Shown: positions 1 through 64,000 of the stretch, in pieces
How positions within the stretch are numbered: position 1 is the stretch's first letter
Layout: the number at the start of each line of letters is the position of its first letter
Source: a virus
DNA length: 64,000 nucleotides
IMG/VR virus record: IMGVR_UViG_3300042509_002293
Coordinates: 32,080 to 96,079 of that record
Strand: one strand, 5' to 3'
Notes under the pieces: generated by a model
The model's input: the letters and a program-made list of their open reading frames with translations, nothing else
What the model was told of the DNA's origin: nothing
The model's database searches: none
Position numbers and translations under genes: made by a program

Positions 1-2
1 TC

Positions 3-191
3 GACATGGTCCGGGCGAAGCTGGTGGCGAAGTGTCTGTGTGACTCGGATGGCAACCGCCTCTTCACTGAGCAGGAGATTCCTGCACTGAGCGACAAGAG
101 CGCGGCCGTCCTCGACCGTCTCTTCGCGAAGTGCATGAAGCTCAACCGGTTCACCAAGGACGACGTGGAGGAACTCGCGGGAAACTCCTGA
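3..191 (+). CDS. Tail assembly chaperone, gpG-like (5' partial)
   Basis: Open from the window edge, ends ...EELAGNS*, lies upstream of tape measure, carries slippery G-GGA-AAC just before its stop. Confidence 0.8.
   Translation, partial: DMVRAKLVAKCLCDSDGNRLFTEQEIPALSDKSAAVLDRLFAKCMKLNRFTKDDVEELAGNS
179..185 (+). other. Programmed -1 ribosomal frameshift site GGGAAAC
   Basis: XXXYYYZ heptamer in the correct phase (G GGA AAC); the -1 frame stays open to 487. Confidence 0.85.
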
Positions 192-487
192 GCCGTCCGA
201 GGCGGCGATTTGAGTATCGACTGGCGTTGGCACTCGGGAAGACGCACAGGCAACTCCTGGAGGAGTGCGACGCTGAAGAACTAGCCGAGTGGGAGGCCTA
301 TTGGCTGATAGAGCCGTGGGGGGACGAATGGCGACAGATTGCCCGTCTCACCACGGCTCTATGCACTGCATGGGGCAGTAAGAACCTCGAAGAGGAAATG
401 ATCATGCCGAGCAGCCGCAAGCCTCCCCAGTCGAAGGATCAGATGATGAGCGAGCTTATGAAGGTCCCAGGGCTCTTTCAGAATTAG
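179..487 (+). CDS. Tail assembly chaperone frameshift extension (gpGT-like)
   Basis: -1 frame GKLLSRPRRRFEYRLALALGKT...ELAEWEAYWLIEPWG, typical of gpT-like extensions; ends 2 nt before tape measure. Confidence 0.8.
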   Translation, partial: GKLLSRPRRRFEYRLALALGKTHRQLLEECDAEELAEWEAYWLIEPWGDEWRQIARLTTALCTAWGSKNLEEEMIMPSSRKPPQSKDQMMSELMKVPGLFQN

Positions 488-489
488 CG

Positions 490-3400
490 ATGGCCACGAT
501 CGGATCACTCGTCGTCGAGTTTGGGGCAGACCTTCGCGGGCTGAGCGAGGGGATCGGCGCCGCCGTCGACTTATTCGATCAGGTCGCGGAGAGGGCCGAG
601 AGGCTCGCTGAGCAGCTTGAGTCGTTGGCCCGGCGTGACACCAGGATCAGCATTTCCGCAGACTCGTCCGAGGTCGACTCGGCCACCCAGAGCGTCGAGG
701 ACCTCGGGGAGGCTATTGAGTCTGCCTCGGACGTCGGCGGCGTGTCGGGCGGGCTGTCGGAGGTTTCCTCCGCCGCGCAGGCTGTCGCCACGTCATCTCG
801 CGACGCGACCACCTTCATCAGCAGGTTCGGCGAGGTTGCTTCGGAGGCTATCCGCCGTCCGGCCAGCGACGCCCTTCGCGGGACGGAGTCCTACATCGAG
901 ATGCGGGACTCGATATCCGGGATTGGCTCCACCGCATCCCAGTCCCTTGAGGCCGTCTCTTCGGCGACGGAGACGACGGCTTTCGCGGCTCGCGGATGCG
1001 CCGAGGCCTTCACGTCGCTCGCCTCCGGAAACTCTGCCGGCCAGTTTGCCGACGCCGCCATCGTTGCGGCCGGGAGGGTCGTGTCAGCGTACCGGGAGGT
1101 TAGTACGCTTTTCTCGGCTGTCCTGCCGCAGGCCATCGGCGAGGGCGTTACGGCATTCGGAGCCTTGACCGCAACCGTGGGCGGAGGCGGGGCCGTTCTA
1201 GCTGCGTTCCAGGGCAGTTCGGCAGCCACGGCGATTGTTATCGGGTCTCTCGCGAGGTCGTTTGTCGGCGTCGGCGTCGCCTTGGCAACCTATTCCGCAA
1301 TCATGGCGGCAGCTAGGGTCGTGCTTTCGGGGCTGAGCGACGAGGCTCGCGCGTATGCCGAGGCCGGAGTGTCGGTCGTCGCGATGATTGTGTCGGGAGC
1401 CGCTGCCGCGAGGGCCGGGGCTGCGGCATACCAGATCGTCGCCTCGGCCATGTTCCGCTCGGGGTCTGCGTCCGCCCTCCTGTCTCAGGTCCTGGGAACT
1501 GTCTCATCCGCCACGTCCAGGCTGCTCGGGCCGACGACGAGGCTGGTTTCTTCCTACGCGACGCTGACGAGCATCATCGGCGTGGCGTCCACGGCGTTCC
1601 AGGGCTTCAGCGACAGGCAGCAGAGCGTTTCGCAGACGTTCACCCAGATTGCAGGCTCGGTGGCGAGGTTCGCGGCCACGTCGGTGGCGATCGGCGCCGT
1701 GTCAGGTGGCCTGAATGCCCTCCGCGCGTACGCTGTGGCCGCCGGCGGCGCAATGACCTCGGCGGGTGCAGGCTCGGCGGCCCTCTCCGGGGCTTTCGGC
1801 GGCGCCACGGCAGCCGCCGGCGGGCTGATCGCGACGTTCCCCGCCGTGGCCGCCGCCATATCCGTGGCCGCCGTCGCATCCGGGAGGTTCGAGCAGCAGC
1901 TTGAGTCTCTTGCGTCGAAGGCCGAGTCCATCGAGCAGATGGCCGATCGCTTTGGGTCATCCAACGAAGGCGTGGAGAAACTGAGGATCGCAGCCTCGAA
2001 CGCCAACGTCTCGATGATGGCCCTGATCCGATCGCAGCAGAACTTCTACACCAACCTGAGCAAGGTCAAGTCGGGCCAGTTCGACAGCCAGAACACCCGA
2101 GAGGCCAAGCTGGCCTTCGACGAGCTTGGCATACCGGTCGAGAAGCTGAAGTCCCTCAAGCCGGAAGAGTCGTTCAGGCTCGTCGCCAAGTCTCTCTCCG
2201 AGGTCAAGAACGCGGCCGACAAGACCAGGATCGCCGTCGACCTGTTCGGCGCTCGTGGAGCGTTCGCCCTGCCGGCCTTGAAGGAGATCGGAGAGCTTGA
2301 GGAGGACTTTGGGCGACTCGGCGGCGCCATCCGGGCCGTCGACTTCGGGAACATTATGAGCATGGAGGCCTCGTTCGACCGGCTCAAGGTCGCGTCGGAC
2401 GCCCTCAGCCGAACCATGCTCGTTCCGTTCGTCTCACTCCAGAGGGCCTTCAATAACTTCGCCGCAGACCTCAAGGGTGGGCTCGCCTCGGCCCTTGCCC
2501 CCCTGGCCACAATGCTCAACGCCATCGCGGAGCCGCTTGCCGTGATCATTGAGGCCTTCGGCCGGATGATCAACGTGACGCTCAGGCTGATCGGCATCTT
2601 CACGGGTATCGCGGCGTTCTTCCAGATATTCGCCAGCGTGGCCATGATTTTCCAGGGCATCGGCGAGGGCTTCCGCGCTGCGATGAAGCCCCTGGAAGGC
2701 CTGATCGATATGTTCTCCTCTGCCGGCAACGAGGCCGGCATCTTCAGCGGCGTGATCAGTGTCGTCGAGACGGTCCTCAACGGGATCGGCGTGGCGATCG
2801 GCTATGTGATCGGCATCCTCGCGAACGCGGCCATCGTGATCGTAGCCGGCGCTGCGGCGTGGGCGATCTACTCGGCGGCGATGGCGTTGGCCTCTGCCAC
2901 GTCCATCACGGCAGCCTTTTCTTTCGCGGCCGCCTGGGCTGCGGCTCTCGGTCCGTTCCTTCCCGTCATCGGGCTGATCGCCGGAGGAATCGCCCTCATC
3001 GGCGGTGCGGTGATGCTTCTTGCCGTTGGCATCAAGGCCGCATTCGGGTACTTGGTCGGCCTCGGGCAGGCTTTTGGTCTCGTCAGCAAGCAGCGGGATC
3101 CGATTGACGCCTCCGCAGCCTCGACCAAGGACCTCGCCGCCGCAGCCCGAGAAGCCCAGGACGCCGCCTCGTGGTTCAGCGACGGCGAGAACGAGAGCGT
3201 GATCGCCGAGTCGGTCAGCGAAGCCAGGGACGCCTTCAACGGTCTCGTCACCGAGTCGATTAAGTACGGCAAGGCGGGCTCGGACTCTATTGCGTCCGTT
3301 CAGAAGCGGTACGCCGACCTTGAGCAGTCTCTCGCGGACGGCAAGATCAGCACCGAAGAGTTCACCAGCAAGACCGAGGGCCTGTTCGAGTCTGCCGAGA

Positions 3401-5703
3401 AGGGCATGAAGGACTACGAGCAGAGCGCAGCGGTCACGCTCCAGAAGAACCTGGAACTGTACAAGCAGCTTGACGACTCGGTGCGTCAGGTCGAGAAGTC
3501 GGTCCGGGACCTCAACTCTGGCACGGTCGTCGACGGGAAGCTGTTTCCGGCTTCCGAAGAGGTGAAAAAGCGGGCGGCAGAGTACAAGGCGGAGTACACG
3601 GCCGCCATCGATGGGATTAAGAAGAAGCAGCAGTCCGGCGGCTTCCAGGACGAACTCAACGAGCGGCGGAGTCAACTCACGGCCGACCTGGAGTCCGGCA
3701 AGATCAATGCCGAGCAGTACGCCACCATGAAGGTGGAGCTTGACTCCACGAACGCGCAGGAGCAGGCCAAGTTTGCCGCCGAGGACGTTCAGCGGGAGTT
3801 TGACCGCAAGACCGCAAAGCTCAAGGCGGACATCTCGTTCGCTGACGACATTCGGAAGAAGCTCGACGAGGCCTTCCTGTCTCCGGTCGAGAAGTTCCAG
3901 AAGGAACTCCAGAAGGTACTCGACAACCCGCAGCTAACAGACGCCGAGAAGGGTTCCGCAGAGAAGATGCTCCGCCGGGATGCCAAGGAGGATCTCTTCG
4001 GCAAGACGGCCCAGCAGAACCTCACGGACCGGACTCGCGACATCATGCAGGCCAACAGGGCCGGCATTCTCGGTTCGCCGATGGCCGAGGCCGGTGGCGA
4101 CGGGACGGTGCCTCCGGAGGTGGCTGCCGAACTGAAGTCCGCCGCCGAGGAATTCGCCTCTGCGGTTGGGGTCACCAGGACTCCTTTCGAGGAATTCTCG
4201 TCTCGGCTCGACGGGGTCGCGAAGCAGTTCGGATTCGCCGGGCAGCCACTCGACGAGGTCCGCAAGAAGCTGGCCGGCAACGCCGAGCAACTCGCCCTCT
4301 TCGATCGTGCCGTCCAAGAGGCTCGCGACAGCCTTCTTCAGTCCTTGGGCATCGAGAAGACGCCCGAGGAGGCCTTCAACGAGCAGATGAAGAAGATCGA
4401 CGAGGCCGTCAACGCGACGGACCCGAACAAGAGGATCACCGCCGAGCAGGCCGAGCAGGCCAGGACCGTCGCCCGCCGCAGACGGGACGCGGAACTGGGA
4501 GCCGGCGAGGACCTCGGCGGTCAGTTCGCCGAGCGTCAGCGGAAGATCGAGGAGTCGTTCGGTGGCGGCAAGGACCCGGCCCGGCAGGGCGTCGCCATGA
4601 ACAAGCTGGCGATGGACCGCCGGCAGGCGGCCGGCCTGGACGCGACGGCTGGGCAGACGCTCAAGGCCGGCGTCGACAAGATCAACGACGCGTTCGGCGT
4701 TACCGGAAAGTCGATGGCCGAGATCCAGGCCACCCTCTCTCCGGCTGATTTTGCCGAGTACCAGGAGGCCGTCAAGGCAAACGCCGACAAGGTGAAGCAA
4801 AGTCTCGGCATCGAGAAGACCGGAGCCGAGCAGCTTGCCGAGACTCGGAAGAAGTACCAGAAGGCCGTCGCGGACAAGGTCATCACGGAGGAGGAGGCCG
4901 GCAAGGCCCTGAAGCGGCAGAGGGACAGCCTCCTGTCTTCGCTCGGGATCTCGAAGACACCGGCCCAGGACTTCGAGGACGCCGTCGAGCGAATCAAGGA
5001 AAACGCTGCCGAGCTTTCTCCGGACGAACTGGCGAAGGGAATGAAGGAGGCGAAGGACAAGCTCTTGTCGAGCCTGGGCATCGACAAGTCTCCGGTCCAG
5101 GCTGCTTCCGAGCAGATGGAAAAGCTGACGGAAGCCTTCGAGAAGGGCCAGATCAGCACAGAAGAGTTCGCGGACGGCATGCAGAAGACTCGCGACACCA
5201 TGCTTCAGTCTCTCGGGATCCCGCTCGACCCGGTGACGCAACTCGCTGAGAAGATGAAGAATCTCCGGGAGGCTATGGACGCCGACCAGATTACGCCCGA
5301 GGAGTTCGCCCGTGGCGAGGAGGAGGCCAAGAGGGCCCTCCTGCCCGGTGGCGAAGAGGAGAGCCCGATCAAGAAGTTCCAGCGGGACCTGGAGACTCTG
5401 GAACGAGCCAACCAGGACAAGCTCATCTCGGACGACGACTTTGCGCAGCGGAAGCTCAACCTCCAGGCGGAGCTTGAGGAGTCCCTCGCCCCGGCCCTGG
5501 ACAAACTGGCCCCAGACCGCCGTGGCGTCGACGGCTCTGACGCCCGCAGCAAGGCCGGCGTCGACACGTTCTTCCGGATTCTTCGCGGCAACGACAACCC
5601 GTCGCTCAAGGCCCAGCTTGAGATCGCCAAGAACACCCGCCTCCTCGCCGAGGCCTCGCGGGAGCCCGAGGCGGCTCCGTTCATCGCCCAGCTTCCTCGA
5701 TAG
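490..5703 (+). CDS. Tape measure protein
   Basis: 1737 aa, N-terminal MATIGSLVVEFGAD, Ala/Gly-rich, hydrophobic middle, helical repeats (LLSSLGI.KT/SP), follows the chaperone. Confidence 0.93.
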   Translation: MATIGSLVVEFGADLRGLSEGIGAAVDLFDQVAERAERLAEQLESLARRDTRISISADSSEVDSATQSVEDLGEAIESASDVGGVSGGLSEVSSAAQAVATSSRDATTFISRFGEVASEAIRRPASDALRGTESYIEMRDSISGIGSTASQSLEAVSSATETTAFAARGCAEAFTSLASGNSAGQFADAAIVAAGRVVSAYREVSTLFSAVLPQAIGEGVTAFGALTATVGGGGAVLAAFQGSSAATAIVIGSLARSFVGVGVALATYSAIMAAARVVLSGLSDEARAYAEAGVSVVAMIVSGAAAARAGAAAYQIVASAMFRSGSASALLSQVLGTVSSATSRLLGPTTRLVSSYATLTSIIGVASTAFQGFSDRQQSVSQTFTQIAGSVARFAATSVAIGAVSGGLNALRAYAVAAGGAMTSAGAGSAALSGAFGGATAAAGGLIATFPAVAAAISVAAVASGRFEQQLESLASKAESIEQMADRFGSSNEGVEKLRIAASNANVSMMALIRSQQNFYTNLSKVKSGQFDSQNTREAKLAFDELGIPVEKLKSLKPEESFRLVAKSLSEVKNAADKTRIAVDLFGARGAFALPALKEIGELEEDFGRLGGAIRAVDFGNIMSMEASFDRLKVASDALSRTMLVPFVSLQRAFNNFAADLKGGLASALAPLATMLNAIAEPLAVIIEAFGRMINVTLRLIGIFTGIAAFFQIFASVAMIFQGIGEGFRAAMKPLEGLIDMFSSAGNEAGIFSGVISVVETVLNGIGVAIGYVIGILANAAIVIVAGAAAWAIYSAAMALASATSITAAFSFAAAWAAALGPFLPVIGLIAGGIALIGGAVMLLAVGIKAAFGYLVGLGQAFGLVSKQRDPIDASAASTKDLAAAAREAQDAASWFSDGENESVIAESVSEARDAFNGLVTESIKYGKAGSDSIASVQKRYADLEQSLADGKISTEEFTSKTEGLFESAEKGMKDYEQSAAVTLQKNLELYKQLDDSVRQVEKSVRDLNSGTVVDGKLFPASEEVKKRAAEYKAEYTAAIDGIKKKQQSGGFQDELNERRSQLTADLESGKINAEQYATMKVELDSTNAQEQAKFAAEDVQREFDRKTAKLKADISFADDIRKKLDEAFLSPVEKFQKELQKVLDNPQLTDAEKGSAEKMLRRDAKEDLFGKTAQQNLTDRTRDIMQANRAGILGSPMAEAGGDGTVPPEVAAELKSAAEEFASAVGVTRTPFEEFSSRLDGVAKQFGFAGQPLDEVRKKLAGNAEQLALFDRAVQEARDSLLQSLGIEKTPEEAFNEQMKKIDEAVNATDPNKRITAEQAEQARTVARRRRDAELGAGEDLGGQFAERQRKIEESFGGGKDPARQGVAMNKLAMDRRQAAGLDATAGQTLKAGVDKINDAFGVTGKSMAEIQATLSPADFAEYQEAVKANADKVKQSLGIEKTGAEQLAETRKKYQKAVADKVITEEEAGKALKRQRDSLLSSLGISKTPAQDFEDAVERIKENAAELSPDELAKGMKEAKDKLLSSLGIDKSPVQAASEQMEKLTEAFEKGQISTEEFADGMQKTRDTMLQSLGIPLDPVTQLAEKMKNLREAMDADQITPEEFARGEEEAKRALLPGGEEESPIKKFQRDLETLERANQDKLISDDDFAQRKLNLQAELEESLAPALDKLAPDRRGVDGSDARSKAGVDTFFRILRGNDNPSLKAQLEIAKNTRLLAEASREPEAAPFIAQLPR

Positions 5704-5718
5704 TACGGATACTCATAC

Positions 5719-6621
5719 ATGGCTGTCGTTCGATGCCGAGAGATGTACCGTGGCCGCCAGAGGTCCAACAGCTACGGAGACGTGCCGACGTACACCAGGA
5801 TCTGGATGGTCACGGTCGACGACGCGAACACACCTTTCCAGGAGATATCCGAGGCGCCCAAAATTGCGTGGCTGGCCGCGCACCCCGAGGACTCTAGCGC
5901 GTTCCTTTTTGACTCCCAGGTCCAGCAGGATGGCGACAGCCCGTTCCACTACCGGGTGACGTTCTCGTACAAAGGCCTGACCGACAAGGATCCTACGCCG
6001 ACAGACAGGCCACCACAGTTCTCGTTCTCGGGCTCCCTGGCGTCGGCGCCATGCTTCTGGCACTACCCGTTCGCCAACAACAACACGGACAAGAGGGTGA
6101 TCCTCAACTCCGCAGGGGACCCCATCGGAGGCCTCGACCGGGACGAGGGCGAGTTCACGGTGACGATCACCTACAACGAGATCGCTCCGTTCAATTACGC
6201 CAAGGCGCAGCAGTACGTCGGCGCCATCAACAGCGACACCTGGAGTGGCGGGGATCCGAAATGCTGGAAGTGCATGTCGATCAGCGCCAACAGGAAAATT
6301 GAGCGAGCGCCCGACGAAGCTCCGCCTCTAATACCGGGCGAGCCACGAGTCTGGAAGACATACATCTACTACGAATTGAGCGAGGTGCTCGCGTATCGGG
6401 CGACGGGCTGGGACCTCCAGACGTGGGACGTGGGCTTCAATCAGATAGTCGGCGGTCAGCGGATGAAGATCATGGCAGGAGGCGACCCGGTGAGTGAGCC
6501 GGTCGCACTGAGCGGGGGGGCGGCGAAGGCTCCCGGCCAGCCGCCGGACCTGCTCTCGTTCCGCATCTACAAGATGCTTCCGTTCAGCGGGACGTTCCCT
6601 GTGATCCCAGACACGGTGTAA
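5719..6621 (+). CDS. Putative tail/distal tail protein
   Basis: 300 aa directly after tape measure; position-based. Confidence 0.6.
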   Translation: MAVVRCREMYRGRQRSNSYGDVPTYTRIWMVTVDDANTPFQEISEAPKIAWLAAHPEDSSAFLFDSQVQQDGDSPFHYRVTFSYKGLTDKDPTPTDRPPQFSFSGSLASAPCFWHYPFANNNTDKRVILNSAGDPIGGLDRDEGEFTVTITYNEIAPFNYAKAQQYVGAINSDTWSGGDPKCWKCMSISANRKIERAPDEAPPLIPGEPRVWKTYIYYELSEVLAYRATGWDLQTWDVGFNQIVGGQRMKIMAGGDPVSEPVALSGGAAKAPGQPPDLLSFRIYKMLPFSGTFPVIPDTV

Positions 6622-6625
6622 CGGC

Positions 6626-6994
6626 ATGGCATACGGACCATCACCCAGCTATCGCGCAGACTCCGGCTCGGCGTCCAGGCCTGTTCAGTTCACGCTCCAG
6701 GATGCGGAGCGAATCGGAAGAGTGGTGTCCGCCTACGAGCGAAGTCGTCGGGGCAGGAATCCCAGCACGCTGCCGAGGGCGGCTGGCGGCGGCGCGGCAA
6801 TCCGGGAGGCGACGTTCGTGGGGTCGTGGGCGTTGGGGTCTCAGAAAGTCGTCGACCTAGCCGGCGGCGGGGGCACTGCGGTCGCGGTCAACAAGCTGTT
6901 CAACATCATCGGCGTTGGCTCCTTCGGCTGGAGGACCTGCTACATCTCTCGGTCCGGCGACGGGCCGTATGTTCTCGTCAACTCGGAGTGCTGA
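6626..6994 (+). CDS. Small tail-region protein
   Basis: 122 aa ORF tightly packed in the tail operon. Confidence 0.55.
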   Translation: MAYGPSPSYRADSGSASRPVQFTLQDAERIGRVVSAYERSRRGRNPSTLPRAAGGGAAIREATFVGSWALGSQKVVDLAGGGGTAVAVNKLFNIIGVGSFGWRTCYISRSGDGPYVLVNSEC

Positions 6995-6996
6995 CG

Positions 6997-9900
6997 GTGG
7001 GCTCCCCTGATCGAGGCTGTCACTCGCCGCGAGCCTACACCTGGGGGGAGGGGGCATCGGCGTCGTCCACCTACGGAAGGTACAGGGGCTCGTGGCCGTA
7101 CCGCCAGGGGTCATACTTGCCTGGATTCTTCGGGGACTTCCGAGACCCGCCGATTGCGGGCGATTGCCAGATCCCTCCGTCCATGCAGGGAGACTGGATT
7201 GATTTCTCGTCAACGGGCTGGACGTCGTATGCCATCGACTCTTCTGGCCAGTTGTGGGCGTGGGGAGACGGTCCGCTCGGGGACGGAACGCTCTACGGCT
7301 CCATGCACCCAATCAGGATCCCCGGGGGTCCCTGGAAAAGTGTGTCGACGTGCGGGCCCCACACCGTGGCCGTCACCACAGACGGCGACGTCTATACATG
7401 GGGCGGAAACTCTTACGGTGAGCTTGGCAACGGGACGGCGAGGGCACCTGAATCGTGGTCGCCTCGGCTGATGCTTAACTCGTCGATCGAGTACGTCAGG
7501 ACAGGTCCCGGGACCGAATTCAACCCTTCATTTAATCTGAATTCCCCGCAGATTGTGAAGGCTAATCAAGACGACCCCGGCGGCGGTGCCATCCTCCGGG
7601 TCAACCGCGAATTTTTCATAGAGCGGTTTACCAACATATCGGCCTCCGGAATCTCTTTTGGGGAATTATTTAGCCTGCCCGTCCTGAGCGTTGAAGGCTC
7701 CCCTGTTATTGAGCCCGCCGAGCTTGCGCCCAACGTCTCCCTGAGGGTGCTGCGGGTGGAGGTCGTGTCTGGCGGACAAGGCTACGAAAACGGCGCGGCC
7801 GTGGTTTTCTCTCCGAACGCCGCCGGCATTGCCGCAACCGGCCGAGTCGTTGTCTATGGGGGGGCCGTGCTTTATGTCCTGGTCGACTACAGGGAAGAGC
7901 CGGTCCTCTACGACAAGATGCCGACGGCGACGATCGTGGGGTCAGGAGGCGGCGCCGTTGTGCAGGTGGTGGCAACCGGAAGAATGACCGGGATCGATCT
8001 TCGATCGAAAGGCCGATATCAGGCATCAGGCCTGTCTGTCGCCTGGAAGCTCCTCGGCCGCGACCACTCCACCGTGGTGTCGCAGGGCGACACGTCTGGG
8101 GCTTTCCTTCCGTTCGTCGTCGCTCGCATCACCGGCATCGACGTCATCGACGGCGGCAGCGGGTACACATGCCCATCAGGCCTTCCGCTGAAGGTGCATT
8201 GCAGCGGCGTCGAGGTTGGCGAGTGCGTTCTCTCGCCGTCGGGCGTGGCGTCGGTGACTCCGTCGACGGTCCAGGCGGCCGACCGGTCGCTCGGCGAGTT
8301 GTCGCCGTTCTCGGTAGGAATCTATCAGTCGGGTGCTTCATTGACTTACAAGTACCCGCCCAAAGGCGCCGAGCTTCGCTTCACCGGCAGCGGGCTGGCG
8401 GTGCCGCTTGAAATCTCCTTGTCGTCAGCGCCTTTTGCCACGTCGCTCGACGCGGAAGCCGTTAATTATCCTGACGAGAAGTCGAAGGCCAGCGTGAACA
8501 AAGTTTTCGTTGTCCACAGCAAGGGAAGTTTTTCTATTGACGTCGCTGGGCGGAACGTCCGTGAAGAAAGCAAGGTTGAAATCTGGGTTCCCTACGAGGG
8601 AGAGCCGAATCCAGAAGTCCCGAAGGCCTACCTCACGTTCCAGGATGGATACCCAGAAATCGAACTGGTCGTCTGGTTTGACTATCCGCAGTGGTCGGCT
8701 CGCTTGACGGAGTCGATCTACGGAGTGACGAGCAGGCCTTACGTTGTGGTGAGACAATCCGAGGAGCAGTACGGCCCCGGGACGAGGCCATCCACAGTCC
8801 TGCCGCTGCCGGTGGCTGCGGTTGATCCTACGGGATTCCCCTCTGCGATACCTCACGCCCCCTACAACCGACCCTTGAATCCATCCCGGGGCGGGCTCCT
8901 GCTGTGGGGCCAGAGGGCTTACGACCAGCGACCTCTCACTGGGGGGCAGTGTTTCTGGCTGGGTCCTGGCATTACGGTGAGCGACTACGCTACGTCCGAA
9001 GGGGACCGGTGTTACGAGGTCGTCGACAACGTGTACGGCGGAGACGTCCTCGGGCTCGTGAGGGGCGTGCCGGCGACACTCACCGGCGCTGAAGCTCGAA
9101 CCCACCACCAGACGAGCAGGTTACTGACTGGCTACGGCGTCACTGTCTACACATATCTTGGCGGGCAACGCTACTCATGGCCAGACTTCCAGACTCAGAG
9201 CGTTTATCCGGAGAGGCGGTCCGTAATAAGCAACTTAGGTGAGTCCTGGGAGGGACCGCCGACGCTGCCCCCGCAGGTCACCGCCGTATACGACGATGCC
9301 GGAACATACGGCGATCGGGTCTCAATCGCCTGCTCGGTCGGCACTCAAGGAAGGTCCGTAGGCCTATCCTTCTCGATATCCGACCCCGGCTCAGGATACA
9401 GGGAGGAGCCGAGCGTTGTGTTCACGACCCTGGCCCTGTCGCCCACCAGGATTTCCTCGATCTCCGGCGTCGACAAGGCCGTGGCCGTTTACGGTCGGAC
9501 AACTCTCCTCAAGGACGGCGTCCTGTACTGGTGCGGCGCCGAGCACATCGGCTACAGCAATGGCACAGTCGCGTCGCTCATCTCGACGACCCCCACACGC
9601 CAGGGGTACTCGCTGCGGGTCTATTCCAATGGCTTGCTCGGAGGCATGCCCTGGAACCTGATCGATTACTGGGCTCCCAACCCCCCGGACGAAACGTACA
9701 TCCTGAACATGCTGACGCAGGCGTTCCTGCCCCAGGCCAGGACGTCGGGGTGTGACGCCACTCCCCGGCAGGGGGACGGCCACAGCGATTCGTATGTCTC
9801 TCCGGGGCCCGTCGACGTCGGGCCGCCGTCGCCGCTGACTGGGGTTCCGATCTTTTGGCCGCCTGAGGGGTATGTGCCTCCTCCGCCGCCGACGGGGTGG

Positions 9901-12900
9901 CAGCCGCCCCCTCCGCCGCTGGGGGATCCTCCGCCCGGATCTATAGTCGTGCCTCGCGGAGTTTATGCCGGTTCGAGTCAGATATTCGACGTCCCAAACA
10001 AGAACGACCGTGTCGTCGTGCCCGTCGACTACTCCGACCGAGAGAGTATTTTCGGGGTTAAAAAGAGCAGCTATCCCGTCGCCGAGACTTTATTCGGCAG
10101 CCACTTCAGCGTGCCCGACCTGCCAGCCGGCTTCTACGGCGTCCTCGATTCGCCGGGATACGTCCGCGACATCATCCAGACGAGCCCGTGGGGATTCCAC
10201 GCCATAGGTCAGGATGGAGGCAAGTGGATCGTCGGATCCGGCCCCGGGCCGGGGAGGTTCTGGCCCGTCCAGCGAAAGACAATTTTCGCACCTGAGGGCG
10301 CGGTGAGCGTGTCACGGACGTGGTCTCTGGAGGACAAGCAGGCCAAGTTGCAGCTTATTGTCAACAATGAGGTCTGCCGCGAGCAGCAGATTCAATGGAA
10401 GGCCCTCAAGGCTGAGGAGAACAACGAAGACGTTCAGTTTTCGTGGAGGGACTTCGGGGATGTTGTGGCAGACTCACCCCAGGAGCTTGCGCTCTTGTTC
10501 CCCGCATATCCGGCCGGCTTTCGCCCAGGCGGGCTCGTCAAGCTGCGGATCTCTGGCGGCAGTAAGGTGACGATCTGGCCCGCCTCGTCGGGAACGCCCA
10601 GCGTCGCGACCTACGACTACGAGTCGTGTCCCAATAAGTATTTTGAATGGAAAAGATTTTACAGAGATGGGGAGAACAAAAATCCAGTCGGAGCGGGCGG
10701 CGTTACGCTCTTGCCCCTCGCCATTCCCACGGCCGAGATCCCCGAGGGCGGTGTGATCCTTAGGGCAGTCGCCGGGAGGATTCCGGGCGAATACTACGAG
10801 CCCACCTGCGAAGGCGAGGACACGGGCCCCGGAAGCACTTTTTGGGAAGGCCCAACCGCGACCACGATAGGCCACTTTTACACGCCCAAGTCCCACACCT
10901 GGAGCACGTCCTTCTGGTGGGAACATCACGATGCACCGATTTACGAGATACCAACGGAGGTGGACCTTCCCTCCATCAACTACCTCGGGGCTTACGCCGG
11001 CGGCCTCTACCTCACGCAGCCTCTTGCGATTGGCCAGATGGGTTACCTTGGCCAGATCGGTTATGTGAACGGCGACGGAATCTATGTTTCCCAGCCCTGG
11101 ACTTCGCCGGCCCTGCCGAAAGATGTTGTGCTGTCTTCGCTTATTGAAACAAAAACCTACGTCACGCAACTTCCGACGGTGGTGTTGGTTTCTCCTTCTG
11201 GGGCTACGGTGACTGGACAGTGGGTCGCTCGCCCCACCTCCGGAAGCGGCATCGCGCCGTACAAAATCTCGAACGTCGTGGATGCGGCCGGGAAGTCGTT
11301 GTCGACTCAAGTCCAAAACGGAAGTACCAGCCTTGCCGTCACGAGCCAGGGCTCGACTGTCCTTTTGGGCAGCGGCCAGGAGGTCCCGTCCGCATACCAG
11401 CGAAGCTTCCAGAAGCTCGGCCGATCGTTCGGCTTATCGGGCGGGTCGATTTACACAACCGAGTCCATTCGACCCAGAGCCACGCAGAACGTGGCCGTGC
11501 AGGTCGTCAATCCTGGGTACGGATACACGGACGTCCCGGAGGTGCGTGCCAGCCACCAGCCGGACTCCAGCATCGCGAGGGTCACTCCGCAGTTCTCCGG
11601 GTCCGTCGTCTCCGTCGGCGTGATCAAGGGCGGCTCTGGATTTCAGTTCCCGCCCAGGGTGGCGTTCGCGAACGGGTTCGCCTCGGCCGAGGCCGTGATC
11701 GAGGGCCCAATCGGTCGCGTCGTAGTCGTGAACCGTGGGGCCGGCTACCTCTCGCCGCCGCTTGTTTATTTCGATGGCCCCGGAATCCCCGCGAAGGCAG
11801 TCGCAGTCCTTGGCCCCGGTGGCTCCGTTCAGTCGGTCACGATCATCGACGGAGGCAGGTATCGACAGCCTCCAGTAGTTCAACTGATTCCTACCAACTT
11901 TTGGGGCGAAGGTGCGATCGGGGCAGCGGCGGAGGCACATATCGACGGGCGGGTGCTGTACGCGACCGTGTCCAGCGGAGGCCAGTACGACAGCCCGCCT
12001 CTGGTTTTTGCCGTTCGTCAGATTCCCCTCACTGAGACGTCCTTCACGGACGACGACCAAGACTACCGGGACTACAGAAACGGCCTGATCACGCTCCAGG
12101 AGTACCACGCAAGGCCCGGCGTATGCGTTCTTGAGGCCAGGGTCGAGGGGACGGTGACAGACATCGACGTCAACTCCGGCGGAAATTGGTACAGCGATTG
12201 GTACTGGAACGACACGGCGAAGGTCGAGAACTCACCGACTACCGAGGGCCTCGCGATCCACCCCCTCGTCTGCGACGATCCGTACAAGTCTTCCTTGCTT
12301 CCCCTGGGCACGCTCTCGGCCAACTTTCCGTACCCTGGCGGACCAGTCAGCAAGGGCAACATCTATTCCGGCAGGGTGTACCGCAGGAGACCCGAGTTTC
12401 CGCTCGTCAACTCGCAGACGTTCTTCGTCGAGATGGTGAATTGCGCCAGGAATCGTGCCCGGGGGCTGCGGTCCCAGGTTCCCGTCTCGCCGTGGCAATG
12501 GGTCAACGGGAGCATTCACGTCAAGGACATCTCCGGCAAGAGCCTCAAGACTGCGGTGTCGCACACCGAGATCACACTCCCGGGCGGGTCAAAGGCCAAG
12601 CTCAGCGACATCCCCATGACCCAGCGGTGGTACAAGCTCTTGGACGTCCTCGGAACCGGTGCCGAGATTAGTGAGTCCGGTCGCATTCTTTCGATCTCCG
12701 CGCAGGGGGGAGGCTACACTGACGCCGTCTGCTTGCAGCTTGTGTCCGCAAGGCCTCCGGCCTACGGCGCCTATGCAACGACTGAGGTGGACAGTTCTGG
12801 CTCTGTTTCTGGGGTATCGCTCGATTCCGGCGGTTTCGGATACCTCAATCCGGTCGCCTTCGTGTACGGCGGCAGGCGAATGCCGGGTGTTCCGTATCGG

Positions 12901-13497
12901 CAGGCAAAGCTGGGCATCGTCATGGCTGGCGGGTCGATGCCCAGGTCGATTGCTGGAGTCGTCGTCCTGGACGGAGGCTCCGGGTACGATCCTCGCGATC
13001 CCCCGAGTGTTCAGATCACCGAAGGCACCGAGAACATTGTCGACACCGAACTCGGCGAAGCCATCAACAAGGCACTCAGGGCAATCCCTTTCTCGTCCCT
13101 GATGGACTGGACTTCTGCCGTGGCCGAGTACGCTCGGGCCCCAGGAGACGCCCCGCCAGGGTACGTCGGTGAGCTTTCAAGTGCGTTCCGTTCGTGCGAG
13201 TCCGCGACCTCGTTCTCCGAAAGGCTCCAAGTCGCAACGCTCGGCGACCTCAAGATCGACACGTTTGCTTTCTTTGAGAGCATCCACTCAGTCAACACGC
13301 TGACCGGTCGCCCATACAACTTTGCCAGCTACAGTTCCCCACCCTCGCTGAGCGTCATCGGGGGCTGCTACACGCCCGCTGTTGTCTCGGCCACGCTCGC
13401 ATCGTGGTCGGCCGTGGAGATGGTCGACGATTATGCTCCTTCCGGCTGGTACAACCCGTGGAACGAATCGTATTTTGTCGCGAAAAGGGTGTCCTGA
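6997..13497 (+). CDS. Very large tail/adhesin-like protein with RCC1-like blades and repeated V.V..GG.GY modules
   Basis: ~2166 aa from GTG 6997 (GGAG upstream); RCC1-like GQLWAWGDGPLGDG and DGDVYTWGGNSYGELGNG; many (V/I)xxGGxGY..P repeats; poly-Pro linker. Start uncertain. Confidence 0.7.
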   Translation: MGSPDRGCHSPRAYTWGEGASASSTYGRYRGSWPYRQGSYLPGFFGDFRDPPIAGDCQIPPSMQGDWIDFSSTGWTSYAIDSSGQLWAWGDGPLGDGTLYGSMHPIRIPGGPWKSVSTCGPHTVAVTTDGDVYTWGGNSYGELGNGTARAPESWSPRLMLNSSIEYVRTGPGTEFNPSFNLNSPQIVKANQDDPGGGAILRVNREFFIERFTNISASGISFGELFSLPVLSVEGSPVIEPAELAPNVSLRVLRVEVVSGGQGYENGAAVVFSPNAAGIAATGRVVVYGGAVLYVLVDYREEPVLYDKMPTATIVGSGGGAVVQVVATGRMTGIDLRSKGRYQASGLSVAWKLLGRDHSTVVSQGDTSGAFLPFVVARITGIDVIDGGSGYTCPSGLPLKVHCSGVEVGECVLSPSGVASVTPSTVQAADRSLGELSPFSVGIYQSGASLTYKYPPKGAELRFTGSGLAVPLEISLSSAPFATSLDAEAVNYPDEKSKASVNKVFVVHSKGSFSIDVAGRNVREESKVEIWVPYEGEPNPEVPKAYLTFQDGYPEIELVVWFDYPQWSARLTESIYGVTSRPYVVVRQSEEQYGPGTRPSTVLPLPVAAVDPTGFPSAIPHAPYNRPLNPSRGGLLLWGQRAYDQRPLTGGQCFWLGPGITVSDYATSEGDRCYEVVDNVYGGDVLGLVRGVPATLTGAEARTHHQTSRLLTGYGVTVYTYLGGQRYSWPDFQTQSVYPERRSVISNLGESWEGPPTLPPQVTAVYDDAGTYGDRVSIACSVGTQGRSVGLSFSISDPGSGYREEPSVVFTTLALSPTRISSISGVDKAVAVYGRTTLLKDGVLYWCGAEHIGYSNGTVASLISTTPTRQGYSLRVYSNGLLGGMPWNLIDYWAPNPPDETYILNMLTQAFLPQARTSGCDATPRQGDGHSDSYVSPGPVDVGPPSPLTGVPIFWPPEGYVPPPPPTGWQPPPPPLGDPPPGSIVVPRGVYAGSSQIFDVPNKNDRVVVPVDYSDRESIFGVKKSSYPVAETLFGSHFSVPDLPAGFYGVLDSPGYVRDIIQTSPWGFHAIGQDGGKWIVGSGPGPGRFWPVQRKTIFAPEGAVSVSRTWSLEDKQAKLQLIVNNEVCREQQIQWKALKAEENNEDVQFSWRDFGDVVADSPQELALLFPAYPAGFRPGGLVKLRISGGSKVTIWPASSGTPSVATYDYESCPNKYFEWKRFYRDGENKNPVGAGGVTLLPLAIPTAEIPEGGVILRAVAGRIPGEYYEPTCEGEDTGPGSTFWEGPTATTIGHFYTPKSHTWSTSFWWEHHDAPIYEIPTEVDLPSINYLGAYAGGLYLTQPLAIGQMGYLGQIGYVNGDGIYVSQPWTSPALPKDVVLSSLIETKTYVTQLPTVVLVSPSGATVTGQWVARPTSGSGIAPYKISNVVDAAGKSLSTQVQNGSTSLAVTSQGSTVLLGSGQEVPSAYQRSFQKLGRSFGLSGGSIYTTESIRPRATQNVAVQVVNPGYGYTDVPEVRASHQPDSSIARVTPQFSGSVVSVGVIKGGSGFQFPPRVAFANGFASAEAVIEGPIGRVVVVNRGAGYLSPPLVYFDGPGIPAKAVAVLGPGGSVQSVTIIDGGRYRQPPVVQLIPTNFWGEGAIGAAAEAHIDGRVLYATVSSGGQYDSPPLVFAVRQIPLTETSFTDDDQDYRDYRNGLITLQEYHARPGVCVLEARVEGTVTDIDVNSGGNWYSDWYWNDTAKVENSPTTEGLAIHPLVCDDPYKSSLLPLGTLSANFPYPGGPVSKGNIYSGRVYRRRPEFPLVNSQTFFVEMVNCARNRARGLRSQVPVSPWQWVNGSIHVKDISGKSLKTAVSHTEITLPGGSKAKLSDIPMTQRWYKLLDVLGTGAEISESGRILSISAQGGGYTDAVCLQLVSARPPAYGAYATTEVDSSGSVSGVSLDSGGFGYLNPVAFVYGGRRMPGVPYRQAKLGIVMAGGSMPRSIAGVVVLDGGSGYDPRDPPSVQITEGTENIVDTELGEAINKALRAIPFSSLMDWTSAVAEYARAPGDAPPGYVGELSSAFRSCESATSFSERLQVATLGDLKIDTFAFFESIHSVNTLTGRPYNFASYSSPPSLSVIGGCYTPAVVSATLASWSAVEMVDDYAPSGWYNPWNESYFVAKRVS

Positions 13498-13772
13498 TGC
13501 ACGACCACCACTTCCACATCGGGCTGAACAACGAAAAGTGGCTCTGGCGGTACTCGCCCCTCAAGGGCGGCGCCGACGGGTGGACCGAGTACGCCAAGCG
13601 TAAGGTCCTCATCCACTCGAAGCTCAAGGGCCGCCAACGCCTCGAATGCGAACTCCACGAAGGGCTCCATGCAACTCTCGGTCCAACCGTCAGCGAGTCT
13701 TGCGTCGAGCAGGCCGCCAAGGACCTCGCCAAGATCCTCCACTCGCTCGGATACAGGCTGCATGAGTCTTAG
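13497..13772 (+). CDS. Small HExxH zinc-metalloprotease-like protein
   Basis: ATG overlaps upstream TGA; ELHEGLHA motif. Confidence 0.6.
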   Translation: MHDHHFHIGLNNEKWLWRYSPLKGGADGWTEYAKRKVLIHSKLKGRQRLECELHEGLHATLGPTVSESCVEQAAKDLAKILHSLGYRLHES

Positions 13773-13830
13773 TCTGGAAAAGATAACCCCGCCCTGCTAC
13801 AGTGGTCTCACCCAGTCACGGAGGCGAGGC

Positions 13831-14328
13831 ATGCGAGACGGCGACGAGTTCCTGGAGGAACTGAAGGAGGAGTTGGTCCGCGAGGACCTCCGCCCCGGGA
13901 TCTTTGACCTGAACCCGAAGGACGCCGTGGGGGCCACGAAGCTCCCGCTCCACCTCTGGCCGATGACGGCCACGGCGATGGGCTCGATCGCGATGCTCAA
14001 CGGGGCCCTGAAGTACGGACGATCCAACTGGAGGGTCGCCGGAGTCCGGGCAAGCATCTACGTCGACGCCTGCCAGCGTCACCTCGCCGCGTGGTTCGAG
14101 GGCCACGAGGCCGACGAGGAGGGCGTCCCCCACCTCGCCAGCGCCCTGGCCTGCATCGCGATCGTGATCGACGCCCAGGCCGCCGGAAAGCTTCGCGATG
14201 ACCGACAGGTCCAGGGCGGGTATCGCGAACTCGTGGCGTCCCTGACTCCGCACGTCTCGCGGCTCAAGGAACGACACGAAGCTCGCGGCCCGCGACACTG
14301 GACCATCGCTGACAACAGCCAGCCGTGA
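13831..14328 (+). CDS. dATP/dGTP diphosphohydrolase domain protein (DUF5664-like)
   Basis: NPKDAVGATKLPLHL...GALKYGRSNWR...RHL...EGVPHLASA signature. Confidence 0.75.
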   Translation: MRDGDEFLEELKEELVREDLRPGIFDLNPKDAVGATKLPLHLWPMTATAMGSIAMLNGALKYGRSNWRVAGVRASIYVDACQRHLAAWFEGHEADEEGVPHLASALACIAIVIDAQAAGKLRDDRQVQGGYRELVASLTPHVSRLKERHEARGPRHWTIADNSQP

Positions 14329-14349
14329 GAGGCGGCCACTCGCCCTCGC

Positions 14350-15255
14350 CTACCCCGAGTGGTCGCCCCCGGCTGGCCTGTTGTCGCGGTGAAGCGACGG
14401 CAGGACGTGGCAGGGCGGAGTTCCCAGGTCTGCATAGCGAGGATCTAGGTATGCCCTCGTGACGCGTGGGCTACTGTGATCAAGCAGGAGGGTGGCATTG
14501 CCTCCCCGGGCAGCGAAGTGTGACGCCGCGCAGCGTCTCAGTTGATGAAATTTCGCTCGCCGACCTCCGGGAAGTCCGGCCGCCTGGACGATATCGCCGA
14601 ACCGCTTCCAGATGTGCGCGTAGCAGCGGTCCCACTTGAAGATCAGGTCCGTCGGTGACTTCCCTCGGCACATCGCGTCGACGAGTTCGCACGTCTCGTC
14701 GGTGAGCGTGTAGAGCCGGTCCCGTTTCCCGCCCTTGCGGTGCTCGGCCTTCACGAGGAGCCTCGGGCTGCTCCAGTCCTCGACGCGAGCGGCGAAGATC
14801 GCGCCGCACCGTTCTGCGGTCTCGTAGAGCACACAGATCAGGGTCCGCCAAAAGAGCCCCGCCGGAATGCCGCTGATCCTCCCCGGCGTCGCCCCGGCGA
14901 CCAGGGCGAGATGCTGGAGTTCTGCGACGGACCAGCATGACGGAACCCGTTCGGGGAGACGGGCGGAGGGGGGCACGCACGGCGCGGTGGGGACGATGCC
15001 GCGATCACGAGCGAACCGCCAGAGCGAACACAACTGATTGCGTTCTTTCTCGCTCGTGTAGGGGCTCCTCTCCCTCGATCGCTTGTCGAGGAACCTCGAC
15101 AGCACGAGGTCGTCAAAGTCAGCCGTCGTCGCCGGCCTGCCGAGGAATTTGTCGAAAGTCCTCAGTGTGCAGTGGTAGAGCCGGGTGGTGTTCTCAGATC
15201 GGCCCCGCAGACGAAGCGGGCGGAAGTGTTCCTCGAATAACTCGTTGAGTTTCAT
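14350..15255 (-). CDS. int: Tyrosine recombinase / integrase
   Basis: LYETAER (R), HQLRR (HxxR), LLDH, TRAYL (Y) catalytic set plus N-terminal core-binding region; ATG 15255 has GGAGG upstream. Confidence 0.88.
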   Translation of the reverse strand: MKLNELFEEHFRPLRLRGRSENTTRLYHCTLRTFDKFLGRPATTADFDDLVLSRFLDKRSRERSPYTSEKERNQLCSLWRFARDRGIVPTAPCVPPSARLPERVPSCWSVAELQHLALVAGATPGRISGIPAGLFWRTLICVLYETAERCGAIFAARVEDWSSPRLLVKAEHRKGGKRDRLYTLTDETCELVDAMCRGKSPTDLIFKWDRCYAHIWKRFGDIVQAAGLPGGRRAKFHQLRRCAASHFAARGGNATLLLDHSSPRVTRAYLDPRYADLGTPPCHVLPSLHRDNRPAGGDHSG

Positions 15256-15365
15256 TGTGCGTACCTCCAAAAGGAAAAGGGGGAGAATACGCGTCCTTGC
15301 GGTGAGAACATCCCTGCGTTGGGGGGCCCTGACCAAGCGTGCCGAGTGACGGTGCCGTTTTACCG

Positions 15366-15653
15366 CTACGACCGACACCCGCGACGGTCTCCTTTCACGG
15401 CTACTCGAATGTCTTCTCCGATCGCGAGCGCGGCGTACTCGATCGTGTTCATCGGCGGCTCGTCGCGGCTCCCGTCGAACATGAGAACGAGGTGATACGG
15501 GATCACCTCCCGGACGATCTTCCGCACAGCCTCGTTGCCGACGACGCGTCCAACTCTGGACTCGACGATCTCGGCGATTCGCTCGACGTCCTTGTCGAAG
15601 TCTCTGAGTGGATGCGTCTCGGTTTCTTTGACGTCATCCCAGAAGGGCTTCAT
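15366..15653 (-). CDS. Hypothetical protein upstream of integrase
   Basis: 95 aa, natural composition, GAGG before ATG, same strand as int. Confidence 0.55.
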   Translation of the reverse strand: MKPFWDDVKETETHPLRDFDKDVERIAEIVESRVGRVVGNEAVRKIVREVIPYHLVLMFDGSRDEPPMNTIEYAALAIGEDIRVAVKGDRRGCRS

Positions 15654-15745
15654 GGCAGAGCCTCACGCCTGAGTGTTTTTTGCGTCGAGAGAAGTTCCCG
15701 CCGCCGTCTCAATACTGGTGTCCCCGCCACTTGAATGTCAAGCCT

Positions 15746-15772
15746 GGGGGTTCCGGAAGGTCCGGAACCCCC
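15746..15772. promoter_or_regulatory. Perfect 12-bp inverted repeat in the divergent (switch) intergenic region
   Basis: GGGGGTTCCGGA-AGG-TCCGGAACCCCC. Confidence 0.6.
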
Positions 15773-15811
15773 GGTTTTAGCCCGGAAAGTACGGACAGAC
15801 GGAGGTTTCCC

Positions 15812-16255
15812 GTGCCAAAGGACAGAATCGTGTCGATCGGCGAGGCGGCGGCCCTCAGGGGGCTGACGGAGGAGGCCATCATCAAGGCGATTGCCTCCGG
15901 GAGGCTCTTCGTCCACCAGTTGTCCGGGAAGGGGTACATGCTCTCGGAGAGGCAGGTCCTCGGGCGGAGTTTCGACAAGCAGGAATTCCAGCGAATGTGC
16001 CGGCAGTACGTCTCGGTTCCCGAGGCCTGCAACATCGTCTGGAAGACCGACGCGGCCGTCATGCGGGACATCCGCAAGGGGAGGATCAAGGGATTCCGGC
16101 TCAACAGCCGGTGCTGGGCGGTCCTCAAGGCCAGCGCCGAGGACGAGTTCCGCGACTACCTGGAGAACGGGCGTCGCCGGGTCGGCCGGCCCAGGGCCGT
16201 CGGCGAGACCCGGTCCCCCCGGGACCTGAGACGGAAGATTTTGCGGAAACGCTGA
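15812..16255 (+). CDS. Tandem excisionase/MerR-type HTH DNA-binding protein
   Basis: Two HTH_17-like units (VSIGEAAALRG..., VSVPEACNIV...) and a C-terminal GRPR; GGAGG before GTG; divergent from int. Confidence 0.7.
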   Translation: MPKDRIVSIGEAAALRGLTEEAIIKAIASGRLFVHQLSGKGYMLSERQVLGRSFDKQEFQRMCRQYVSVPEACNIVWKTDAAVMRDIRKGRIKGFRLNSRCWAVLKASAEDEFRDYLENGRRRVGRPRAVGETRSPRDLRRKILRKR

Positions 16256-16275
16256 TCTGGGGTACAATCGGCACG

Positions 16276-16479
16276 GTGTTGCGAATACTGACCACTGTCG
16301 AGGCGGCGGCCGAACTCGGGACCAGTCCGTCGAGCATTTCTCGCGCCGCGAGGAGGGCCGACGTCGGGCTGCGTCGCGAGGACGGTCGCCTCGTCGGCAT
16401 CAGCCGCAGCGACATGGCGAAGATCAGGAAGCTGCTCCGGTACAAGGCCGGCAACCCCAACTTCGGAAAGAAGAAGTGA
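16276..16479 (+). CDS. Small HTH protein
   Basis: ILTTVEAAAELGTSPSSISRAA; TTGCGG-16-TACAAT promoter immediately upstream (possibly leaderless). Confidence 0.65.
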   Translation: MLRILTTVEAAAELGTSPSSISRAARRADVGLRREDGRLVGISRSDMAKIRKLLRYKAGNPNFGKKK

Positions 16480-17345
16480 TGCCGCACACCGTGTACTACA
16501 GCGACGACTTCTGCCGTGCCACCCACGCGTTCGACACGACAAGGAAGTCGAGGTGGGTCGCCGACTCGCTCCGCACTCGTCCGGTGGACGGGGTCTCGCT
16601 GGAGGCACCGGCTCCGGCTGCGGTCGCTGACGTCGAGGCCGTCCACGCCCCGGAGTACGTCGCGGCCATCCGGGACGGCGAGCCCGACGGCGTCGCCAGC
16701 AGCAGCGGGCTGGCATGGTGCGAGTCCATGCTCGGATCGGTTCTGGCAAGCACGGGAGGCATGGTCGCGGCGGTGACGCGGGCCGCCCGGAGCGGCGTCG
16801 CCGGCTCGCTGTCGTCCGGCATGCACCACGCCCGGCGGAGCCACGGTCTCGGATTCTGCACGTTCAATGGGCTCGTCGTCGCCGCGAGGGCAGCCGAGGC
16901 TCTGGGGTACGAGCGGATCCTGATTCTCGACCTCGACGCCCACGGTGGAGGCGGGACGGCTTCTCTTATTTCCGGAAATGTACGGATAAGCCACCTCGAC
17001 CTCGTCGTCGACCCGTTCGACGTTCACGAAGACTCGATCGACCTGTCCCGGAGAAGCCCGCTCGACTACCTGACCGTGCTCTCGGCCTCCCTGGAGGCCC
17101 TCCGCCCGGACTTCGTCATCTACAACGCCGGCATGGACGTCGCCGAGGGGGACTGCGGCCCCGGCGGCTTCGACTCGCGGATCATCGCCGCCCGCGAGGT
17201 GACGGTCTTCGAGTGGGCTCAGCGGATCGGGGTGCCCATCTGCTACGGACTCGCCGGCGGGTACGAGTCGCCGACCCGGTCGCGGGAGTCGCTCGTGGCT
17301 CACCATCGCTCGACCATCAGGGCCGCAGAGCGGATCTGCGGCTGA
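16479..17345 (+). CDS. Histone-deacetylase-family (Zn-dependent) deacetylase
   Basis: SGMHHA, GFCTFN, LDLDAHGGGGT, YNAGMD, LAGGY motifs. Confidence 0.9.
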   Translation: MPHTVYYSDDFCRATHAFDTTRKSRWVADSLRTRPVDGVSLEAPAPAAVADVEAVHAPEYVAAIRDGEPDGVASSSGLAWCESMLGSVLASTGGMVAAVTRAARSGVAGSLSSGMHHARRSHGLGFCTFNGLVVAARAAEALGYERILILDLDAHGGGGTASLISGNVRISHLDLVVDPFDVHEDSIDLSRRSPLDYLTVLSASLEALRPDFVIYNAGMDVAEGDCGPGGFDSRIIAAREVTVFEWAQRIGVPICYGLAGGYESPTRSRESLVAHHRSTIRAAERICG

Positions 17346-17368
17346 TCACCAAGGAAGGAGAGTTCGTC

Positions 17369-17596
17369 ATGGAAAAGACGTGTGAACGCTGCGTGTTCTG
17401 GACCGCCCCGTCCGGGCCGTCGCCGTGGCATCAGCCCGGCATGCCTCCGGTCGGCGGGGGGCAGTGCCGCCGAAACGCCCCGATTGCCGTTCCGATGCCT
17501 CCGATGGCCGGCATGCCTCCCCCGGGCACGCACTGGCCGCTCACGGCCCCCACGGACTTCTGCGGAGAGTTCTCCCCGCGAGAGGCCTCGTCGTGA
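17369..17596 (+). CDS. Small Cys-rich protein
   Basis: CERCVFW...GQCRRNAP...WP...DFCGEF; strong SD AGGAG. Confidence 0.65.
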   Translation: MEKTCERCVFWTAPSGPSPWHQPGMPPVGGGQCRRNAPIAVPMPPMAGMPPPGTHWPLTAPTDFCGEFSPREASS

Positions 17597-17985
17597 GCGG
17601 AGTCGACCATCCCTCGCACTACAACTCGCACCCCAGCGGCGTCGAGGCGATCGACATCGTCGAGCACCTGCCGTTCAACGTCGGCAACGCTCTGAAGTAC
17701 GTCTTCAGGCGAGAGCACAAGGGCCGGGAACGCGAGGACCTGGAGAAGGCCGTCTGGTACCTGAGGCGGGAACTGGAGCGGATCCGCAAGTCTCGCGATT
17801 TTGATCGATGGACGCCGACGGACGGATACCTGAAGGCGGTCGCGGCCGCGTCGGCCAGGGACCCGTCCCCGGAGATCGGCGAGGTGATCTCGCTGCTCGC
17901 CACGTCCAGGTTCGACGAAAGCCCGGAGGCCGCATCGATCCGAGAGAGCCTCCGCATCCTCTGCCGAATCCTGGAGTCGACATGA
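17593..17985 (+). CDS. DUF3310-family protein
   Basis: VDHPSHY...EAIDIVE...GNALKY..R..HKG..EDLEKAVWYL. Confidence 0.85.
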   Translation: MSGVDHPSHYNSHPSGVEAIDIVEHLPFNVGNALKYVFRREHKGREREDLEKAVWYLRRELERIRKSRDFDRWTPTDGYLKAVAAASARDPSPEIGEVISLLATSRFDESPEAASIRESLRILCRILEST

Positions 17986-18203
17986 GAGACCACGACCGCA
18001 ACGTCCGCCGTGTCGCCGAGTGGTTCGCGCTCGCCGTGTTCGTCGCCCTCCCCGTGGCGTCACTCTTCGGCGACGAAGGGCTCAAGGCGTTCACGGTCGC
18101 AGCGGCGGCCACCAGCATTGTCGCCGTGTCGCCGATCTTCTACGAACTCATGGAACTGACGATCGAAACCTCGACTAGAAAGGAATCCGATGATCACGTT
18201 TGA
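17982..18203 (+). CDS. Small membrane protein
   Basis: Two hydrophobic segments; ATGA coupling. Confidence 0.55.
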   Translation: MRDHDRNVRRVAEWFALAVFVALPVASLFGDEGLKAFTVAAAATSIVAVSPIFYELMELTIETSTRKESDDHV

Positions 18204-18501
18204 CGAACTCGTCGACCTCGTGGAGCGGTGGGCGAGCGACCGGAGGATCGTTCCGAACAGCACCCCCCAGGCCCAGCTTCTCAAGACAGTGAGCGAACTC
18301 GGGGAACTCTCCGACGCGACGCTCAAGGGAGACGAGGCCGAGGTCGTCGACGGAGTCGGGGACGTGCTCGTGACTCTGATCATCTACGCGAAGCTCCAGG
18401 GGCTCGACCTCACCCACTGCCTGAACTCCGCCTACCAGACGATCCGCAACCGGCGGGGCACGCTCACGCCCGAGGGCGTGTTCGTGAAGGAGGGGGCGTG
18501 A
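18190..18501 (+). CDS. mazG: MazG-like nucleotide pyrophosphohydrolase
   Basis: QLLKTVSELGEL...DGVGDVLVTL...AYQTIRNRRG. Confidence 0.85.
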   Translation: MITFDELVDLVERWASDRRIVPNSTPQAQLLKTVSELGELSDATLKGDEAEVVDGVGDVLVTLIIYAKLQGLDLTHCLNSAYQTIRNRRGTLTPEGVFVKEGA

Positions 18502-19085
18502 GGAAGATCATCTCGCTCTTCCAGCGAAACTACGGCGGCGACCATCTCGTTCGGGGCGAGGTCGTGCCCGGGGCCGAGTGGGTGATTGCCGGAGAGGGCA
18601 CCCCGACGCGAAAGTACGACGGGACGTGCTGCCTCATCAGGGACGGCAGGCTCTACAGGCGGTTCGACGCCAAGCGGGGGAAGTCGCCTCCCGGTGGGTT
18701 CATTCCGGCCCAGGACCCGGACCCCGTGACCGGGCACTGGCCCGGATGGTTGCTCGTCGACTTCGACAACCCGGCCGACCGCTGGCATGCCGTGGCATCG
18801 ATTGGACGCTCGCTCGTCGGCATGGACGGGACCTGGGAACTGTGCGGACCCAAGATCAACGGCAACCCGGAGGGTCTCCTCGAACACCAACTGCTCCGGC
18901 ACGGATACCCGCTAGACGACTGCGACGCGAGGGACTACCTGTCCATCCGGGACTACCTCTCAGGCAAGGACATCGAGGGCATCGTCTGGCATCACCCGGA
19001 CGGCCGCATGGTGAAGATCAAGAAGCGGGACTTCGGGCTTGACCGTAATACGGATACGAGTACACTCTCGGCCGCTGTCCCGTAG
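18498..19085 (+). CDS. ATP-dependent RNA ligase (DUF5565/RLIG1-like nucleotidyltransferase)
   Basis: Motif I RKYDGT, HWPGW, ELCGPKINGNP, motif IV EGIVW, motif V KIK. Confidence 0.78.
   Translation: MRKIISLFQRNYGGDHLVRGEVVPGAEWVIAGEGTPTRKYDGTCCLIRDGRLYRRFDAKRGKSPPGGFIPAQDPDPVTGHWPGWLLVDFDNPADRWHAVASIGRSLVGMDGTWELCGPKINGNPEGLLEHQLLRHGYPLDDCDARDYLSIRDYLSGKDIEGIVWHHPDGRMVKIKKRDFGLDRNTDTSTLSAAVP
19039..19066 (+). promoter_or_regulatory. Sigma70-like promoter for the ncRNA array/Ro60
   Basis: TTGACC-16-TACACT, ~12 nt before RNA unit 1; spacer contains the ACGGATAC motif. Confidence 0.6.
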
Positions 19086-19145
19086 TGAAGAGCGCGGTTA
19101 CTCCACAATTGCTAGGAAAGAACACCGCACTCGCTTGTTCTCGGG
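19079..19145 (+). ncRNA. Y-RNA-like unit 1 (minimal)
   Basis: CCCG-U-AG/CU-CGGG bulged basal helix, GAGCGCGGT/ACCGCACTC upper stem; shares motifs with units 2-4. Confidence 0.6.
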
Positions 19146-19161
19146 CGATAAATCAATCCAC

Positions 19162-19260
19162 AGGCGTAGTGATATGGGTCGGCTACTTCATGGATGAACG
19201 ATCGGCCTCGTGCTGATTGGCCGGTTCGAGCCCGGCATCCGCCCCAGCCCGTTCTCGCCT
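19162..19260 (+). ncRNA. Y-RNA-like unit 2 (T-arm containing)
   Basis: AGGCG-U-AG/CU-CGCCU basal helix, CGGCTACTTC, T-arm GCCGG-TTCGAGC-CCGGC. Confidence 0.7.
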
Positions 19261-19267
19261 CTCGATA

Positions 19268-19394
19268 CAGGGACGTAGTGTTGTTCGCGGCTACTTCAAG
19301 TGGACGCAAGTTCGAGTCTTGCCGCCTGGGGCTGCGCTGCCTTCGGCGACGCCGGTGCTGGCTCCCGGCACCGCGAGCAGTTGTTCTCGCCCTG
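19268..19394 (+). ncRNA. Y-RNA-like unit 3 (T-arm containing)
   Basis: CAGGG..CG-U-AG/CU-CG-CCCUG, TTGTTCGCGG/CCGCGAGCAG stem, T-arm GCAAG-TTCGAGT-CTTGC. Confidence 0.7.
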
Positions 19395-19403
19395 ACAATC
19401 CTC

Positions 19404-19541
19404 GGCTGTAGTGAAGAGGTCGGCTACTTCTTTTAGGAAGACGAGACGCCGGTTCGACTCCGGCCCCCTCCACTGCAAAGGCCCCGGAGGGGTAGCTCAA
19501 CGGTAGAGCGCGATACGTTCCGTCCTCGCCTGTTCTCGGCC
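19404..19541 (+). ncRNA. YrlA-like Y RNA, unit 4, with circularly permuted tRNA domain
   Basis: T-arm 19448-19464, then acceptor strands CCCCTCC (19465-71)/GGAGGGG (19486-92) closed by a loop, then D-arm TA-GCTC-AACGGTA-GAGC; adjacent to Ro60. Confidence 0.82.
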
Positions 19542-19573
19542 TTGGTTTTCCTCCAGTCCAGAAAGGGATCCCG

Positions 19574-20872
19574 ATGAAGCTCAACGTCGCAGACTACTCC
19601 CGCCAGACGACCCACGAGGGCGGGCCAGCCAAGCGGATCTCGCCCGAGCAGGAACTCCGTCGGAGCGTCCTCTCGTGCCTCTTGTGGGAGAAGCAGTTCT
19701 ACGAGGACGGCCAGGACATCGCCGATCGCATCGAGAGTCTCTGCGAGAAGGTCGATCCCAGCGTGATCGCGGCCCTCGCTGTCGAGGCCAGGACGGCATT
19801 CCACCTCCGGCATGTTCCGCTCCTCCTGGCGTCGTGCCTCGCCAAGCGGGGCGGAGGACGTCTCGTGGCCGACACGGTCGAGGCCGTGGTCCAGCGTGCA
19901 GACGAGTTGGCCGAGATCCTCGCCGTCTACTGGCGGAACGGCCGGTGCCCGATCTCGAACGGCCTGAAGAAGGGCCTCGCCCTCGCGTTCACGAAGTTCT
20001 CGCCGTACCAACTGGCAAAGTACAACCGAGACGGAGCGATCAAGCTCCGGGACGTCCTGTTCCTCGTCCACGCCAAGCCCAAGGACGCCGATCAGGCGGA
20101 GACCTGGAAGAAGCTCGTCGACGGCACCCTTGAGTCTCCCGATACCTGGGAGGTCTCGCTCTCCGCCGGTGCCGGCAAGCGTGAGACGTTCGAGAGGCTC
20201 ATCCGAGAGGGGAAGCTCGGCTATCTCGCCCTCCTGCGGAACCTCCGCAATATGGCCGAGGCCGGGGTCGACTCCTCGGCGGTCAAGAATGCGATCCTCT
20301 GCCGTGCCGGCGCCGGCCGGGTGCTGCCGTTCCGCTACGTTGCGGCGGCGAGGGCCTGCCCGCAGTACGAGACGACGCTCGACATCGCCCTGCTTGCGGC
20401 CATCTCGGAACTGCCGGCCCTGCCGGGCAAGACGCTCGTGCTCGTCGACATCTCCGGGAGCATGGACTCCGCATTGTCTGGAAAGAGTGACCTGAGGCGG
20501 ATCGACGCGGCGGCCGCCCTGGCGAGCATCATTCCCGGGGACGTGCGGGTCTTCTCGTTCACCGACGCAGTCAAGGAGGTCCCGCCCAGGCGGGGCATGG
20601 CGGGGGTCGACGCGATCCTCTCGTCTCAGCCCCACGGCGGGACGTACCTTGGCCATGCCGTGAAGGCGATGAATGCGATCGAGCACGACCGGCTCGTGGT
20701 CATCACCGACGAGCAGTCGGCGGACTCCGTCCCGGACCCGCTCGCGAAGCATGCCTACATGATCAACGTGGCCTCGCACCGCAACGGTGTCGGCTACGGA
20801 CGCTGGACCCACCTCGACGGATTCTCCGAGAACGTCATCCGCTTCATCGCAGAGAGCGAGGCGGGCCGATGA
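19574..20872 (+). CDS. rsr: Ro60/TROVE-domain RNA-binding protein
   Basis: TROVE motifs (FYE, RADEL, YQLAKY, LRDVLFLVHAKP, TWEV.LS, ALLRNLRN, RVLPFRY) and vWA motifs (VDISGSM, GGT, ITDEQ). Confidence 0.93.
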   Translation: MKLNVADYSRQTTHEGGPAKRISPEQELRRSVLSCLLWEKQFYEDGQDIADRIESLCEKVDPSVIAALAVEARTAFHLRHVPLLLASCLAKRGGGRLVADTVEAVVQRADELAEILAVYWRNGRCPISNGLKKGLALAFTKFSPYQLAKYNRDGAIKLRDVLFLVHAKPKDADQAETWKKLVDGTLESPDTWEVSLSAGAGKRETFERLIREGKLGYLALLRNLRNMAEAGVDSSAVKNAILCRAGAGRVLPFRYVAAARACPQYETTLDIALLAAISELPALPGKTLVLVDISGSMDSALSGKSDLRRIDAAAALASIIPGDVRVFSFTDAVKEVPPRRGMAGVDAILSSQPHGGTYLGHAVKAMNAIEHDRLVVITDEQSADSVPDPLAKHAYMINVASHRNGVGYGRWTHLDGFSENVIRFIAESEAGR

Positions 20873-21075
20873 TGAAGCTCGCAGCATCGGCGACGGTGGG
20901 AGTCCTGGCGATCATTTTCCTGGTCGCGATCTATCTCGCGGCCGGTCTCGCCGCCATGATCGCCTGGAATCTCTGCATGCCGTCGCTGTTCGCCCTGCCA
21001 CGGGCGACGTTCGCCAACGGAGTCGGGCTTGCGATCCTGTCCAGCCTCATGCAGGTGCGTTTCCCGGCCAAATAG
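20872..21075 (+). CDS. Small membrane protein
   Basis: Hydrophobic 67 aa, AWN..MPSLFALP. Confidence 0.6.
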   Translation: MKLAASATVGVLAIIFLVAIYLAAGLAAMIAWNLCMPSLFALPRATFANGVGLAILSSLMQVRFPAK

Positions 21076-21082
21076 CTGCCTA

Positions 21083-21111
21083 TTGCATCGGCTTGCCGAT
21101 AGTGCTATGAT
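21083..21111 (+). promoter_or_regulatory. Promoter with palindromic spacer
   Basis: TTGCAT-17-TATGAT containing ATCGGC-TT-GCCGAT. Confidence 0.6.
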
Positions 21112-21137
21112 CGGGCACCAACCCAAGGAGGTGCCCG

Positions 21138-21518
21138 ATGCCCGCAACTAAGAGCCTGACCAAGTCCGACGAAATCGAGACGCTGCACGGCTTCGTGCAG
21201 TCCCTTCCTCGCTTCTCGTACCTGCGATCGGCCCTGGAGCCGTTCCTGGTCGACTTCGAGCGGGGCGTCTACTCGGACTACGTTCCGAGTGTCCGCGAGT
21301 CCTGGGACGCCAGGATCGCCGCCGACAAGGAGGCCTCCGAGGCCAGAGCGAAGGCCCAGGAGGCACGCAACGACGCCGAGAAGGCTCGTCGCGAGGGGTG
21401 CCTTGTCCACGCCCAGCTTCAGAAGCTCGTCGAGGCCCTTCGTGAAGTGAAGGTCTCGGCCGAGGTCGCCGAGCGTTCGGCCAAGGGCGTGGCGTCCAAG
21501 CTGTCTTCATCCCTCTGA
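21138..21518 (+). CDS. Hypothetical coiled-coil protein
   Basis: AAGGAGG SD, 126 aa. Confidence 0.7.
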   Translation: MPATKSLTKSDEIETLHGFVQSLPRFSYLRSALEPFLVDFERGVYSDYVPSVRESWDARIAADKEASEARAKAQEARNDAEKARREGCLVHAQLQKLVEALREVKVSAEVAERSAKGVASKLSSSL

Positions 21519-21538
21519 AAGTACGGAAAGGGGCACCG

Positions 21539-21931
21539 ATGGCCATCACGCTGCACGAACCGTTCTTCATCTCGTCACGACTGCTGCCGGCGATCCGGGT
21601 CGGCGGCGCGACGGTGAGCATCGAGTACGCGGCCATCCCGCCCCGGGGGGGTGTCCGCTACCGCTACCACATCGATTTCCCGGACGGAACAACGCACTCC
21701 TCGGAAGACCTCAGGTCCGGAGTGAAGGGAGGGAGCCTCAAGTCGGGCATGGAAGCCCTTTTGTCATTTCTGGCGGCCTGCGGGGAGTCGAGAGCCCCGT
21801 CGGCGACATACCCAGGCGAGAACGCAGACCTGTTCCCCGACACGGTCGGCGAGTGGGCCTACCAGCACAAGGACGAGATCGAGGCCCTCAGCCTGTGGAT
21901 CGAGGAGGCCCGGGACTGCTGCATCGAATGA
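21539..21931 (+). CDS. Hypothetical protein
   Basis: 130 aa ORF with SD. Confidence 0.7.
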   Translation: MAITLHEPFFISSRLLPAIRVGGATVSIEYAAIPPRGGVRYRYHIDFPDGTTHSSEDLRSGVKGGSLKSGMEALLSFLAACGESRAPSATYPGENADLFPDTVGEWAYQHKDEIEALSLWIEEARDCCIE

Positions 21932-22122
21932 AACTCGTGCGAGTGTCCCGGGGATGGTTTGAGACTCAGGACGGGAGGTACGCGGTCCTCAAGTCTCACG
22001 ACGTGTGGCGTGTCGCCACGCTCGTGGACAGGGGGACGTGGACCAGCGAGGTGTACCGGACGAAGCGGGACGCCGTCGCGAGTGTGGCACGGAGGCTGAC
22101 GCAAGAACGCACGGACTCGTAG
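21928..22122 (+). CDS. Hypothetical protein
   Basis: ATGA-coupled 64 aa. Confidence 0.55.
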   Translation: MKLVRVSRGWFETQDGRYAVLKSHDVWRVATLVDRGTWTSEVYRTKRDAVASVARRLTQERTDS

Positions 22123-22260
22123 GAGGGGGCATGGGTACCGACTTATTAGATTAACGCTCCGCCGTGAGCGTCAGCGGCCGCCTCGCATGGCGGTCTCCGC
22201 AGCGGTCGCCCAGCCGGGAGGTGGCGAGTAACGCCCGGCGCATGGCAAGTCCTTTCGACT

Positions 22261-22300
22261 CGGGGCCGGCGGTCTTTCGGGGCTGCCGGCCCCGTTTCTT
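22261..22300 (+). terminator. Rho-independent terminator
   Basis: CGGGGCCGGCGGTC-TTTCG-GGGCTGCCGGCCCCG followed by TTTCTT. Confidence 0.8.
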
Positions 22301-22305
22301 GCCGT

Positions 22306-22334
22306 TTGACAATGCTGCGGAGTCGGAGTATATT
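22306..22334 (+). promoter_or_regulatory. Sigma70-like promoter
   Basis: TTGACA-17-TATATT directly after the terminator. Confidence 0.65.
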
Positions 22335-22419
22335 CGAGTGACCCCCGGAGAAATCACATCGACGGCGTGAGCATCGAGCACACCGAGGTCATCCAGACCG
22401 TCCTGCATTGGAGGAAGAA

Positions 22420-22758
22420 GTGACCCAAGACATCAAGTTCGGAGAGTGGGTCGGCGGCTCCAGCCACGGCAGAAATGCCGGCGGCGACGCCCAGAACTTC
22501 CCAGCCTTGTCGTCTGTGCTGGTCGACGGATGGCACACGGGCTGGCTGGTCAGGCCGCACGGCGAGCGTCGGTTCGTGCTCCGCCTGGGGTGGTATCCCA
22601 GCGAGCGAGACTTTGACCTGGGGGTTCGCTACGACCCTGGCGACGGCGGGCGGAGCGCCGCCCGTGCCCGGAAGCGGGCCCTGCCGCTGATCGAGTGCTG
22701 GCTGTTCGGATTCCAGTGTGGTGACAGCAAGAAGGGAGGGTCCCGTGCCAAAGTCTGA
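22420..22758 (+). CDS. Hypothetical protein
   Basis: GGAGG then GTG. Confidence 0.55.
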   Translation: MTQDIKFGEWVGGSSHGRNAGGDAQNFPALSSVLVDGWHTGWLVRPHGERRFVLRLGWYPSERDFDLGVRYDPGDGGRSAARARKRALPLIECWLFGFQCGDSKKGGSRAKV

Positions 22759-23191
22759 CTACGCGATCGTGGCCTACAGGCCGAGCATGTTCGGTAATGT
22801 CGTCTTCATCGTCGACCTCGACCGTGGTGGCCGGAGCGTCACGAACGATGCCGAGAGGGTCTGGGCCGACGTCCAGGCGGAATACCCCGGCGCCCGGCTC
22901 GTCTACCGAGACACGATGGGGCGGTGGGACGAGATCGTGGGCGGCTCCAAGTTCAAGCCGTACCACGGCGACCGGCCGGCCGTCGAGGTCTGCGAGTGCT
23001 GCGAGCGAGTGTTTCATCGATGGGACCGCTGCACGAACGGACGGTGCTCGTCCTGCCATCGGGAGCACTGCACAAGCGGCGGGGCGACCTGCCCCGGCCA
23101 CGGCCGCCGGTGGCCAGAGGGCGTCTCGGGCGACGTCGAGCACGAGCGGAAGATCGGGAGCCTCCGGAAGAAGTACGGGGTGAAGGCATGA
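22745..23191 (+). CDS. Hypothetical protein with C-terminal Cys cluster
   Basis: SVTNDAERV...YRDTMGRWD; CECC..C..C..C. Confidence 0.65.
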   Translation: MPKSDYAIVAYRPSMFGNVVFIVDLDRGGRSVTNDAERVWADVQAEYPGARLVYRDTMGRWDEIVGGSKFKPYHGDRPAVEVCECCERVFHRWDRCTNGRCSSCHREHCTSGGATCPGHGRRWPEGVSGDVEHERKIGSLRKKYGVKA

Positions 23192-23484
23192 AACGCCGCC
23201 TCTCTGTCCAGAAATCCATGAACGCCACCGGCGGCATCGTCGACGGCTGCCCGCCGTGTCGGCGGTGTGGCGGGCAGCTACGGTGTGACCGGAGGGCGGA
23301 CTTCGATCCTCTGAAGCCTGAGTTCAGAGACTGGCACGAGTCCTGGGAGTGCTACGAGTTCGACCACGACGGAAAAACCTTCGAGGCCTTTTTCGTTCGG
23401 TGCGACTCGTGCTCCCGGACGAGCAACTACTGGCAGGAAAAACCGTTGACCAATACACCGATCCAGGAGACAATAGAGACATGA
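23188..23484 (+). CDS. Zn-ribbon-like protein
   Basis: CRRCGG...CDSC; ATGA coupling. Confidence 0.6.
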   Translation: MKRRLSVQKSMNATGGIVDGCPPCRRCGGQLRCDRRADFDPLKPEFRDWHESWECYEFDHDGKTFEAFFVRCDSCSRTSNYWQEKPLTNTPIQETIET

Positions 23485-23753
23485 TTAAGAAACCCAAGTA
23501 CGTCCTCGAACCGTCCACCGAGCGTCGCATCGCGGCCCGGGAGGCGGCCCGGATCCTCGACCTCTCGATGGGGCACCTGCGAAGCTTGGCTCGCAAGGAG
23601 ATTCTCCGATCGTGGAAGATCGGCCCCAGCACCGTGCTGTACAGCCTCGACGAGATCGTGGCCTACGGCAAGGAGAAGGCCGAAGGCCGCCGGAAGGGGA
23701 AGGTCCGAGGCGCCCGCCCGCAGGGGTTCTCCCCGGACGCATCCGGCGAATAG
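23481..23753 (+). CDS. Excisionase-like HTH protein
   Basis: IAAREAARILDLSMGHLRSLARKEIL; AGGAG SD. Confidence 0.75.
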   Translation: MIKKPKYVLEPSTERRIAAREAARILDLSMGHLRSLARKEILRSWKIGPSTVLYSLDEIVAYGKEKAEGRRKGKVRGARPQGFSPDASGE

Positions 23754-23878
23754 GCCTGTTTTTGCGGGCTTTTTGTGACCAGTGTCATAGAGACTTGCCC
23801 CACACTTGCAATGCACCGAGGCCGGTGCTATACTCTTGGGGTCGGACGAAACCACCCGCCAACGAAGGACTGAAACCC

Positions 23879-24985
23879 ATGAACAACGTCGCCGCCGCCC
23901 CCGCCTGGAAGAGCTACTACGTCGGAGCCACCGTCGCCACCCCTGACGGCATCGAGTGGAAGATCATCGAGTGCCAGAAGCGGCCCACGGCCAAGGGCTA
24001 CCAGAGCCGCGTGTTCACGCTGCTCGGTCCTGACGGACGCAAGGTCCGGAAGACCGCCCGTGGCATCACCCTGTTCTCAGCGGGGGTCGAGGTCAGCGAG
24101 GCGAAGCCCCAGGTCGTCGAGTTCGCCCCGGCGGAGCCTGTCGCTCCGGCCCCCGTGGTGGAGCCCGTCCCGGGTCAGGTCCGGCATGCCAACTACGGGG
24201 CCCTCCTACGGGCGGTCGCCGCGAAGTGCAACGTCTGGCTCGTCGGCCCGGCCGGCTCCGGCAAGACCTCGGCCGCCGAGAACGTGGCCAAGGACCTCGG
24301 CCTGCCCTTCTACTCGAAGAGCGTCGGCCCGCAGACCAGCGAGTCGAGCCTCCTGGGCTACCAGGACGCCAACGGACGCACGGTCCGGACGCTCCTCCGC
24401 GAGGCGTTTGAGCACGGCGGCGTGTTTCTCCTGGACGAGGTCGACGCGGCCAACCCGGCCGTCCTCGTCGTGATCAACGCCCTGCTCGCGAACGGCCACT
24501 GCGCGTTCCCGGACGGGGTCGTCGAGAAGCATCCGGACTTCACGCTGATCGCCGGCGCCAACACGATCGGCCAGGGTGCGGACCGCCAGTACGTCGGCCG
24601 GCAGCAGATCGACGCCGCGACGCTCGACCGGTTCGTGAATCTCGTGTGGGACTACGATCCGGCGATCGAGGCCGCCGCCGCCGGCGTCCCGCTCGCCGCC
24701 GTGGCCGACGCCCCCAGGCCTGCGGCCATCGCGTTCGAGGTCGGCGTCACGCCCGCCGAGACCGAGCGGCGGGCCGCCGAGTACGTCCGGTACGTCGTGG
24801 CGGTCCGCAACGCCGTGGCGTCGTTCGGCAAGTCTGTCCGGTTCATCGTCAGCCCTCGGGCCAGCAAGCATGGGGCCGCCCTGGTCCGGGCCGGGTTCTC
24901 GATCGCGGACGCCTGCGAACTGGCGATCTGGAAGGGGCTCGACTCCGACACCCGGGCCAAGCTGGAGGCGGCCGCCGCACGCTAG
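23879..24985 (+). CDS. AAA+ ATPase (MoxR/CobS/CbbQ-like)
   Basis: Walker A GPAGSGKT, Walker B LLDEVD, IAGANT, DAATLDRF, SPRAS. Confidence 0.88.
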   Translation: MNNVAAAPAWKSYYVGATVATPDGIEWKIIECQKRPTAKGYQSRVFTLLGPDGRKVRKTARGITLFSAGVEVSEAKPQVVEFAPAEPVAPAPVVEPVPGQVRHANYGALLRAVAAKCNVWLVGPAGSGKTSAAENVAKDLGLPFYSKSVGPQTSESSLLGYQDANGRTVRTLLREAFEHGGVFLLDEVDAANPAVLVVINALLANGHCAFPDGVVEKHPDFTLIAGANTIGQGADRQYVGRQQIDAATLDRFVNLVWDYDPAIEAAAAGVPLAAVADAPRPAAIAFEVGVTPAETERRAAEYVRYVVAVRNAVASFGKSVRFIVSPRASKHGAALVRAGFSIADACELAIWKGLDSDTRAKLEAAAAR

Positions 24986-25039
24986 TTGCAATGCACCGAG
25001 GCCGGTGGTATACTCACACGACCCCCAGGAGGAATGCCC

Positions 25040-25867
25040 GTGATCCACAAGTTTGAGTCGTTCGAGAAGTTCATCGAGCAGGCCCTGGTCGTCCCGTCCA
25101 GGCAGGACAGTTCGAGCAGCCGGCAGACGCGAGAAGGCAAGGACCCGTGGCACGGGACGAACACCTTCGAGCAGGCTGTCGAGATCGCCCGGAAGGGGTG
25201 GCCGGAAGGGGCCGCCAAGGCCCTGGAGCTACGGGCCGAGGTCGAGTCGGCGGTCCGGGACCTGATCAACGCCCGGTCGAGTTCGTACACGTTCGACCTT
25301 GTCGGCGAGTACGTCGACATCGGCCGGCACCTGTCCGGCGAGCCGGAATGCTTCGGCACCGAGGTGACCGACGGCAGCAGCGTGTCGCGGCCGGTGGTCA
25401 AGATCGTGGCGAACCTCGCCGCCAGCGGCTCGATCAGCCCGAGGAGCCTGTTCGTCCGGGGGGCCGCGATCGTGGCCGCCATCGACATCCTGGAGGCCCT
25501 CGGCCGCCGTGTCGAGGTGTGGGTCGCCCACGGGTCCGCGACGCGTCGGGGCGGCGGCGCCACCCACGAGTCTCACGTCCTGGTCAAGAGTGCCGACCAG
25601 CCCCTCGACGTTGACAGGCTCAGCTTCGCCGTGGCCCACCCGGCCTGCCTGCGGCGGCTGTGTTTCTCTGTGATGGAGCAGCGTGGGCACCTGCCCAACT
25701 CGACCTACCCCCACAGCGTCACGGTCGAGGGCGACGCCATCGTCACCAAGCACTCACTCCGGGGGTCCGACTTCTCGAAGCGGGAACTCCTGGAACTCGT
25801 GGCCGAGCTTTGCGGGCAGGCGGGGGTCGAGATTGACGAGGAAGAGGTGGATGCGGCCTGCCACTAG
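25040..25867 (+). CDS. Putative partner of the AAA ATPase (vWA/CobT-like)
   Basis: DIGRHLSGEPEC, RGAAIVAAIDILEALGRRVEV, HPACLRR; adjacent to the ATPase. Confidence 0.6.
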   Translation: MIHKFESFEKFIEQALVVPSRQDSSSSRQTREGKDPWHGTNTFEQAVEIARKGWPEGAAKALELRAEVESAVRDLINARSSSYTFDLVGEYVDIGRHLSGEPECFGTEVTDGSSVSRPVVKIVANLAASGSISPRSLFVRGAAIVAAIDILEALGRRVEVWVAHGSATRRGGGATHESHVLVKSADQPLDVDRLSFAVAHPACLRRLCFSVMEQRGHLPNSTYPHSVTVEGDAIVTKHSLRGSDFSKRELLELVAELCGQAGVEIDEEEVDAACH

Positions 25868-25918
25868 ACAATGCACCGAGCCCGGCGTATACTTGGGAAG
25901 TCACGAGGAGACATCGAC

Positions 25919-26134
25919 ATGAAAACGGTTCGCCCAATCTCGTTCTTCCCGCCGTCGTCCGGCAAGGGCAAGTGGCATGCAGCCGCAGCGTGCAGCACCC
26001 TGTCGGCGTGCGGCTCGGGGGCGACGGTCAACTCGCTCGGGTTTCAGCGGATTCAGGTCGAGGGTGGAGTCGAGGCGAAGTGGGTTCATCCGATTTGTTG
26101 CCGTCGGTGTCTGAAGCAAGCCTGTGGGGAGTAA
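25919..26134 (+). CDS. Small Zn-binding protein
   Basis: KWH...SACG...CCRRC; own promoter copy and SD. Confidence 0.6.
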   Translation: MKTVRPISFFPPSSGKGKWHAAAACSTLSACGSGATVNSLGFQRIQVEGGVEAKWVHPICCRRCLKQACGE

Positions 26135-26138
26135 CGCG

Positions 26139-26654
26139 ATGCACTACAAATTCCTGCGAGTCACGAGCAACGAGGGCCGCTGCGAGAAGTGCGGCACCGT
26201 CTGCCCGAAGCGGCGTGTCGAGGTCCTGCCGGTCGACGCCGATGGCAATGCCTGCGGTGAAGTGCAACTCTGGGGCGTCAACTGCGCGGCCCAGGCCCGC
26301 TACGGCTCGAAGGCCCGCAAGTACCAGGAGCGGGTCGTGGTCGAGGCCGACACGGCCGAGCGGGAGCGGGCCTACCAGGAGCGGCAGAAGCTGGCTCGGG
26401 TCGCGGTCGTCGGCCAGAGCTACGACTTCGGCGGGCCGGCCACGGTCGTCTTCTGCCGTGACGGGCTCGACAGCGAGGGCCTCGCCAACCGGCTCTACCG
26501 CCGGACCGGCCGCAGCCTCGTCGGCAGCTACTTCGCCCGTGGCCCCCGGGGAGAGGTCGTGCGGGTCGACGGCAGCGATGCCGCCGACGTGGCGTTCTTC
26601 GCGGAGCGGGGGTACGTTCAGGTCTCGAACCCGGTCGAGGAGGTGCTCCACTGA
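26139..26654 (+). CDS. Zn-finger protein
   Basis: CEKCG...WGVNCA. Confidence 0.7.
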   Translation: MHYKFLRVTSNEGRCEKCGTVCPKRRVEVLPVDADGNACGEVQLWGVNCAAQARYGSKARKYQERVVVEADTAERERAYQERQKLARVAVVGQSYDFGGPATVVFCRDGLDSEGLANRLYRRTGRSLVGSYFARGPRGEVVRVDGSDAADVAFFAERGYVQVSNPVEEVLH

Positions 26655-26845
26655 GCGACCTGCGCCACGGCGACAAAGTGAAGGTCCTGGTCGACGGCCA
26701 GTGGGTCGAGGCGACGCTCACCCACCCGTCCCTACAGCTTCCCAGGGGCATGGGGGAGGCGTGGCACTTCACGCTCGATCCCGAGTGTCCGGCCGAGCCC
26801 GGCCGAGACTGGGCCCCGGCAAAAGACATCAAAAAGGCCGACTAA
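26651..26845 (+). CDS. Small protein with a possible CTG start (not in ORF track)
   Basis: CTGA overlap with upstream stop, GGAGG 7 nt before; LSDLRHGDKVKVLVDGQWVEATL...KKAD*. Confidence 0.5.
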   Translation: MSDLRHGDKVKVLVDGQWVEATLTHPSLQLPRGMGEAWHFTLDPECPAEPGRDWAPAKDIKKAD

Positions 26846-26906
26846 AGCCCGGGGTTGCAATGCACCGATAACGGTGGTATACTTGGGCCACCCCAGGAGA
26901 AAAGCC

Positions 26907-27866
26907 ATGACCGACCTCACCAAGCTTTCGCCGTCCGAAGTCGACACGATCTACCTGGAGCGGCTTGCGGCCCTCCAGCGGGCATGGAGGGAGGTCGAGT
27001 ACGCCTCCCTCGCCGTCCTGCGTGAGTCTGGCCGAGGCATCACCGTCGAGGTCGCGAACCGCAAGGGCTACCCGGTCCACGAGACCGTCTACGTCCACCC
27101 GTCGTTCGGGCAGACGCTCCAGGCGTGGTATCGGACCTACAAACTCGACGACGTCCGCGTCCACGTCCTGACCGTCGAGCGGTGCCTCGCCGAGGGGCTC
27201 GCCCCCGCCGCCGCCGCAAAGCTGGCCCAGGCCGAGGCCGCCTGCCGCGACGCCCAGGCGGCCTGCCACGAGGTCGAGACGGAGTACGATCGCCGCCCCT
27301 GGAGCCGCTACTGGCTCGTCACGTCAAGCGACGGGCACATCCACCGGTCGACGTGCTGCTCGACCTGCAACAAGGGCCTCAACCGCACCGGGTTCGCCCT
27401 GACGCCGTTTCTGAGCGGCAAGGCCGACTCCGATGCCGTGGCGGACCTGGGCCCGGCCCTGTGCTCGGTCTGCTTCCCTGAGGCCCCTGTCGAGTCGAAG
27501 GAGCAGGCCCGCATCCCGGCCCGGCTCGCCCTGGCCCTCGCCGAGGAGGGCGTCGAGGCCTTCCAGAAGGCCCGCCAGGAGGCCGCCGCCAAGCAGGCCG
27601 CCCGGTGCCCCGGCTCGGGTCAGCAGGGCCTCCCAGGCAGCCACAGGGCCTTCCACAAGTGCCCGGTCTGTGGCGAGTCTCAGCGGGCCACCCCGGGCGG
27701 CAAGTTCCGGCCCCACAAGCCGGCCCGGTTCAACGTCGAGAACGCCGACTACAAGGCCTGGAACGGCTCGGCCTGGGGCCCGAAGACGAAGGCCGCGATC
27801 TACGGGTCGCTCGAAGAGGCCGAGGCGGTGGCGGCCCAGGTCGGCGGCACGGCGAGGAGGAAGTGA
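26907..27866 (+). CDS. Hypothetical Cys/His-rich protein
   Basis: WSRYWLVTSSDGHIHRSTCCSTC, LCSVCFP, CPGSG, CPVCG; own promoter. Confidence 0.75.
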   Translation: MTDLTKLSPSEVDTIYLERLAALQRAWREVEYASLAVLRESGRGITVEVANRKGYPVHETVYVHPSFGQTLQAWYRTYKLDDVRVHVLTVERCLAEGLAPAAAAKLAQAEAACRDAQAACHEVETEYDRRPWSRYWLVTSSDGHIHRSTCCSTCNKGLNRTGFALTPFLSGKADSDAVADLGPALCSVCFPEAPVESKEQARIPARLALALAEEGVEAFQKARQEAAAKQAARCPGSGQQGLPGSHRAFHKCPVCGESQRATPGGKFRPHKPARFNVENADYKAWNGSAWGPKTKAAIYGSLEEAEAVAAQVGGTARRK

Positions 27867-27868
27867 GG

Positions 27869-28066
27869 ATGAACAAAATCACCTGGGATGACTGCCGCAA
27901 GGGCGACGAACTATCGGCCAGCCTGGACGGACGATTCACGATCCGCTTCCGCCTAGCTGCCGATGGCAAGCCTGTCCGGCTGAGGATGAATGGCGAGTAC
28001 ATGGGGTCGTTCAGCACGATCGCGGCGGCCAAGAGACACGCCTCAAGACTGGCGAAGGTGAAGTGA
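27869..28066 (+). CDS. Hypothetical protein
   Basis: 65 aa, FSTIAAAKRHA. Confidence 0.55.
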   Translation: MNKITWDDCRKGDELSASLDGRFTIRFRLAADGKPVRLRMNGEYMGSFSTIAAAKRHASRLAKVK

Positions 28067-28311
28067 TGGAACTCGAAGAACCTCTCGATCCGAAGGAAGC
28101 CGCCGCCGCCATCCGAGGCATCGTGACGAACTGGCGGACCTGCACCCAGGCCGCCGGGCTCGCCAGGAAGGCCGGGAGGGGCCAGGACGCCGTCGAGCCC
28201 CTGGCGACCGCCGTGGCCGCGATCATCGAGGCGGCGGCGTGGCTGTCCCAGGGCGACGGCGAGGACCGGCTCACCCTGGCCCGAGCCGTGGCGGAGAGCC
28301 TTGTGTCATAG
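28066..28311 (+). CDS. Hypothetical protein ending LVS* at a cassette junction
   Basis: Stop lies in GTGTCATAG. Confidence 0.6.
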   Translation: MELEEPLDPKEAAAAIRGIVTNWRTCTQAAGLARKAGRGQDAVEPLATAVAAIIEAAAWLSQGDGEDRLTLARAVAESLVS

Positions 28312-28398
28312 GCCGAAAACGGCCCCCTTGCAATGCACCGACATCGGTGCTATACTTGGGGCAGACGGGACGAGACACCACTAACCAGGAGACGACCA

Positions 28399-29133
28399 GT
28401 GAACACCGCCACCAGCTACACCGCCGCCCAGGGGTTCGCCGCTCTCGCCGCCATCAAGTCGGCCAAGGCCAAGTACGACGCCATCGCTTCGCGAGACGCG
28501 GTCGGCGGGTTCCGCCACTGCCCCGACGCGAAGGTCGCTGCCGAGTACCACTCGGCTGGCCAGAAGCTGTTCGAGGTCGCCGACTACTTCTTCGCGACAC
28601 TCACCGGCTTCAAGACGCTGAACGAGTGCCTCGACGCCCAGGGGCACGGCTACCGCCCGACGTTTCGCGAGGAAGGCGGCAAGGACGCCGAGGTCGTGTT
28701 TCTCGCCGAGGTCTACGACTACCTCGCCGAGACTCGCGGATTGCCGCTTCGGGCCTACCGGCCCGAGCAGGCTGTCCCGGCCAAGCTGACCCTCGCCTCG
28801 ATCAAGGCGAAGCTTCGAGACCTTCGCGAGGAAGCGCACCGCGAGACTCGGTCGATCGACGCTAAGTATTTTCGATCGAGCGGCCACGAGGTTCGCCTCG
28901 GCGGCGGCCCGGACGGCTATTACGAGTACGGCGGCGCCTGGGACGGGACGCTCAAGGACCTGAAGGACCACGCCGAGCGGTGCCGCAGCAAGGGAGGGGA
29001 CACCGTCGACATCGGGGGGCAATGGCTCTGCGGAAACGACCTCAACGACACGTTCGACCCCACCGACTGCGAGTGGTTCGTCAGCCTGACCGTCGACGAG
29101 ATCCTGGGGATCGGCAGGAAGGCCGTGTCATAG
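28399..29133 (+). CDS. Hypothetical cassette protein ending AVS*
   Basis: GTG start within the repeat, AGGAG SD. Confidence 0.75.
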   Translation: MNTATSYTAAQGFAALAAIKSAKAKYDAIASRDAVGGFRHCPDAKVAAEYHSAGQKLFEVADYFFATLTGFKTLNECLDAQGHGYRPTFREEGGKDAEVVFLAEVYDYLAETRGLPLRAYRPEQAVPAKLTLASIKAKLRDLREEAHRETRSIDAKYFRSSGHEVRLGGGPDGYYEYGGAWDGTLKDLKDHAERCRSKGGDTVDIGGQWLCGNDLNDTFDPTDCEWFVSLTVDEILGIGRKAVS

Positions 29134-29208
29134 CCCCTTGCAATGCACCGAGACCGGTGCTATACTTGGGGCAGACGGGACGAGACACCACTAACCAGGA
29201 GACGACCA

Positions 29209-29478
29209 GTGAACGCCACAAACGCCTTCCGCGACCAAGTCAATCAGCGAATCACGCTCGTCGTCCGCATTGCCAAAGACGAAAGCGGCCGCCCGAGGGC
29301 GCACACGTTCAACGAAGCCCGATATGCGATTCTTGAAGGCCAGGACAGAGTCAAGTTTAGCGCTCGCATCCCGATGTTCGGGCTGTCTGAATTCCGGGAG
29401 GTTTCCGCTCGCGTCCACCACGTCGGATTCGACGGCACTGTCTACCTCAAGAATGTTCGCCTGCGAAAGTCCCGCTGA
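29209..29478 (+). CDS. Hypothetical cassette protein
   Basis: GTG start within the repeat. Confidence 0.65.
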   Translation: MNATNAFRDQVNQRITLVVRIAKDESGRPRAHTFNEARYAILEGQDRVKFSARIPMFGLSEFREVSARVHHVGFDGTVYLKNVRLRKSR

Positions 29479-29509
29479 TTGTCCGGACACGCCAACCAGG
29501 AGCCCGCTC

Positions 29510-29812
29510 GTGACCACCTTCAAAACCACCATCCGCTGCGGAGACACGCTCCACGTCCTCGTGGCGGGCACGGCCCAGGAACTGGCCTCCCTGGCTTCCA
29601 GGACGGCCTCGAAGCTCCTGAGGGCCAACGGCGACGCCGTCCAGGCCCAGGACGGCTCGTCGACCTGGATCGTCGACGAGGAGGTCCACCCGGCGGTCTG
29701 GCACCAGGACGGCAACCGGGTCCGGGCGGTCCGGGTCCAGTACCACCGGGACACGGCCGGGAAGGTCTCGAAACAGGCCCTCCGGAACGTGTGGATTTCG
29801 GCCGTGTCATAG
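29510..29812 (+). CDS. Hypothetical cassette protein ending AVS*
   Basis: AGGAG SD, GTG. Confidence 0.65.
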   Translation: MTTFKTTIRCGDTLHVLVAGTAQELASLASRTASKLLRANGDAVQAQDGSSTWIVDEEVHPAVWHQDGNRVRAVRVQYHRDTAGKVSKQALRNVWISAVS

Positions 29813-29888
29813 CCCCCTTGCAATGCACCGAGGTCGGTGCTATACTTGGGGCAGACGGGACGAGAAACCACCAACCGGGAGACGGCCA

Positions 29889-30581
29889 GTGAATATCCAC
29901 TTCGACATCAACGCGACCAGCCAGACCGAGTGGTACGACATCCGGTGCGACAAACTGCCCGGCCAGGAACTTGGCTACATCTACCTCTGCCCCGGCTACG
30001 GCGGCAGCTACTGCTACACCATCAAGACGCAGTCGGCATACAAGCGGCATCGCGGCGCCCTCCGCAGCCGCCTGTTCAAGACCCTCGACGAGGCAAAGCA
30101 GGCCGCGAAAGCCACCGTCGCCCGTCGGCTGAAGCAGGAGCGGGACGCGGAGCCCGTCAAGCACGGCTGCGGCCACTACTACAAGGGCGGCCCGAGGTGG
30201 TACTACGTCTACGTCGGGAGCAAGGGAGAGGCCCTCTGCTACCCGCAGCCGGCGGCCTCGAAGAAGGACGCCCTGGCGAAGCTCCAGACCCTGCCGCTCT
30301 GGGTCAAGCACCCGGTGGACGTCGTCGAAGGCGTAGTCCGCTGGAAGTCGAACGGCAGCGTGCCGCCGGCTGACTGCCGGGAGAAGCTCCGGGCCGAGGG
30401 GGTCCGATTCGACGAGGCCAAGTCTGCGGCCGCCGACAAGGCCGACTTGGAGGCTCTGCTCGCCGAGTGCCGCAGCCGCCCCCGGGACGACAGCCCCGAG
30501 GCCCAGTTCGAGCGACGGGCCGCGTTCGGGCCTGGGCAGACGATCGTCGACGTCCTCGGCGGTCATCGGTACGAGACCTGA
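29889..30581 (+). CDS. Hypothetical cassette protein
   Basis: GTG in the repeat; C-terminal FERRAAFGPGQTIVDVLGG. Confidence 0.7.
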   Translation: MNIHFDINATSQTEWYDIRCDKLPGQELGYIYLCPGYGGSYCYTIKTQSAYKRHRGALRSRLFKTLDEAKQAAKATVARRLKQERDAEPVKHGCGHYYKGGPRWYYVYVGSKGEALCYPQPAASKKDALAKLQTLPLWVKHPVDVVEGVVRWKSNGSVPPADCREKLRAEGVRFDEAKSAAADKADLEALLAECRSRPRDDSPEAQFERRAAFGPGQTIVDVLGGHRYET

Positions 30582-30657
30582 GGAGCCCCCTTGCAATGCA
30601 CCGGCCTCGGTGATATACTGCCCCCAGTCGCCCACCACTCACGAAAGGACCTGACCC

Positions 30658-31521
30658 ATGAGCAACGCCCGCACCGACGTCCATGCCCCGGCCGCCGCTG
30701 GCTTCGACCCCGAGGCTTACGCCTGCTACGGCTGCTTCGACAACGGCGAGCCGTTCTCGGCCCGCGAGCGGCATGAGGCCGTGAAGTCCCTCCGGGATCG
30801 CGGATTCAAGTGCGGCCACGGCTCCAGCGGTCAGTGCGGCCACTGCGGTGCCCATATCCGCTACACCGCCCTGCTCGCCCGCGAGGACGTGAAGGAGTTC
30901 ATCTTCGTCGGCGAGGACTGCCTGGGGAACCGGTTCTCCGGCATCACCGCCGGGCAGTTCCAGGAGCTTCGCCGGCGGGCCGCGCTCAATCGGGAGCGGG
31001 CCGGCAAGGAAGAGCGGATCGAGCGGCTCCAGGCCGAGCACGCCTGCCTCAAGCGGCTCGTCGAGGACGGCAGCCACGGCAGCGAGTTCCTGTCCGACGT
31101 CCGATCCAAGTTCCTCGCGAACGGTCGCCTGAGCGACGCCCAGGTCGCCGCCGTTGGCCGGGCGTTCGAGGGCATCGACCGTCGCGCCAAGTGGGACGCC
31201 GAGCGTCGCGAGCGGGCCGCCGCCCTGGTGGCCGCCGGGGTCCGGGCCCCGCAGGGGCGGGTCGAGGTGGTCGGCCAGATCGTCTCGGCCAAGTCTCAGC
31301 TTAACGCCGTCGGCGAGCCCTGCGTGAAGATCGTGATCCGCACCGACGCCGGCTGGTCGGCCTGGGTCACGCTCCCGTCGGCCCTCGACGACGGCAGCGA
31401 CGTGAAGGGGCGACGGATCAAGCTGTCCGCGACCCTGACGCCGTCGGACAAGGACGCCACGTTCGCGTTCGGGAAGAGGCCGACGAAGGCGGCTTTTCTC
31501 GACGCGGCGGCCACTGCCTGA
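30658..31521 (+). CDS. Zn-finger plus OB-like hypothetical protein
   Basis: CGHCGAHIRY..VGEDC, FLSD..LSDAQVAA, GRVEVVGQIVS..FGKRPTKA. Confidence 0.75.
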   Translation: MSNARTDVHAPAAAGFDPEAYACYGCFDNGEPFSARERHEAVKSLRDRGFKCGHGSSGQCGHCGAHIRYTALLAREDVKEFIFVGEDCLGNRFSGITAGQFQELRRRAALNRERAGKEERIERLQAEHACLKRLVEDGSHGSEFLSDVRSKFLANGRLSDAQVAAVGRAFEGIDRRAKWDAERRERAAALVAAGVRAPQGRVEVVGQIVSAKSQLNAVGEPCVKIVIRTDAGWSAWVTLPSALDDGSDVKGRRIKLSATLTPSDKDATFAFGKRPTKAAFLDAAATA

Positions 31522-31563
31522 TTGTCTGGATACGTCACCCATCAAGAACAGGAGACACGACTC

Positions 31564-31977
31564 ATGCTGATTCGCAATGACCAGGACAAGGCCCAGGCCA
31601 AGCTGCTCGACGCCATCAACTGGAAGGTGGTCGAGGCCCATCGGGCCGAGATCGCAGCCAAGGACAAACTCGCCGAGAAGGTCGCCCTGTGTGCCGCCAG
31701 CGGCGTCCAGGCGGCCGGCGAGGCGGTGAGACTCGCCCGCGTCGCGAAGAACTGGCAGTGGGTCCTCAAGTGTGCGGGCAAGGCCTGTGCGGACGGCAGC
31801 AACGACGTGTCCGGCGCCGTGGCCCAGTGCGTCGCCAGCATCCGCCGGTCGATCGAGTTGGCCGCCGAGACCGGGCCCTCGACGTGCCCGTTCCACAACG
31901 CCGTCGACTTTGCGGAGGCCCGGGGCGACGTCGAGACGCTCCGCCAGATCGAGGCCCTGCCCGGGGCCGTGTCATAG
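31564..31977 (+). CDS. Hypothetical cassette protein ending AVS*
   Basis: AGGAG SD. Confidence 0.65.
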   Translation: MLIRNDQDKAQAKLLDAINWKVVEAHRAEIAAKDKLAEKVALCAASGVQAAGEAVRLARVAKNWQWVLKCAGKACADGSNDVSGAVAQCVASIRRSIELAAETGPSTCPFHNAVDFAEARGDVETLRQIEALPGAVS

Positions 31978-32051
31978 GGACTTGCAAACCACCGGTATCG
32001 GTGGTATAATTGGGCCAGTTCGAGAGACATCACACACGAAAGGGAACGCCA

Positions 32052-32477
32052 GTGTACAACTACCTGAAGCTCCGAAGCTGCTCGAATCTCGCCTGCGAGA
32101 CCTTCCAACTCGTCGAGCCCGCCAGCGAGACCCCGGCGGCGAGACTGTCGCGGGTGCAGTCCATTGCTCGGCAGTGGGGCCTGGGCAATGGCAGCGACGC
32201 CGTCGAGGTCTCCGTCGAGTCCTTCAACGGCGACTGCGTCGTGTCCAGGCACGCCGTGGCGATCGACCGCCCCGAGCCGGCGGCCGTCGAGGTCGACGAA
32301 GACGAGCAGCCCGTCACGATCACCATCACGAAGGCCCAGGCCCGGGTCGTCCTGGCAGGCCTCTCCAGGCGGTACATCGAGCTTGAGGCTCTCGGAGGCT
32401 GGGAGGCCGAGGCCCTCGGCAAGGAGGCCAAGGCCACCTACCAGTCGATCGACAAGCAGGTCTACGGCGACGCCTGA
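32052..32477 (+). CDS. Hypothetical cassette protein
   Basis: GTG after a promoter copy. Confidence 0.65.
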   Translation: MYNYLKLRSCSNLACETFQLVEPASETPAARLSRVQSIARQWGLGNGSDAVEVSVESFNGDCVVSRHAVAIDRPEPAAVEVDEDEQPVTITITKAQARVVLAGLSRRYIELEALGGWEAEALGKEAKATYQSIDKQVYGDA

Positions 32478-32525
32478 GTTTCCGGATGCGATTGCCCCTC
32501 ACCCCCCAATCAGGAGACGACGACG

Positions 32526-33065
32526 ATGCGACACAAGAAGACACGCAGGCCGAGCCAGGCGCAGTTGGCCGTGATCGGCAAGATCAACGCGGAGTGCGAG
32601 CGGCTCGGAGCCAAGGGCTGCGAGCGGCCGGACGGGATCGCGGACGCGACGTGGTGGAAGTGCTACGAACTGGGCTACATCGAGACCGTCGACCGGGACG
32701 GCAACACGCCGCTCGTGGGCGTCGGCTCGCACGGCCGTGGTTGGGTGCCGCAGTGCCCGAAGCCGGTGGCGGCCGTAATCAAGCTGCCGCCCAAGTTCTA
32801 CCAGGACCACTCGGAGCGAGACTTGCCGACACCGGAGGACGTCGGCAATGCCAAGAGTTACGTCCTGGTCCGGGCCGACGACCCCGCCCTGCCTGAGCTT
32901 CTCAACGACGCCGAGTTCTACGCCGATCCCTGGGGGCCCGACGCCGAGTGGCTCGGCGGGCTCAAGGCCTCAGCCAGGGCGACGATCCGGGCCATCCGGG
33001 ACGTCACCGGCTGGGACGACGCAAGTGATACGGTCAAGCGGCTGCGGAAGCCGCAAAAGGCCTGA
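32526..33065 (+). CDS. Hypothetical protein
   Basis: AGGAG SD, 179 aa. Confidence 0.7.
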   Translation: MRHKKTRRPSQAQLAVIGKINAECERLGAKGCERPDGIADATWWKCYELGYIETVDRDGNTPLVGVGSHGRGWVPQCPKPVAAVIKLPPKFYQDHSERDLPTPEDVGNAKSYVLVRADDPALPELLNDAEFYADPWGPDAEWLGGLKASARATIRAIRDVTGWDDASDTVKRLRKPQKA

Positions 33066-33144
33066 TTTCAGACCCCTTGCAAACCACCGGCCTCGGTGCT
33101 ATACTTGGGGGCAGTTCGAGAGACACCAGCAAAGGAGACGACCC

Positions 33145-33762
33145 GTGAGCAACACCAACTACATCCCGACGCCCAAGTCCGTCGAGCTTCACCTCGGCAG
33201 CAACCCCGAGTTCACCAGGAAGTACGGCGCCAAGGTCAAGGCCGCCGGCGGCCGGTACACCGAGTGCCGTGGCCACAGCAACACCCGCTTCGTCGACCTG
33301 CCCTGGACCGACGAGAGCCGCGATCTCGCCAACAAGCTCATCGCGGAATTCGGCCGGCTGAACAACCGGACGGTCGTCGTCCTGCGGCCAGACCGCACCT
33401 TTCGCGGCAAGCACGTCCACGCCCCGGTGGTCGTCCACTACGTCAGCCAGACCGACGCCAACCCGTGCGGCATCGTGCAGGAGAAATACGAGGCAGCGTT
33501 CCTCAAGGCCTTCCCCGAGGCCGCGTTCCCGGAGCCTGAGGTCGTGAAGCCCCCGAAGCCGCTCGCGGCCGACCTGCATCTGAACAGCCCCGCCCAGTTC
33601 TGGGCGGTCCTGGATGCCCTCCAGCAGTACATCGACAACGCCAACGACGCCGAGCACCTGATCGACGACGCCCAGATCGACGAGTTCAAGGCCAAGCTGC
33701 GGGCTGCCGAGCAGTTCCGCGACCAACTCGACGCCGTCCTGGCGTCGCTGGCCGAGGCCTGA
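33145..33762 (+). CDS. Hypothetical cassette protein
   Basis: AAGGAG SD, GTG. Confidence 0.7.
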   Translation: MSNTNYIPTPKSVELHLGSNPEFTRKYGAKVKAAGGRYTECRGHSNTRFVDLPWTDESRDLANKLIAEFGRLNNRTVVVLRPDRTFRGKHVHAPVVVHYVSQTDANPCGIVQEKYEAAFLKAFPEAAFPEPEVVKPPKPLAADLHLNSPAQFWAVLDALQQYIDNANDAEHLIDDAQIDEFKAKLRAAEQFRDQLDAVLASLAEA

Positions 33763-33895
33763 TATTGTCCGGACACGCCAACCCGAGGAAGACACCCTTC
33801 AACCTGACCCCCACAGCCCGCGACATCCTGAAGTACGCCCAAGCAGCCACCCACGTCCAGCGACAGTCGAAACTCGAAGTGAAGGAGACGGCCAA

Positions 33896-34231
33896 GTGAA
33901 CAACCCCGACGAAGTCCGCGACTGGGCATCCATCATGTTTGACCGCATCGACGGCGGCAGCAGCGTGGCCCCGTACCTAGCGGACGTAGCAATCGAATCG
34001 TCGCCGCCGGCCTGGGGGAACGCCGCCGCCTGGGAGGCGCACCTCGCCCGCAGAGACTTGTGGCTCCTGGCTCACGCCAAGTGGAGAGTCGACGAGGAGG
34101 ACGTCGCCGTCGAAGTCTCGCTCCACGGACGCGGCGTCCGCGTCCGTGACTCAAGCGGTGGCCTGGACGTGCTTTGCTTCGATTTCCGTGAGTTCGATCG
34201 AGCCCTCAACGAATTTCTCAGCGGGGAATAG
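33896..34231 (+). CDS. Hypothetical protein
   Basis: AAGGAG SD, GTG. Confidence 0.6.
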   Translation: MNNPDEVRDWASIMFDRIDGGSSVAPYLADVAIESSPPAWGNAAAWEAHLARRDLWLLAHAKWRVDEEDVAVEVSLHGRGVRVRDSSGGLDVLCFDFREFDRALNEFLSGE

Positions 34232-34236
34232 CGACA

Positions 34237-34497
34237 GTGACCACCTACACAACAACACCCGCGAGGTTCTCGCGGGCCGACCAGATCACGCCGGGCAACA
34301 TCGTCCGCCTGGGCGGGGAACTGTGCAAAGTCATCACGCCGAGAATCCTTGAGTGCTGCCGAACCGGTCGATGGTTCGTCGACGCCCAGGCGTTTCGGGG
34401 CGGCCAGGACGCCGAGCCCGTCATGGTCGAGTACGTCGGACCGCAGTGGGACCCGGCGGTTCGAGACTTGGTCGAGTCCTACAGGAGGGGCGAATGA
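34237..34497 (+). CDS. Hypothetical protein
   Basis: 86 aa packed ORF. Confidence 0.6.
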   Translation: MTTYTTTPARFSRADQITPGNIVRLGGELCKVITPRILECCRTGRWFVDAQAFRGGQDAEPVMVEYVGPQWDPAVRDLVESYRRGE

Positions 34498-34622
34498 GCA
34501 CCCAGAAAATCATCCACGCCCTGATCCTGGTCAGGCTTGGGCAGGAGCTAGGGACGGACACCCCCCTGGCCCGAGCCGTGGCCCGGCTCATCGAGGAGGC
34601 CCTAAAACTTGCCGTGTCATAG
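34494..34622 (+). CDS. 42-aa peptide ending AVS*
   Basis: AGGAGG SD, ATGA coupling; possibly truncated by the junction. Confidence 0.5.
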   Translation: MSTQKIIHALILVRLGQELGTDTPLARAVARLIEEALKLAVS

Positions 34623-34697
34623 CCCCCTTGCAAAGCACCGGCCTCGGTGTATAATGGGGCAGTGGAGCAACGAACCACAAACCCGGAGACGAAACCC

Positions 34698-35087
34698 ATG
34701 TCCGCTTTCGTGTGCAGCCAGAACCACATCGCCGCCATCGCCAGCTACGCCGTCGCCAAGAAGGTTTGGCTCGGCAACGCCTCGGCCAAGGACTCCGACT
34801 TCAAGAGCATCTACGAGACGCTGGCTCGGGCCAACGTCGTGAGCGTGTGCCACCGCTACTCCGACGACAAGCCTGAGAACTACCGTGACGTGCTCCGGTC
34901 GCCCAAGCTGTCGAGCGTCCAGCACTCGGCCCTCCAGATCGTCAAGCTGTGCGACTGCCTCGACTACCAGTCGTGCGAGACCGAAGACTGGCGAGACTCG
35001 GACGCCTGCAAGCTTCTGAGCCGGATCCGGGACGCGGCGATCAACGCCCTGCCCGGGTACGACGACGTGAAGTGGGCTATCGCTTGA
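34698..35087 (+). CDS. Hypothetical cassette protein
   Basis: MSAFVCS..HI..N..SV..RY...CLDYQSCE..DW..LPGYD..W. Confidence 0.75.
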   Translation: MSAFVCSQNHIAAIASYAVAKKVWLGNASAKDSDFKSIYETLARANVVSVCHRYSDDKPENYRDVLRSPKLSSVQHSALQIVKLCDCLDYQSCETEDWRDSDACKLLSRIRDAAINALPGYDDVKWAIA

Positions 35088-35137
35088 CAGCGTTGTACGG
35101 ATTCCCTTACCCTCCCGACCCGAAAGGATACCAACCC

Positions 35138-35440
35138 GTGAACCACGCCACGCTCGACTTCGACGCCTTCGCCCGCCGCTACTGCGAGCGGCACGAGAAC
35201 ACCCCCGAGGGGCTCGCCGAGATATTCCGCCGGCAGGTGGAGCTATTCCATCCGGACGGCTGGCTGCTCCTGGAGTGTCAGGTGCTCGACTCCAGCCGCC
35301 TCGGTCACTACGTCATCGTGCCCTACGGCGGGCAGGCAACGCTCAAGGCGATCCCCGACCGCCCGGTGAGCCCCAGGGGACTCGCGAGCGACATGAGTGT
35401 CGTCGTCGCGGTCCTGCCGGCCGACAAGCTGCCTTCGTGA
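35138..35440 (+). CDS. Hypothetical protein
   Basis: AAGGA SD, GTG. Confidence 0.6.
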   Translation: MNHATLDFDAFARRYCERHENTPEGLAEIFRRQVELFHPDGWLLLECQVLDSSRLGHYVIVPYGGQATLKAIPDRPVSPRGLASDMSVVVAVLPADKLPS

Positions 35441-35475
35441 AGTACGGATACGCAACGAACGAATGGAGGTGACCA

Positions 35476-35808
35476 GTGAAGATCGTCAGGCAGGACGAGT
35501 ATCGAGTCTCGGAGCGAGTCGTGTTGAAGCCGGGAGACGTGTTTCGGGCCAGCGGCGGCCCCTACTGGCGATCGAAGGACGGCGTCGACGCGAGCCTCAA
35601 GGCGCCCGGACCGTACAGGTTCGTCCAGTACGCGAAACGGGGTGCGGTGGGCTGGATCGAGGCCTACGACAAGAACGGCAACTTCGCAGTGCTGCACGTC
35701 GAGGGCCGGCGGCGGAAAGTCGACCCCGCGATTGTGCCGCGACCCTACCGGGTCACGGGCAAGAAGCGGGCCCAATCGCAAAGGCTTGACAATAGGAAAC
35801 GGGCCTGA
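35476..35808 (+). CDS. Hypothetical basic protein
   Basis: GGAGGT SD. Confidence 0.65.
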   Translation: MKIVRQDEYRVSERVVLKPGDVFRASGGPYWRSKDGVDASLKAPGPYRFVQYAKRGAVGWIEAYDKNGNFAVLHVEGRRRKVDPAIVPRPYRVTGKKRAQSQRLDNRKRA

Positions 35809-35814
35809 TATCCT
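35786..35814 (+). promoter_or_regulatory. Sigma70-like promoter
   Basis: TTGACA-17-TATCCT. Confidence 0.55.
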
Positions 35815-35868
35815 CGTGCAAGTTCGATTCGTTTGGCTGGACACACTAACCTCGAAAGGGAATGACCC

Positions 35869-36612
35869 ATGAGCAACAACAGCAAACTGTGCCTTCACGC
35901 CGGTGCCGTCCTCGTCGACCGCGAGGTCGTCAACGCGGTGGCGACCCCCCAGGCCACGCAGACCTGGACTCCCGTCGCTCACGGAGACGTGATCGACTCC
36001 GTCGAGAACGCCCTCGCCGGAAGCGGACTGGGCATCTCCGATCGGTCGTTCGCCCTGACAGGCGACGGTGCCCGCCTGTTCGGGCTGCTCACTCTCGCGC
36101 AGGTCGACGGCGGCGACTACGCCGTGACGCTCGGGCTGCGGAACTCGCACGACAAGACTTTCCCTTTGTCGTTCGCCCTCGGATCCCGCGTGTTTGTTTG
36201 CGACAATCTGGCGTTCTCCGCTGAGCACACCGTGAAGAGCAAGCACACTCGGTTCATCTACGACCGCCTCTCGCGGCTCGTGTCCGAGGGCGTGGCCGGG
36301 CTCGTGCAGCACCGGCAGGCCCAGGCCCGCCGGATCGAGTGCTACAAGGAACTGGAGGTCCGTGGGCAGTCCCACCTCCACGACGTCGTGCTCAAGGCAT
36401 ACAGGGCCCAGGCCATCCCGGCTACGGCGATCCCGAAGGTGATCGAGGAGTTCGAGGAGCCCAAGCACCCCGAGTTTGCGAACTGGACGGCATGGAGCCT
36501 GTTCAACGCGTTCACGGAGACGCTGAAGGAGTTCGGGGACCTCCAGCGTCGCACGCAGCGGCTCCACGGCGTGTTCGACGCCGAGGTTGGGCCCAAGCTG
36601 CTCGCGGTCTAG
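35869..36612 (+). CDS. DUF932/DUF945-family protein
   Basis: TWTPVAH, GLRNSHDK, RVFVCDNLAF, KHT, TAWSLFNAFTE. Confidence 0.85.
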   Translation: MSNNSKLCLHAGAVLVDREVVNAVATPQATQTWTPVAHGDVIDSVENALAGSGLGISDRSFALTGDGARLFGLLTLAQVDGGDYAVTLGLRNSHDKTFPLSFALGSRVFVCDNLAFSAEHTVKSKHTRFIYDRLSRLVSEGVAGLVQHRQAQARRIECYKELEVRGQSHLHDVVLKAYRAQAIPATAIPKVIEEFEEPKHPEFANWTAWSLFNAFTETLKEFGDLQRRTQRLHGVFDAEVGPKLLAV

Positions 36613-36638
36613 GTGAATGTCTGGATACGCTGCTCCGG

Positions 36639-36665
36639 GAGGGGCGAGGACGACCCTCGCCCCTC
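36639..36665 (+). promoter_or_regulatory. Perfect 11-bp intergenic hairpin
   Basis: GAGGGGCGAGG-ACGAC-CCTCGCCCCTC; no U-tract. Confidence 0.5.
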
Positions 36666-36691
36666 TCACGGAACCTGGAGAACACACAACC

Positions 36692-37027
36692 GTGGCAAAG
36701 AAAAGTCAGAAAAGCCCGTTTGGGCACCCGTTCAATGAGTGGCGGACGTCCTGGATCAACGAAGGGGACCGCCTCATCGCCGAGGCCGAGGAACTCTTGG
36801 ATGATCCGACGACCACGCCGCATAAGTCGAGTCATCGTTCGAGGTACGGCCGCGCCGCGAGACTCTACGCCAAGTCGGCGAGGTTCTACCGGCAGGCCGG
36901 GCTGGGGCTGATGGCGCAGGCGTCCTACCAGGACGCTGCCGAGTGCTGCTCCGTCCTCGGGGACGAGCAGGGATGCCGAGAATACGAGGGCAAGGCGAAC
37001 GAGATCCCGGAATACTGGAGCGAGTGA
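36692..37027 (+). CDS. Helical (TPR-like) hypothetical protein
   Basis: YGRAARLYAKSARFY...ASYQDAAECC. Confidence 0.6.
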   Translation: MAKKSQKSPFGHPFNEWRTSWINEGDRLIAEAEELLDDPTTTPHKSSHRSRYGRAARLYAKSARFYRQAGLGLMAQASYQDAAECCSVLGDEQGCREYEGKANEIPEYWSE

Positions 37028-37029
37028 CA

Positions 37030-37326
37030 ATGAAGGCAGCATGGACAGCGTCAGTTTGGATCGATCGAGCGGGACACCCGCAGTCGCACGTCTCGTCGGG
37101 AGTGGTCGTCTACGAGGACGACTCGACCGTCGTCCTGATGCGGATGCCCGAGTCCGAGCATCGGTACACGTCCTCGCACGCAAGGGGCGAGGTGTTCGAG
37201 AGCGAGGCCGAGGCCCAGGGTGAAGCGGTAAAGAAGCTCGTGGCACTGAGGCGGGACACCATCCTCAGGTTTGACTCGCTCATCGAGTCAGCGAGGGGCT
37301 TGCAGGCAGTAGCTGTCGTCGGTTAG
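37030..37326 (+). CDS. Hypothetical protein
   Basis: 98 aa packed ORF. Confidence 0.55.
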   Translation: MKAAWTASVWIDRAGHPQSHVSSGVVVYEDDSTVVLMRMPESEHRYTSSHARGEVFESEAEAQGEAVKKLVALRRDTILRFDSLIESARGLQAVAVVG

Positions 37327-37372
37327 GATCCCAGTCGCAAAACAAAGTACGGACACAAGTAGGTAGGTAGGC

Positions 37373-38746
37373 ATGGAAGCTACGCCCCCGTGGGCGCAGC
37401 AGCAGTCCTGCGCGGACTGGCTGCGTCGCCGTCTATTCGGGTACATCGGGCACGAGGTGGGATGCGGCAAAAGCCGCACGCTCCTCATGGCGGTCGCGGA
37501 CCGCCGACTTGTGCTCGTGGTCTGCCCGATCGCCGTTGGCCCAGCCTGGGCGAAGCAGGCACGGCTGTTTGCGCAGGGTCGACGAGTCGTCGTGGCCGTC
37601 AGCGGAACGGCAAAGGCCAGAGCGGCGGCGATTCGCGAGGCTGTGGCCGCCGGTGGCGACGTCCTCGTCGTCGTCAACTACGACGCCTGCTATCGGGGCG
37701 ACGTCGCCAAGTCGATCTCGGCCACGCCGTGGGACGCGATCGTCTGCGACGAGGCCCACCGGATCAAGAGTCCGAGCGGCAAGGCATCTCGGTTTCTGGC
37801 CAAACTGGCCAAGTCGCTGCCGGAGTCCCTCCGCGTCTGCATGTCAGGGACGCCGACTCCCAACAACCCCTGCGACTGGTGGGCTCAGTTTCGGTTCCTC
37901 GATCCGGCTGTCCTCGGAGGCAGCTTCCCTGCGTTCCGCAACCGGATCGCGATCACACACCCACGCTACCCGGGCTGGATCACCGACTTCCGGGACGACG
38001 CGCTCGTGGCCCTTCGCGAGCGAATCGACGAGCACGTCCATCGCGTGAAGGCGGATGACGTCCTGACGCTGCCTGACGCGATCCACGAGACGATCGAGGT
38101 CGAACTCTGCCCGCAGGCCGCCGCGTTCTACAGGGAACTGGAAGCCGAGATGATCGCCAGACTGGAGACAGGCGAGGTCGTGACGGCAGCCAACCGGATG
38201 GTCGTCGTGAACCGGCTTCACCTCGCCGCAGGTGGCCACGCCAAGGCGGACGGCAGCGACACGTTCGTCCGCATCGCTGGCGTGCCCGACAAGACGATCG
38301 CGTTTCGCGAGTGGCTTGAAGACTTCCCGATTCGAGAGCCGCTCGTCGTGTTTGTTCGATTCATCGAGGACCTCCGCGAGGCTGCGGAGGCGTGCCGGGA
38401 ATCTGGACGCAGCGTGTCGCTCCTCTGTGGGGCCACAAAGCAGCTTGAGGAGTGGCAGGCCGGGCAGTCGGACGTGATCGTCGTCCAGCAGCAAGCCGGA
38501 GGGGCGGGAGTTGACCTGACCCGAGCCTGCTACTGCGTGTACCTCAGCGTCTCACACAGCCTGGGCGACTACGAGCAAAGCCTCGGAAGGCTACGGCGGC
38601 CGGGTCAATCGAAATGCGTCAGGTACTACCACTTTGTCTCGAAGGGCACTGTGGATGAAGCGATCTATCGAGCACTGGAATCCAAGGCCGACGTGGTCGA
38701 GGCAGTTCTCGATGGTTTGACGAGGAGGGTAGGTAATCATGGCTGA
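37373..38746 (+). CDS. SNF2-family (SF2) helicase
   Basis: GCGKS, DEAH, SGTP, GAGVDL, QSLGRLRRPGQ. Confidence 0.9.
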   Translation: MEATPPWAQQQSCADWLRRRLFGYIGHEVGCGKSRTLLMAVADRRLVLVVCPIAVGPAWAKQARLFAQGRRVVVAVSGTAKARAAAIREAVAAGGDVLVVVNYDACYRGDVAKSISATPWDAIVCDEAHRIKSPSGKASRFLAKLAKSLPESLRVCMSGTPTPNNPCDWWAQFRFLDPAVLGGSFPAFRNRIAITHPRYPGWITDFRDDALVALRERIDEHVHRVKADDVLTLPDAIHETIEVELCPQAAAFYRELEAEMIARLETGEVVTAANRMVVVNRLHLAAGGHAKADGSDTFVRIAGVPDKTIAFREWLEDFPIREPLVVFVRFIEDLREAAEACRESGRSVSLLCGATKQLEEWQAGQSDVIVVQQQAGGAGVDLTRACYCVYLSVSHSLGDYEQSLGRLRRPGQSKCVRYYHFVSKGTVDEAIYRALESKADVVEAVLDGLTRRVGNHG

Positions 38747-39128
38747 GATTGTTTTTTCGAGGCGGCGTGGCCGGGCCAACTTTGGGCGACAGGCACACGG
38801 AGACATCCTTGTCTCGCGGTGTGTGCGGGCGGGCTCCCAGGTGGGGCTGGCCGTTCGCATCCACAAGTCCATCCTGGAGAAGCTGTCGTGGCTGGTCGGG
38901 GATCACGTTGTGCTCGAAGTCAAAGGCAACGAATGGAAGCTCCGGCGAGTCTCCGGCAAGGATGAGGGCGGCATCATGGTGTCTCCGCTGAATCGCAACT
39001 CCGGCCACGGGGTCGCACGGTTCGCCGCGTCCAAGCAGAGCCTGGACGGGCTGTTCTCTGGCGAGAAGTCGTTCGAGGCATGGCTCGCCACGGGCGAGGG
39101 CCTTGAGGCGACCTTCGTCCGGGGCTGA
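38739..39128 (+). CDS. Hypothetical protein (possible AbrB-like fold)
   Basis: VRIHKSILEKLSWLVGDHVVL. Confidence 0.55.
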   Translation: MAEIVFSRRRGRANFGRQAHGDILVSRCVRAGSQVGLAVRIHKSILEKLSWLVGDHVVLEVKGNEWKLRRVSGKDEGGIMVSPLNRNSGHGVARFAASKQSLDGLFSGEKSFEAWLATGEGLEATFVRG

Positions 39129-39208
39129 TGAGAGCCGCCCTCGCGATAGGCGCGGCAGCCGCTTCGACGCGGCGGGGCGGAATGGTTTCCACAACGAGGA
39201 GCAGAACA

Positions 39209-40048
39209 ATGGCGACGAGTAGTCTGGATACGCCGAACGTCGAACTGGTCTACGACATGGCCAACGACGTCTATCACGCCCGAAAGGAATTCGTCTCCCG
39301 GTCCCAGGCTCACCGCTATCGAGGTGTGCTCGGAGGCCGGGCCCAGCGGTACGCGGAGGTCGCGCGGAAGAGTTTGTTCGCCGGCAACTCGTCGACGACG
39401 TTCGGGACGATCGTGGACACGGCCTTCGAGGCCGAGGTTCGCGGGATCGACTGGAGAAGCAGGTGTGCCGTTGCTCCCCCGAGCGTGCTGGCCGCCGACG
39501 GCAGCCGCCGTGGAAAGGCGTTCCAGTCCTGGAAGGCATCGCTCGACCCGGCCGCGATCGAGTGCTCCGAGACCGACTTCGGCAAGGTCGCCGACATGAT
39601 CGCAAGTCTTCGCGAGCACAGGGGAGCCAACGCACTCATGGAGGCCTGCACCCACTCGCAGCTTTCCGTGTTCTGGACGAACTCGTCCGGCCACAAGCTG
39701 AAGGCCCGCGCCGACGGCGTGACCCCGGAACTCTGGTTCGACCTGAAGACGACAAGCTCGGAGTGGCGGGACCTGAGGTACAGCTTCCGGAGGTTCGGCT
39801 ACGACTGGCAACACTCGTGGTACACGGACGCGGCCCTGGCTGCCGGGTGGCCGCCCTTCGAGTTCAAGTTCATCGTCGTGCAGACGTTCGCGCCTTTTGA
39901 CGTGAAGGTCGTGAAGCTCACGCCGGATGCGGTCGAGCGGGCACGCATCGAGATCGACGAGACGCTCTTCGAGATGCGTCGTCGTGCCGAGACTGGCGAA
40001 TACGTCGCCGAGTCGTACCACGAGGAAGAGGTCCTGGATCTTGGTTGA
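39209..40048 (+). CDS. RecE/ExoVIII-like PD-(D/E)xK exonuclease (DUF3799-like)
   Basis: YHA..VSRS, FGT, KARAD, DLKTT, YDWQHSWY. Confidence 0.82.
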   Translation: MATSSLDTPNVELVYDMANDVYHARKEFVSRSQAHRYRGVLGGRAQRYAEVARKSLFAGNSSTTFGTIVDTAFEAEVRGIDWRSRCAVAPPSVLAADGSRRGKAFQSWKASLDPAAIECSETDFGKVADMIASLREHRGANALMEACTHSQLSVFWTNSSGHKLKARADGVTPELWFDLKTTSSEWRDLRYSFRRFGYDWQHSWYTDAALAAGWPPFEFKFIVVQTFAPFDVKVVKLTPDAVERARIEIDETLFEMRRRAETGEYVAESYHEEEVLDLG

Positions 40049-40122
40049 TTCAGCGAGTGAACCCGTCCGCGTCGCGGCGGTGTGTCTCTCGTTTTGGTTG
40101 GTAGGCAAATAGGAGTTGACTC

Positions 40123-40890
40123 ATGTCAACGTCTCTTGCGGTCAGTCAGTTCCGTGCTCTCGCCCCCAATAGCGAGATCGCGGAAGTCATCGAGGCGAAC
40201 CTCGGTGGCGGTTCTTTGCGGCGGTCGGACTTGACGTTCGTCAAGATTCCCACGGGTGGCTCCACCCGCTGGAACTGGACCGTCGCCGGGAACGAGTTCT
40301 CGGAGAAGGACATCACCGGGCTCTGCGTCGTCGCGACGCGGACGGAGTACAACCTGTGGCCGCACGCTGTGGCGAAGGCCGGCAACTCGCCGTACCTCCG
40401 TTCGCTCGACGGCATCACCGGCCACAAGGTCGGCGAGGACCCGGGCGACCTGGACGTTGCCGCCATCGAGGCGGCGAGGAACCAGGACGGCACCTACCGG
40501 TGGAAGGAGATTCCGTACTGCCAGTGGCAGGACCGGAAGCCGCCCCGGGCGAAGCCGAGCCGCGTGCTCGGCATCCTGCGTGAGCAGGACACGTCGCCGG
40601 TGTTTGTGCAGGTGTCGCCGACGAGCTTGAAGCCCGTCGAGGACTTCCTGCGGGCTCTCTCTGCCCAACTCGTCCCGCACTATCGTGCGATCGTCGAGTT
40701 GACCCTGGAGAAGAAGAAGGGTTCGTCGGCCGACTACGCGGCGATCGTCTGCCGCCACGTTGGCACCGTGCCGGAGGACGTTGGCCAGCGTGCCAAGGCC
40801 CTGTTCACGTCCACCATGACGCCGGTGCTGGTCGGCAGCATCTCGCGTGTGGCGTCGCGTGATGCGGTGGTCGACGCCGTCCCCTTCTGA
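40123..40890 (+). CDS. Putative ssDNA-binding/annealing protein
   Basis: Follows the exonuclease; KIPTGG, SPTSLK, C-terminal DAVPF resembles SSB tails. Confidence 0.55.
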   Translation: MSTSLAVSQFRALAPNSEIAEVIEANLGGGSLRRSDLTFVKIPTGGSTRWNWTVAGNEFSEKDITGLCVVATRTEYNLWPHAVAKAGNSPYLRSLDGITGHKVGEDPGDLDVAAIEAARNQDGTYRWKEIPYCQWQDRKPPRAKPSRVLGILREQDTSPVFVQVSPTSLKPVEDFLRALSAQLVPHYRAIVELTLEKKKGSSADYAAIVCRHVGTVPEDVGQRAKALFTSTMTPVLVGSISRVASRDAVVDAVPF

Positions 40891-40911
40891 GTTGTTGTAC
40901 GGACACGAGTA

Positions 40912-40954
40912 GCGGGGGCTCGCGGCAGCGGGTCGCGAGCCCCCGCATGTTTTT
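40912..40954 (+). terminator. Rho-independent terminator-like hairpin
   Basis: GCGGGGGCTCGCGGC/GTCGCGAGCCCCCGC then ATGTTTTT. Confidence 0.7.
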
Positions 40955-40975
40955 GCATTCATGGAGGAATAAACA

Positions 40976-42601
40976 GTGGACTACAAGCCGAACGAACTTT
41001 TCCAGGCCGCCGCCAGTCTCGCCGCTCTGGGCATGAAGGTGGTCAAGCTCTACGGGATCCGCGACGACGGATCCTGCACCTGCTCGAAGGGCCACGACTG
41101 CCCGAGCAAGGGGAAGCACCCGGCCGGTGACGCCGGCTGGCAACATCGAGCCACCGACAACGAGGATGATATCTCGACGTGGTTTGAGGGCTGCAACGAA
41201 AACGTCAGATGGAACATCGGCGTGAGACTCGGGCGAGTCTCCGGCATCGTGGACATCGAAGCGGACGACGAGCAGGCGATGGAGGTCATCCGCCGCTACG
41301 GGCTCGACCAGATCGACACGACGGCGTTCCGGGGCTCGCGAGGCCCGCACTACCTGTTCCAGTACGACCCGGACCTGCCCGACGTGGGCGTGACGAAGGT
41401 CGACGGCCTGGAGTGCCGGCTCGGGGGCGGCGAGGCCGCCAGCCAGTCGGTGTTCCCGAAGTCCTGGCACAAGACCAAGGTCCAGTACGACTGGCTGCCC
41501 GGCCGGTCGCCTGACGAGGTCCGGCCGGCGCCGCTGCCGGAGGCGTTCAAGCAGGCGATCCTGGCGAACTCAAAGGGCAAGGGCACGGGTACCGTCGCCA
41601 AGGCGAAGGACGCAATCCTCGCCGACCACAAGGTCGGGGAAGGCGGCAGACACGCGTTCCTGGTCGGGATCGCCTCGTGGCTTGCTGGGCAATGCCGCGA
41701 CTACTCGGACGCCGACCGGACGCGAGTCAACACGGTCCTGAGGGCGCTCAACGTCACCCACTGCGACCCCCCGAAGACGGTCGACGAAGTCCGGAAGGTC
41801 GCCAACGACCAGTTCGATCATTATCGCAATCGCCACCTCGAACGCCGGGCGAACAGGCCTTTCGAGAGGCATGGCCTGGAGTGGGACGCCGAGGCCCGGG
41901 AATGGGAGCCCGGCGGCTGGCAACTCATCGTCGTCCACTCGGACCCGACCATGTACAGGCTGGTGATTCCCAATAGGACCCCGGGCGAGCCGTCGCACAA
42001 GATCCTCATGGACACCCGGACCTACCTGGGGGCTCGTGAGGTCGCCATCGCGGTCCTGGCGGCCACGAAGCGGATCAACCTGCTCGACCCGAACCCGTCC
42101 CGCTGGGCGGCCGTCTGGAACGGTGAGAACGTCGAGAACGAGGCCGGCGAGCGGCGGCAGATCCGAGGGCTCGCCTCGAAGCTGATCGACGTCGCGGAGG
42201 ACGAGTACCCGCCTCCGGAACTCAAGCGGTTCTCCTACGTCGCCACGACCCTCCTGGACTACCTGAAGCGGTTCGAGGTGGCGTCGTCTGAGGCGGAGGA
42301 GGACAACGTACCCAACGCCAGCGGAGTGCCGAAGTGGATCCGGGTCCGGGCGAAGGACTCGGACACGATCCGGGACGAACTGTGGTTCAAGTGGAACACC
42401 ATCTGGGACCAGATCCGGAGCAAGAACGCCTCGATCTCCGCCAAGGACAGGGACGACATCCACACCCGCGTGCTGGCCGAGACGGGCGAGGAGCGGTTCC
42501 GCCAGGGGCACCGGATCATCGCCGGCTCGGACGAGCGGTTCCGGGTCTGGACGAAGAGCCACATCAAGGCCCTGGAGCGGATCGCCGAGGGGGGCGGCTA
42601 G
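40976..42601 (+). CDS. Bifunctional primase/polymerase (Prim-Pol) with PriCT-like domain
   Basis: CTC..C..GKHP, NIGVRLG..SGIVDIEAD, GPHYLF, EGGRH..L. Confidence 0.85.
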   Translation: MDYKPNELFQAAASLAALGMKVVKLYGIRDDGSCTCSKGHDCPSKGKHPAGDAGWQHRATDNEDDISTWFEGCNENVRWNIGVRLGRVSGIVDIEADDEQAMEVIRRYGLDQIDTTAFRGSRGPHYLFQYDPDLPDVGVTKVDGLECRLGGGEAASQSVFPKSWHKTKVQYDWLPGRSPDEVRPAPLPEAFKQAILANSKGKGTGTVAKAKDAILADHKVGEGGRHAFLVGIASWLAGQCRDYSDADRTRVNTVLRALNVTHCDPPKTVDEVRKVANDQFDHYRNRHLERRANRPFERHGLEWDAEAREWEPGGWQLIVVHSDPTMYRLVIPNRTPGEPSHKILMDTRTYLGAREVAIAVLAATKRINLLDPNPSRWAAVWNGENVENEAGERRQIRGLASKLIDVAEDEYPPPELKRFSYVATTLLDYLKRFEVASSEAEEDNVPNASGVPKWIRVRAKDSDTIRDELWFKWNTIWDQIRSKNASISAKDRDDIHTRVLAETGEERFRQGHRIIAGSDERFRVWTKSHIKALERIAEGGG

Positions 42602-42779
42602 GCCCGCCGGCAAAAAATGGACTTCTCCTATATGGGTACCCAGAGGAATTTAAGACCCAGAACATGAGATCCAAGATCCAAAGAGAGCAGAAACGCGTCA
42701 GAAGTCCTTTGGTTACAAGCAGTTAGGTCTCCTATACATAGGGATTTTTTCTCTTTTTTGCCTGATCCAATTTCAACCT
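42602..42779. other. Candidate replication origin (AT-rich, with repeats)
   Basis: AT-rich island between primase and helicase with inverted and direct repeats. Confidence 0.5.
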
Positions 42780-44441
42780 ATGGCAATCTACAAAAGATGG
42801 GTAGGCGGCGCAGGGACGGGCAAAACCAGCCTGATCCTCGACTGCCTGACTGAGGCGAAGGCGTCGCTCGGCCTGAGCACGGACGAGATCGGCCTCTGCA
42901 CCTTCACGAGGGCGGGGCGACAGGAACTCTCCGAGCGGGCTGCCGAGGCCTGGGGGGTCGACGTGGAGGCCCTGACGAAGTCTGGATGGTTCAGGACGGC
43001 CCACTCGATCGCATACCGGCAGTCCAAGGTCGAGCAGGGCCAGCTTCTGGAGGGCGAGGACGGGATCGAGTGGACGAGCCAGAAGCTGGGCGAGAGGGCC
43101 GCTCCGGGCTCCGGAGACCCAGCCTCGTCCGGGTGGGAGACCCGAGGCGAGACCGACGCCTCGATCGCGTTGCGGGCCTGGGAACTCGCCCGGCAGTCCC
43201 TGGTCCCACTGAGTCAGGTGATCTCCGACTGGACCCAGATCGGAGACACGACCATCCAGGCCAACGCCGCCCGGGTGATCATCGACAAGTACGAGCACGC
43301 CAAGCGGGCGGAGGGCCGTCTGGACTTCACCGACGTGGCCTCGCGATTTGCTGGGGTCCGGCATACGGTCGACGGCCCGGTCGAGGTCGAGCCGACTGGA
43401 GACGTCCCTGAGCAACTGCGGGTGCTCGCGATCGACGAGGCCCAGGACTCCTCGGCGATCGTCGATCGAATCTGCCGGCGGATCGCCAGGAGCCCGAACA
43501 TCGAGCGAGTCTTTTTGCTCGGCGACCCGTACCAGTCGATCCTCGGATTCAACGGCGCCGACTATCGGCATTTCCTGTCCTGGGACGCGGACGAATCGAT
43601 CATGCCCAGATCCTACCGCTGCCCCAAGGTCATCATGGACTACGGCGAGCGGTGCCTCAGGCAGATGCGGAGCGGGTACCGGGACCGGAAGATATCTCCG
43701 GCGCCGCACGAGGGCTCAATCCTCCACGCCCGTCACGCCCACGAGGCCGTGTCTCGGATCGATCCTTCGCGGAGCACGCTCGTCATTGCCCGGGTTGCGT
43801 TCGCCCTGGCGGAGTACGAGGACGAACTCAAGGCCCGCAAGATCCCGTACTCGTGGATCGACCGAGTCGGGTCAGCGTCCTCGTTGTCTGGATACAAGTG
43901 CCTCTGGGATCTTGAGCACGGCCAGATCGTCAGCGGGGACGACTGGGCGGCCGCCATCGCCATGTCGGCGGCGTCTCACCCGGAAGCCGGCAAGCTGATA
44001 GTCCACGGCGAGAAGAAGGCCTGGAAAGACGGACGGAGAGGCAATATCGACTTCATCCGCCCGATCCCCGAGGACATGGAGTTGGCTGGATGCACGCCGA
44101 AGATGGTGGAGTTCATCCTCTCGGGCCGGTGGCCTGAGGCGATGGACTCCCGGCATCGAGACAAGGCTGCCGCCTGGAGGTCTGCCGCACTCACCCACGG
44201 CACGGACGTGGCGAGCAACCCGCGAGTGAGGCTGTCCACGATCCACTCGGCCAAGGGCATGGAGGGAGACCTCGTGATCCTGAGCACGGTGTCGAGCAAG
44301 GCGGTCGAGACTTCGAGGGTCTCGCTGGCCGCGAGGCACGACGAAGAGTGCAGAGTGAACTATGTGGCCGTTACACGGGCGAGGGAGAATCTGTTGGTGG
44401 TCGATGACGGGTCCAGATACTCACTGGAGCTACCAGCATGA
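42780..44441 (+). CDS. UvrD/Rep-family (SF1) helicase
   Basis: GGAGTGKT, TFT, DEAQD, GDPYQSI, SYRCP, TIHSAKGMEGD, YVAVTRA. Confidence 0.92.
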   Translation: MAIYKRWVGGAGTGKTSLILDCLTEAKASLGLSTDEIGLCTFTRAGRQELSERAAEAWGVDVEALTKSGWFRTAHSIAYRQSKVEQGQLLEGEDGIEWTSQKLGERAAPGSGDPASSGWETRGETDASIALRAWELARQSLVPLSQVISDWTQIGDTTIQANAARVIIDKYEHAKRAEGRLDFTDVASRFAGVRHTVDGPVEVEPTGDVPEQLRVLAIDEAQDSSAIVDRICRRIARSPNIERVFLLGDPYQSILGFNGADYRHFLSWDADESIMPRSYRCPKVIMDYGERCLRQMRSGYRDRKISPAPHEGSILHARHAHEAVSRIDPSRSTLVIARVAFALAEYEDELKARKIPYSWIDRVGSASSLSGYKCLWDLEHGQIVSGDDWAAAIAMSAASHPEAGKLIVHGEKKAWKDGRRGNIDFIRPIPEDMELAGCTPKMVEFILSGRWPEAMDSRHRDKAAAWRSAALTHGTDVASNPRVRLSTIHSAKGMEGDLVILSTVSSKAVETSRVSLAARHDEECRVNYVAVTRARENLLVVDDGSRYSLELPA

Positions 44442-45178
44442 AATCCCTCTCGTTGATGGTTCTGTTCTTTGCCGGGGTCGCGATTGCCGGGACCAGGGAT
44501 CCGGGGGTCTCGGACCAGAGATATATCGACTACGGGTCGCAGTTCACCTGCGTCGGGAAGCTGGAATGCCGAGACTCGGATGGCCGCGATGCCGTCGCCA
44601 GTTGCGTCGCGATCGACCCCCACTGGGTCGTCACGGCCGCACACGTCGTCGCCGGGTCCACCAACGTGACGATACTCGTGTCTGGCAAGTCTCAGGCTGC
44701 CACCGAGATCGTGGTTCGGGACGGCTTCCGCTGCGACTGCGTCGGGTGCTGCGACATCGCCCTCGCCAGGGTCGGCGAGGACATCGGGCTGCCCTTCTAC
44801 CCCGGGTTGTACGGACAGGCTGACGAGGCCGGAAAAGTGGTCGCGATTGCCGGGTACGGGATGACCGGGACCCTGGAGACGGGGCACCTGATTAACGACG
44901 GACAGCGGCGTGCGGGCAGCAACATCGTCGACCACATCGGATCCAAGGGCCTCCTGATCTGCTCCGCAGGATCAGGGGTCGGCACCGAACTGGAGTTCCT
45001 CATCGCGCCGGGCGACTCCGGCGGCGGCCTGTTCATCGGCAACTCGCTGGCCGGGATCAACTCGCTCGTGATGGCCTCCAAGCGGTCGCCCCAGTCTCGA
45101 TACGGGGACGAATCCGGACACGTCCGAATCAGTCAGCACCTGGAGTGGATCCGTGAGCAACTCGCCAGAACTCGATAG
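44438..45178 (+). CDS. Secreted trypsin-like serine protease
   Basis: Signal peptide; TAAHV, DIAL, GDSGG triad. Confidence 0.88.
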   Translation: MKSLSLMVLFFAGVAIAGTRDPGVSDQRYIDYGSQFTCVGKLECRDSDGRDAVASCVAIDPHWVVTAAHVVAGSTNVTILVSGKSQAATEIVVRDGFRCDCVGCCDIALARVGEDIGLPFYPGLYGQADEAGKVVAIAGYGMTGTLETGHLINDGQRRAGSNIVDHIGSKGLLICSAGSGVGTELEFLIAPGDSGGGLFIGNSLAGINSLVMASKRSPQSRYGDESGHVRISQHLEWIREQLARTR

Positions 45179-45644
45179 TGGCCTGCTTTTCGACGTCTCC
45201 CCCGAGGAACGCGACGGGCAGGAAAAGAAGAAGCCAAGCAAGAAGCAGCGTCCGGACGAGCGTCCCCGTCCGGCTGGCCCTCTGGACTTCCCCTCTGAAG
45301 CCCGGTGGCTGGGATCCGTCGAGGGCCACTACCAGTGCGATCAGTGCGGGATCGGGATCCTCGACATCGCCGAGACTCGGAAGGTCGACGGCGCCGCTAA
45401 GTGGCTCGTGTGCTGTGGCTGGGTCTGCGGGCACTGCTGGCTCGTCGACCCCGTGCCAGGGGTGCTCGACAAGCGGGAGGAGGGCCGCGAGTTTCGCGTT
45501 CGCGGTGGCCGGTTCGACGGCATGACGTTCTCCGAGATCGCCGCCGAGGGAGGCCGGTGGTACATCGAGCAGCTTGTGAAGGCCGGCAAGCGTCAGGTGC
45601 TCGCCGAGGAGGCTGCCAAGTGGCTCGCCTTGACAGGATCGTAA
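45153..45644 (+). CDS. Zn-ribbon hypothetical protein
   Basis: CDQCG...CCGWVCG; GRFDGMTFSEI. Confidence 0.6.
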   Translation: MSNSPELDSGLLFDVSPEERDGQEKKKPSKKQRPDERPRPAGPLDFPSEARWLGSVEGHYQCDQCGIGILDIAETRKVDGAAKWLVCCGWVCGHCWLVDPVPGVLDKREEGREFRVRGGRFDGMTFSEIAAEGGRWYIEQLVKAGKRQVLAEEAAKWLALTGS

Positions 45645-45690
45645 GTCTGGATACGATAACCCCCTCGCGAGCAGCCACGGAAGGCACGTC

Positions 45691-46182
45691 ATGCCGGAAA
45701 TTCTCGACAACTGGACCGTCGCCCAGGCTTGGCAGCACGTCTACGGCGACCGCCCGAGGCCCGAGGCCAGCGACGTCCCGGACGACATGCTCTGCGAGAC
45801 GGACGGCGTGATCGCGTCCTACATGGGCGACGAGACTACCGAGGGTCGCAGGAAGGCCGCCGCCGCCCTCCTCTACCTCTGGCCTCGACTCGTGTCGTGC
45901 CCGCTGTGTCCTGGCCCGTCTGAGAACAGGCAGCGGTACGTCGCGACCGCTGTGGTCGAGTGCGTGAGCGAGTACAGGGGCGAGTACGAGAACGTGTCCA
46001 CCCAGGACGAGTGTCGAATCACGCTCGCCCTCGCCGAGTGGAATCTGGCGAGCATCACGCCGCACTGCTGGGGGATCATCTGGGACGCGATGGGCACGTC
46101 CGGGGTGAACACCCGCAACAAGCTGCTGTGGGACTTTTACAAGCACGCCGAGAAGGTCGTCTTTTTCTCAGAATTGGAGTGA
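45691..46182 (+). CDS. Hypothetical protein
   Basis: 163 aa, preceded by TTGACA-16-TACGAT (45630-45657). Confidence 0.65.
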   Translation: MPEILDNWTVAQAWQHVYGDRPRPEASDVPDDMLCETDGVIASYMGDETTEGRRKAAAALLYLWPRLVSCPLCPGPSENRQRYVATAVVECVSEYRGEYENVSTQDECRITLALAEWNLASITPHCWGIIWDAMGTSGVNTRNKLLWDFYKHAEKVVFFSELE

Positions 46183-46185
46183 CTC

Positions 46186-46653
46186 ATGCCCGCCGGCAAT
46201 TCTCAGATCGTCAAGATTCTCCAGTCGTCCCTCGCCCTCCACTGGTCTGCCATCGAGGCCTACACGCTCCAGTCGCGTCATTACTCGACCTGGGGCTACC
46301 CGAAGCTCGCCGAGAAGTACGCCGGCGACGCCGAGGAGGAGCGGCAGCACGTCCACAAGATCGCCGACCGCCTGGAGTTCTTTGACGAGACTCCGACGGC
46401 GATGCACGAGTCTGTGGAGTGGCCCCGCCACGACTTCGCCGCCGCCCTCGACGTCAACTACGACCTGGAGCAGTCGGCGGCGAACATCGAGCGTGGCGGC
46501 TACTCGATGGCCGTCGAGCTTGGAGACGCAGTCACCGCCGAGCTTTTCAAGGACCTGTTGTCCGACAGCGAGGCCTCGCTCATCGAGATCGAAGCCATTC
46601 GCGAGGTCATCGACCAGATCGGACTGGACAACTACCTCGCGAATCAGGCCTGA
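46186..46653 (+). CDS. bfr: Bacterioferritin-like protein (degenerate metal ligands)
   Basis: Colinear with Bfr from N-terminus (GNSQIVKIL..WGY.KL..EERQH) to C-terminus (IGLDNYLANQ). Confidence 0.8.
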   Translation: MPAGNSQIVKILQSSLALHWSAIEAYTLQSRHYSTWGYPKLAEKYAGDAEEERQHVHKIADRLEFFDETPTAMHESVEWPRHDFAAALDVNYDLEQSAANIERGGYSMAVELGDAVTAELFKDLLSDSEASLIEIEAIREVIDQIGLDNYLANQA

Positions 46654-46655
46654 GT

Positions 46656-47396
46656 GTGTCCTGCCGAATCATCACCGGCGACTGCCTGAGTGTTCTGGCG
46701 ACGCTCAGGCCGGAAAGCGTCGACCTCGTCGTCGCCGACCCGCCGTACAACATCGGCGTCGACTACGGCCAAGGCAAGTCCGCAGATCGTCGCCCAGACT
46801 ACTGGGAATGGTGTCGCAAGTGGATCTTTCTGTGCGACCGGGCCCTGAAGCCCACGGGCTCGCTCTGGATCGTTAGCGGCCAGGAGCACGGGGCTGAGAT
46901 CGACCTGAGCCTCCAGCTACAGGGCCTCCACGTCCGCAATCGCGTGACGTGGCACGAGACGTTTGGAGTCTACTGTTCGCACAAGTTCGGGCGGACGAGT
47001 CGGCCAATCTTCTACGCGACGAAGGCCCGGAAGGGCTTCACATTCAACCGCTCGGCGGTGACGGTGCCCTCGGCTCGCCAGACAAAGTACGGCGACCGCC
47101 GGGCCGCGCCGGGCGGCAAGGTCATGGGCGACGTCTGGAAGATCAGTCGAATCTGCGGCACGTTCAAGGAACGCGTCCCAGGCGTCCCGACTCAGCTACC
47201 CGAGGAGCTTGTCCGGCGGATCGTCGAGGTGTCGAGCAATCCCGGGGACACGGTCCTCGATCCGTTCGCCGGCTCGGGGACGATCCCGGCCGTGGCGTCA
47301 GCCCTGGGGCGGAACGCGATCGGGATTGAGTTGAATCCTGAGTACGCCGAGATCGCCAAGCAACGCGTCGACCGTGTGGCGGAGGCAGTCGCGTGA
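46656..47396 (+). CDS. DNA methyltransferase (N6A/N4C, beta class)
   Basis: GDCL, DPPY, VLDPFAGSGT, GIELNPEY. Confidence 0.92.
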   Translation: MSCRIITGDCLSVLATLRPESVDLVVADPPYNIGVDYGQGKSADRRPDYWEWCRKWIFLCDRALKPTGSLWIVSGQEHGAEIDLSLQLQGLHVRNRVTWHETFGVYCSHKFGRTSRPIFYATKARKGFTFNRSAVTVPSARQTKYGDRRAAPGGKVMGDVWKISRICGTFKERVPGVPTQLPEELVRRIVEVSSNPGDTVLDPFAGSGTIPAVASALGRNAIGIELNPEYAEIAKQRVDRVAEAVA

Positions 47397-47644
47397 GTGA
47401 TGACCGCTGGATTCCGATCGTCGAGCAGTCGCCGCCCGAGAAGAAGGTTGTGGTGGTCTGCGAGACACACCACGGCGGCGTCGACAAGATTTACGCCGGC
47501 TGGCTCGCCGGCGAGCAGTGGTTCTCGTTCGATCCAGAGTCCGGCCTGGGGCGTCGCGACATTCGCGCGACTGACTTCTGGCTGTCGTTGCCGGAGTGGC
47601 CGGCTGGCGGAAACGTGGTGCGAACCATGCAGTGGCCGGCGTGA
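47393..47644 (+). CDS. DUF551-like small protein
   Basis: WIPIVEQSP...FWLSLPEWP. Confidence 0.6.
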   Translation: MSDDRWIPIVEQSPPEKKVVVVCETHHGGVDKIYAGWLAGEQWFSFDPESGLGRRDIRATDFWLSLPEWPAGGNVVRTMQWPA

Positions 47645-47708
47645 GCGTCGCTGGCATTGATCGCTTTTTTGTACGGATACGCGTGCCACACGGGCAAGGA
47701 GGCCCGCC

Positions 47709-48554
47709 ATGCCGTGGATCGTCTACGAGACGGTTAACAAGCTGAACGGCAAGAAGTACGTCGGCGTCCACAAGCAGGATGGCGATGAGTTTGATGGGTA
47801 TCTCGGGTCTGGAAAGCGCCTCATGCGCTCAATCAAAAAGCACGGCGTTGACGCATTCGAGAGGTCGACCTTGTTCTCCTTCGACGACGAAGATGCCGCC
47901 TACGACAAAGAGGCCGAGATCGTTACCGAAGAATGGTGCAGCCGGCCGGACACATACAACATCAAGGTCGGTGGATTCGGAGGTTTCCCGAACGCCGACC
48001 CGGAGTTCAGGGCGAAGGCCTCGGAGAGGTCGCGTGCGATGCACGCCGACCCGGAGTTCAGGGCTAAGAACTCGGAGAGGGCGCGTGCGATGAACGCCGA
48101 CCCGGAGTTCAGGGCGAAACACTCGGCGCGAATGCGGGCGATGAACGCCGACCCGGAGTTCAGGGCTAAGAACTCGGAGAGGGCGCGTGCGATGAACGCC
48201 GACCCGGAGTTTAAGGCGAGGAGCTCAGAGAGAGCGTCGAAGCGGATGCGTTCGATGCAAGCTGACCCGGAGTTCAGGGCTAAGAACTCGGAGAGGGCGC
48301 GTGCGATGAACGCCGACCCGGAGTTCAGGGCGAAACACTCGGCGCGAATGCGTGCGATGAACGCCGACCCGGAGTTCAGGGCGAAACACTCAGAGAGAGC
48401 CCGGGCGATGAACGCCGACCCGGAATTCAAGGCGAGGCAATTGGCTGGAGTTCGGGCATATCAACAATATCGCCGTCGCGAAAAAGCGAACTCGCTCCTT
48501 TGCATCCTCGACGCCCAGGCCACGGAAGGCCAGCCATGTCAGTCAAATCCCTAG
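47709..48554 (+). CDS. GIY-YIG (Seg-like) endonuclease with tandem repeats
   Basis: IVYETVNKLNGKKYVG, YLGSG, YNIKVGG; nine ADPEF repeats. Confidence 0.85.
   Translation: MPWIVYETVNKLNGKKYVGVHKQDGDEFDGYLGSGKRLMRSIKKHGVDAFERSTLFSFDDEDAAYDKEAEIVTEEWCSRPDTYNIKVGGFGGFPNADPEFRAKASERSRAMHADPEFRAKNSERARAMNADPEFRAKHSARMRAMNADPEFRAKNSERARAMNADPEFKARSSERASKRMRSMQADPEFRAKNSERARAMNADPEFRAKHSARMRAMNADPEFRAKHSERARAMNADPEFKARQLAGVRAYQQYRRREKANSLLCILDAQATEGQPCQSNP
47991..48437 (+). repeat. Tandem ~51-nt coding repeat, nine copies
   Basis: AACGCCGACCCGGAGTTCAGGGC...GCGATG; unit (N/H/Q)ADPEFRAKxSxRxRAM. Confidence 0.9.
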
Positions 48555-49288
48555 CAAAAAAGCACGTCCCCTACACCGACCGCCTCGACCCCCACGAGGA
48601 CCCGTTCTCCACGAACAAGGTCACGGGCCGGAGCCTCAACGTCCCGATCATCGGGACGTGCCGCCCAACGACGGTCTGTGCCACAACGTGTTACTTCGCC
48701 AAGGGACCGTCGACCTGGACGTCGAGCCTGAAGAAGCAGCACCGGCTGATGAACTCGATCAAGGACGACCCGCTCGGTGTGGCGAGCCGGATCGTGCGGT
48801 CGGCTCGCCGGAAGAAGCTCTCGTTCATCCGCTGGAACGGCGGCGGCGATCTGTTCGAGGAGATGCTCCCGTGCATCAACGCCGTGGCGGTCGCGATGCC
48901 TGACGTTCCGCAGTGGATCGTGAGCCGCATCCCGAAGCTGGCCGCCCAGGTCACGCCCAGGTCGAACGTGTACCTGCATCTCTCGATCGATCGCTCGTCC
49001 TGGGATCGGCTGGACGAGTTCAAGCGGCTCGTGCCGGCCGACCTCAACTGGTTCTGGAGCTATCAGTGCGACGAAGGCGAGACGCCGCCGTCGCCTGACG
49101 TGGCGCCGGTGATCTTCCGGAACTGCTACGACCCGCTCGGCGACGCATTGTACGGAAACGATTGCCCGCTGAATGCGGCTGAGGACATCACCGGCGTCTG
49201 CGAGGGATGCAGACGTTGCTTCGACGGAGGGGCCGTCGAAAGGGCAAAGGAATGCCGAAGTGGCTGGTCTACCAAACAACAAACCTGA
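48536..49288 (+). CDS. Phage gp88-like Cys-cluster protein
   Basis: TCRPTTVCATTCYF, IRWNGGGD, C-terminal CP..CEGCRRC. Confidence 0.6.
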   Translation: MSVKSLAKKHVPYTDRLDPHEDPFSTNKVTGRSLNVPIIGTCRPTTVCATTCYFAKGPSTWTSSLKKQHRLMNSIKDDPLGVASRIVRSARRKKLSFIRWNGGGDLFEEMLPCINAVAVAMPDVPQWIVSRIPKLAAQVTPRSNVYLHLSIDRSSWDRLDEFKRLVPADLNWFWSYQCDEGETPPSPDVAPVIFRNCYDPLGDALYGNDCPLNAAEDITGVCEGCRRCFDGGAVERAKECRSGWSTKQQT

Positions 49289-49797
49289 CTAACGGGAAAA
49301 TTTACGTCGGAGTCTGCCGGGCCGACAGAACTCGCGCGGACGGGTACCTGGGGAGCGGCACGCTGATTCGTGCTGCCGTGGAGAAGTACGGCCCCGCGAA
49401 CTTCGAGAGGACGACGCTCATTGAGTGCGAGACGGCCGACGAGGCCTACCTGATCGAGGCGGCGATTGTCGACGAGAAGTGGTGCGATCGGGAGGACACC
49501 TACAACCTGAAGACGGGCGGCATGGGCGGCCGGGGATTCGCGATGAGCGACGAGGCCAAGGAAAAGATCAGGCAGAGTCGCCTCGGGAAGCCGCACCCGC
49601 CGGAGACGAACGCCAAGATCAGCGAGTCGCTCTCAGGCAGGACGCTCACCGATGAGCATCGCAAGAACATTTCAGAGGCCATGAAGCACGCCAACCGTGG
49701 ACGACCAGTCGGCGAGGAGACTCGGAAGCTCCTCTCTGAACGCCAGAAGCAAGCTTGGAAGAGGGGTAGAAAGCCGTGGAAGGGAGATGCCACTTGA
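49252..49797 (+). CDS. GIY-YIG endonuclease with NUMOD3-like motifs
   Basis: LVYQTTNLTNGKIYVG, YLGSG, YNLKTGG; SDEAKEKIRQS, HPPETNAKISES. Confidence 0.85.
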   Translation: MPKWLVYQTTNLTNGKIYVGVCRADRTRADGYLGSGTLIRAAVEKYGPANFERTTLIECETADEAYLIEAAIVDEKWCDREDTYNLKTGGMGGRGFAMSDEAKEKIRQSRLGKPHPPETNAKISESLSGRTLTDEHRKNISEAMKHANRGRPVGEETRKLLSERQKQAWKRGRKPWKGDAT

Positions 49798-50086
49798 GTC
49801 ATCGATAACCAAGTCGATCGTGGCGTCCGCCAAGTCTCGCGGCTGGTGGACGTTCAAGATCGCCGGAGGACCGATGCAGACGGCCGGGATCCCGGACCTC
49901 CTCGCCGTGAAGTCAGGCCGGGCGGTTTTCCTGGAGGTCAAGCAGCCTGGGAAGAAGCCCTCTCCGCTCCAGGAGCAGAGGATTCACGAGATCCGGACGA
50001 TAGGCGGCGCGAGGGCCGAGGTTGTGACGAGCAGGGCCGAGGCAGAAAGGATTCTCGACGATGAAGATCACACTGGCGTGGCATGA
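49787..50086 (+). CDS. VRR-NUC nuclease
   Basis: ESSI, GIPDL, FLEVKQPG, SPLQ. Confidence 0.85.
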   Translation: MPLESSITKSIVASAKSRGWWTFKIAGGPMQTAGIPDLLAVKSGRAVFLEVKQPGKKPSPLQEQRIHEIRTIGGARAEVVTSRAEAERILDDEDHTGVA

Positions 50087-50519
50087 GGCGGCAATGGGCT
50101 CGGACGTCGGCCGGATGCGGCATCTCGCCAGCATCAAGGCCGGCCTCCAGGACGCCCACGGCCTGAAGACTGCCGGCTGGAGCGAGCACATCGAGGGCGC
50201 CTGCGGCGAGATGGCGGCGGCCAAGGCCCTCGGCATCTACTGGGACGGCAGCATCAACTCGTTCTCGCGAGACGACCTCCCCGGGCTCCAGGTCCGAACT
50301 CGGAGCCAGGACCACTACGACCTGATCGTGAGGCCATCGGACTCCGACGACTCGACCTTTCTGCTCGTGACCGGCAGGTGTCCGCACTACACGGTGCATG
50401 GCTGGATCAAGGCAGCGGACGCCAAGAGGCCGGAGTATGAGCAGGCTCACGGCGGGCGGACGCCAGCGTACTTCGTCCCCCGGGATGCCCTGCATAGTCT
50501 GGACACACTAAGGAGATGA
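50061..50519 (+). CDS. Hypothetical protein (possible PD-(D/E)xK-like)
   Basis: GACGEMAAAK, D..QVRT, HGWI, AYFVP. Confidence 0.65.
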   Translation: MKITLAWHEAAMGSDVGRMRHLASIKAGLQDAHGLKTAGWSEHIEGACGEMAAAKALGIYWDGSINSFSRDDLPGLQVRTRSQDHYDLIVRPSDSDDSTFLLVTGRCPHYTVHGWIKAADAKRPEYEQAHGGRTPAYFVPRDALHSLDTLRR

Positions 50520-50899
50520 CCCGTGGGTTGCATGACGTCGAGGCCGTGGCCTCCGGATCCGAAGAATCAGCCGATCGTCAAGTGTCAGAAAAGGCTCGTG
50601 GTCCAGGACGGGAGAATCACATGGAAGTTGGTGAAGGTGCCCGCTGGTGGCGAGAGGAAATCGCCGACCTGAACCCCGAGGCCCTGCTGGCCGACGGGTT
50701 CGAGGACGCCGTGATTGGGTACAGCCTCAACCAGCATCACGCCCAGGTCGTGGTCTACGACTACGAGAAGTGCGTCCGGATCCTCATGGGCTCGCACGGC
50801 ATGTCGGACGAGGACGCGAGGGAGTATCTGTGCTTCAACACGCTCTCGGCCTACGTCGGGGAGCACGGACCGCTGTTCGTCGCCACCAGGACGGCTTGA
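50516..50899 (+). CDS. Conserved phage hypothetical protein
   Basis: ADGFEDAVIG..VYD..DAREY..FNTLSAYVGEHGP; start may be 50621. Confidence 0.7.
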   Translation: MTRGLHDVEAVASGSEESADRQVSEKARGPGRENHMEVGEGARWWREEIADLNPEALLADGFEDAVIGYSLNQHHAQVVVYDYEKCVRILMGSHGMSDEDAREYLCFNTLSAYVGEHGPLFVATRTA

Positions 50900-50923
50900 C
50901 AAAAGGACGGATACGAGTACATT
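50896..50923 (+). promoter_or_regulatory. Promoter related to the one at 19039
   Basis: TTGACA-AAAGGACGGATACGAG-TACATT; shares ACGGATACGAGTACA with the 19039 promoter. Confidence 0.6.
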
Positions 50924-50933
50924 CTTTCGTCGC

Positions 50934-51353
50934 ATGGATGCCATCGTCACCAACGTCGCCAGCCTCTCGCCGCTGGATTCGCAGGAGATCGTCAGCCTGC
51001 TGTCCAACTCGGGATCCGACTTCCAGGCCGAAGTCGCTGGGGGGCGTTCCTCGCGTCCCGTCGCGATCGTCAGGAACGCCGAGGCCAGGGTTGCCGGCTG
51101 GGCGAACACAGACCGCTGGGAGGGCTTGCAGACCCTGGAGTGCTACACCCGCAGCGACATGCGTCGCCGGGGTATTGCCAGGGCCGCCGCTGCCCTGCTC
51201 GTGGCGGACGGTCGCATTGATCCGCGAGAGTGTGTGGCCGTCTTCGAGCCAGAGTGCGTGAAGCTTGCCGAGAGTGTCGGCTGCCGTGACGTTCGCCTTT
51301 ACGAACTTCGCGGGGATGAGTGGGTCCTAGTTCAAGGAGGAACGACGACATGA
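50934..51353 (+). CDS. GNAT-family acetyltransferase
   Basis: CYTRSDMRRRGIARAA acetyl-CoA-binding loop. Confidence 0.7.
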   Translation: MDAIVTNVASLSPLDSQEIVSLLSNSGSDFQAEVAGGRSSRPVAIVRNAEARVAGWANTDRWEGLQTLECYTRSDMRRRGIARAAAALLVADGRIDPRECVAVFEPECVKLAESVGCRDVRLYELRGDEWVLVQGGTTT

Positions 51354-51745
51354 GAAGCTTGGTTCTCTTTCTGTGTCTTTCGCTCACGGCCACGGCGGCC
51401 GAGACCTGCACGGCCCTCAACGAGGCCGAGTCGATCGTGCTGTCTGAGACGAATTCGGCCAGGGCCAGGATCGGACTCCCGGGCCTCGTGGTCGACTGCC
51501 GGCTCATGGCGGCGGCTCGCCGGCATGCCCGTCGTCTGGCTCAGTCTGGATCGCTCTACCACTCGCAGGGCGTGGCCGAGAACGTCGCCTCCGGCCAGCC
51601 TGACGGGTTCGACGCCGTGGCCTCGTGGATGGCCTCGTCGGGCCACCGTGCCAACATTCTCAACAGGTCCCACCGTCGAGTCGGCGTGGCCGGGTTCGTC
51701 GGCCCCGACGGCCGCCATTACTGGGTGCAGCAGTTCGCACCCTGA
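51350..51745 (+). CDS. Secreted CAP/SCP-domain protein
   Basis: Signal peptide; N..R, AARRHA, AENVA, WMASSGHRANIL, YWVQQF. Confidence 0.88.
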   Translation: MRSLVLFLCLSLTATAAETCTALNEAESIVLSETNSARARIGLPGLVVDCRLMAAARRHARRLAQSGSLYHSQGVAENVASGQPDGFDAVASWMASSGHRANILNRSHRRVGVAGFVGPDGRHYWVQQFAP

Positions 51746-51857
51746 TCGTCCCCTCCGGTGGTTCCGTTGCTCCCGATCGCTGGGTAGGCGGTCGGGGGCG
51801 ACGGGCCATCGGGAGATCCGAGGAATCACATGCTCAACTGGCTGAGGAGCTTTTTTC

Positions 51858-52139
51858 GTGAAGACGATTCGCAGGTCAGAGTTCGCGATTCTCTGGGAGA
51901 CTCAGGAGACGGTGGAGATCGCGAAGGAGTACGAGATCACCGTCAACCAAGTGTGGGATCTGGCGAAGGGGTTCAAGCTGGGCCCAAAGCCGTGGGCAAA
52001 GGAAAACAGGCCAAGCCCCGAAGAAATCAGGGAGAGGGCAGCAGAGGTTCGGTCAAGGTGGACCGAGCAGGAAATGGAAAAGCGGTTCGTGGGAGCCGTC
52101 GCGTGGACTCCTCCTCTCGCCGGAAGGGCAAAGGCCTGA
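51858..52139 (+). CDS. GcrA-like HTH protein
   Basis: FAILW..EIAKEY...KLGPK..PSPEEIRERAAEVRSRW; similar to 54222-54614. Confidence 0.6.
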   Translation: MKTIRRSEFAILWETQETVEIAKEYEITVNQVWDLAKGFKLGPKPWAKENRPSPEEIRERAAEVRSRWTEQEMEKRFVGAVAWTPPLAGRAKA

Positions 52140-52140
52140 A

Positions 52141-52728
52141 ATGAAATGCCCTGAATACTGGCTCTCGTTCGCCGTCTCGGAAGCTCTGCCCAAGAGGCGG
52201 GCCCTGGCGGCCGACATCGGCGCCAACGTCGGATCGTGGTCCGAGGCAATGTCGACAGAGTTCCAGGCCGTCGTGGCAGCGGAGCCTGACCCCCGGGCCT
52301 ACAACCAGATCCCGGACCTCCCGAACGTGACCGTCGAGAGGGTCGCGGTGGGCGAGGAGCCCGGCGAGGCGGAGTTCTTCCTGCACGAGTCCCCGGGCCA
52401 CAACTCGCTCCTGCCCTCGCATCCGATCGGCGGCGAAGGCGGCGCCAAGATAGAGCCCGTCGCCACGACGGACGTGCAGGTGGTCACACTCGACCAGCTA
52501 CTCCCTGCCGGAGCCGACTTCGTGAAGATCGACATCGAGGGCGGCGAGGTCGCCGCCCTGCGTGGGTGCAAGCGGCTCGATAGCTGGAAGCACGCCGTGT
52601 TTCTGGTCGAGTGTCACGACACTTTCGACGCGGTGGCTGTCGAGTTGCAGAGACTCGGGAAGAGCGTCCGCCGTCTGCCGCACCCATTCCCAGGCCACCC
52701 CGGCCACTGCTGGGCCATCGGAACGTGA
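52141..52728 (+). CDS. FkbM-family methyltransferase
   Basis: DIGANVG, EP, TLD, FVKIDIEGGE, VECH. Confidence 0.88.
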   Translation: MKCPEYWLSFAVSEALPKRRALAADIGANVGSWSEAMSTEFQAVVAAEPDPRAYNQIPDLPNVTVERVAVGEEPGEAEFFLHESPGHNSLLPSHPIGGEGGAKIEPVATTDVQVVTLDQLLPAGADFVKIDIEGGEVAALRGCKRLDSWKHAVFLVECHDTFDAVAVELQRLGKSVRRLPHPFPGHPGHCWAIGT

Positions 52729-53372
52729 TCCTCGTCGTCCAGAGCTACGAGACTGGACAGCCCGAGAGAGACGGCGAGATCGCCCGGTGTATCGAGGGGA
52801 ACTCGCGAATCTTCGATCGCGTCATTGCACTCGACGGCAACTCGACGCGGTGGACGTTCGGCGAACTGGCCTCCATCTGCCGCAATCAGGCGAGCCCCGG
52901 CGACGTGTGTGTGGTGGCCAACTCAGACATCCTGTTCGACGAGACGATCGAGCTTGCCGAGGGTGTGCTCGATCGCTGCGACCTGATCTCGCTCACGAGG
53001 TGGGAGTCGCCCTCGGGGCCGAGGATGATCGGGCACGTCATCGACGACCTGCTCTTCTCTGGCTCCCAGGACTCCTGGATCTTCCGAGCCGGCGGGCTGC
53101 CGGAGGTCGAACTGTCGATCCCGCTGGGTGACGTCGGCTGCGATCAGGTGATTGCCGGCTGGGCGGTGTCGCAAGGGCTCCGCGTGTCAGATCCAGCACT
53201 CTCGATCCGGACTTGGCACCACCACGCCGACCGGTCTCGGGCGGATCGTCCGATCTTGGGAGGCAGGTACGGGTATCCGGAACTCACCACGACACACCTG
53301 ACAGGCCGAGTCTTCTGCCACGACTGGACCGGGGGCGGATACGAAAACGCTGAAGTATGCAGATCCAACTGA
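52725..53372 (+). CDS. Putative glycosyltransferase
   Basis: VVANSDILFD (DxD-like), SLTRWE, SQDSWIF, GCD, HHH. Confidence 0.6.
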   Translation: MILVVQSYETGQPERDGEIARCIEGNSRIFDRVIALDGNSTRWTFGELASICRNQASPGDVCVVANSDILFDETIELAEGVLDRCDLISLTRWESPSGPRMIGHVIDDLLFSGSQDSWIFRAGGLPEVELSIPLGDVGCDQVIAGWAVSQGLRVSDPALSIRTWHHHADRSRADRPILGGRYGYPELTTTHLTGRVFCHDWTGGGYENAEVCRSN

Positions 53373-54331
53373 GCCTCGAAGACCTCCGCAGCCACGACGT
53401 CGACCTGATCCTTCCCCCGGACCCAGAGTTCGCCGAAGAGTACGCCCGGCGTGTGGCCCTGGGGCGAGAGGCGGCCAAGCGAAGATCGGTGGCCTTCGTG
53501 GCCATCTGCCGCAATGCGATGCCGTTCCTGCCGTTCACGCTGGACCGTGTCGAGCAGGCGGGCCAGATGTTCCGCGAGTCCTGCACCTTCATCTACGAGA
53601 ACGACTCTGCCGACGACACGAAGGAGTGGTTGACACACTGGAGCAAGCAAGGAGACGGCAACCGGTTTATCTCACTGCGGGACAACGGCAGGCCACACCT
53701 CAACTTCTCGAAGGCCGCTGAGCGGACGATCGCTCTGGCCGAGTACCGCAACCAGTGCCGGCTCTGGGTGGCCGAGAACACGTCCGCCGACTACGTCGTC
53801 GTGTTCGACACAGACCCGTGGGGCGGATTCAGTGTCGACGGAATCGCCAACACGATCGGCCACCTCGAAGACTTCGACGACTACTCGAACGCCTCGGGCA
53901 TGGCGAGCTACTCGTGGTGCGAGTGGGGGCCGCCTGTGTGGCAGCAGCCGACTCTGTGCCACTACGACGGCTGGGCGTTCAGGTGGACGTGGTGGAAGGA
54001 GCGGCAGGACATGCTCTGGTTCCATCTCTGGCATCCGCCGGTGGGTTCTCGGCCGATCCGAGTGAACTCGGCGTTCGGCCAGCTTGCCGTCTACCGGGGA
54101 GCGGACTTCGTCGGGGGCGAGTACCGAGGAGGGGATTGTGAACACGTTCCTTTTCATAGGTCGCTGGGGGGGGACCTGTACCTAAACCCGTCGAGTCGGG
54201 TTGTTTCCTTTTGGGTTCCGAATGAGCGGAAAGAGAGTGAAGGTCGTCGTCTGCACGGCGACGTTCACGAAGATGTGGTTGGCAGGGACGCCGACCCGGA
54301 TCATCGCAGAGACTCTGAGGATCACGGCTGA
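53357..54331 (+). CDS. Putative GT-A glycosyltransferase (CAP59-like)
   Basis: YENDSADDT, LAEYRN, VFDTD, VNSAFG.LAVY, CEHV.FH. Confidence 0.72.
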   Translation: MQIQLSLEDLRSHDVDLILPPDPEFAEEYARRVALGREAAKRRSVAFVAICRNAMPFLPFTLDRVEQAGQMFRESCTFIYENDSADDTKEWLTHWSKQGDGNRFISLRDNGRPHLNFSKAAERTIALAEYRNQCRLWVAENTSADYVVVFDTDPWGGFSVDGIANTIGHLEDFDDYSNASGMASYSWCEWGPPVWQQPTLCHYDGWAFRWTWWKERQDMLWFHLWHPPVGSRPIRVNSAFGQLAVYRGADFVGGEYRGGDCEHVPFHRSLGGDLYLNPSSRVVSFWVPNERKESEGRRLHGDVHEDVVGRDADPDHRRDSEDHG

Positions 54332-54614
54332 CCGCTGCGACGCCACGCGACGCAGCCTGAAGCTCCCCCCACGAGAAAGCTGGCACGGCTCCAAGTCCGG
54401 AAAGCGGGTCGCCTACCTGCCCTCCGAGGAGGAAATCCGGCAAAAGTGCCTGGAGTTTCAGGCAGGCTGGAGCGAGGAGGAGCGTGCCCGAAGGCGGGTC
54501 GGGTGGAAGCCCGAGCCGGATCCGGTCGAGACCCGCGTGTACCCGGACGTGATTTTCGAGGTCCAGGGCGACGCGACCGGGTTCCTCGAAGGGTTGATCG
54601 ACTCTTCGGGTTGA
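54222..54614 (+). CDS. GcrA-like HTH protein
   Basis: FTKMWLAG..IAETL..LKLPPR..PSEEEIRQ..WSEEERARR. Confidence 0.65.
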   Translation: MSGKRVKVVVCTATFTKMWLAGTPTRIIAETLRITADRCDATRRSLKLPPRESWHGSKSGKRVAYLPSEEEIRQKCLEFQAGWSEEERARRRVGWKPEPDPVETRVYPDVIFEVQGDATGFLEGLIDSSG

Positions 54615-54668
54615 TTGCAGTCCGGTGGTAGCTTGCAGGTAGGCAGGCGACAGCAAGGACGCAGTTTT

Positions 54669-54947
54669 ATGCCCGAGTACGGCGCGAGCAACCTTTCGGT
54701 CTGGGACAAGATCCGTCTGGTCCAGGAGTGGTATCCGGTCGTCACGTTCGTCCAGGCGGTTCTGGCGACCCCAGACCACCATGCGAAGGCGGTCGTGGTC
54801 GCCGACGCCTGCGAGTGGGTGGCCTCGAAGACCCAGACCAAGGTCGACGATGAGCTTGTCGGCCACCTGACCGCCATCCTGCGGTCCCCGCAGGGCGAGT
54901 CTCTCCTGCGGTGGGTCATGGCGAAGATCAACGAAGGGGTTAAGTGA
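54669..54947 (+). CDS. Hypothetical protein
   Basis: KTQTKVDDELV motif; AAGGA SD. Confidence 0.65.
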   Translation: MPEYGASNLSVWDKIRLVQEWYPVVTFVQAVLATPDHHAKAVVVADACEWVASKTQTKVDDELVGHLTAILRSPQGESLLRWVMAKINEGVK

Positions 54948-55207
54948 TGGCGGACTATGCGGTCCTGGTTCGCGTTGCCGCCCTGGTGGCGGCGGTTGCT
55001 GTCGTGGCGGGCCCCTGGCTGGTGGCAGCCGCCCGCTCGGTCAGGCTCCCGTCGCGACCGGCGGCCAAGACGCCGGACACGCTCGTGGACGCCCACACGG
55101 TCCTGGAGATTGCCAGCCGACTGAAGTCGGCCGGCAACTCCCGTGGTGTCGAACTGTGCCAGCAACTGATCGACGTGATGCTCCAGCCTTCGGAGCCGGA
55201 CGCGTGA
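54947..55207 (+). CDS. Membrane protein
   Basis: N-terminal TM helix. Confidence 0.6.
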   Translation: MADYAVLVRVAALVAAVAVVAGPWLVAAARSVRLPSRPAAKTPDTLVDAHTVLEIASRLKSAGNSRGVELCQQLIDVMLQPSEPDA

Positions 55208-55680
55208 AATACCGCACCGCTGTGGCGGCACTCCTCCTGGCTGTGGCGTTTTTCGGGGTCCCCGAGGTCAAGCCCCGCAGCGTCGCCGTCTACGCCATTC
55301 CGGAGCCATCCAGCGACATGAAGGCCACGGTCCAGCCCATCGTCAAGGTCGTGTCGAGCATGAATGCGATCGACCGGCTTTGGCTTCAGAACATCTACCT
55401 GAACTGCGCCCGGGTGGTCGAGGCCGACGGGATCGTCGACGAGCCGACCATCACGAGCACGGACGGACTCCGGGCCGTCCATGTCGCCGTGTTGGCATTC
55501 ATCTGGAAGGGGATGGCCGACAACTCCCCGGAGAAGTACCCGAGACTGGCCGAGGCCATCGACTCCGCGTTGAACTCTTGCGTCTCGGAGGACTCGCGTC
55601 AGATCACCCCGGAACTGCGGCGACGCGCTGCCGATCTCTACCGGGCAATCGCATGGGCGGGGCTTGGAAAGGACGCGTAA
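55204..55680 (+). CDS. Secreted/membrane-anchored protein
   Basis: N-terminal signal/TM segment. Confidence 0.6.
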   Translation: MKYRTAVAALLLAVAFFGVPEVKPRSVAVYAIPEPSSDMKATVQPIVKVVSSMNAIDRLWLQNIYLNCARVVEADGIVDEPTITSTDGLRAVHVAVLAFIWKGMADNSPEKYPRLAEAIDSALNSCVSEDSRQITPELRRRAADLYRAIAWAGLGKDA

Positions 55681-56619
55681 ATGGCCGCGATCCTCAGGCC
55701 TACGGGATACGTCCCGAACCCGAAGGCCGCTGAGAAGTACGTCTCTAGCCTCCGGTGGCCAACTCTGGCCGAGGCTGGCCCGGACCTCAAGGCGAACGAC
55801 AACGCCGACGTTGTCCTCTGGCCTGCCATCATTCGAGTCAGGCCCAGCTACTCGCGGGTAGCCCAGGCCATCGGCTCGTGCGTCGGGCATGGGTTCGCAG
55901 GATGCGTCGACGCCCTGTCCTGCACGGAGATCGTCGTCCACGGCGAGCCCGAGGACTGGCCGGGCCGATGCCTGGAAGCGTCGATTTATGCGTTGTCGCG
56001 ATGCGAGGCCAGGGGGCTGAAGCGAAACTACGGGGGCGACGGGAGCTATGGGGCCGCCGCCGCCGAGGCCGTGACCAAGTGGGGCTGCCTTCACTACGAC
56101 GTCGACTACAACGGCACCAAATTCACCGAATACTCCGGAACCCGGGAGAAGCAGTGGGGATCGTCGGGGCTCCCTGACGAGCTTGAGCCGTTCGCGAAGC
56201 AGCGGGTCGTCCAGACCGCCACGCTCGTCGAGAACTTCGAGCAACTCTGCAAGGCGATCTCGAACGGTTACCCGGTCGCCCAGGCAAGCGTTCAGGGCTT
56301 CGTTTTCAAGAGGGACGAGGACGGATTCTGCCGGCCCAACAATGCCGGGTGGGCCCACTGCACCTGCTTCATCGGAAAAAGAATGGGCAAGCGTCCTGGA
56401 GCGCTCTACTGGCAGTCCTGGGGTCCGAGGAGCAACTCGGGCCCTCACTACTCGGGCGTGCCCGGGAAAGAGATGCACCCGGCATTCGCCGGATGCACGT
56501 TCTGGGTCGACGCCGCCACCGTCAACTCGATGCTCCGCCAGCGTGACAGCTACGCATTGTCTGGATATCAGGGCTTTCCGGCCCGCAAGCTGCCCCGCTG
56601 GACTGGAGGCATCCTGTGA
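55681..56619 (+). CDS. Papain-like (C1) cysteine peptidase
   Basis: Q.IGSCVGH (Cys), WAHC (His), WQSWG. Confidence 0.75.
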   Translation: MAAILRPTGYVPNPKAAEKYVSSLRWPTLAEAGPDLKANDNADVVLWPAIIRVRPSYSRVAQAIGSCVGHGFAGCVDALSCTEIVVHGEPEDWPGRCLEASIYALSRCEARGLKRNYGGDGSYGAAAAEAVTKWGCLHYDVDYNGTKFTEYSGTREKQWGSSGLPDELEPFAKQRVVQTATLVENFEQLCKAISNGYPVAQASVQGFVFKRDEDGFCRPNNAGWAHCTCFIGKRMGKRPGALYWQSWGPRSNSGPHYSGVPGKEMHPAFAGCTFWVDAATVNSMLRQRDSYALSGYQGFPARKLPRWTGGIL

Positions 56620-56876
56620 TTCGAGTCGCGTGTCTCGCGTTGCTCTTGATCGCCGGCTGCGGTCGCCCCGCCCAGGAGCCGGACGCAGCCCTGTGTGAGT
56701 GTTTCGCCGATGCCGCCTTTGCGGCGGTCAAGGCGAAGAACTCCCCGGCCCCGTCGCCGGAGGAGAAATGCTGCGGGAAATGCGGCGGCACCGGGCGGGT
56801 CCGCAGCGGAGACAACCAGTCCTGGGTGGCCTGCCCGTGCCCGGACTCGTGCCCTTGCAAGCAGGGGAAGCCATGA
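56616..56876 (+). CDS. Lipoprotein with CxxCxGxG Zn finger
   Basis: Lipobox LIAGC; CGKCGGTG...CPC. Confidence 0.65.
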   Translation: MIRVACLALLLIAGCGRPAQEPDAALCECFADAAFAAVKAKNSPAPSPEEKCCGKCGGTGRVRSGDNQSWVACPCPDSCPCKQGKP

Positions 56877-57241
56877 CGCCCAGGGACGTGCGTGACCAGA
56901 TATGGAGAGAGTTGCCACTGGTCAGGAGGCACCTCGTCGGCAGGTCTCGCGTGGACGACCTCATCGAGGTTGCAATCGATCAGGCTCCGGTCGACCTGCT
57001 CCGGCATGTCGCGGGCAACCAGCACGGGAAGGACGTCGTGCTGGCGGCCTGGGGCCAGAACTCGAAGCGGGGCTACGTCCTGATTCGCGAGTCGTCTGAC
57101 GAGAAGGCATTCGGGCCACTGTTCTGGATTCTCTTGAGCCCGGTCCTGCAACTCATCCTCAGCAAGCTGTTGGACTGGTATTTCCGATCGCCGCAGAACG
57201 CGGTCTTAATGAGGGCCTGGAAGGAGGGCCGCTGGAAGTGA
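56873..57241 (+). CDS. Membrane protein
   Basis: C-terminal hydrophobic helix FGPLFWILLSPVLQLIL. Confidence 0.6.
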   Translation: MTPRDVRDQIWRELPLVRRHLVGRSRVDDLIEVAIDQAPVDLLRHVAGNQHGKDVVLAAWGQNSKRGYVLIRESSDEKAFGPLFWILLSPVLQLILSKLLDWYFRSPQNAVLMRAWKEGRWK

Positions 57242-57537
57242 CAGACGAAACGAAGCAGAGCATTTTGGATTTCTCCCTGAGGGTCGCCGAGCGTTTCGGG
57301 GTCCCGGTCGTGATTCTGGCGGCCGTTTTGTGGATGGCCAGGGACGTCGCAACTTCGGTTCACCAGACCGTAATCGTTCCAATGGTCGAGAGCCACACGC
57401 AGTTCCTGGAGTCGACGTCCCAGACTCTCCACGAGCTTGGAAAGACCCAGGACCAGCAGTCGGAGACCCTGAAGGAGTTGGCCGCCGGCCAGCGTGAGAT
57501 TCAACACGCCCTGACGGGCGGCAAGGAGAGCAAATGA
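57238..57537 (+). CDS. Holin-like single-TM protein
   Basis: ERFGVPVVILAAVLWM followed by coiled coil. Confidence 0.5.
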   Translation: MTDETKQSILDFSLRVAERFGVPVVILAAVLWMARDVATSVHQTVIVPMVESHTQFLESTSQTLHELGKTQDQQSETLKELAAGQREIQHALTGGKESK

Positions 57538-57812
57538 TCGCGAGCGTTTCGGTGGGCACGACGGAGACCGAGGTCCTTCCGGTGCCGGTTGGCAAGCCCT
57601 ACTCGTTCATCGCCCTTGGGAACAACGGCACTGCGACCGCCTATCTCAAGCTGGTCCCGGACTCCACGCCCGTGACGACCAGCACCGGAATTCCGCTGCC
57701 AGCCGGGGCGTCGATCCTCTGCGACCAGGACATGCAGAAGGAGTTGTTCCACGGCCGGGTGACGGCGATCGTCGGCAGCGGCAGCACCACGCTCTCGGTC
57801 CAAGCCTTCTGA
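57534..57812 (+). CDS. Small beta-rich virion protein
   Basis: N.G..AYL..TGIPLPAG pattern. Confidence 0.55.
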   Translation: MIASVSVGTTETEVLPVPVGKPYSFIALGNNGTATAYLKLVPDSTPVTTSTGIPLPAGASILCDQDMQKELFHGRVTAIVGSGSTTLSVQAF

Positions 57813-57823
57813 AAGGTCAGCGA

Positions 57824-58198
57824 ATGCCAATCTACATCTCATACTCGCCGGGGAGCGGCAGCGGTGGCGGTGCCGCCCCGCAGGTTGCCTCACTAGCCAG
57901 CGGATCGACCATCACGACAAACGCCAGCGACGCCGACATCTTCGAGGTCACGCTCGCCGAAAATGCGACGCTCGCGAATCCCACCAACGGGGTCGACGGG
58001 CAGACGGTCCGCTGGAGGATCCGACAAGACTCGACCGGCTCCAGGGCGGTGACGCTGGGCAACAAGTTTGTCGTTCCGTCGACCGCCACCTCGCCCCTGC
58101 CGTTCAGTACGGCAGCAAACAAGATGGACGTCCTCGCTGCCACATACCACCAGGGCCGCGACAAGTGGGACGTCGTCGCCTTCGTTCCAGGATACTAA
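57824..58198 (+). CDS. Tail-fibre C-terminal-like domain protein
   Basis: TLANPTNGVDGQ..IRQDSTGSR..STAANKMD. Confidence 0.65.
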   Translation: MPIYISYSPGSGSGGGAAPQVASLASGSTITTNASDADIFEVTLAENATLANPTNGVDGQTVRWRIRQDSTGSRAVTLGNKFVVPSTATSPLPFSTAANKMDVLAATYHQGRDKWDVVAFVPGY

Positions 58199-58201
58199 AG
58201 C

Positions 58202-59800
58202 ATGGCTGACCTTTCGGGCCGCACGCCGATCTACGTCCGCACGACCGGCAATGACACGACCGGCAACGGTTCGCTATCTACTCCGTTTGCGACGCCGCAG
58301 CGAGCCTTCGAGGCGGCCTACTGGGATGCCAACGCCAAGCCCCACTTAGGCCTGACGACGATCACGGTAGACGTGCAAGACGACGTCTATGTCGTGGAAG
58401 GCACGTTTTACGCCGCGAACGCGGCCGCCTACTCGTTTGAAGCGGACGCGTCGACGTCTGGTGGGCTTTCTAATCTTGCGTTCGCCGTGGTCATTGCCAG
58501 CGCGATCAAAGCCGCGTGCTCGGTTGCGGTAGAAATTGAAGACATCGTCGGCGGAGAGGACGCTCCGGCGACGATCTACATTCGGAACAAAGAGTTCGAT
58601 ACCGGAACCAACCGCACGCCGCCGTCCATTACGGCAGGCGGAGTGTCGGCCACGCTGGCCTACACGACCAGCACAATAGATCCCGTGGTGGATACGGCGA
58701 GCTATGTGCTCGATCTGGGGGCGGGCACGTTTGGGGGCGTGAATCTTTACGACGCGCACGCCACCGAGTGGCCGTCCCGCATCGCCGTGCGTGGCGCGGG
58801 AAAGACAAGCTCGTTACTCGGGGGCGTCAACGCGTCTTCGCGAGATGTCTTCGCGGTTGAAGTTGTCAGTTACAACTACGTCGTGCACCTTGACACTGTT
58901 CCGCCGTGTGAAGTTGCCATCGTGAGCAACAAGACCGTCAATCTGGGGGACGTCACGGCGCACGGCGGGTATGTCTCTGACACCTGGGGCGGTATCACGG
59001 GCGTGACACCCAGGCAGGGCGAGAACATCACGCTCACAGACTGCGTGGCCGGGGATCTGTCCAACGGCGGCACTTACGGACATTACGAGGCGCCCGGCGG
59101 CGGATCCGGCAATTACCCCGGCTCAGGCACGGTGACGCTGACGGGTTGCGAGGCGGGCGATATTACGACCACAAGCTACGGCGGGTTGTGGTCGTACGCC
59201 GGGTTGAACGGATCAGGAAGCGTGACCGTCACGGGCAGCACTGTTGGTGAGATTACGACTCAGGCCGTCGGCTCCGACTCCAACCAGTATTATTTTGGCT
59301 CGTCGGGCCACGTCACCGTGACCAATAGCGCGGTCGGCAATATTGACGCACAAATTGGCGCCTCCGCCGCATACGCCGGCGGCTTCGCGGTGCCGGTTGG
59401 CGACGGCGGCGACGTCACGGTCACGAACAGCACCGTTGGAAATATTTTAACCGGAGAGCCGAGCGCTGTTGTGAGTTGGAGCTACAAGGCCGACGGCGGC
59501 AACGTGACTGTGTCGTCGTCAACTGTTGGCAATATCAACACAGTCGGCACGGACACAGAAAATCAAAACGGAATTGTGCCATCACACTCCGGCGACGTCA
59601 CGATTTCAAACAGTGTGACCGGCAACATCACAGCCAACGGCGGCGCAGACGGCGGCACTGGTGCTCTCGGTATCGGCGGGGTCGTCGAACTGGTCGGTAA
59701 TGTGCCGCTCCCGGGCATCATTCTGTGCGGCGAACTGGACACAACCGCGCTCGACAAGGGTCGCGGCGTCAATGGGTCTTCTATTTTAGGGGTCGTCTAG
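58202..59800 (+). CDS. Beta-helix tailspike/adhesin-like protein
   Basis: IYVRTTGNDTTGNGS..PFAT; repeated G.VTVTNS.VGNI. Confidence 0.7.
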   Translation: MADLSGRTPIYVRTTGNDTTGNGSLSTPFATPQRAFEAAYWDANAKPHLGLTTITVDVQDDVYVVEGTFYAANAAAYSFEADASTSGGLSNLAFAVVIASAIKAACSVAVEIEDIVGGEDAPATIYIRNKEFDTGTNRTPPSITAGGVSATLAYTTSTIDPVVDTASYVLDLGAGTFGGVNLYDAHATEWPSRIAVRGAGKTSSLLGGVNASSRDVFAVEVVSYNYVVHLDTVPPCEVAIVSNKTVNLGDVTAHGGYVSDTWGGITGVTPRQGENITLTDCVAGDLSNGGTYGHYEAPGGGSGNYPGSGTVTLTGCEAGDITTTSYGGLWSYAGLNGSGSVTVTGSTVGEITTQAVGSDSNQYYFGSSGHVTVTNSAVGNIDAQIGASAAYAGGFAVPVGDGGDVTVTNSTVGNILTGEPSAVVSWSYKADGGNVTVSSSTVGNINTVGTDTENQNGIVPSHSGDVTISNSVTGNITANGGADGGTGALGIGGVVELVGNVPLPGIILCGELDTTALDKGRGVNGSSILGVV

Positions 59801-59801
59801 C

Positions 59802-60089
59802 ATGCAGCTTCCGCAGTCAGTTCAAATCTCATTTCCGGGCAGGGGCAGCGAGCCCGTCACCCGAACCTTCAGCGAACTTCCTCTGACGCTGATCGACGAC
59901 TCGCGGGCTCGTCGCGTCCTCGCTCGGCTGAGCTTCTGCCCGCCGCTCCTGCTCTGGGAGGGCGAGACCTACGACGCCGTTGGAGACTACACGCAGGCCC
60001 AGGCGGAGGCTCGCGTGCTCGAACTGCTTGGTCCAAATCTTCAGACGGCGATAGCCGCCATGTTCGAGGCGGCAAGGCCTGTCAGGTGA
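59802..60089 (+). CDS. Tail-fibre-associated small protein
   Basis: LWEGETYDAVGDYTQAQAEARV. Confidence 0.6.
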   Translation: MQLPQSVQISFPGRGSEPVTRTFSELPLTLIDDSRARRVLARLSFCPPLLLWEGETYDAVGDYTQAQAEARVLELLGPNLQTAIAAMFEAARPVR

Positions 60090-60092
60090 TCT

Positions 60093-60410
60093 ATGGCCCT
60101 CTACAACTCGCTTCCGGGACAACTCAGTCTCCTGATGAAGTCCGGAGACGACTTCGCGGCAACCGTCGACTTCTCCGTGCCAATGACCGGGCACTCGGTC
60201 GCGGCCTCCCTTCATAGCGTCGTCACTGGGCAGCAGGTCGGCACGTTCACGATCACGATGGTGGACGTGGCTGCCGGTAAGGTCGGCATCTCGCTGACGG
60301 ACTCGCAGACCTCGTCGCTGGCCCCGGGGACCTACTCCTGGAGGATGACGAGCGTCCAGGGCTCGACAAACAAGACCTACCTCCAGGGCCACGCAGAGGT
60401 TGTGCGGTGA
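60093..60410 (+). CDS. BppU-like/virion structural protein
   Basis: GDDF..G.V.ISLT..QT..L.PGTY.W..TYLQG. Confidence 0.6.
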   Translation: MALYNSLPGQLSLLMKSGDDFAATVDFSVPMTGHSVAASLHSVVTGQQVGTFTITMVDVAAGKVGISLTDSQTSSLAPGTYSWRMTSVQGSTNKTYLQGHAEVVR

Positions 60411-63103
60411 ATGTCACCTCCGGATCGGAGCAGATCGCTGTCACCGTCAGCGGTGAGGAGATTTCCGCGACCCTATCCGGAGGCGGTATCTCCGCAGAGG
60501 TGACCGGTGGTGCGGGCCCAGTCGGCCCCGCCGGAGTCGTGTACGCCACGCCCCCGGTTTCGTACAACTCCGCGACTCAGACCGTCTCCCTGTCGATCGG
60601 GTCTGGACTGTCAACATCCGGCGGGTCGCTTGTCCTTGCCGCCCACCAGCATGGCATCTCGGACGTCTCCGGGCTCCAGGCGTCCCTCGACAGCAAGCCG
60701 ACGCTCGCGGACGGCCTGATCCCGTCGGCGTACCTCCCGTCCTACGTCGACGACGTCCTGGAGTACGCCTCGCTGGCGGTGATGCCGGCGTCCGGGGAAT
60801 CAGGCAAGGTCTACGTCGCCGCCGACACAGGGAAGACCTACCGGTGGTCTGGAACCACCTACATCGAGATCAGCCCGTCCCCGGGCTCGACCGACAGCGT
60901 CACCGAGGGATCGGTGAACCTGTACCACACGGCGGCCCGAGCGGCGGCGGCGGCCCCGGTGCAGAGCGTTGCCGGAAGAACTGGCGCCGTCACGCTCTCC
61001 GGCTCCGACATCGTGAGCGGAACTCTGTCCGCGTTTCGACTGCCGCTCAGTGGAGCGAGCCCTGGAACGTACACGTCCGTGACCGTGGACTCCTACGGGC
61101 GGGTGACCAGCGGCGGCCTGTATGTGGTGACCTGGGACGGGGTCAGCAACAAGCCGTCGTCGTTCGTGCCCTCCACGCACTTCCACACGGCGTCGCAGAT
61201 TACCGACTTCTCGTCGGCCGTCGTGGCCGCTGCACCGCCGACAACCAACGCCAGCCTGCTCACGTCCGGGACTCTTGCGGATGCGAGGTTGAGCGGAAAC
61301 GTGCCCCTGCTCGTCGGAGGCCTGATTCCTTCCTCGCTCCTGCCTTCCTACGTCGACGACGTTGTCGAGGCGGCGAGTCTGGCCTCATTCCCGGCCACGG
61401 GAGAGGCCGGGAAAATCTACGTCGCCCTGGACTCGAACAAGAATTACCGCTGGTCTGGGAGCGTCTACGTCGAGATCAGCCCCTCGCCCGGCTCGACCGA
61501 CAGTGTCGCCGAGGGGTCGGTCAACCTGTACCACACGACAGCCAGGGCAGCCGCCGCATCGCCAGTCCAGAGCGTCGCGGGGCGGACGGGCTCGATCACG
61601 CTCGGAGTCTCGGACGTCTCGGGGGCGGTCGCGTCTTCCGACTCCAGGCTGTCGGACTCTCGGGAGTGGTCAGCCGAGACTGTCGACCAGTTGGAGGCCG
61701 AGGCCGGGACGTCCACGACTCGCCGGGCGTGGACTGCACAGCGAATCGTCCAGGCCATCGCTGCGTGGTGGTCCGCGTCAGCAGCAAAAACGAAGCTCGA
61801 CGGCATTGCTTCCGGCGCGACGGCGAACTCGACGGATGCCCAGCTTCGTGACCGATCGACGCACACCGGAACGCAGACGGCATCGACGATCTCAGACTTC
61901 ACGACTGCCGTCGTCGCGGCCTCGCCGCCAACGACGGACGCCAGCCTGCTGACGAGCGGAACTGTGTCTGCGGCGAGGTTGCCGGCCGCCACGACCACGA
62001 CGGCCGGTGCGGTCGTCGTCGGCTCTGGGCTGTCTGTCACCAGCGGCACCGTGTCGGCGAACGTCACCAGCGTGGCTGGCCGCACTGGAGCAGTGACGAT
62101 TGCCGCCGCCGACGTCAGCGGGCTGGCTAGTGTGGCAACGAGCGGCGCCTACTCAGACCTGTCCGGGACGCCGTCCGCATACTCATTGCTAACGGCGACC
62201 GGAAGCGTCCTGGGCGGCGTCAAGATCGGCAGCGGCATCACGATCACCGACGGAGTGATCTCCGTCAGCACGAGCTATGCGGCGGCGAGTCACACGCATG
62301 AAGCCAGTTCAATCACTGACTTTTCTGCTGCCGTCGCCGCAGCCTCGCCGGAGGAGGTGGTCGAGTACCTGACTGCCGCAAGTTTTCCGGCCACAGGCAA
62401 CGCCAGCCTGCTCTACATCGCAACTGACGACGGGCGGGCCTACCGCTGGGTTGGATCGCAGTACGCCGAGATCGGCCCTGCTGGGGCGTTCCTGCCCGCT
62501 CACACCCATTCGGCCAGTGACATCACCAGCGGCATCATCGCAACCTCTCTGCTCGGCGGCGGGACGGCGTCGGCGTCGACGTGGCTCAGAGGTGATTCGT
62601 CGTGGCAATCTTTGCCGACAAGTGGCACAAAGACTTTGGCAGTTTTTACCCCGCAAGACAACCAGCCCCCGTCGACGAACTTCGCCACGCTCGACACCCG
62701 AGGGACAGGCATCGCGGTCCTCGACTTCGATGCGGCGACCGACGAGAGCGCCGTGTTTGCCGGCGTGATCCCCGAGGGTGCCACGCTGACCAGCGGGCTC
62801 GTCGTCCGCATCACCTGGATGGCGACCTCGGCGACGAGCGGAAACTGCCGCTGGGGCGTGCAATGGGAGAAGACCGGCACGGACCTCGACTCCGACTCGT
62901 TCGACACGGCTACCGAGGCCACTGGTGCAGCGAACGGGACAAGCGGCATCGAGACGGTCACCTCGATCACGGCGACGGCGATTGACTCACTCGCAGCCGG
63001 GGATCGGTTCCGGCTCAAAGTCTTCCGCAACGCCGACGACGCCACCAATGACACGATGACCGGAGACGCCGAACTGGTCGCCGTGGAAGTGCGGGTGGCG
63101 TGA
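60407..63103 (+). CDS. Long tail fibre with internal duplications
   Basis: LPSYVDDV...G..GK.YVA.D..K.YRWSG..Y.EISPSPG module twice plus a degenerate third copy; VQSVAGRTG repeats; H.H motifs. Confidence 0.8.
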   Translation: MNVTSGSEQIAVTVSGEEISATLSGGGISAEVTGGAGPVGPAGVVYATPPVSYNSATQTVSLSIGSGLSTSGGSLVLAAHQHGISDVSGLQASLDSKPTLADGLIPSAYLPSYVDDVLEYASLAVMPASGESGKVYVAADTGKTYRWSGTTYIEISPSPGSTDSVTEGSVNLYHTAARAAAAAPVQSVAGRTGAVTLSGSDIVSGTLSAFRLPLSGASPGTYTSVTVDSYGRVTSGGLYVVTWDGVSNKPSSFVPSTHFHTASQITDFSSAVVAAAPPTTNASLLTSGTLADARLSGNVPLLVGGLIPSSLLPSYVDDVVEAASLASFPATGEAGKIYVALDSNKNYRWSGSVYVEISPSPGSTDSVAEGSVNLYHTTARAAAASPVQSVAGRTGSITLGVSDVSGAVASSDSRLSDSREWSAETVDQLEAEAGTSTTRRAWTAQRIVQAIAAWWSASAAKTKLDGIASGATANSTDAQLRDRSTHTGTQTASTISDFTTAVVAASPPTTDASLLTSGTVSAARLPAATTTTAGAVVVGSGLSVTSGTVSANVTSVAGRTGAVTIAAADVSGLASVATSGAYSDLSGTPSAYSLLTATGSVLGGVKIGSGITITDGVISVSTSYAAASHTHEASSITDFSAAVAAASPEEVVEYLTAASFPATGNASLLYIATDDGRAYRWVGSQYAEIGPAGAFLPAHTHSASDITSGIIATSLLGGGTASASTWLRGDSSWQSLPTSGTKTLAVFTPQDNQPPSTNFATLDTRGTGIAVLDFDAATDESAVFAGVIPEGATLTSGLVVRITWMATSATSGNCRWGVQWEKTGTDLDSDSFDTATEATGAANGTSGIETVTSITATAIDSLAAGDRFRLKVFRNADDATNDTMTGDAELVAVEVRVA

Positions 63104-63768
63104 TGGCGTTCCAGTTCCCGCTATTTGATGCCGTGCGGCTGGCGACAACGTCATCGCCGGTGGGTGCGGTTCCGATGACTCTGGCTTGCTGGTTCAACAC
63201 CAACACTGGCAGTAACGGCAGCGGCGCGCTGATGGCGTGTGGCGTTGCGTCGGGGACGCATCGAAATCAGATACAGACAACCGCGCAAGCTGGCGGTACG
63301 CAAACGATTTTGGCAAACGCCATTGGGGCAAGCGGCGTTGCCGGTTCTACAACGGAATCGACAGCGAGCAACTCCTCGTGGGCGCACGCTGCTGGCGTGT
63401 TTGCATCGCTAACATCGCGTACCGCGTACCTAAACGGAGTCGCAGCAATACAAGGGACTGCGGACTGCGGCTCACAAAATCAGGCCGACAGCATCGTCAT
63501 CGGCGCGAGGTGGGCGACAACGCTTGGTTTTTTCTATGAGGGCACGGTAGCCGAAGCCGGCATCTGGAACGTCGCCCTCACCAACGACGAGATCGCTAGC
63601 CTCGCCGATGGCTTCACCTGCGACCGCGTGCGTCCGCAGTCGCTCGTGTTCTACGCGCCGCTGATCCGCGACTTGCACGACATCGCGCGCGGCCTCACCA
63701 TCTCAAACACTAACGCCAGCAACAATCGGTCTGCTTCAGCATTTCCGCACCCGAGGGTCTACGCATGA
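63103..63768 (+). CDS. LamG/concanavalin-like domain protein
   Basis: TLACWF, WAHAAGV, YLNG, IGAR, G.VAEAGIWNVALT..EI. Confidence 0.8.
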   Translation: MAFQFPLFDAVRLATTSSPVGAVPMTLACWFNTNTGSNGSGALMACGVASGTHRNQIQTTAQAGGTQTILANAIGASGVAGSTTESTASNSSWAHAAGVFASLTSRTAYLNGVAAIQGTADCGSQNQADSIVIGARWATTLGFFYEGTVAEAGIWNVALTNDEIASLADGFTCDRVRPQSLVFYAPLIRDLHDIARGLTISNTNASNNRSASAFPHPRVYA

Positions 63769-64000
63769 CGCTCTACTACCGCATCGAAGACCCGTCCGAC
63801 GTGCGCGACCTCGGCGAGCAGATCGCAGCCTGGCTCGCAGTTGGCAACCCCAAGGCAGCAGCATGGGCCGAGCAGCCTCCGCAGCCTTCGCCCGATGCCG
63901 TCTGGTCTGGCGGGCAGTGGGTGACGCCGGCGCCGGCCGTGCCCGAGAGCGTCACGCCGTACCAGTTTCGGATGGCGCTTCTAAGGTCAGGAGTGTCGCT
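63765..64000 (+). CDS. Tail-fibre-associated protein (3' partial)
   Basis: ATGA-coupled; ..AVWSGGQWV..VPESVTPYQFRMAL runs off the window. Confidence 0.6.
   Translation, partial: MTLYYRIEDPSDVRDLGEQIAAWLAVGNPKAAAWAEQPPQPSPDAVWSGGQWVTPAPAVPESVTPYQFRMALLRSGVS

Follow-up and report, generated by a model that had tools for sequence, protein, structure and literature searches.

A mosaic array of small phage genes headed by repeated putative promoters that carry one operator-like palindrome

When near-identical promoter elements head one small gene cluster after another, are they shared regulatory sites, places at which the clusters are exchanged, or both? The question is raised by an uncultured phage (96,079-bp record, 64% GC) that encodes an integrase and was analyzed here over a window of 64,000 nucleotides (IMGVR_UViG_3300042509_002293:32080-96079), to which all coordinates refer. 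The window contains an array of about 25 small genes, mostly without assigned function, headed by 11 near-identical promoter copies carrying one palindrome (Table 1). The exact pattern TTGCAANNCACCGNNNNCGGTGNTATANT has 9 perfect matches (23806, 24986, 26855, 28328, 29138, 29818, 30591, 31982, and 33077), all on the plus strand, with none in 100 shuffles and no further match in the whole 96,079-bp record; the copies at 25865 and 34628 are degenerate variants, and all 11 copies lie on the plus strand. The 11 copies are those proposed in a sequence-only reading of the window, which had also recognized 25865 as a variant (its -35 is TAGACA and one of its arms is mutated) and had put the spacing at about 0.7–1.5 kb, in agreement with the measured copy-to-copy distances of 680–1551 bp. 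That reading placed 1 to 4 unrelated ORFs behind each copy; the lack of relatedness holds, since blastp within the array found no paralogs, but the codon-model gene caller predicted 1 to 5 ORFs downstream of each copy.

The region is opened by a 12th family member, P0 (22306), which is operator-defective owing to a broken left arm. The array is flanked by recombinase/HTH genes and an RNA module on one side and by replication genes on the other, and Rfam and tRNA scans of the array returned no match. Family names could be given only to a CobS/MoxR-like ATPase and a DUF7192 protein among the cassette genes; 3 further genes match PHROGs of unknown function, and the remainder had no match, no function being obtained from Pfam, PHROGs, NCBIfam, or ESM Atlas. 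Arrays are also present in 3 related IMG/VR sequences (G001, G002, and G003; 8–10 promoter copies each), so that 4 usable genomes were compared in all.

Table 1. Features of the promoter-headed array and its upstream boundary.
Feature	Position	Strand	Remarks
Strong terminator hairpin	22261-22294	+	Directly precedes P0
P0	22306-22334	+	TTGACA-ATG-CTGCG-GAGT-CGGAG-TATATT; broken left arm CTGCG is the same in G001 and G002; heads operon whose last gene is the HTH gene at 23481
F48	23481-23753	+	90 aa, small winged-HTH protein with basic tail
GTGTCATAG + copy 1 (-35 at 23806)	23782-23834	+	Heads g1, 23879-24985, CobS/MoxR-like AAA ATPase
Copy 2	24986-25014	+	Heads g2, 25034-25867 (DUF7192)
Copy 3, form B, degenerate	25865-25893	+	TAGACA-ATG-CACCGAGCCCGGCG-TATACT, right arm CGGCG; heads 25910-26134, 26139-26654, 26678-26845
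Copy 4	26855-26883	+	Heads 26907-27866, 27869-28066, 28066-28311
GTGTCATAG + small GGCCG-AAAA-CGGCC hairpin + copy 5	28303-28356	+	GTGTCATAG provides the stop codon of the preceding gene; heads 28399-29133
GTGTCATAG + copy 6	29125-29166	+	Heads 29209-29478 and 29510-29812, both present only in the source genome among those compared
Second junction motif TTGT[C/A][C/T]GGA[T/C]AC	29479-29490	+	Directly 3' of stop codon
GTGTCATAG + copy 7 + gene 29889-30581 (230 aa) + copy 8	29804-30619	+	
Copy 8 (with genes)	30591-31977	+	Heads 30658-31521 and 31564-31977, with the second junction motif between them at 31522
GTGTCATAG + copy 9	31969-32010	+	Heads 32052-32477, 32526-33065
Copy 10	33077-33105	+	Heads 33145-33762 and four small ORFs up to 34622
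GTGTCATAG + copy 11	34614-34655	+	TTGCAA-AG-CACCGGCCTCGGTG-TATAAT (-35 at 34628), spacer 16 nt; heads 34698-35087 and conserved downstream genes

We compared 42 copies from 6 related sequences. Of these, 39 have a 17-nt spacer, and promoter-like sites in the region number 15 against 1.1 expected. Form A (26 copies) combines TTGCAA, a 3–4/6 match to TTGACA, with a TGn extended -10, whereas in form B (12 copies) the -35 matches at 5–6 of the 6 positions and the TG is lacking; the palindrome thereby occupies 2 registers relative to the hexamers, both of which keep the 17-nt spacer. Its arms, CACCG and CGGTG, are perfect in 37 of the 42 copies and defective on one side in the other 5, with no compensatory arm change among the 42. 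The 4-nt center is effectively random (24 variants in 42 copies). Between orthologous copies, arm identity is 98.7%, and distant orthologs share 43% of center bases compared with 39% for non-orthologous copies, on which basis the possibility that the centers are position-specific addresses was rejected. All palindromes of G001 (10/10) and G003 (7/7) lie in array promoters; 2 extra CACCG-N4-CGGTG sites, one at 60442 and one upstream of the window, were treated as chance occurrences because they fall within genes, lack a promoter context, and show no conservation. Judging from these patterns, we read the repeats as putative sigma-70-type promoters whose spacer holds a protein operator, and as neither RNA hairpins nor recombinase sites; the copies would be active as promoters, and probably early in infection. 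In the multi-site repressor system of the temperate actinophage phiC31, too, early promoters carry conserved inverted repeats.

The promoter is part of a module of about 100 bp, ordered as an optional GTGTCATAG with the stop codon of the preceding gene, CCCC, -35, operator, -10, G-rich discriminator, leader, GGAGAC RBS, and start codon. GTGTCATAG occurs only just upstream of 6 copies and uses TCA, which is rare (5.9%) among Ser codons, and TAG is the stop codon of 64% of the genes directly preceding a promoter copy versus 17% of other genes. Unrelated genes of one genome can have leaders that are 91–100% identical (28399, 29209, and 29889 here; F71 and F166 in G003). For the pair at 28328 and 29138, the sequence-only reading had pointed to a match through GTGAAC: promoter and leader are indeed identical from the -35 through GTGAAC except in the 4-nt center. 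Many promoter-less gene boundaries carry a second conserved leader, TGA-TTGTCCGGATAC. Matches to TTGT[C/A][C/T]GGA[T/C]AC number 15 in the window, all on the plus strand, against about 1 expected, and include sites at 29479, 31522, 33765, 35093, 36617, 40895, 47669, and elsewhere.

Three other functions could be proposed for the palindrome. As the operator of a lysogeny (immunity) repressor, it would silence all cassette promoters in the prophage, like the stoperators of Cluster A mycobacteriophages, a multi-site repressor system known from temperate actinophages (PMC9283540, PMC6550527). The invariant arms with a free center, the presence of a tyrosine recombinase gene (14350-15255, minus strand) next to small HTH genes, and the recurrence of one short site at many early units of an integrase-encoding phage, which would allow control by a single protein, all suit this proposal. 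Some immunity operators would, however, be expected at the recombinase/HTH intergenic region, at P0, and at the consensus promoters at 19039 and 35786, and the absence of the palindrome from all of these counts against it, as does the failure to find a CI-like or other cognate repressor. Furthermore, stoperators are asymmetric 13-bp sites that lie at gene junctions genome-wide and block elongation, whereas the palindrome is symmetric, sits between the -35 and -10 of a promoter, and occurs in a single 11-kb array; the second motif, TTGTCCGGATAC, is the better fit to the stoperator-type description of an asymmetric site that sits at gene junctions, shares the direction of transcription, and recurs over the genome. 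We therefore consider an immunity operator rather unlikely. Very unlikely, in our view, is an RNA or DNA stem-loop terminating or attenuating read-through from upstream cassettes, as in the promoter-early stem-loop (PeSL) cassettes of T4-type myoviruses (Arbiol et al. 2010, PMC2839356; Comeau et al. 2014, PMC4122927). [quoted passage not shown] The array was also previously described as integron-like, and in that case the palindromes might be sites for the phage tyrosine recombinase. As in integrons, small, unrelated, exchangeable cassettes stand in tandem between repeated sites, some cassettes being repeat-bounded on both sides, and the genome does encode such an enzyme. Integron cassettes, however, are promoter-less, depend on one Pc, and are moved by IntI at attI and structured attC sites, whereas here every copy is a complete promoter, no common Pc or attC-like structure was found, and the arms span 5–6 bp. 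No IntI-type integrase lies beside the array; the sole tyrosine recombinase is encoded 8.5 kb upstream on the minus strand, and its score of 43 bits falls far short of the 220 cut-off of the XerA/integron-integrase model (Xer/IntI cut-offs 220–335). Strand exchange needs a matching overlap, with which the variable 4-nt center is incompatible. The integron-like description was accordingly abandoned, and a site-specific cassette system is, to our mind, extremely improbable.

If the palindrome is a protein operator, F48 is a candidate for its binder. In all 5 sequences that reach this gene, a promoter copy follows it directly. Profile matches are to HTH_17 (E=1e-3, below the Pfam cut-off) and phrog_66 (E=1.5e-4), and the AlphaFold model (pLDDT 75) has its best fold matches in BldC, Pukovnik Xis, RdfS, and GlnR (target-normalised TM-scores 0.55–0.83, E-values 0.05–0.13); a PDB sequence search gave no match, and a search of viral contigs recovered F48 only in G001 and G002. 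The predicted winged-HTH fold is thus MerR/BldC/Xis-like, inviting comparison with MerR-family operators, but the model lacks the long coiled-coil dimerization helix. MerR promoters have over-long spacers of 19–20 nt that are distorted by the activator; the spacer here has the optimal 17 nt, so that binding should repress, unlike in MerR systems. Arguing against F48 as the regulator are the sub-cut-off Pfam score, the presence of other HTH genes in the genome, and the binding preference of its fold relatives BldC and Xis, which recognize direct repeats and not palindromes.

Comparison with the relatives showed that the array flanks are syntenic at 65–80% identity and that the array itself is mosaic. 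Array genes in common with a relative amount to 52%, versus 79–94% elsewhere, and in the case of G001 to 11/21 versus 64/75 (Fisher p=0.003). Whole-genome comparisons yielded only 4 inter-genome tracts with an identity of 89% or more, and all 4 end in promoter modules. A tract common to G001 (94% identity) ends at copy 10, and positions 29815-30619, spanning one -35 through the following -10, are 92% identical to G002 12879-13683, where the neighbors differ, indicating at the sequence level that this cassette has moved as an exact promoter-to-promoter unit. A 2-cassette block (23879-25867) with promoters at both bounds is missing in G001, which in turn has an inserted, promoter-bounded block of 3 cassettes. 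Between genomes, orthologous genes can differ in carrying form A or form B, which, together with the identical promoter–leader modules on unrelated genes, implies exchange within modules. The array is a hyperplastic region, with cassette differences that have their ends in modules. Identical gene order and content in relatives, without breakpoints at the repeats, would have spoken against the sequence-only reading; instead, cassettes have been gained, lost, and reordered, with some breakpoints within the repeat.

The accompanying claim of recombination between repeats stands only in part, as the copies harbor some breakpoints but are neither the only nor the preferred ones. In the closest pair, G001 and G002, 8 of the 10 promoter-bearing boundaries are broken versus 11 of the 15 others (hand count), and the enrichment of breakpoints at promoter boundaries, by this count and an adjacency test, is modest or absent. 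Single-gene indels also occur at boundaries without a promoter, an indel of promoter plus F75 has the 7-nt repeat GGCGGCC at both ends, as is typical of illegitimate deletion, and leaders mostly travel with the downstream gene (mean identity 0.78 between orthologs versus 0.62). Because BLAST alignments extend through any shared core, the point at which they stop at a core edge does not reveal where the crossover took place. All but the last of these observations favor the view that the repeats are only regulatory and that mosaicism reflects illegitimate or microhomology recombination at any boundary followed by selection, with no special crossover role for promoters. Set against this are the ends of all 4 high-identity tracts in promoter modules, the core-bounded cassette and the promoter-bounded multi-cassette indels, and the swaps of promoter form in orthologs along with identical modules on unrelated genes, and we judge a purely regulatory role unlikely. 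A PDDEXK-like (DUF3799) gene at 39128-40048 is, from its family, a possible recombination nuclease.

Beyond the close relatives, a megablast search of 50,697 phage records with the array as query gave no match, and tblastn with 2 of its proteins gave only distant ones, in Gordonia, Mycobacterium, and Microbacterium phages. Pattern scans returned 2 unrelated chance matches in the genome collection and 3 short related fragments in metagenomes. More distant relatives with the DUF932 gene have no CACCG motif, and some have repeated promoters of their own.

The closest known system is PeSL, as the sequence-only reading had proposed. PeSL elements cover about 100 bp and line up an upstream stop, a -35, a stem-loop within the spacer, a -10, a Shine-Dalgarno, and a start (PMC2839356), and the array modules conform to this anatomy as composites that run from an upstream stop through a sigma-70-like promoter with an inverted repeat to Shine-Dalgarno and start codon. 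By sequence, the array appears to share with PeSL a repeated near-consensus sigma-70-type promoter, a stem-loop within it, a conserved span of about 100 bp, and clustering where orphan genes form a hyperplastic region; relatives in either system differ by element-bounded indels and replacements as well as by non-element events. PeSL are further characterized by mini-circles arising from recombination between neighboring elements. The systems differ in that PeSL stem-loops are variable, GC-rich, and shown to terminate transcription, whereas the inverted repeat here is one invariant, operator-like sequence with a free center; in addition, the element lacks the AT-rich upstream region, 2 registers of one promoter coexist, and the phage is GC-rich, integrase-encoding, and unrelated to T4.

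The explanation that we consider moderately probable is that the repeats are early promoters for host RNA polymerase that carry an operator and whose modules double as homology patches, providing one route to mosaicism. A palindromic operator of 14–16 bp, (G)CACCG-N4-CGGTG(C), would fill the -35/-10 spacer of each promoter and be bound by a dimeric, probably phage-encoded protein that switches all 11 short operons together. The modules, heading mostly orphan genes in the hyperplastic region, would offer a core that acts as a homology patch because it is near-identical in every copy, and general recombination between phages or between copies within a genome could then insert, delete, and move promoter-to-promoter cassettes, with the product always retaining a working promoter. 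Promoter activity and its early timing, repressor binding, the identity of the binder, and homologous recombination as the mechanism are what we infer rather than observe. The promoter modules would be a contributing route and not the sole source of mosaicism, with promoter-less boundaries, many with TGA-TTGTCCGGATAC, and microhomology events contributing as much. A bolder extension, which we hold to be doubtful, is that 2 portable junction classes, the promoter–operator with its GTGTCATAG stop and the TGA-TTGTCCGGATAC leader, are universal linkers through which almost any gene could be wired to F48; genes would be swapped by general recombination, and F48, as a small MerR/BldC-like regulator, would end the operon of the operator-defective P0. 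If true, this would be a sequence-defined example, outside the T4 lineage, of the linkers assumed in the modular theory of phage evolution.

With this array, the PeSL idea that repeated regulatory cassettes also serve as crossover points would reach beyond T4-type myoviruses into an unrelated lineage that is GC-rich and encodes an integrase, a value tempered by the occurrence of breakpoints outside the repeats. The 2 registers of one promoter form a natural experiment in which -35 strength is traded against an extended -10 at a constant 17-nt spacer, and the fixed-arm, free-center operator offers a directly testable regulator–site pair. For the phage, the array is a defined place for fast-turnover accessory genes, which may include genes for host takeover or counter-defense.

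The 96,079-bp IMG/VR virus record, of which the window covers bases 32080-96079, is estimated by CheckV to be 98% complete; it has a G+C content of 64% and carries nearly all of its genes on the + strand. The motif TTGCAANNCACCGNNNNCGGTGNTATANT has 9 perfect matches in the window, all on the + strand and between 23806 and 33077, versus none in 100 shuffled sequences, and a scan of the rest of the genome found no match outside the array. The repeated promoter described in the sequence-only reading is therefore real, and both variants that it listed exist, one at 25865 (-35 TAGACA, mutated right palindrome arm) and one at 34628 (16-nt spacer). Each copy is followed by 1 to 5 genes under a self-trained codon model, and blastp revealed no paralogs among the array genes. 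The repeated unit extends beyond the 29-bp core, with CCCC 5' of the -35 and TGGGG 3' of the -10 in most copies and leaders ending in ACCAGGAGAC plus the start codon. Copies 5 and 6 (28328 and 29138) are, as had been reported, indistinguishable from the -35 through GTGAAC save for the 4-nt centre of the palindrome.

The module appears to reach into the preceding gene. The motif GTGTCATAG precedes 6 copies and is absent elsewhere on the + strand of the window; it supplies the final codons and stop of 5 unrelated genes in this genome and is non-coding before copy 1. Its TCA codon represents 5.9% of Ser codons, and TAG terminates 64% of the genes directly 5' of a promoter copy versus 17% of other genes, which together make GTGTCATAG a nucleotide-level component of the promoter module.

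An IMG/VR pattern scan recovered 3 related contigs, G001 (93.9 kb), G002 (L020; 45 kb), and G003 (L023; 37 kb), each with 8 to 11 copies in a relaxed regular-expression scan, to which the G002 copy at 11874 was added by eye; a protein search contributed 1 further related fragment and a metagenome scan 3 short ones. Among the 42 copies scored in 6 sequences, both palindrome arms (CACCG/CGGTG) are perfect in 37, and none of the 5 copies with a one-arm defect carries a compensating change. Arm identity between orthologous promoters is 98.7%; centre identity is 43%, no better than the 39% of non-orthologous pairs, and 24 centre variants occur in the 42 copies. The copies adopt two registers. In form A (TTGCAA-NN-palindrome-N-TATACT), a poor -35 is accompanied by a TGn extended -10; in form B (TTGACA-NNN-palindrome-TATACT), the -35 is good and the TG is absent. 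The spacer is 17 nt in 39 of 42 copies. Selection for sigma-70-type promoter function would predict such compensated geometries, and a dimeric protein operator would predict fixed arms, a free centre, the lack of covariation, and the two registers relative to the hexamers. The G002 copy at 11874, the promoter of the homolog of the 26907 gene, has lost one base of its right arm (CACCGACGTCGTG), so that its operator is decaying and the rest of the promoter is intact.

Other readings of the palindrome fared less well. An RNA hairpin or terminator fits the data poorly: a U tract is lacking, a terminator scan accepted none of the copies, and fold z-scores range from -0.8 to -2.2. The differing centres and very short arms likewise speak against a site-specific recombination site, and the sole tyrosine recombinase scores far below Xer/IntI cut-offs. 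The proposed integron-like array was not upheld, and the array is not an integron. A general immunity operator, which would serve promoters beyond the array, is disfavoured because the palindrome was not found at the recombinase/HTH region, at P0 (a 12th member of the promoter family), or at the promoters at 19039 and 35786. The recombinase, adjoined by two small HTH genes, lies in a region (14350-17345) that may be a lysogeny switch; no CI-like repressor was recognised.

Returning to the protein operator, the best positional candidate for a palindrome-binding protein is F48, a 90-aa HTH protein encoded at 23481-23753 by the last gene of a 4-gene operon headed by P0, directly upstream of copy 1. 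P0 shares the frame of the array promoters; its left arm is broken, and the same CTGCG is kept in P0 of G001 and G002. In all 5 sequences that reach F48, the gene lies just 5' of a promoter copy. F48 has weak HTH_17 and excisionase-regulator matches, and its predicted beta-helix-helix-beta-beta-helix fold is closest, with weak scores, to BldC, Pukovnik Xis, RdfS, and GlnR.

Features in and around the array (window positions unless a contig is named)
Feature	Position	Remark
dATP/dGTP diphosphohydrolase N-domain gene	13831-14328	
Xer-like tyrosine recombinase	14350-15255	minus strand
95-aa ORF	within 14350-17345	minus strand
Small HTH genes	15812-16255, 16276-16479	facing minus-strand tyrosine recombinase and 95-aa ORF
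Histone-deacetylase-domain gene	16476-17345	also faced by tyrosine recombinase and 95-aa ORF
Strong terminator, 15-bp stem	22261-22294	directly 5' of P0
P0, near-consensus promoter	22306	TTGACA-ATG-CTGCG-GAGT-CGGAG-TATATT
Tracts of ≥89% identity to G001	28052-28406, 32778-33110	
Tracts of ≥89% identity to G002	29815-30619, 32778-33156	
Second motif	29479, 31522, 33765, 35093, 35833, 36617, 39220, 40895, 43884, 47669, 50495, 56557, others	
TTGACAATGGGGCAGCATTGTGGTATGAT promoter copies	8257, 10989, 11335, 16791, 18757, 19514	contig L036
TTGACAATGGGGCAGCATTGTGGTATGAT promoter copies	8412, 9925, 11736, 16240, 18323	contig L037

The array flanks are collinear between relatives at 65% to 80% nucleotide identity, and the array itself is mosaic: homologs in G001 exist for only 11 of the 21 array genes, compared with 64 of 75 genes across the remainder of the shared genome (p=0.003). 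Whole-genome comparisons yielded only 4 alignments of at least 89% identity, all of which end in promoter modules. The tract at 29815-30619 starts 3 bases before one -35 and stops at the end of the next -10; its neighbours here are the 29510 and 30658 genes, and in G002 it is flanked by homologs of the 26907 and 28399 genes. Promoters also bound the absence of a two-cassette block (23879-25867) from G001 and the presence there of 3 extra cassettes before the homolog of the 33145 gene. The promoter of an orthologous gene can be of form A or form B depending on the genome, and leaders of unrelated genes in one genome are 91% to 100% identical, which points to exchange or conversion inside the promoter modules. 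In G003 (7855-10865) and the further contig L027, the block with homologs of the P0-operon genes, including F48, is found within the array, immediately ahead of the last promoter instead of the first; this shift is a large rearrangement with both ends abutting promoter copies.

Recombination between repeats, as had been proposed, may account for part of the picture: some cassette differences are promoter-bounded, but breakpoints are not enriched at promoters. In the closest pair, G001 and G002 (87% to 97% identity), 8 of the 18 homology breakpoints counted fall in promoter modules (at core edges, the GTGYCATAG edge, or the start codon), 8 at promoter-less gene boundaries, and 2 within genes; broken boundaries are 8 of 10 promoter-bearing and 11 of 15 others, that is, without excess at the former. 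One promoter-plus-gene indel has the 7-nt repeat GGCGGCC on its flanks, consistent with a microhomology deletion. Many promoter-less boundaries carry a second conserved element, (C)TGA-TTGTCCGGATAC, right after the stop codon. Its motif, TTGT[C/A][C/T]GGA[T/C]AC, occurs 15 times in the window, each time on the + strand (approximately 1 occurrence expected), and is found in G001, G002, and G003 as well; about half of the sites lie directly 3' of stop codons, 20 to 45 nt upstream of the next start. TTGTCCGGATAC has TGTC...ATA in common with GTGTCATAG. The motif lacks symmetry and points in the direction of transcription, so candidate roles include a stoperator-like site, a site of processing, or an alternative promoter element. 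Together with its leader, the second element moves with the downstream gene into new contexts.

Among the cassette genes, g1 encodes a CobS/MoxR-like AAA ATPase and g2 a DUF7192 protein, two others (26907 and 30658) hit PHROGs of unknown function, and the remainder gave no family, Atlas, or structure lead; the suggested role in host takeover or anti-defence is a guess from position. Genes downstream of the array encode two helicases (SNF2 and UvrD), a primase-polymerase, and a PDDEXK-like protein of the DUF3799 family, possibly a nuclease acting in recombination. Upstream, a TROVE (Ro60-like) plus vWA gene (Pfam) occupies 19574-20872, with a promoter-like site at 19039.

Repeats of related kinds occur in other contigs. 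The distant phages L036 and L037 (145- to 149-kb contigs), which have only the DUF932 gene in common with this phage, possess their own repeated promoter, TTGACAATGGGGCAGCATTGTGGTATGAT, in which an ACAATG-N6-CATTGT inverted repeat overlaps the -35 and spacer: the design of the array built on another palindrome. Five copies of a long GC-rich hairpin inside TTGACA...TGTCAA arms, beside A/T runs, are present in each of two low-GC contigs related to the DUF932-gene neighbourhood, L038 (7423-11079) and L040 (3486-10864); these copies may be PeSL-like promoter-terminator repeats. Small genes in L029 (3196-4221) and L031 (8055-9576) each open with an identical block of RBS and start codon (AGGTGTGACATG and GGAGGTGAGTGATG, respectively), spaced 130 to 700 bp apart.

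The PeSL cassettes of T4-type phages comprise, in order, an upstream stop codon, a -35, a stem-loop mostly in the spacer, a -10, a Shine-Dalgarno sequence, and a start codon, span approximately 100 bp, and lie in hyperplastic regions where the elements delimit the indels (PMC2839356). The anatomy of the array agrees with this description at each point, in line with the analogy drawn initially. In contrast to PeSLs, however, the palindrome here is invariant and operator-like, no copy scored as a terminator, two promoter registers are used, and the phage is GC-rich, integrase-encoding, and unrelated to T4. The initial observation is confirmed and its interpretation partly supported. The PeSL literature accepts non-PeSL events too (PMC4122927), and here the breakpoints at promoter-less boundaries, the GGCGGCC-flanked indel, and the mobile second element show a region that is mosaic at single-gene resolution, in which the promoter modules are one junction class among several.

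Follow-up and report, generated by a model that had tools for sequence, protein, structure and literature searches.

The nine-base word GTGTCATAG, which closes five genes of an uncultured phage with its own stop codon, is probably a cis-acting element of an early-promoter cassette, most likely the site at which a sequence-specific protein acts on the promoter. The Val-Ser-stop tails shared by these genes would be a by-product, because the genes are packed tightly against motif-bearing promoters. We analyzed a 64,000-nucleotide window of the 96,079-bp phage record (all coordinates are positions within the window) and also scanned the full record for the word. Exactly six copies occur in the window, all on the plus strand, where 0.10 would be expected from shuffled sequences (six were reached in 0 of 100 shuffles). 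No further copy was found outside the promoter array anywhere in the record, structural genes included. The copy at 23782..23790 is non-coding, while those at 28303..28311, 29125..29133, 29804..29812, 31969..31977, and 34614..34622 each provide the TAG stop of an ORF. This recount agrees with the original prediction, which had listed six copies, five of them at ORF ends and the one at 23782 outside any ORF.

The distance from the motif to the downstream -35 hexamer is 4 to 5 nt in four copies (4 nt at 29125 and 31969, 5 nt at 29804 and 34614) and 15 to 16 nt in two (15 nt at 23782, 16 nt at 28303); the copy at 28303 is set 16 nt away because a small hairpin, GCCGAAAACGGC (28312-28323), is inserted. 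A 12-mer, GCCGTGTCATAG, is exact in four of the six copies. The 9-mer itself is asymmetric, with neither an inverted-repeat core nor conserved flanks, and its region gave no Rfam match and no consistent RNA fold (z-scores of -1.7 to +1.0). The first copy sits between the stop codon and terminator-like hairpin of a helix-turn-helix (HTH) gene (23481-23753) and the true start of the next gene at 23879, an arrangement conserved in the relatives L158, L159, L162, and L164.

All copies belong to an array of 11 sigma70-like promoters within 11 kb of the plus strand (23806..34655), a region in which 13 promoter-like sites were found and 1.0 would be expected. The -35 hexamers begin at 23806, 24986, 25865 (degenerate, TAGACA), 26855, 28328, 29138, 29818, 30591, 31982, 33077, and 34628. 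Each promoter comprises TTGCAA, a spacer of 16 to 17 nt, TATACT or TATAAT, and a leader of 40 to 50 nt with GGAG before a GTG or ATG start; both hexamers are near consensus, and the palindrome CACCG-N4-CGGTG lies between -35 and -10 in all 11. Upstream stops fall within the 9-mer, within a -35 variant, or 0 to 15 nt before the -35, and the leader with GGAG is conserved. The stop-carrying -35 variants TAGACA, TTGTAA, and TGACAA are a sign of general compaction. The repeat had been proposed to supply both the stop of the upstream gene and the start of the downstream one; the first half holds, as TAG ends five ORFs, while the start is only loosely conserved, with N, K, or S as the second residue in 35 of 56 gene families. 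The 9-mer is present at only 6 of the 11 promoters. That the other five work without it is a point against the cis-element reading.

The five ORFs ended by the motif are real by GC3 (0.88 to 0.93), and their starts are preceded by Shine-Dalgarno sequences. All on the plus strand, they encode an 81-aa protein of no family (28066..28311, ending ESLVS-stop), a 244-aa protein with 37 database homologues of varied tails (28399..29133, RKAVS-stop), a 100-aa orphan (29510..29812, ISAVS-stop), and proteins of 137 aa (31564..31977, PGAVS-stop) and 42 aa (34494..34622, KLAVS-stop). They had been described as unrelated, which needs correction for the first and the last, since these two resemble each other weakly at the C-terminus and have 17 identical nucleotides in a row. 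We compared orthologues with and without the motif, and in four pairs divergence starts exactly at the 9-mer: after LPG, AVS-stop versus VDG-stop; after KA, AVP-stop versus ATA-stop; after RKP, VS-stop versus QKA-stop; and after IL, CHRPKAAC-stop versus KWSSVQ-stop. The L158 orthologue of ORF 31564-31977, for instance, has equal length and the VDG-stop end and is followed by a promoter-less linker. Among the 37 members of the family to which gene 28399-29133 belongs, a conserved EILxIGKK precedes variable tails; those of homologues P0002 to P0037 (S, G, AS, SAS, and VS) may be interpretable by analogy with the relatives L183 and L184. Protein similarity thus ends just before the motif in the four pairs and in the family, and the tail is therefore dictated by the DNA and not inherited as protein, motif-less orthologues differing from the 9-mer onward, as had been proposed. 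The motif codons are always GTG-TCA-TAG, even though only 5% of Ser codons are TCA and 22% of stops are TAG, which points to constraint at the nucleotide level; stop-codon use could account for part of the TAG conservation. Identical C-terminal residues on unrelated phage proteins can in this way be explained as the trace that a regulatory DNA word leaves where closely packed genes read through it, which calls for caution in annotation and in motif-based protein clustering.

Relatives were retrieved by a promoter-operator pattern scan of IMG/VR, which gave a comparison sample of four arrays, two more distant relatives, and three fragments, with 7 to 12 promoter copies per relative. A loose pattern, GTGTCATAG-N3-17-TTGCAA, returned single chance matches only from IMG/VR, and a scan tolerating other -35 forms gave no additional arrays. 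All 29 exact copies from the nine related sources are co-oriented with transcription and have a promoter downstream of them, and none lies at the promoter-less "type-2" linkers. From the motif end to the -10 start there are 25 to 29 nt (18 copies), 37 to 39 nt (13 copies), or 58 to 60 nt (2 copies) and no other distances, a phasing that represents few independent events. The spacing classes lie about 11 nt apart, and the longer ones are made of at least eight unrelated spacer sequences. The idea that the 9-mer is the -35 of an alternative sigma factor was rejected, as the sequence at the required distance from the -10 is not conserved between spacing classes.

Neither frame nor coding status is fixed. 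Among the relatives about 14 copies are intergenic, and one gene family reads the 9-mer in another frame, ending ILCHRPKAAC-stop (L157 8802-9287, L158 9478-9963). L183 and L184 keep the motif despite different spacer palindromes and proteins just 62 to 65% identical; most of their copies are intergenic, several of them 3' of terminator-like hairpins with T-runs. It is hardly to be believed that the word has no function and is merely the passenger of one duplicated ancestral cassette. Three window cassettes are 90 to 96% identical over 84 nt, as recent common descent or gene conversion would give, but exact 9-mers survive in relatives at 60 to 65% protein identity next to different promoter spacers and varying flanks, rare codons are maintained, and only phased positions are occupied.

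Motif presence follows the upstream gene family, being consistent in seven of eight families; the exception is F8, whose orthologous junction has the motif in one case and lacks it in the other (L163 versus the window). With respect to the downstream gene, 5 of 9 comparisons are discordant. The motif thus tracks the upstream family and not the downstream gene, and the regulated gene is therefore not consistently linked to it. A 3'-end signal at the RNA level, GUGUCAUAG, which would serve processing, stability, or termination context of the upstream message, would account for this tracking and for the transcription of the motif here as the last codons of upstream genes. We nevertheless regard such a signal as highly improbable: the motif would often be untranscribed, since it lies 3' of terminator-like T-run hairpins in L183, L184, and at window position 23782, the lack of a consistent fold or an Rfam match speaks against it, the motif never occurs at promoter-less junctions, and fixed phasing to the -10 is a property of DNA.

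An insulator is an unlikely alternative but one with several points in its favor. A phage repressor monomer bound to the 9-mer, as on a stoperator, would block RNA polymerase read-through into the next cassette and so keep the array silent in a lysogen or protect promoters from occlusion. The stoperators known from Cluster A mycobacteriophages (L5, TipsytheTRex) are short, asymmetric, co-oriented with transcription, and placed at gene ends, in very short gaps between genes (PMC9283540). GTGTCATAG resembles them in being asymmetric, co-oriented in 29 of 29 copies, and situated at gene ends; the phage is probably temperate, as an integrase gene is present; and terminator hairpins of the L183/L184 type are mostly missing from the window lineage, so another insulator would be useful. 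However, stoperators share the sequence of the promoter operator and are spread genome-wide away from promoters, whereas the 9-mer differs from the palindromic candidate operator that the promoters bear, is phased, and is never found away from a promoter, either at type-2 linkers or among structural genes. A roadblock needs no phasing with the -10. The motif is also conserved across lineages with different palindromes, while immunity specificities usually diverge.

The original prediction had taken the word for a fixed crossover or insertion site, with the phage tyrosine recombinase or a RecE-like system as catalyst. We consider it very improbable that a tyrosine integrase, perhaps with an Xis-like protein, joins gene cassettes at GTGTCATAG. 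The genome does encode a tyrosine integrase, an Xis/BldC-like protein adjoins the array, the cassettes are situated at mosaic joints, homology in four orthologue pairs ends precisely where the 9-mer begins, and the F8 junction exists with and without it. Against this, junctions are broken in 79% of cases with the motif and in 84% of motif-less promoter junctions (P = 0.74), and promoter junctions have a broken adjacency in 82% of cases versus 66 to 67% for tight and type-2 junctions (P = 0.12, not significant), all of these counts being non-independent. Breakpoints vary in position: some are at the motif's left edge, some directly in front of the -35, some at the -10 or untranslated region, and some at the Shine-Dalgarno sequence or start. 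In most cases the upstream gene keeps its motif and a different gene follows, which puts the crossovers to the right of the motif. The 9-mer lacks the inverted-repeat core typical of tyrosine-recombinase sites and any consistent fold, is intergenic or in another frame in relatives, and keeps a phased spacing to the -10 that a recombination site does not need. The integrase gene is about 9 kb away with no motif copies nearby, and no RecT was found; neither proposed catalyst is supported. This outcome fits a refuting condition named with the original prediction, under which the motif would be only a transcription-factor site without breakpoint enrichment. An arm-type integrase site was also rejected, since the neighborhood of the integrase gene is free of copies and each copy comes with a promoter.

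Of the known systems, the promoter-early stem-loop (PeSL) cassettes of T4-type phages share the general layout. A PeSL begins with the upstream stop codon, continues with a sigma70 promoter whose stem-loop often lies between -35 and -10, and ends with a Shine-Dalgarno sequence and start (PMC2839356, PMC4122927; Arbiol et al. 2010, Comeau et al. 2014); mini-circles form by recombination between cassettes. As in PeSLs, many strong sigma70-like promoter copies precede small genes without known function in a variable part of the genome, and the cassette runs from the upstream stop to the Shine-Dalgarno sequence and start, its inverted repeat lying in the -35/-10 spacer. Phages with PeSLs differ from their relatives by insertions, deletions, and reorderings bounded by the cassettes, which may also hold here (82% versus 66 to 67% of broken adjacencies, P = 0.12, as given above). 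Unlike in PeSLs, the phage is unrelated to the T4 type, has a high GC content (64%), and bears an integrase; a discrete, exact, helically phased 9-mer takes the place of a general AT-rich tract upstream of the -35; and the spacer palindrome differs between lineages as an operator would, L183 and L184 having others in the same place. The array would be a non-T4, high-GC addition to the small number of regulatory cassettes in phages at which mosaic accessory regions are joined.

In the cis-element reading, the cassette would extend over motif, promoter, leader, Shine-Dalgarno sequence, and start. Upstream ORFs would run up to or into it and end at the first in-frame stop, the TAG of the motif, or, if the motif is missing or lies in another frame, at a stop supplied by the -35 variants TAGACA, TTGTAA, or TGACAA. 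Such cassettes may behave like PeSLs, as strong repeated promoters before small accessory genes that are gained, lost, and reordered between related phages, and the likely mechanism is homologous recombination anywhere in the shared 30 to 100 bp and not cleavage at one site. Of about 35 cassette pairs with one flank in common, only about 5 have both in common.

A linker or boundary-sequence model of modular phage evolution was reportedly put forward by Susskind and Botstein in 1978. The present cassettes fit it in that short conserved intergenic sequences offer homology for module exchange; they depart from it in their evident regulatory role and in a breakpoint enrichment over other junction types that is not significant. 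The cassette of 9-mer and promoter holds the upstream stop, as does the promoter-less linker TGA-TTGTCCGGAYAC, and either can stand in for the other at orthologous junctions. There is a slim chance that the two are dedicated linkers serving the exchange of single-gene cassettes, with the Xis/BldC-like protein or another phage factor binding the 9-mer and promoting or directing recombination. If true, a temperate high-GC phage would have a cassette system linked to promoters, with a mechanism intermediate between those of PeSLs and integrons.

Class I and II CRP sites and MarA/SoxS/Rob-type sites are helically phased upstream of sigma70 promoters. GTGTCATAG is likewise oriented and centered near -44, with alternatives one or three helical turns upstream, but it is neither a marbox nor a CRP site, and its -35 is not weak. 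From this asymmetric, transcription-co-oriented placement we infer that a protein binds the 9-mer and modulates the promoter, and a role as activator or co-regulator would be favored over a roadblock. With -35 and -10 already near consensus, an activator is not obviously needed. The cis-element reading suggests a promoter architecture for an uncultured high-GC phage group, with a phased 9-mer, a lineage-specific spacer palindrome, and a conserved leader.

The binder may be a host factor or the small HTH_17 (Xis/BldC-like) DNA-binding protein encoded on the plus strand directly upstream of the array (23481..23753), which is a candidate for binding either the 9-mer or the spacer palindrome. A sequence search of this protein against PDB gave no match; a fold search gave weak E-values, yet locally the protein superposes well on Xis and BldC. 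Among GenBank phages, neither the DNA of the region nor the protein of gene 28399-29133 had a match. The relatives of this phage are metagenome contigs, and its nearest protein matches are in Mycobacterium, Gordonia, and Tunturiibacter phages.

The window contains six copies of the nine-base word GTGTCATAG (the 9-mer), at 23782, 28303, 29125, 29804, 31969, and 34614, all on the plus strand; shuffles gave an expectation of 0.10. A search of the whole 96,079-bp virus record found no copy beyond these six. Alignment of the six copies showed one repeated unit 3' of each: TTGCAA, a 17-nt spacer with the palindrome CACCG-N4-CGGTG, then TATACT or TATAAT, followed by a 40- to 50-nt leader that carries GGAG and then a GTG or ATG start. 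Eleven promoters of this type lie within 23806 to 34655, and only six of them have the 9-mer; the promoter at 25865 is degenerate, with TAGACA as its -35 box. A consensus scan of the window returned 13 promoter-like sites versus 1.0 expected.

Five ORFs end at 9-mer copies, at 28066 to 28311 (C terminus SLVS), 28399 to 29133 (RKAVS), 29510 to 29812 (ISAVS), 31564 to 31977 (PGAVS), and 34494 to 34622 (KLAVS). All five, which the original prediction had named, are real genes by third-position GC (0.88 to 0.93) and by Shine-Dalgarno-preceded starts. They had also been called nonhomologous, but the pair 28066 to 28311 and 34494 to 34622 show weak C-terminal relatedness; the other ORFs have no Pfam or PHROG family. 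The sixth copy, at 23782, indeed lies outside any ORF, 3' of the stop and a terminator-like hairpin of a small helix-turn-helix (HTH) gene (23481 to 23753) and 5' of the first promoter. A promoter-like site, TTGACC-17-GACAAT, at 23446 to 23483 stops 6 nt short of this HTH gene's ATG; it would yield a leaderless message and is not conserved in the relative L159.

Searches from this region gave zero matches among GenBank phages, and the nearest protein matches of the window phage are from Mycobacterium, Gordonia, and Tunturiibacter phages. Scanning IMG/VR with the promoter-operator pattern retrieved three related contigs, G001, G002, and G003 (here L157, L158, and L159), with promoter arrays of 7 to 12 copies each; three metagenome fragments (L162 to L164) match the pattern too. 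A profile of the family of gene 28399 to 29133 led to two more distant phages, L183 and L184, with 62 to 65% identity in that protein. Motif positions in another source, L182, are identical to those of L183. This small sample covers four arrays, a pair of distant relatives, and three fragments.

We compared the C termini with those of orthologs. The ORF at 31564 to 31977 ends in LPG/AVS before a promoter, whereas its same-length L158 ortholog ends in LPG/VDG, followed by a promoter-less linker. L157 7100 to 7813 ends in KA/AVP (GTGCCATAG plus promoter) versus KA/ATA in L158; the ortholog of window ORF 32526 to 33065 ends in RKP/VS in L163 versus RKP/QKA in the window, L157, and L158; and L157 8802 to 9287 ends in IL/CHRPKAAC versus IL/KWSSVQ in L159. 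In all four comparisons, protein similarity stops exactly at the 9-mer start, the outcome expected under the original prediction that the repeat supplies the stop and tail of the upstream gene. The 37 database homologs of gene 28399 to 29133 keep EILxIGKK and then continue with nothing, S, G, RA, AVS, TVS, VS, SAS, or AS. Every copy reads GTG-TCA-TAG, although in this genome 5% of serine codons are TCA and 22% of stops are TAG. As these rare codons are kept in all copies, codon usage also points to a DNA-donated tail. The shared tail is thus donated by the DNA.

About 14 copies of the 9-mer are intergenic, namely those at window 23782, L158 4054, and L159 3069 and 5992, those in L162 and L164, and most of those in L183 and L184, several of the latter two lying downstream of terminator-like hairpins with T-runs. 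Coding status is thus not required for the 9-mer. Nor is a single reading frame: in L157 8802 to 9287 and L158 9478 to 9963 its translation is Cys-His-Arg, with the TGA of a -35 variant, TGACAA (L157 9285 and L158 9961), as the ORF stop. The tail CHRPKAAC of this array gene family, whose L159 member lies at 7855 to 8349, is encoded by the 9-mer, a small hairpin, and the -35 box. On visual inspection, the family looks like a GNAT-type acetyltransferase. Other stops lie inside -35 hexamers as TAGACA (window 25862 to 25893) or TTGTAA (L158 5233 and 6085; L159 1182), and which -35 variant is used seems linked to whether a stop is required. Stops lodged in promoter elements are thus a general outcome of compaction. 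A relic cassette lies at L157 11538 to 11600: a gene there ends (LLAS) on the motif variant GCGTCATAG, and leader-like sequence with GGAG and a start comes next, but the promoter core is absent. GTG-AAC(-GCC-ACC) starts (M-N-A-T) are found on many unrelated array genes (window 28399, 29209, and 29889; L157 to L159, L183, and L184), and in 35 of 56 gene families the residue after the initiator is N, K, or S. These starts look like a translation-initiation preference, not a fixed junction.

Across the nine sources, all 29 exact 9-mers point in the direction of transcription and have a promoter 3' of them; no copy was found at promoter-less linkers. The distance from the motif end to the -10 hexamer takes only three ranges, 25 to 29 nt (18 copies), 37 to 39 nt (13 copies), and 58 to 60 nt (2 copies), with steps of about 11 and 32 nt; at least eight unrelated sequences make up the longer spacers. 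By a rough estimate, eight independent spacers would all fall within 0.2 turn of in-phase with p < 0.001 under a uniform-phase null. No Rfam family covers the motif, and RNA folding gave no consistent fold. We considered the 9-mer as a protein feature and as a crossover site; the intergenic copies, the reading in another frame, the promoter linkage, and the phased spacing speak for neither.

In L183 and L184, the spacer palindromes differ (GGCCTAGG type, GCTGACGTCAGC type, and AGACTGA..TCAGTCT; for example, L183 6956 to 7000 and L184 10724 to 10770), while the 9-mer and the -35 and -10 boxes are kept, which argues that whatever reads the 9-mer is more conserved than the spacer reader. Differing palindromes would be expected of lineages that each have a repressor specificity of their own.

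The 9-mer is probably the part of the promoter cassette to which a protein binds. Its center lies near -44, or else one or three helical turns farther upstream, on the same helix face; the Val-Ser-stop tails would be a by-product. The main alternative is a roadblock at the 9-mer like the stoperators of Cluster A mycobacteriophages (PMC9283540). We favor a factor contacting RNA polymerase (an activator or coregulator) as the probable reader because of the phased spacing and the conservation across lineages with differing spacer palindromes. A small conserved protein, the product of the HTH gene immediately 5' of the array, has a weak HTH_17 match and a match to PHROG "excisionase and transcriptional regulator." The structures on which its model (pLDDT 74) superposes best are mycobacteriophage Pukovnik Xis, BldC, and RdfS (TM 0.73 to 0.77 on the target, with weak E-values), and the residues of its helix-turn-helix show partial conservation between lineages. 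This protein is one candidate binder, offered as a lead and not as proof, and a host factor is just as plausible.

The original prediction suggested that the 9-mer is a fixed crossover or insertion site, with the phage tyrosine recombinase or a RecE-like system as candidate catalysts. A tyrosine integrase is encoded at about 14434 to 14847 on the minus strand; no RecT was found in the window phage genome. The cassettes do appear to sit at mosaic joints: about 35 cassette pairs between genomes share one flank and only about 5 share both, and gene families occur in varied orders and neighborhoods. We scored whether an upstream family present in another genome had the same next gene there, counts that are not independent. 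The next gene differed at 82% of promoter junctions overall, at 79% with the motif versus 84% without (p = 0.74), and at 66 to 67% of tightly coupled or promoter-less linker junctions (p = 0.12 versus promoter junctions). Mosaic enrichment at cassettes is not specific. Homology in the window ends at the 9-mer left edge (31964), just before the -35 box (29815, 33075, 34621, and 26855), in the -10 box or leader (30619, 33110, and 34653), or at the Shine-Dalgarno sequence or start (28406 and 33156). Motif presence agrees with the upstream gene family for 7 of 8 families (F8, found in L163 and the window, is the exception) and is discordant with the downstream family in 5 of 9. The motif travels with the upstream family, so most exchanges fall to its right. 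This pattern fits homologous exchange among dispersed repeats and not a fixed site. Of the original interpretation, the DNA-imposed tail stands and the fixed crossover site is not supported, given the scattered breakpoints and the lack of motif-specific junction breakage.

The cassettes closely fit the published description of the promoter-early stem-loop (PeSL) cassettes of T4-type phages, which start with the upstream stop codon, contain a sigma70 promoter, often with the stem-loop between -35 and -10, end with a Shine-Dalgarno sequence and start, stand ahead of ORFans, and mark places where related phages differ by indels (PMC2839356, PMC4122927). However, the phage type here differs, PeSL cassettes have an AT-rich tract instead of a discrete phased 9-mer, and the spacer palindrome here is lineage specific.

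A second standard intergenic linker has no promoter and consists of TGA, 0 to 2 nt, and TTGTCCGGAYAC, with GGAG and a GTG start 20 to 40 nt on. It is found at window 29476 to 29490, 31519 to 31533, and 33760 to 33776 (weaker at 35833 to 35844), L157 8767, 9781, 13007, and 14969, L158 9443, 10284, 10736, and 12760, and L159 3809, 6553, and 7547. In almost every copy the TGA stop abuts the near-palindrome TTGTCCGGAYAC. The linker replaces the 9-mer-promoter cassette at two orthologous junctions, and the two share the half-word (G/T)TGTC. Elsewhere in the window, a tandem array at 47916 to 48488 (51-nt period, at least 7 copies, 65 to 91% identity) is probably a repeat-containing structural gene.
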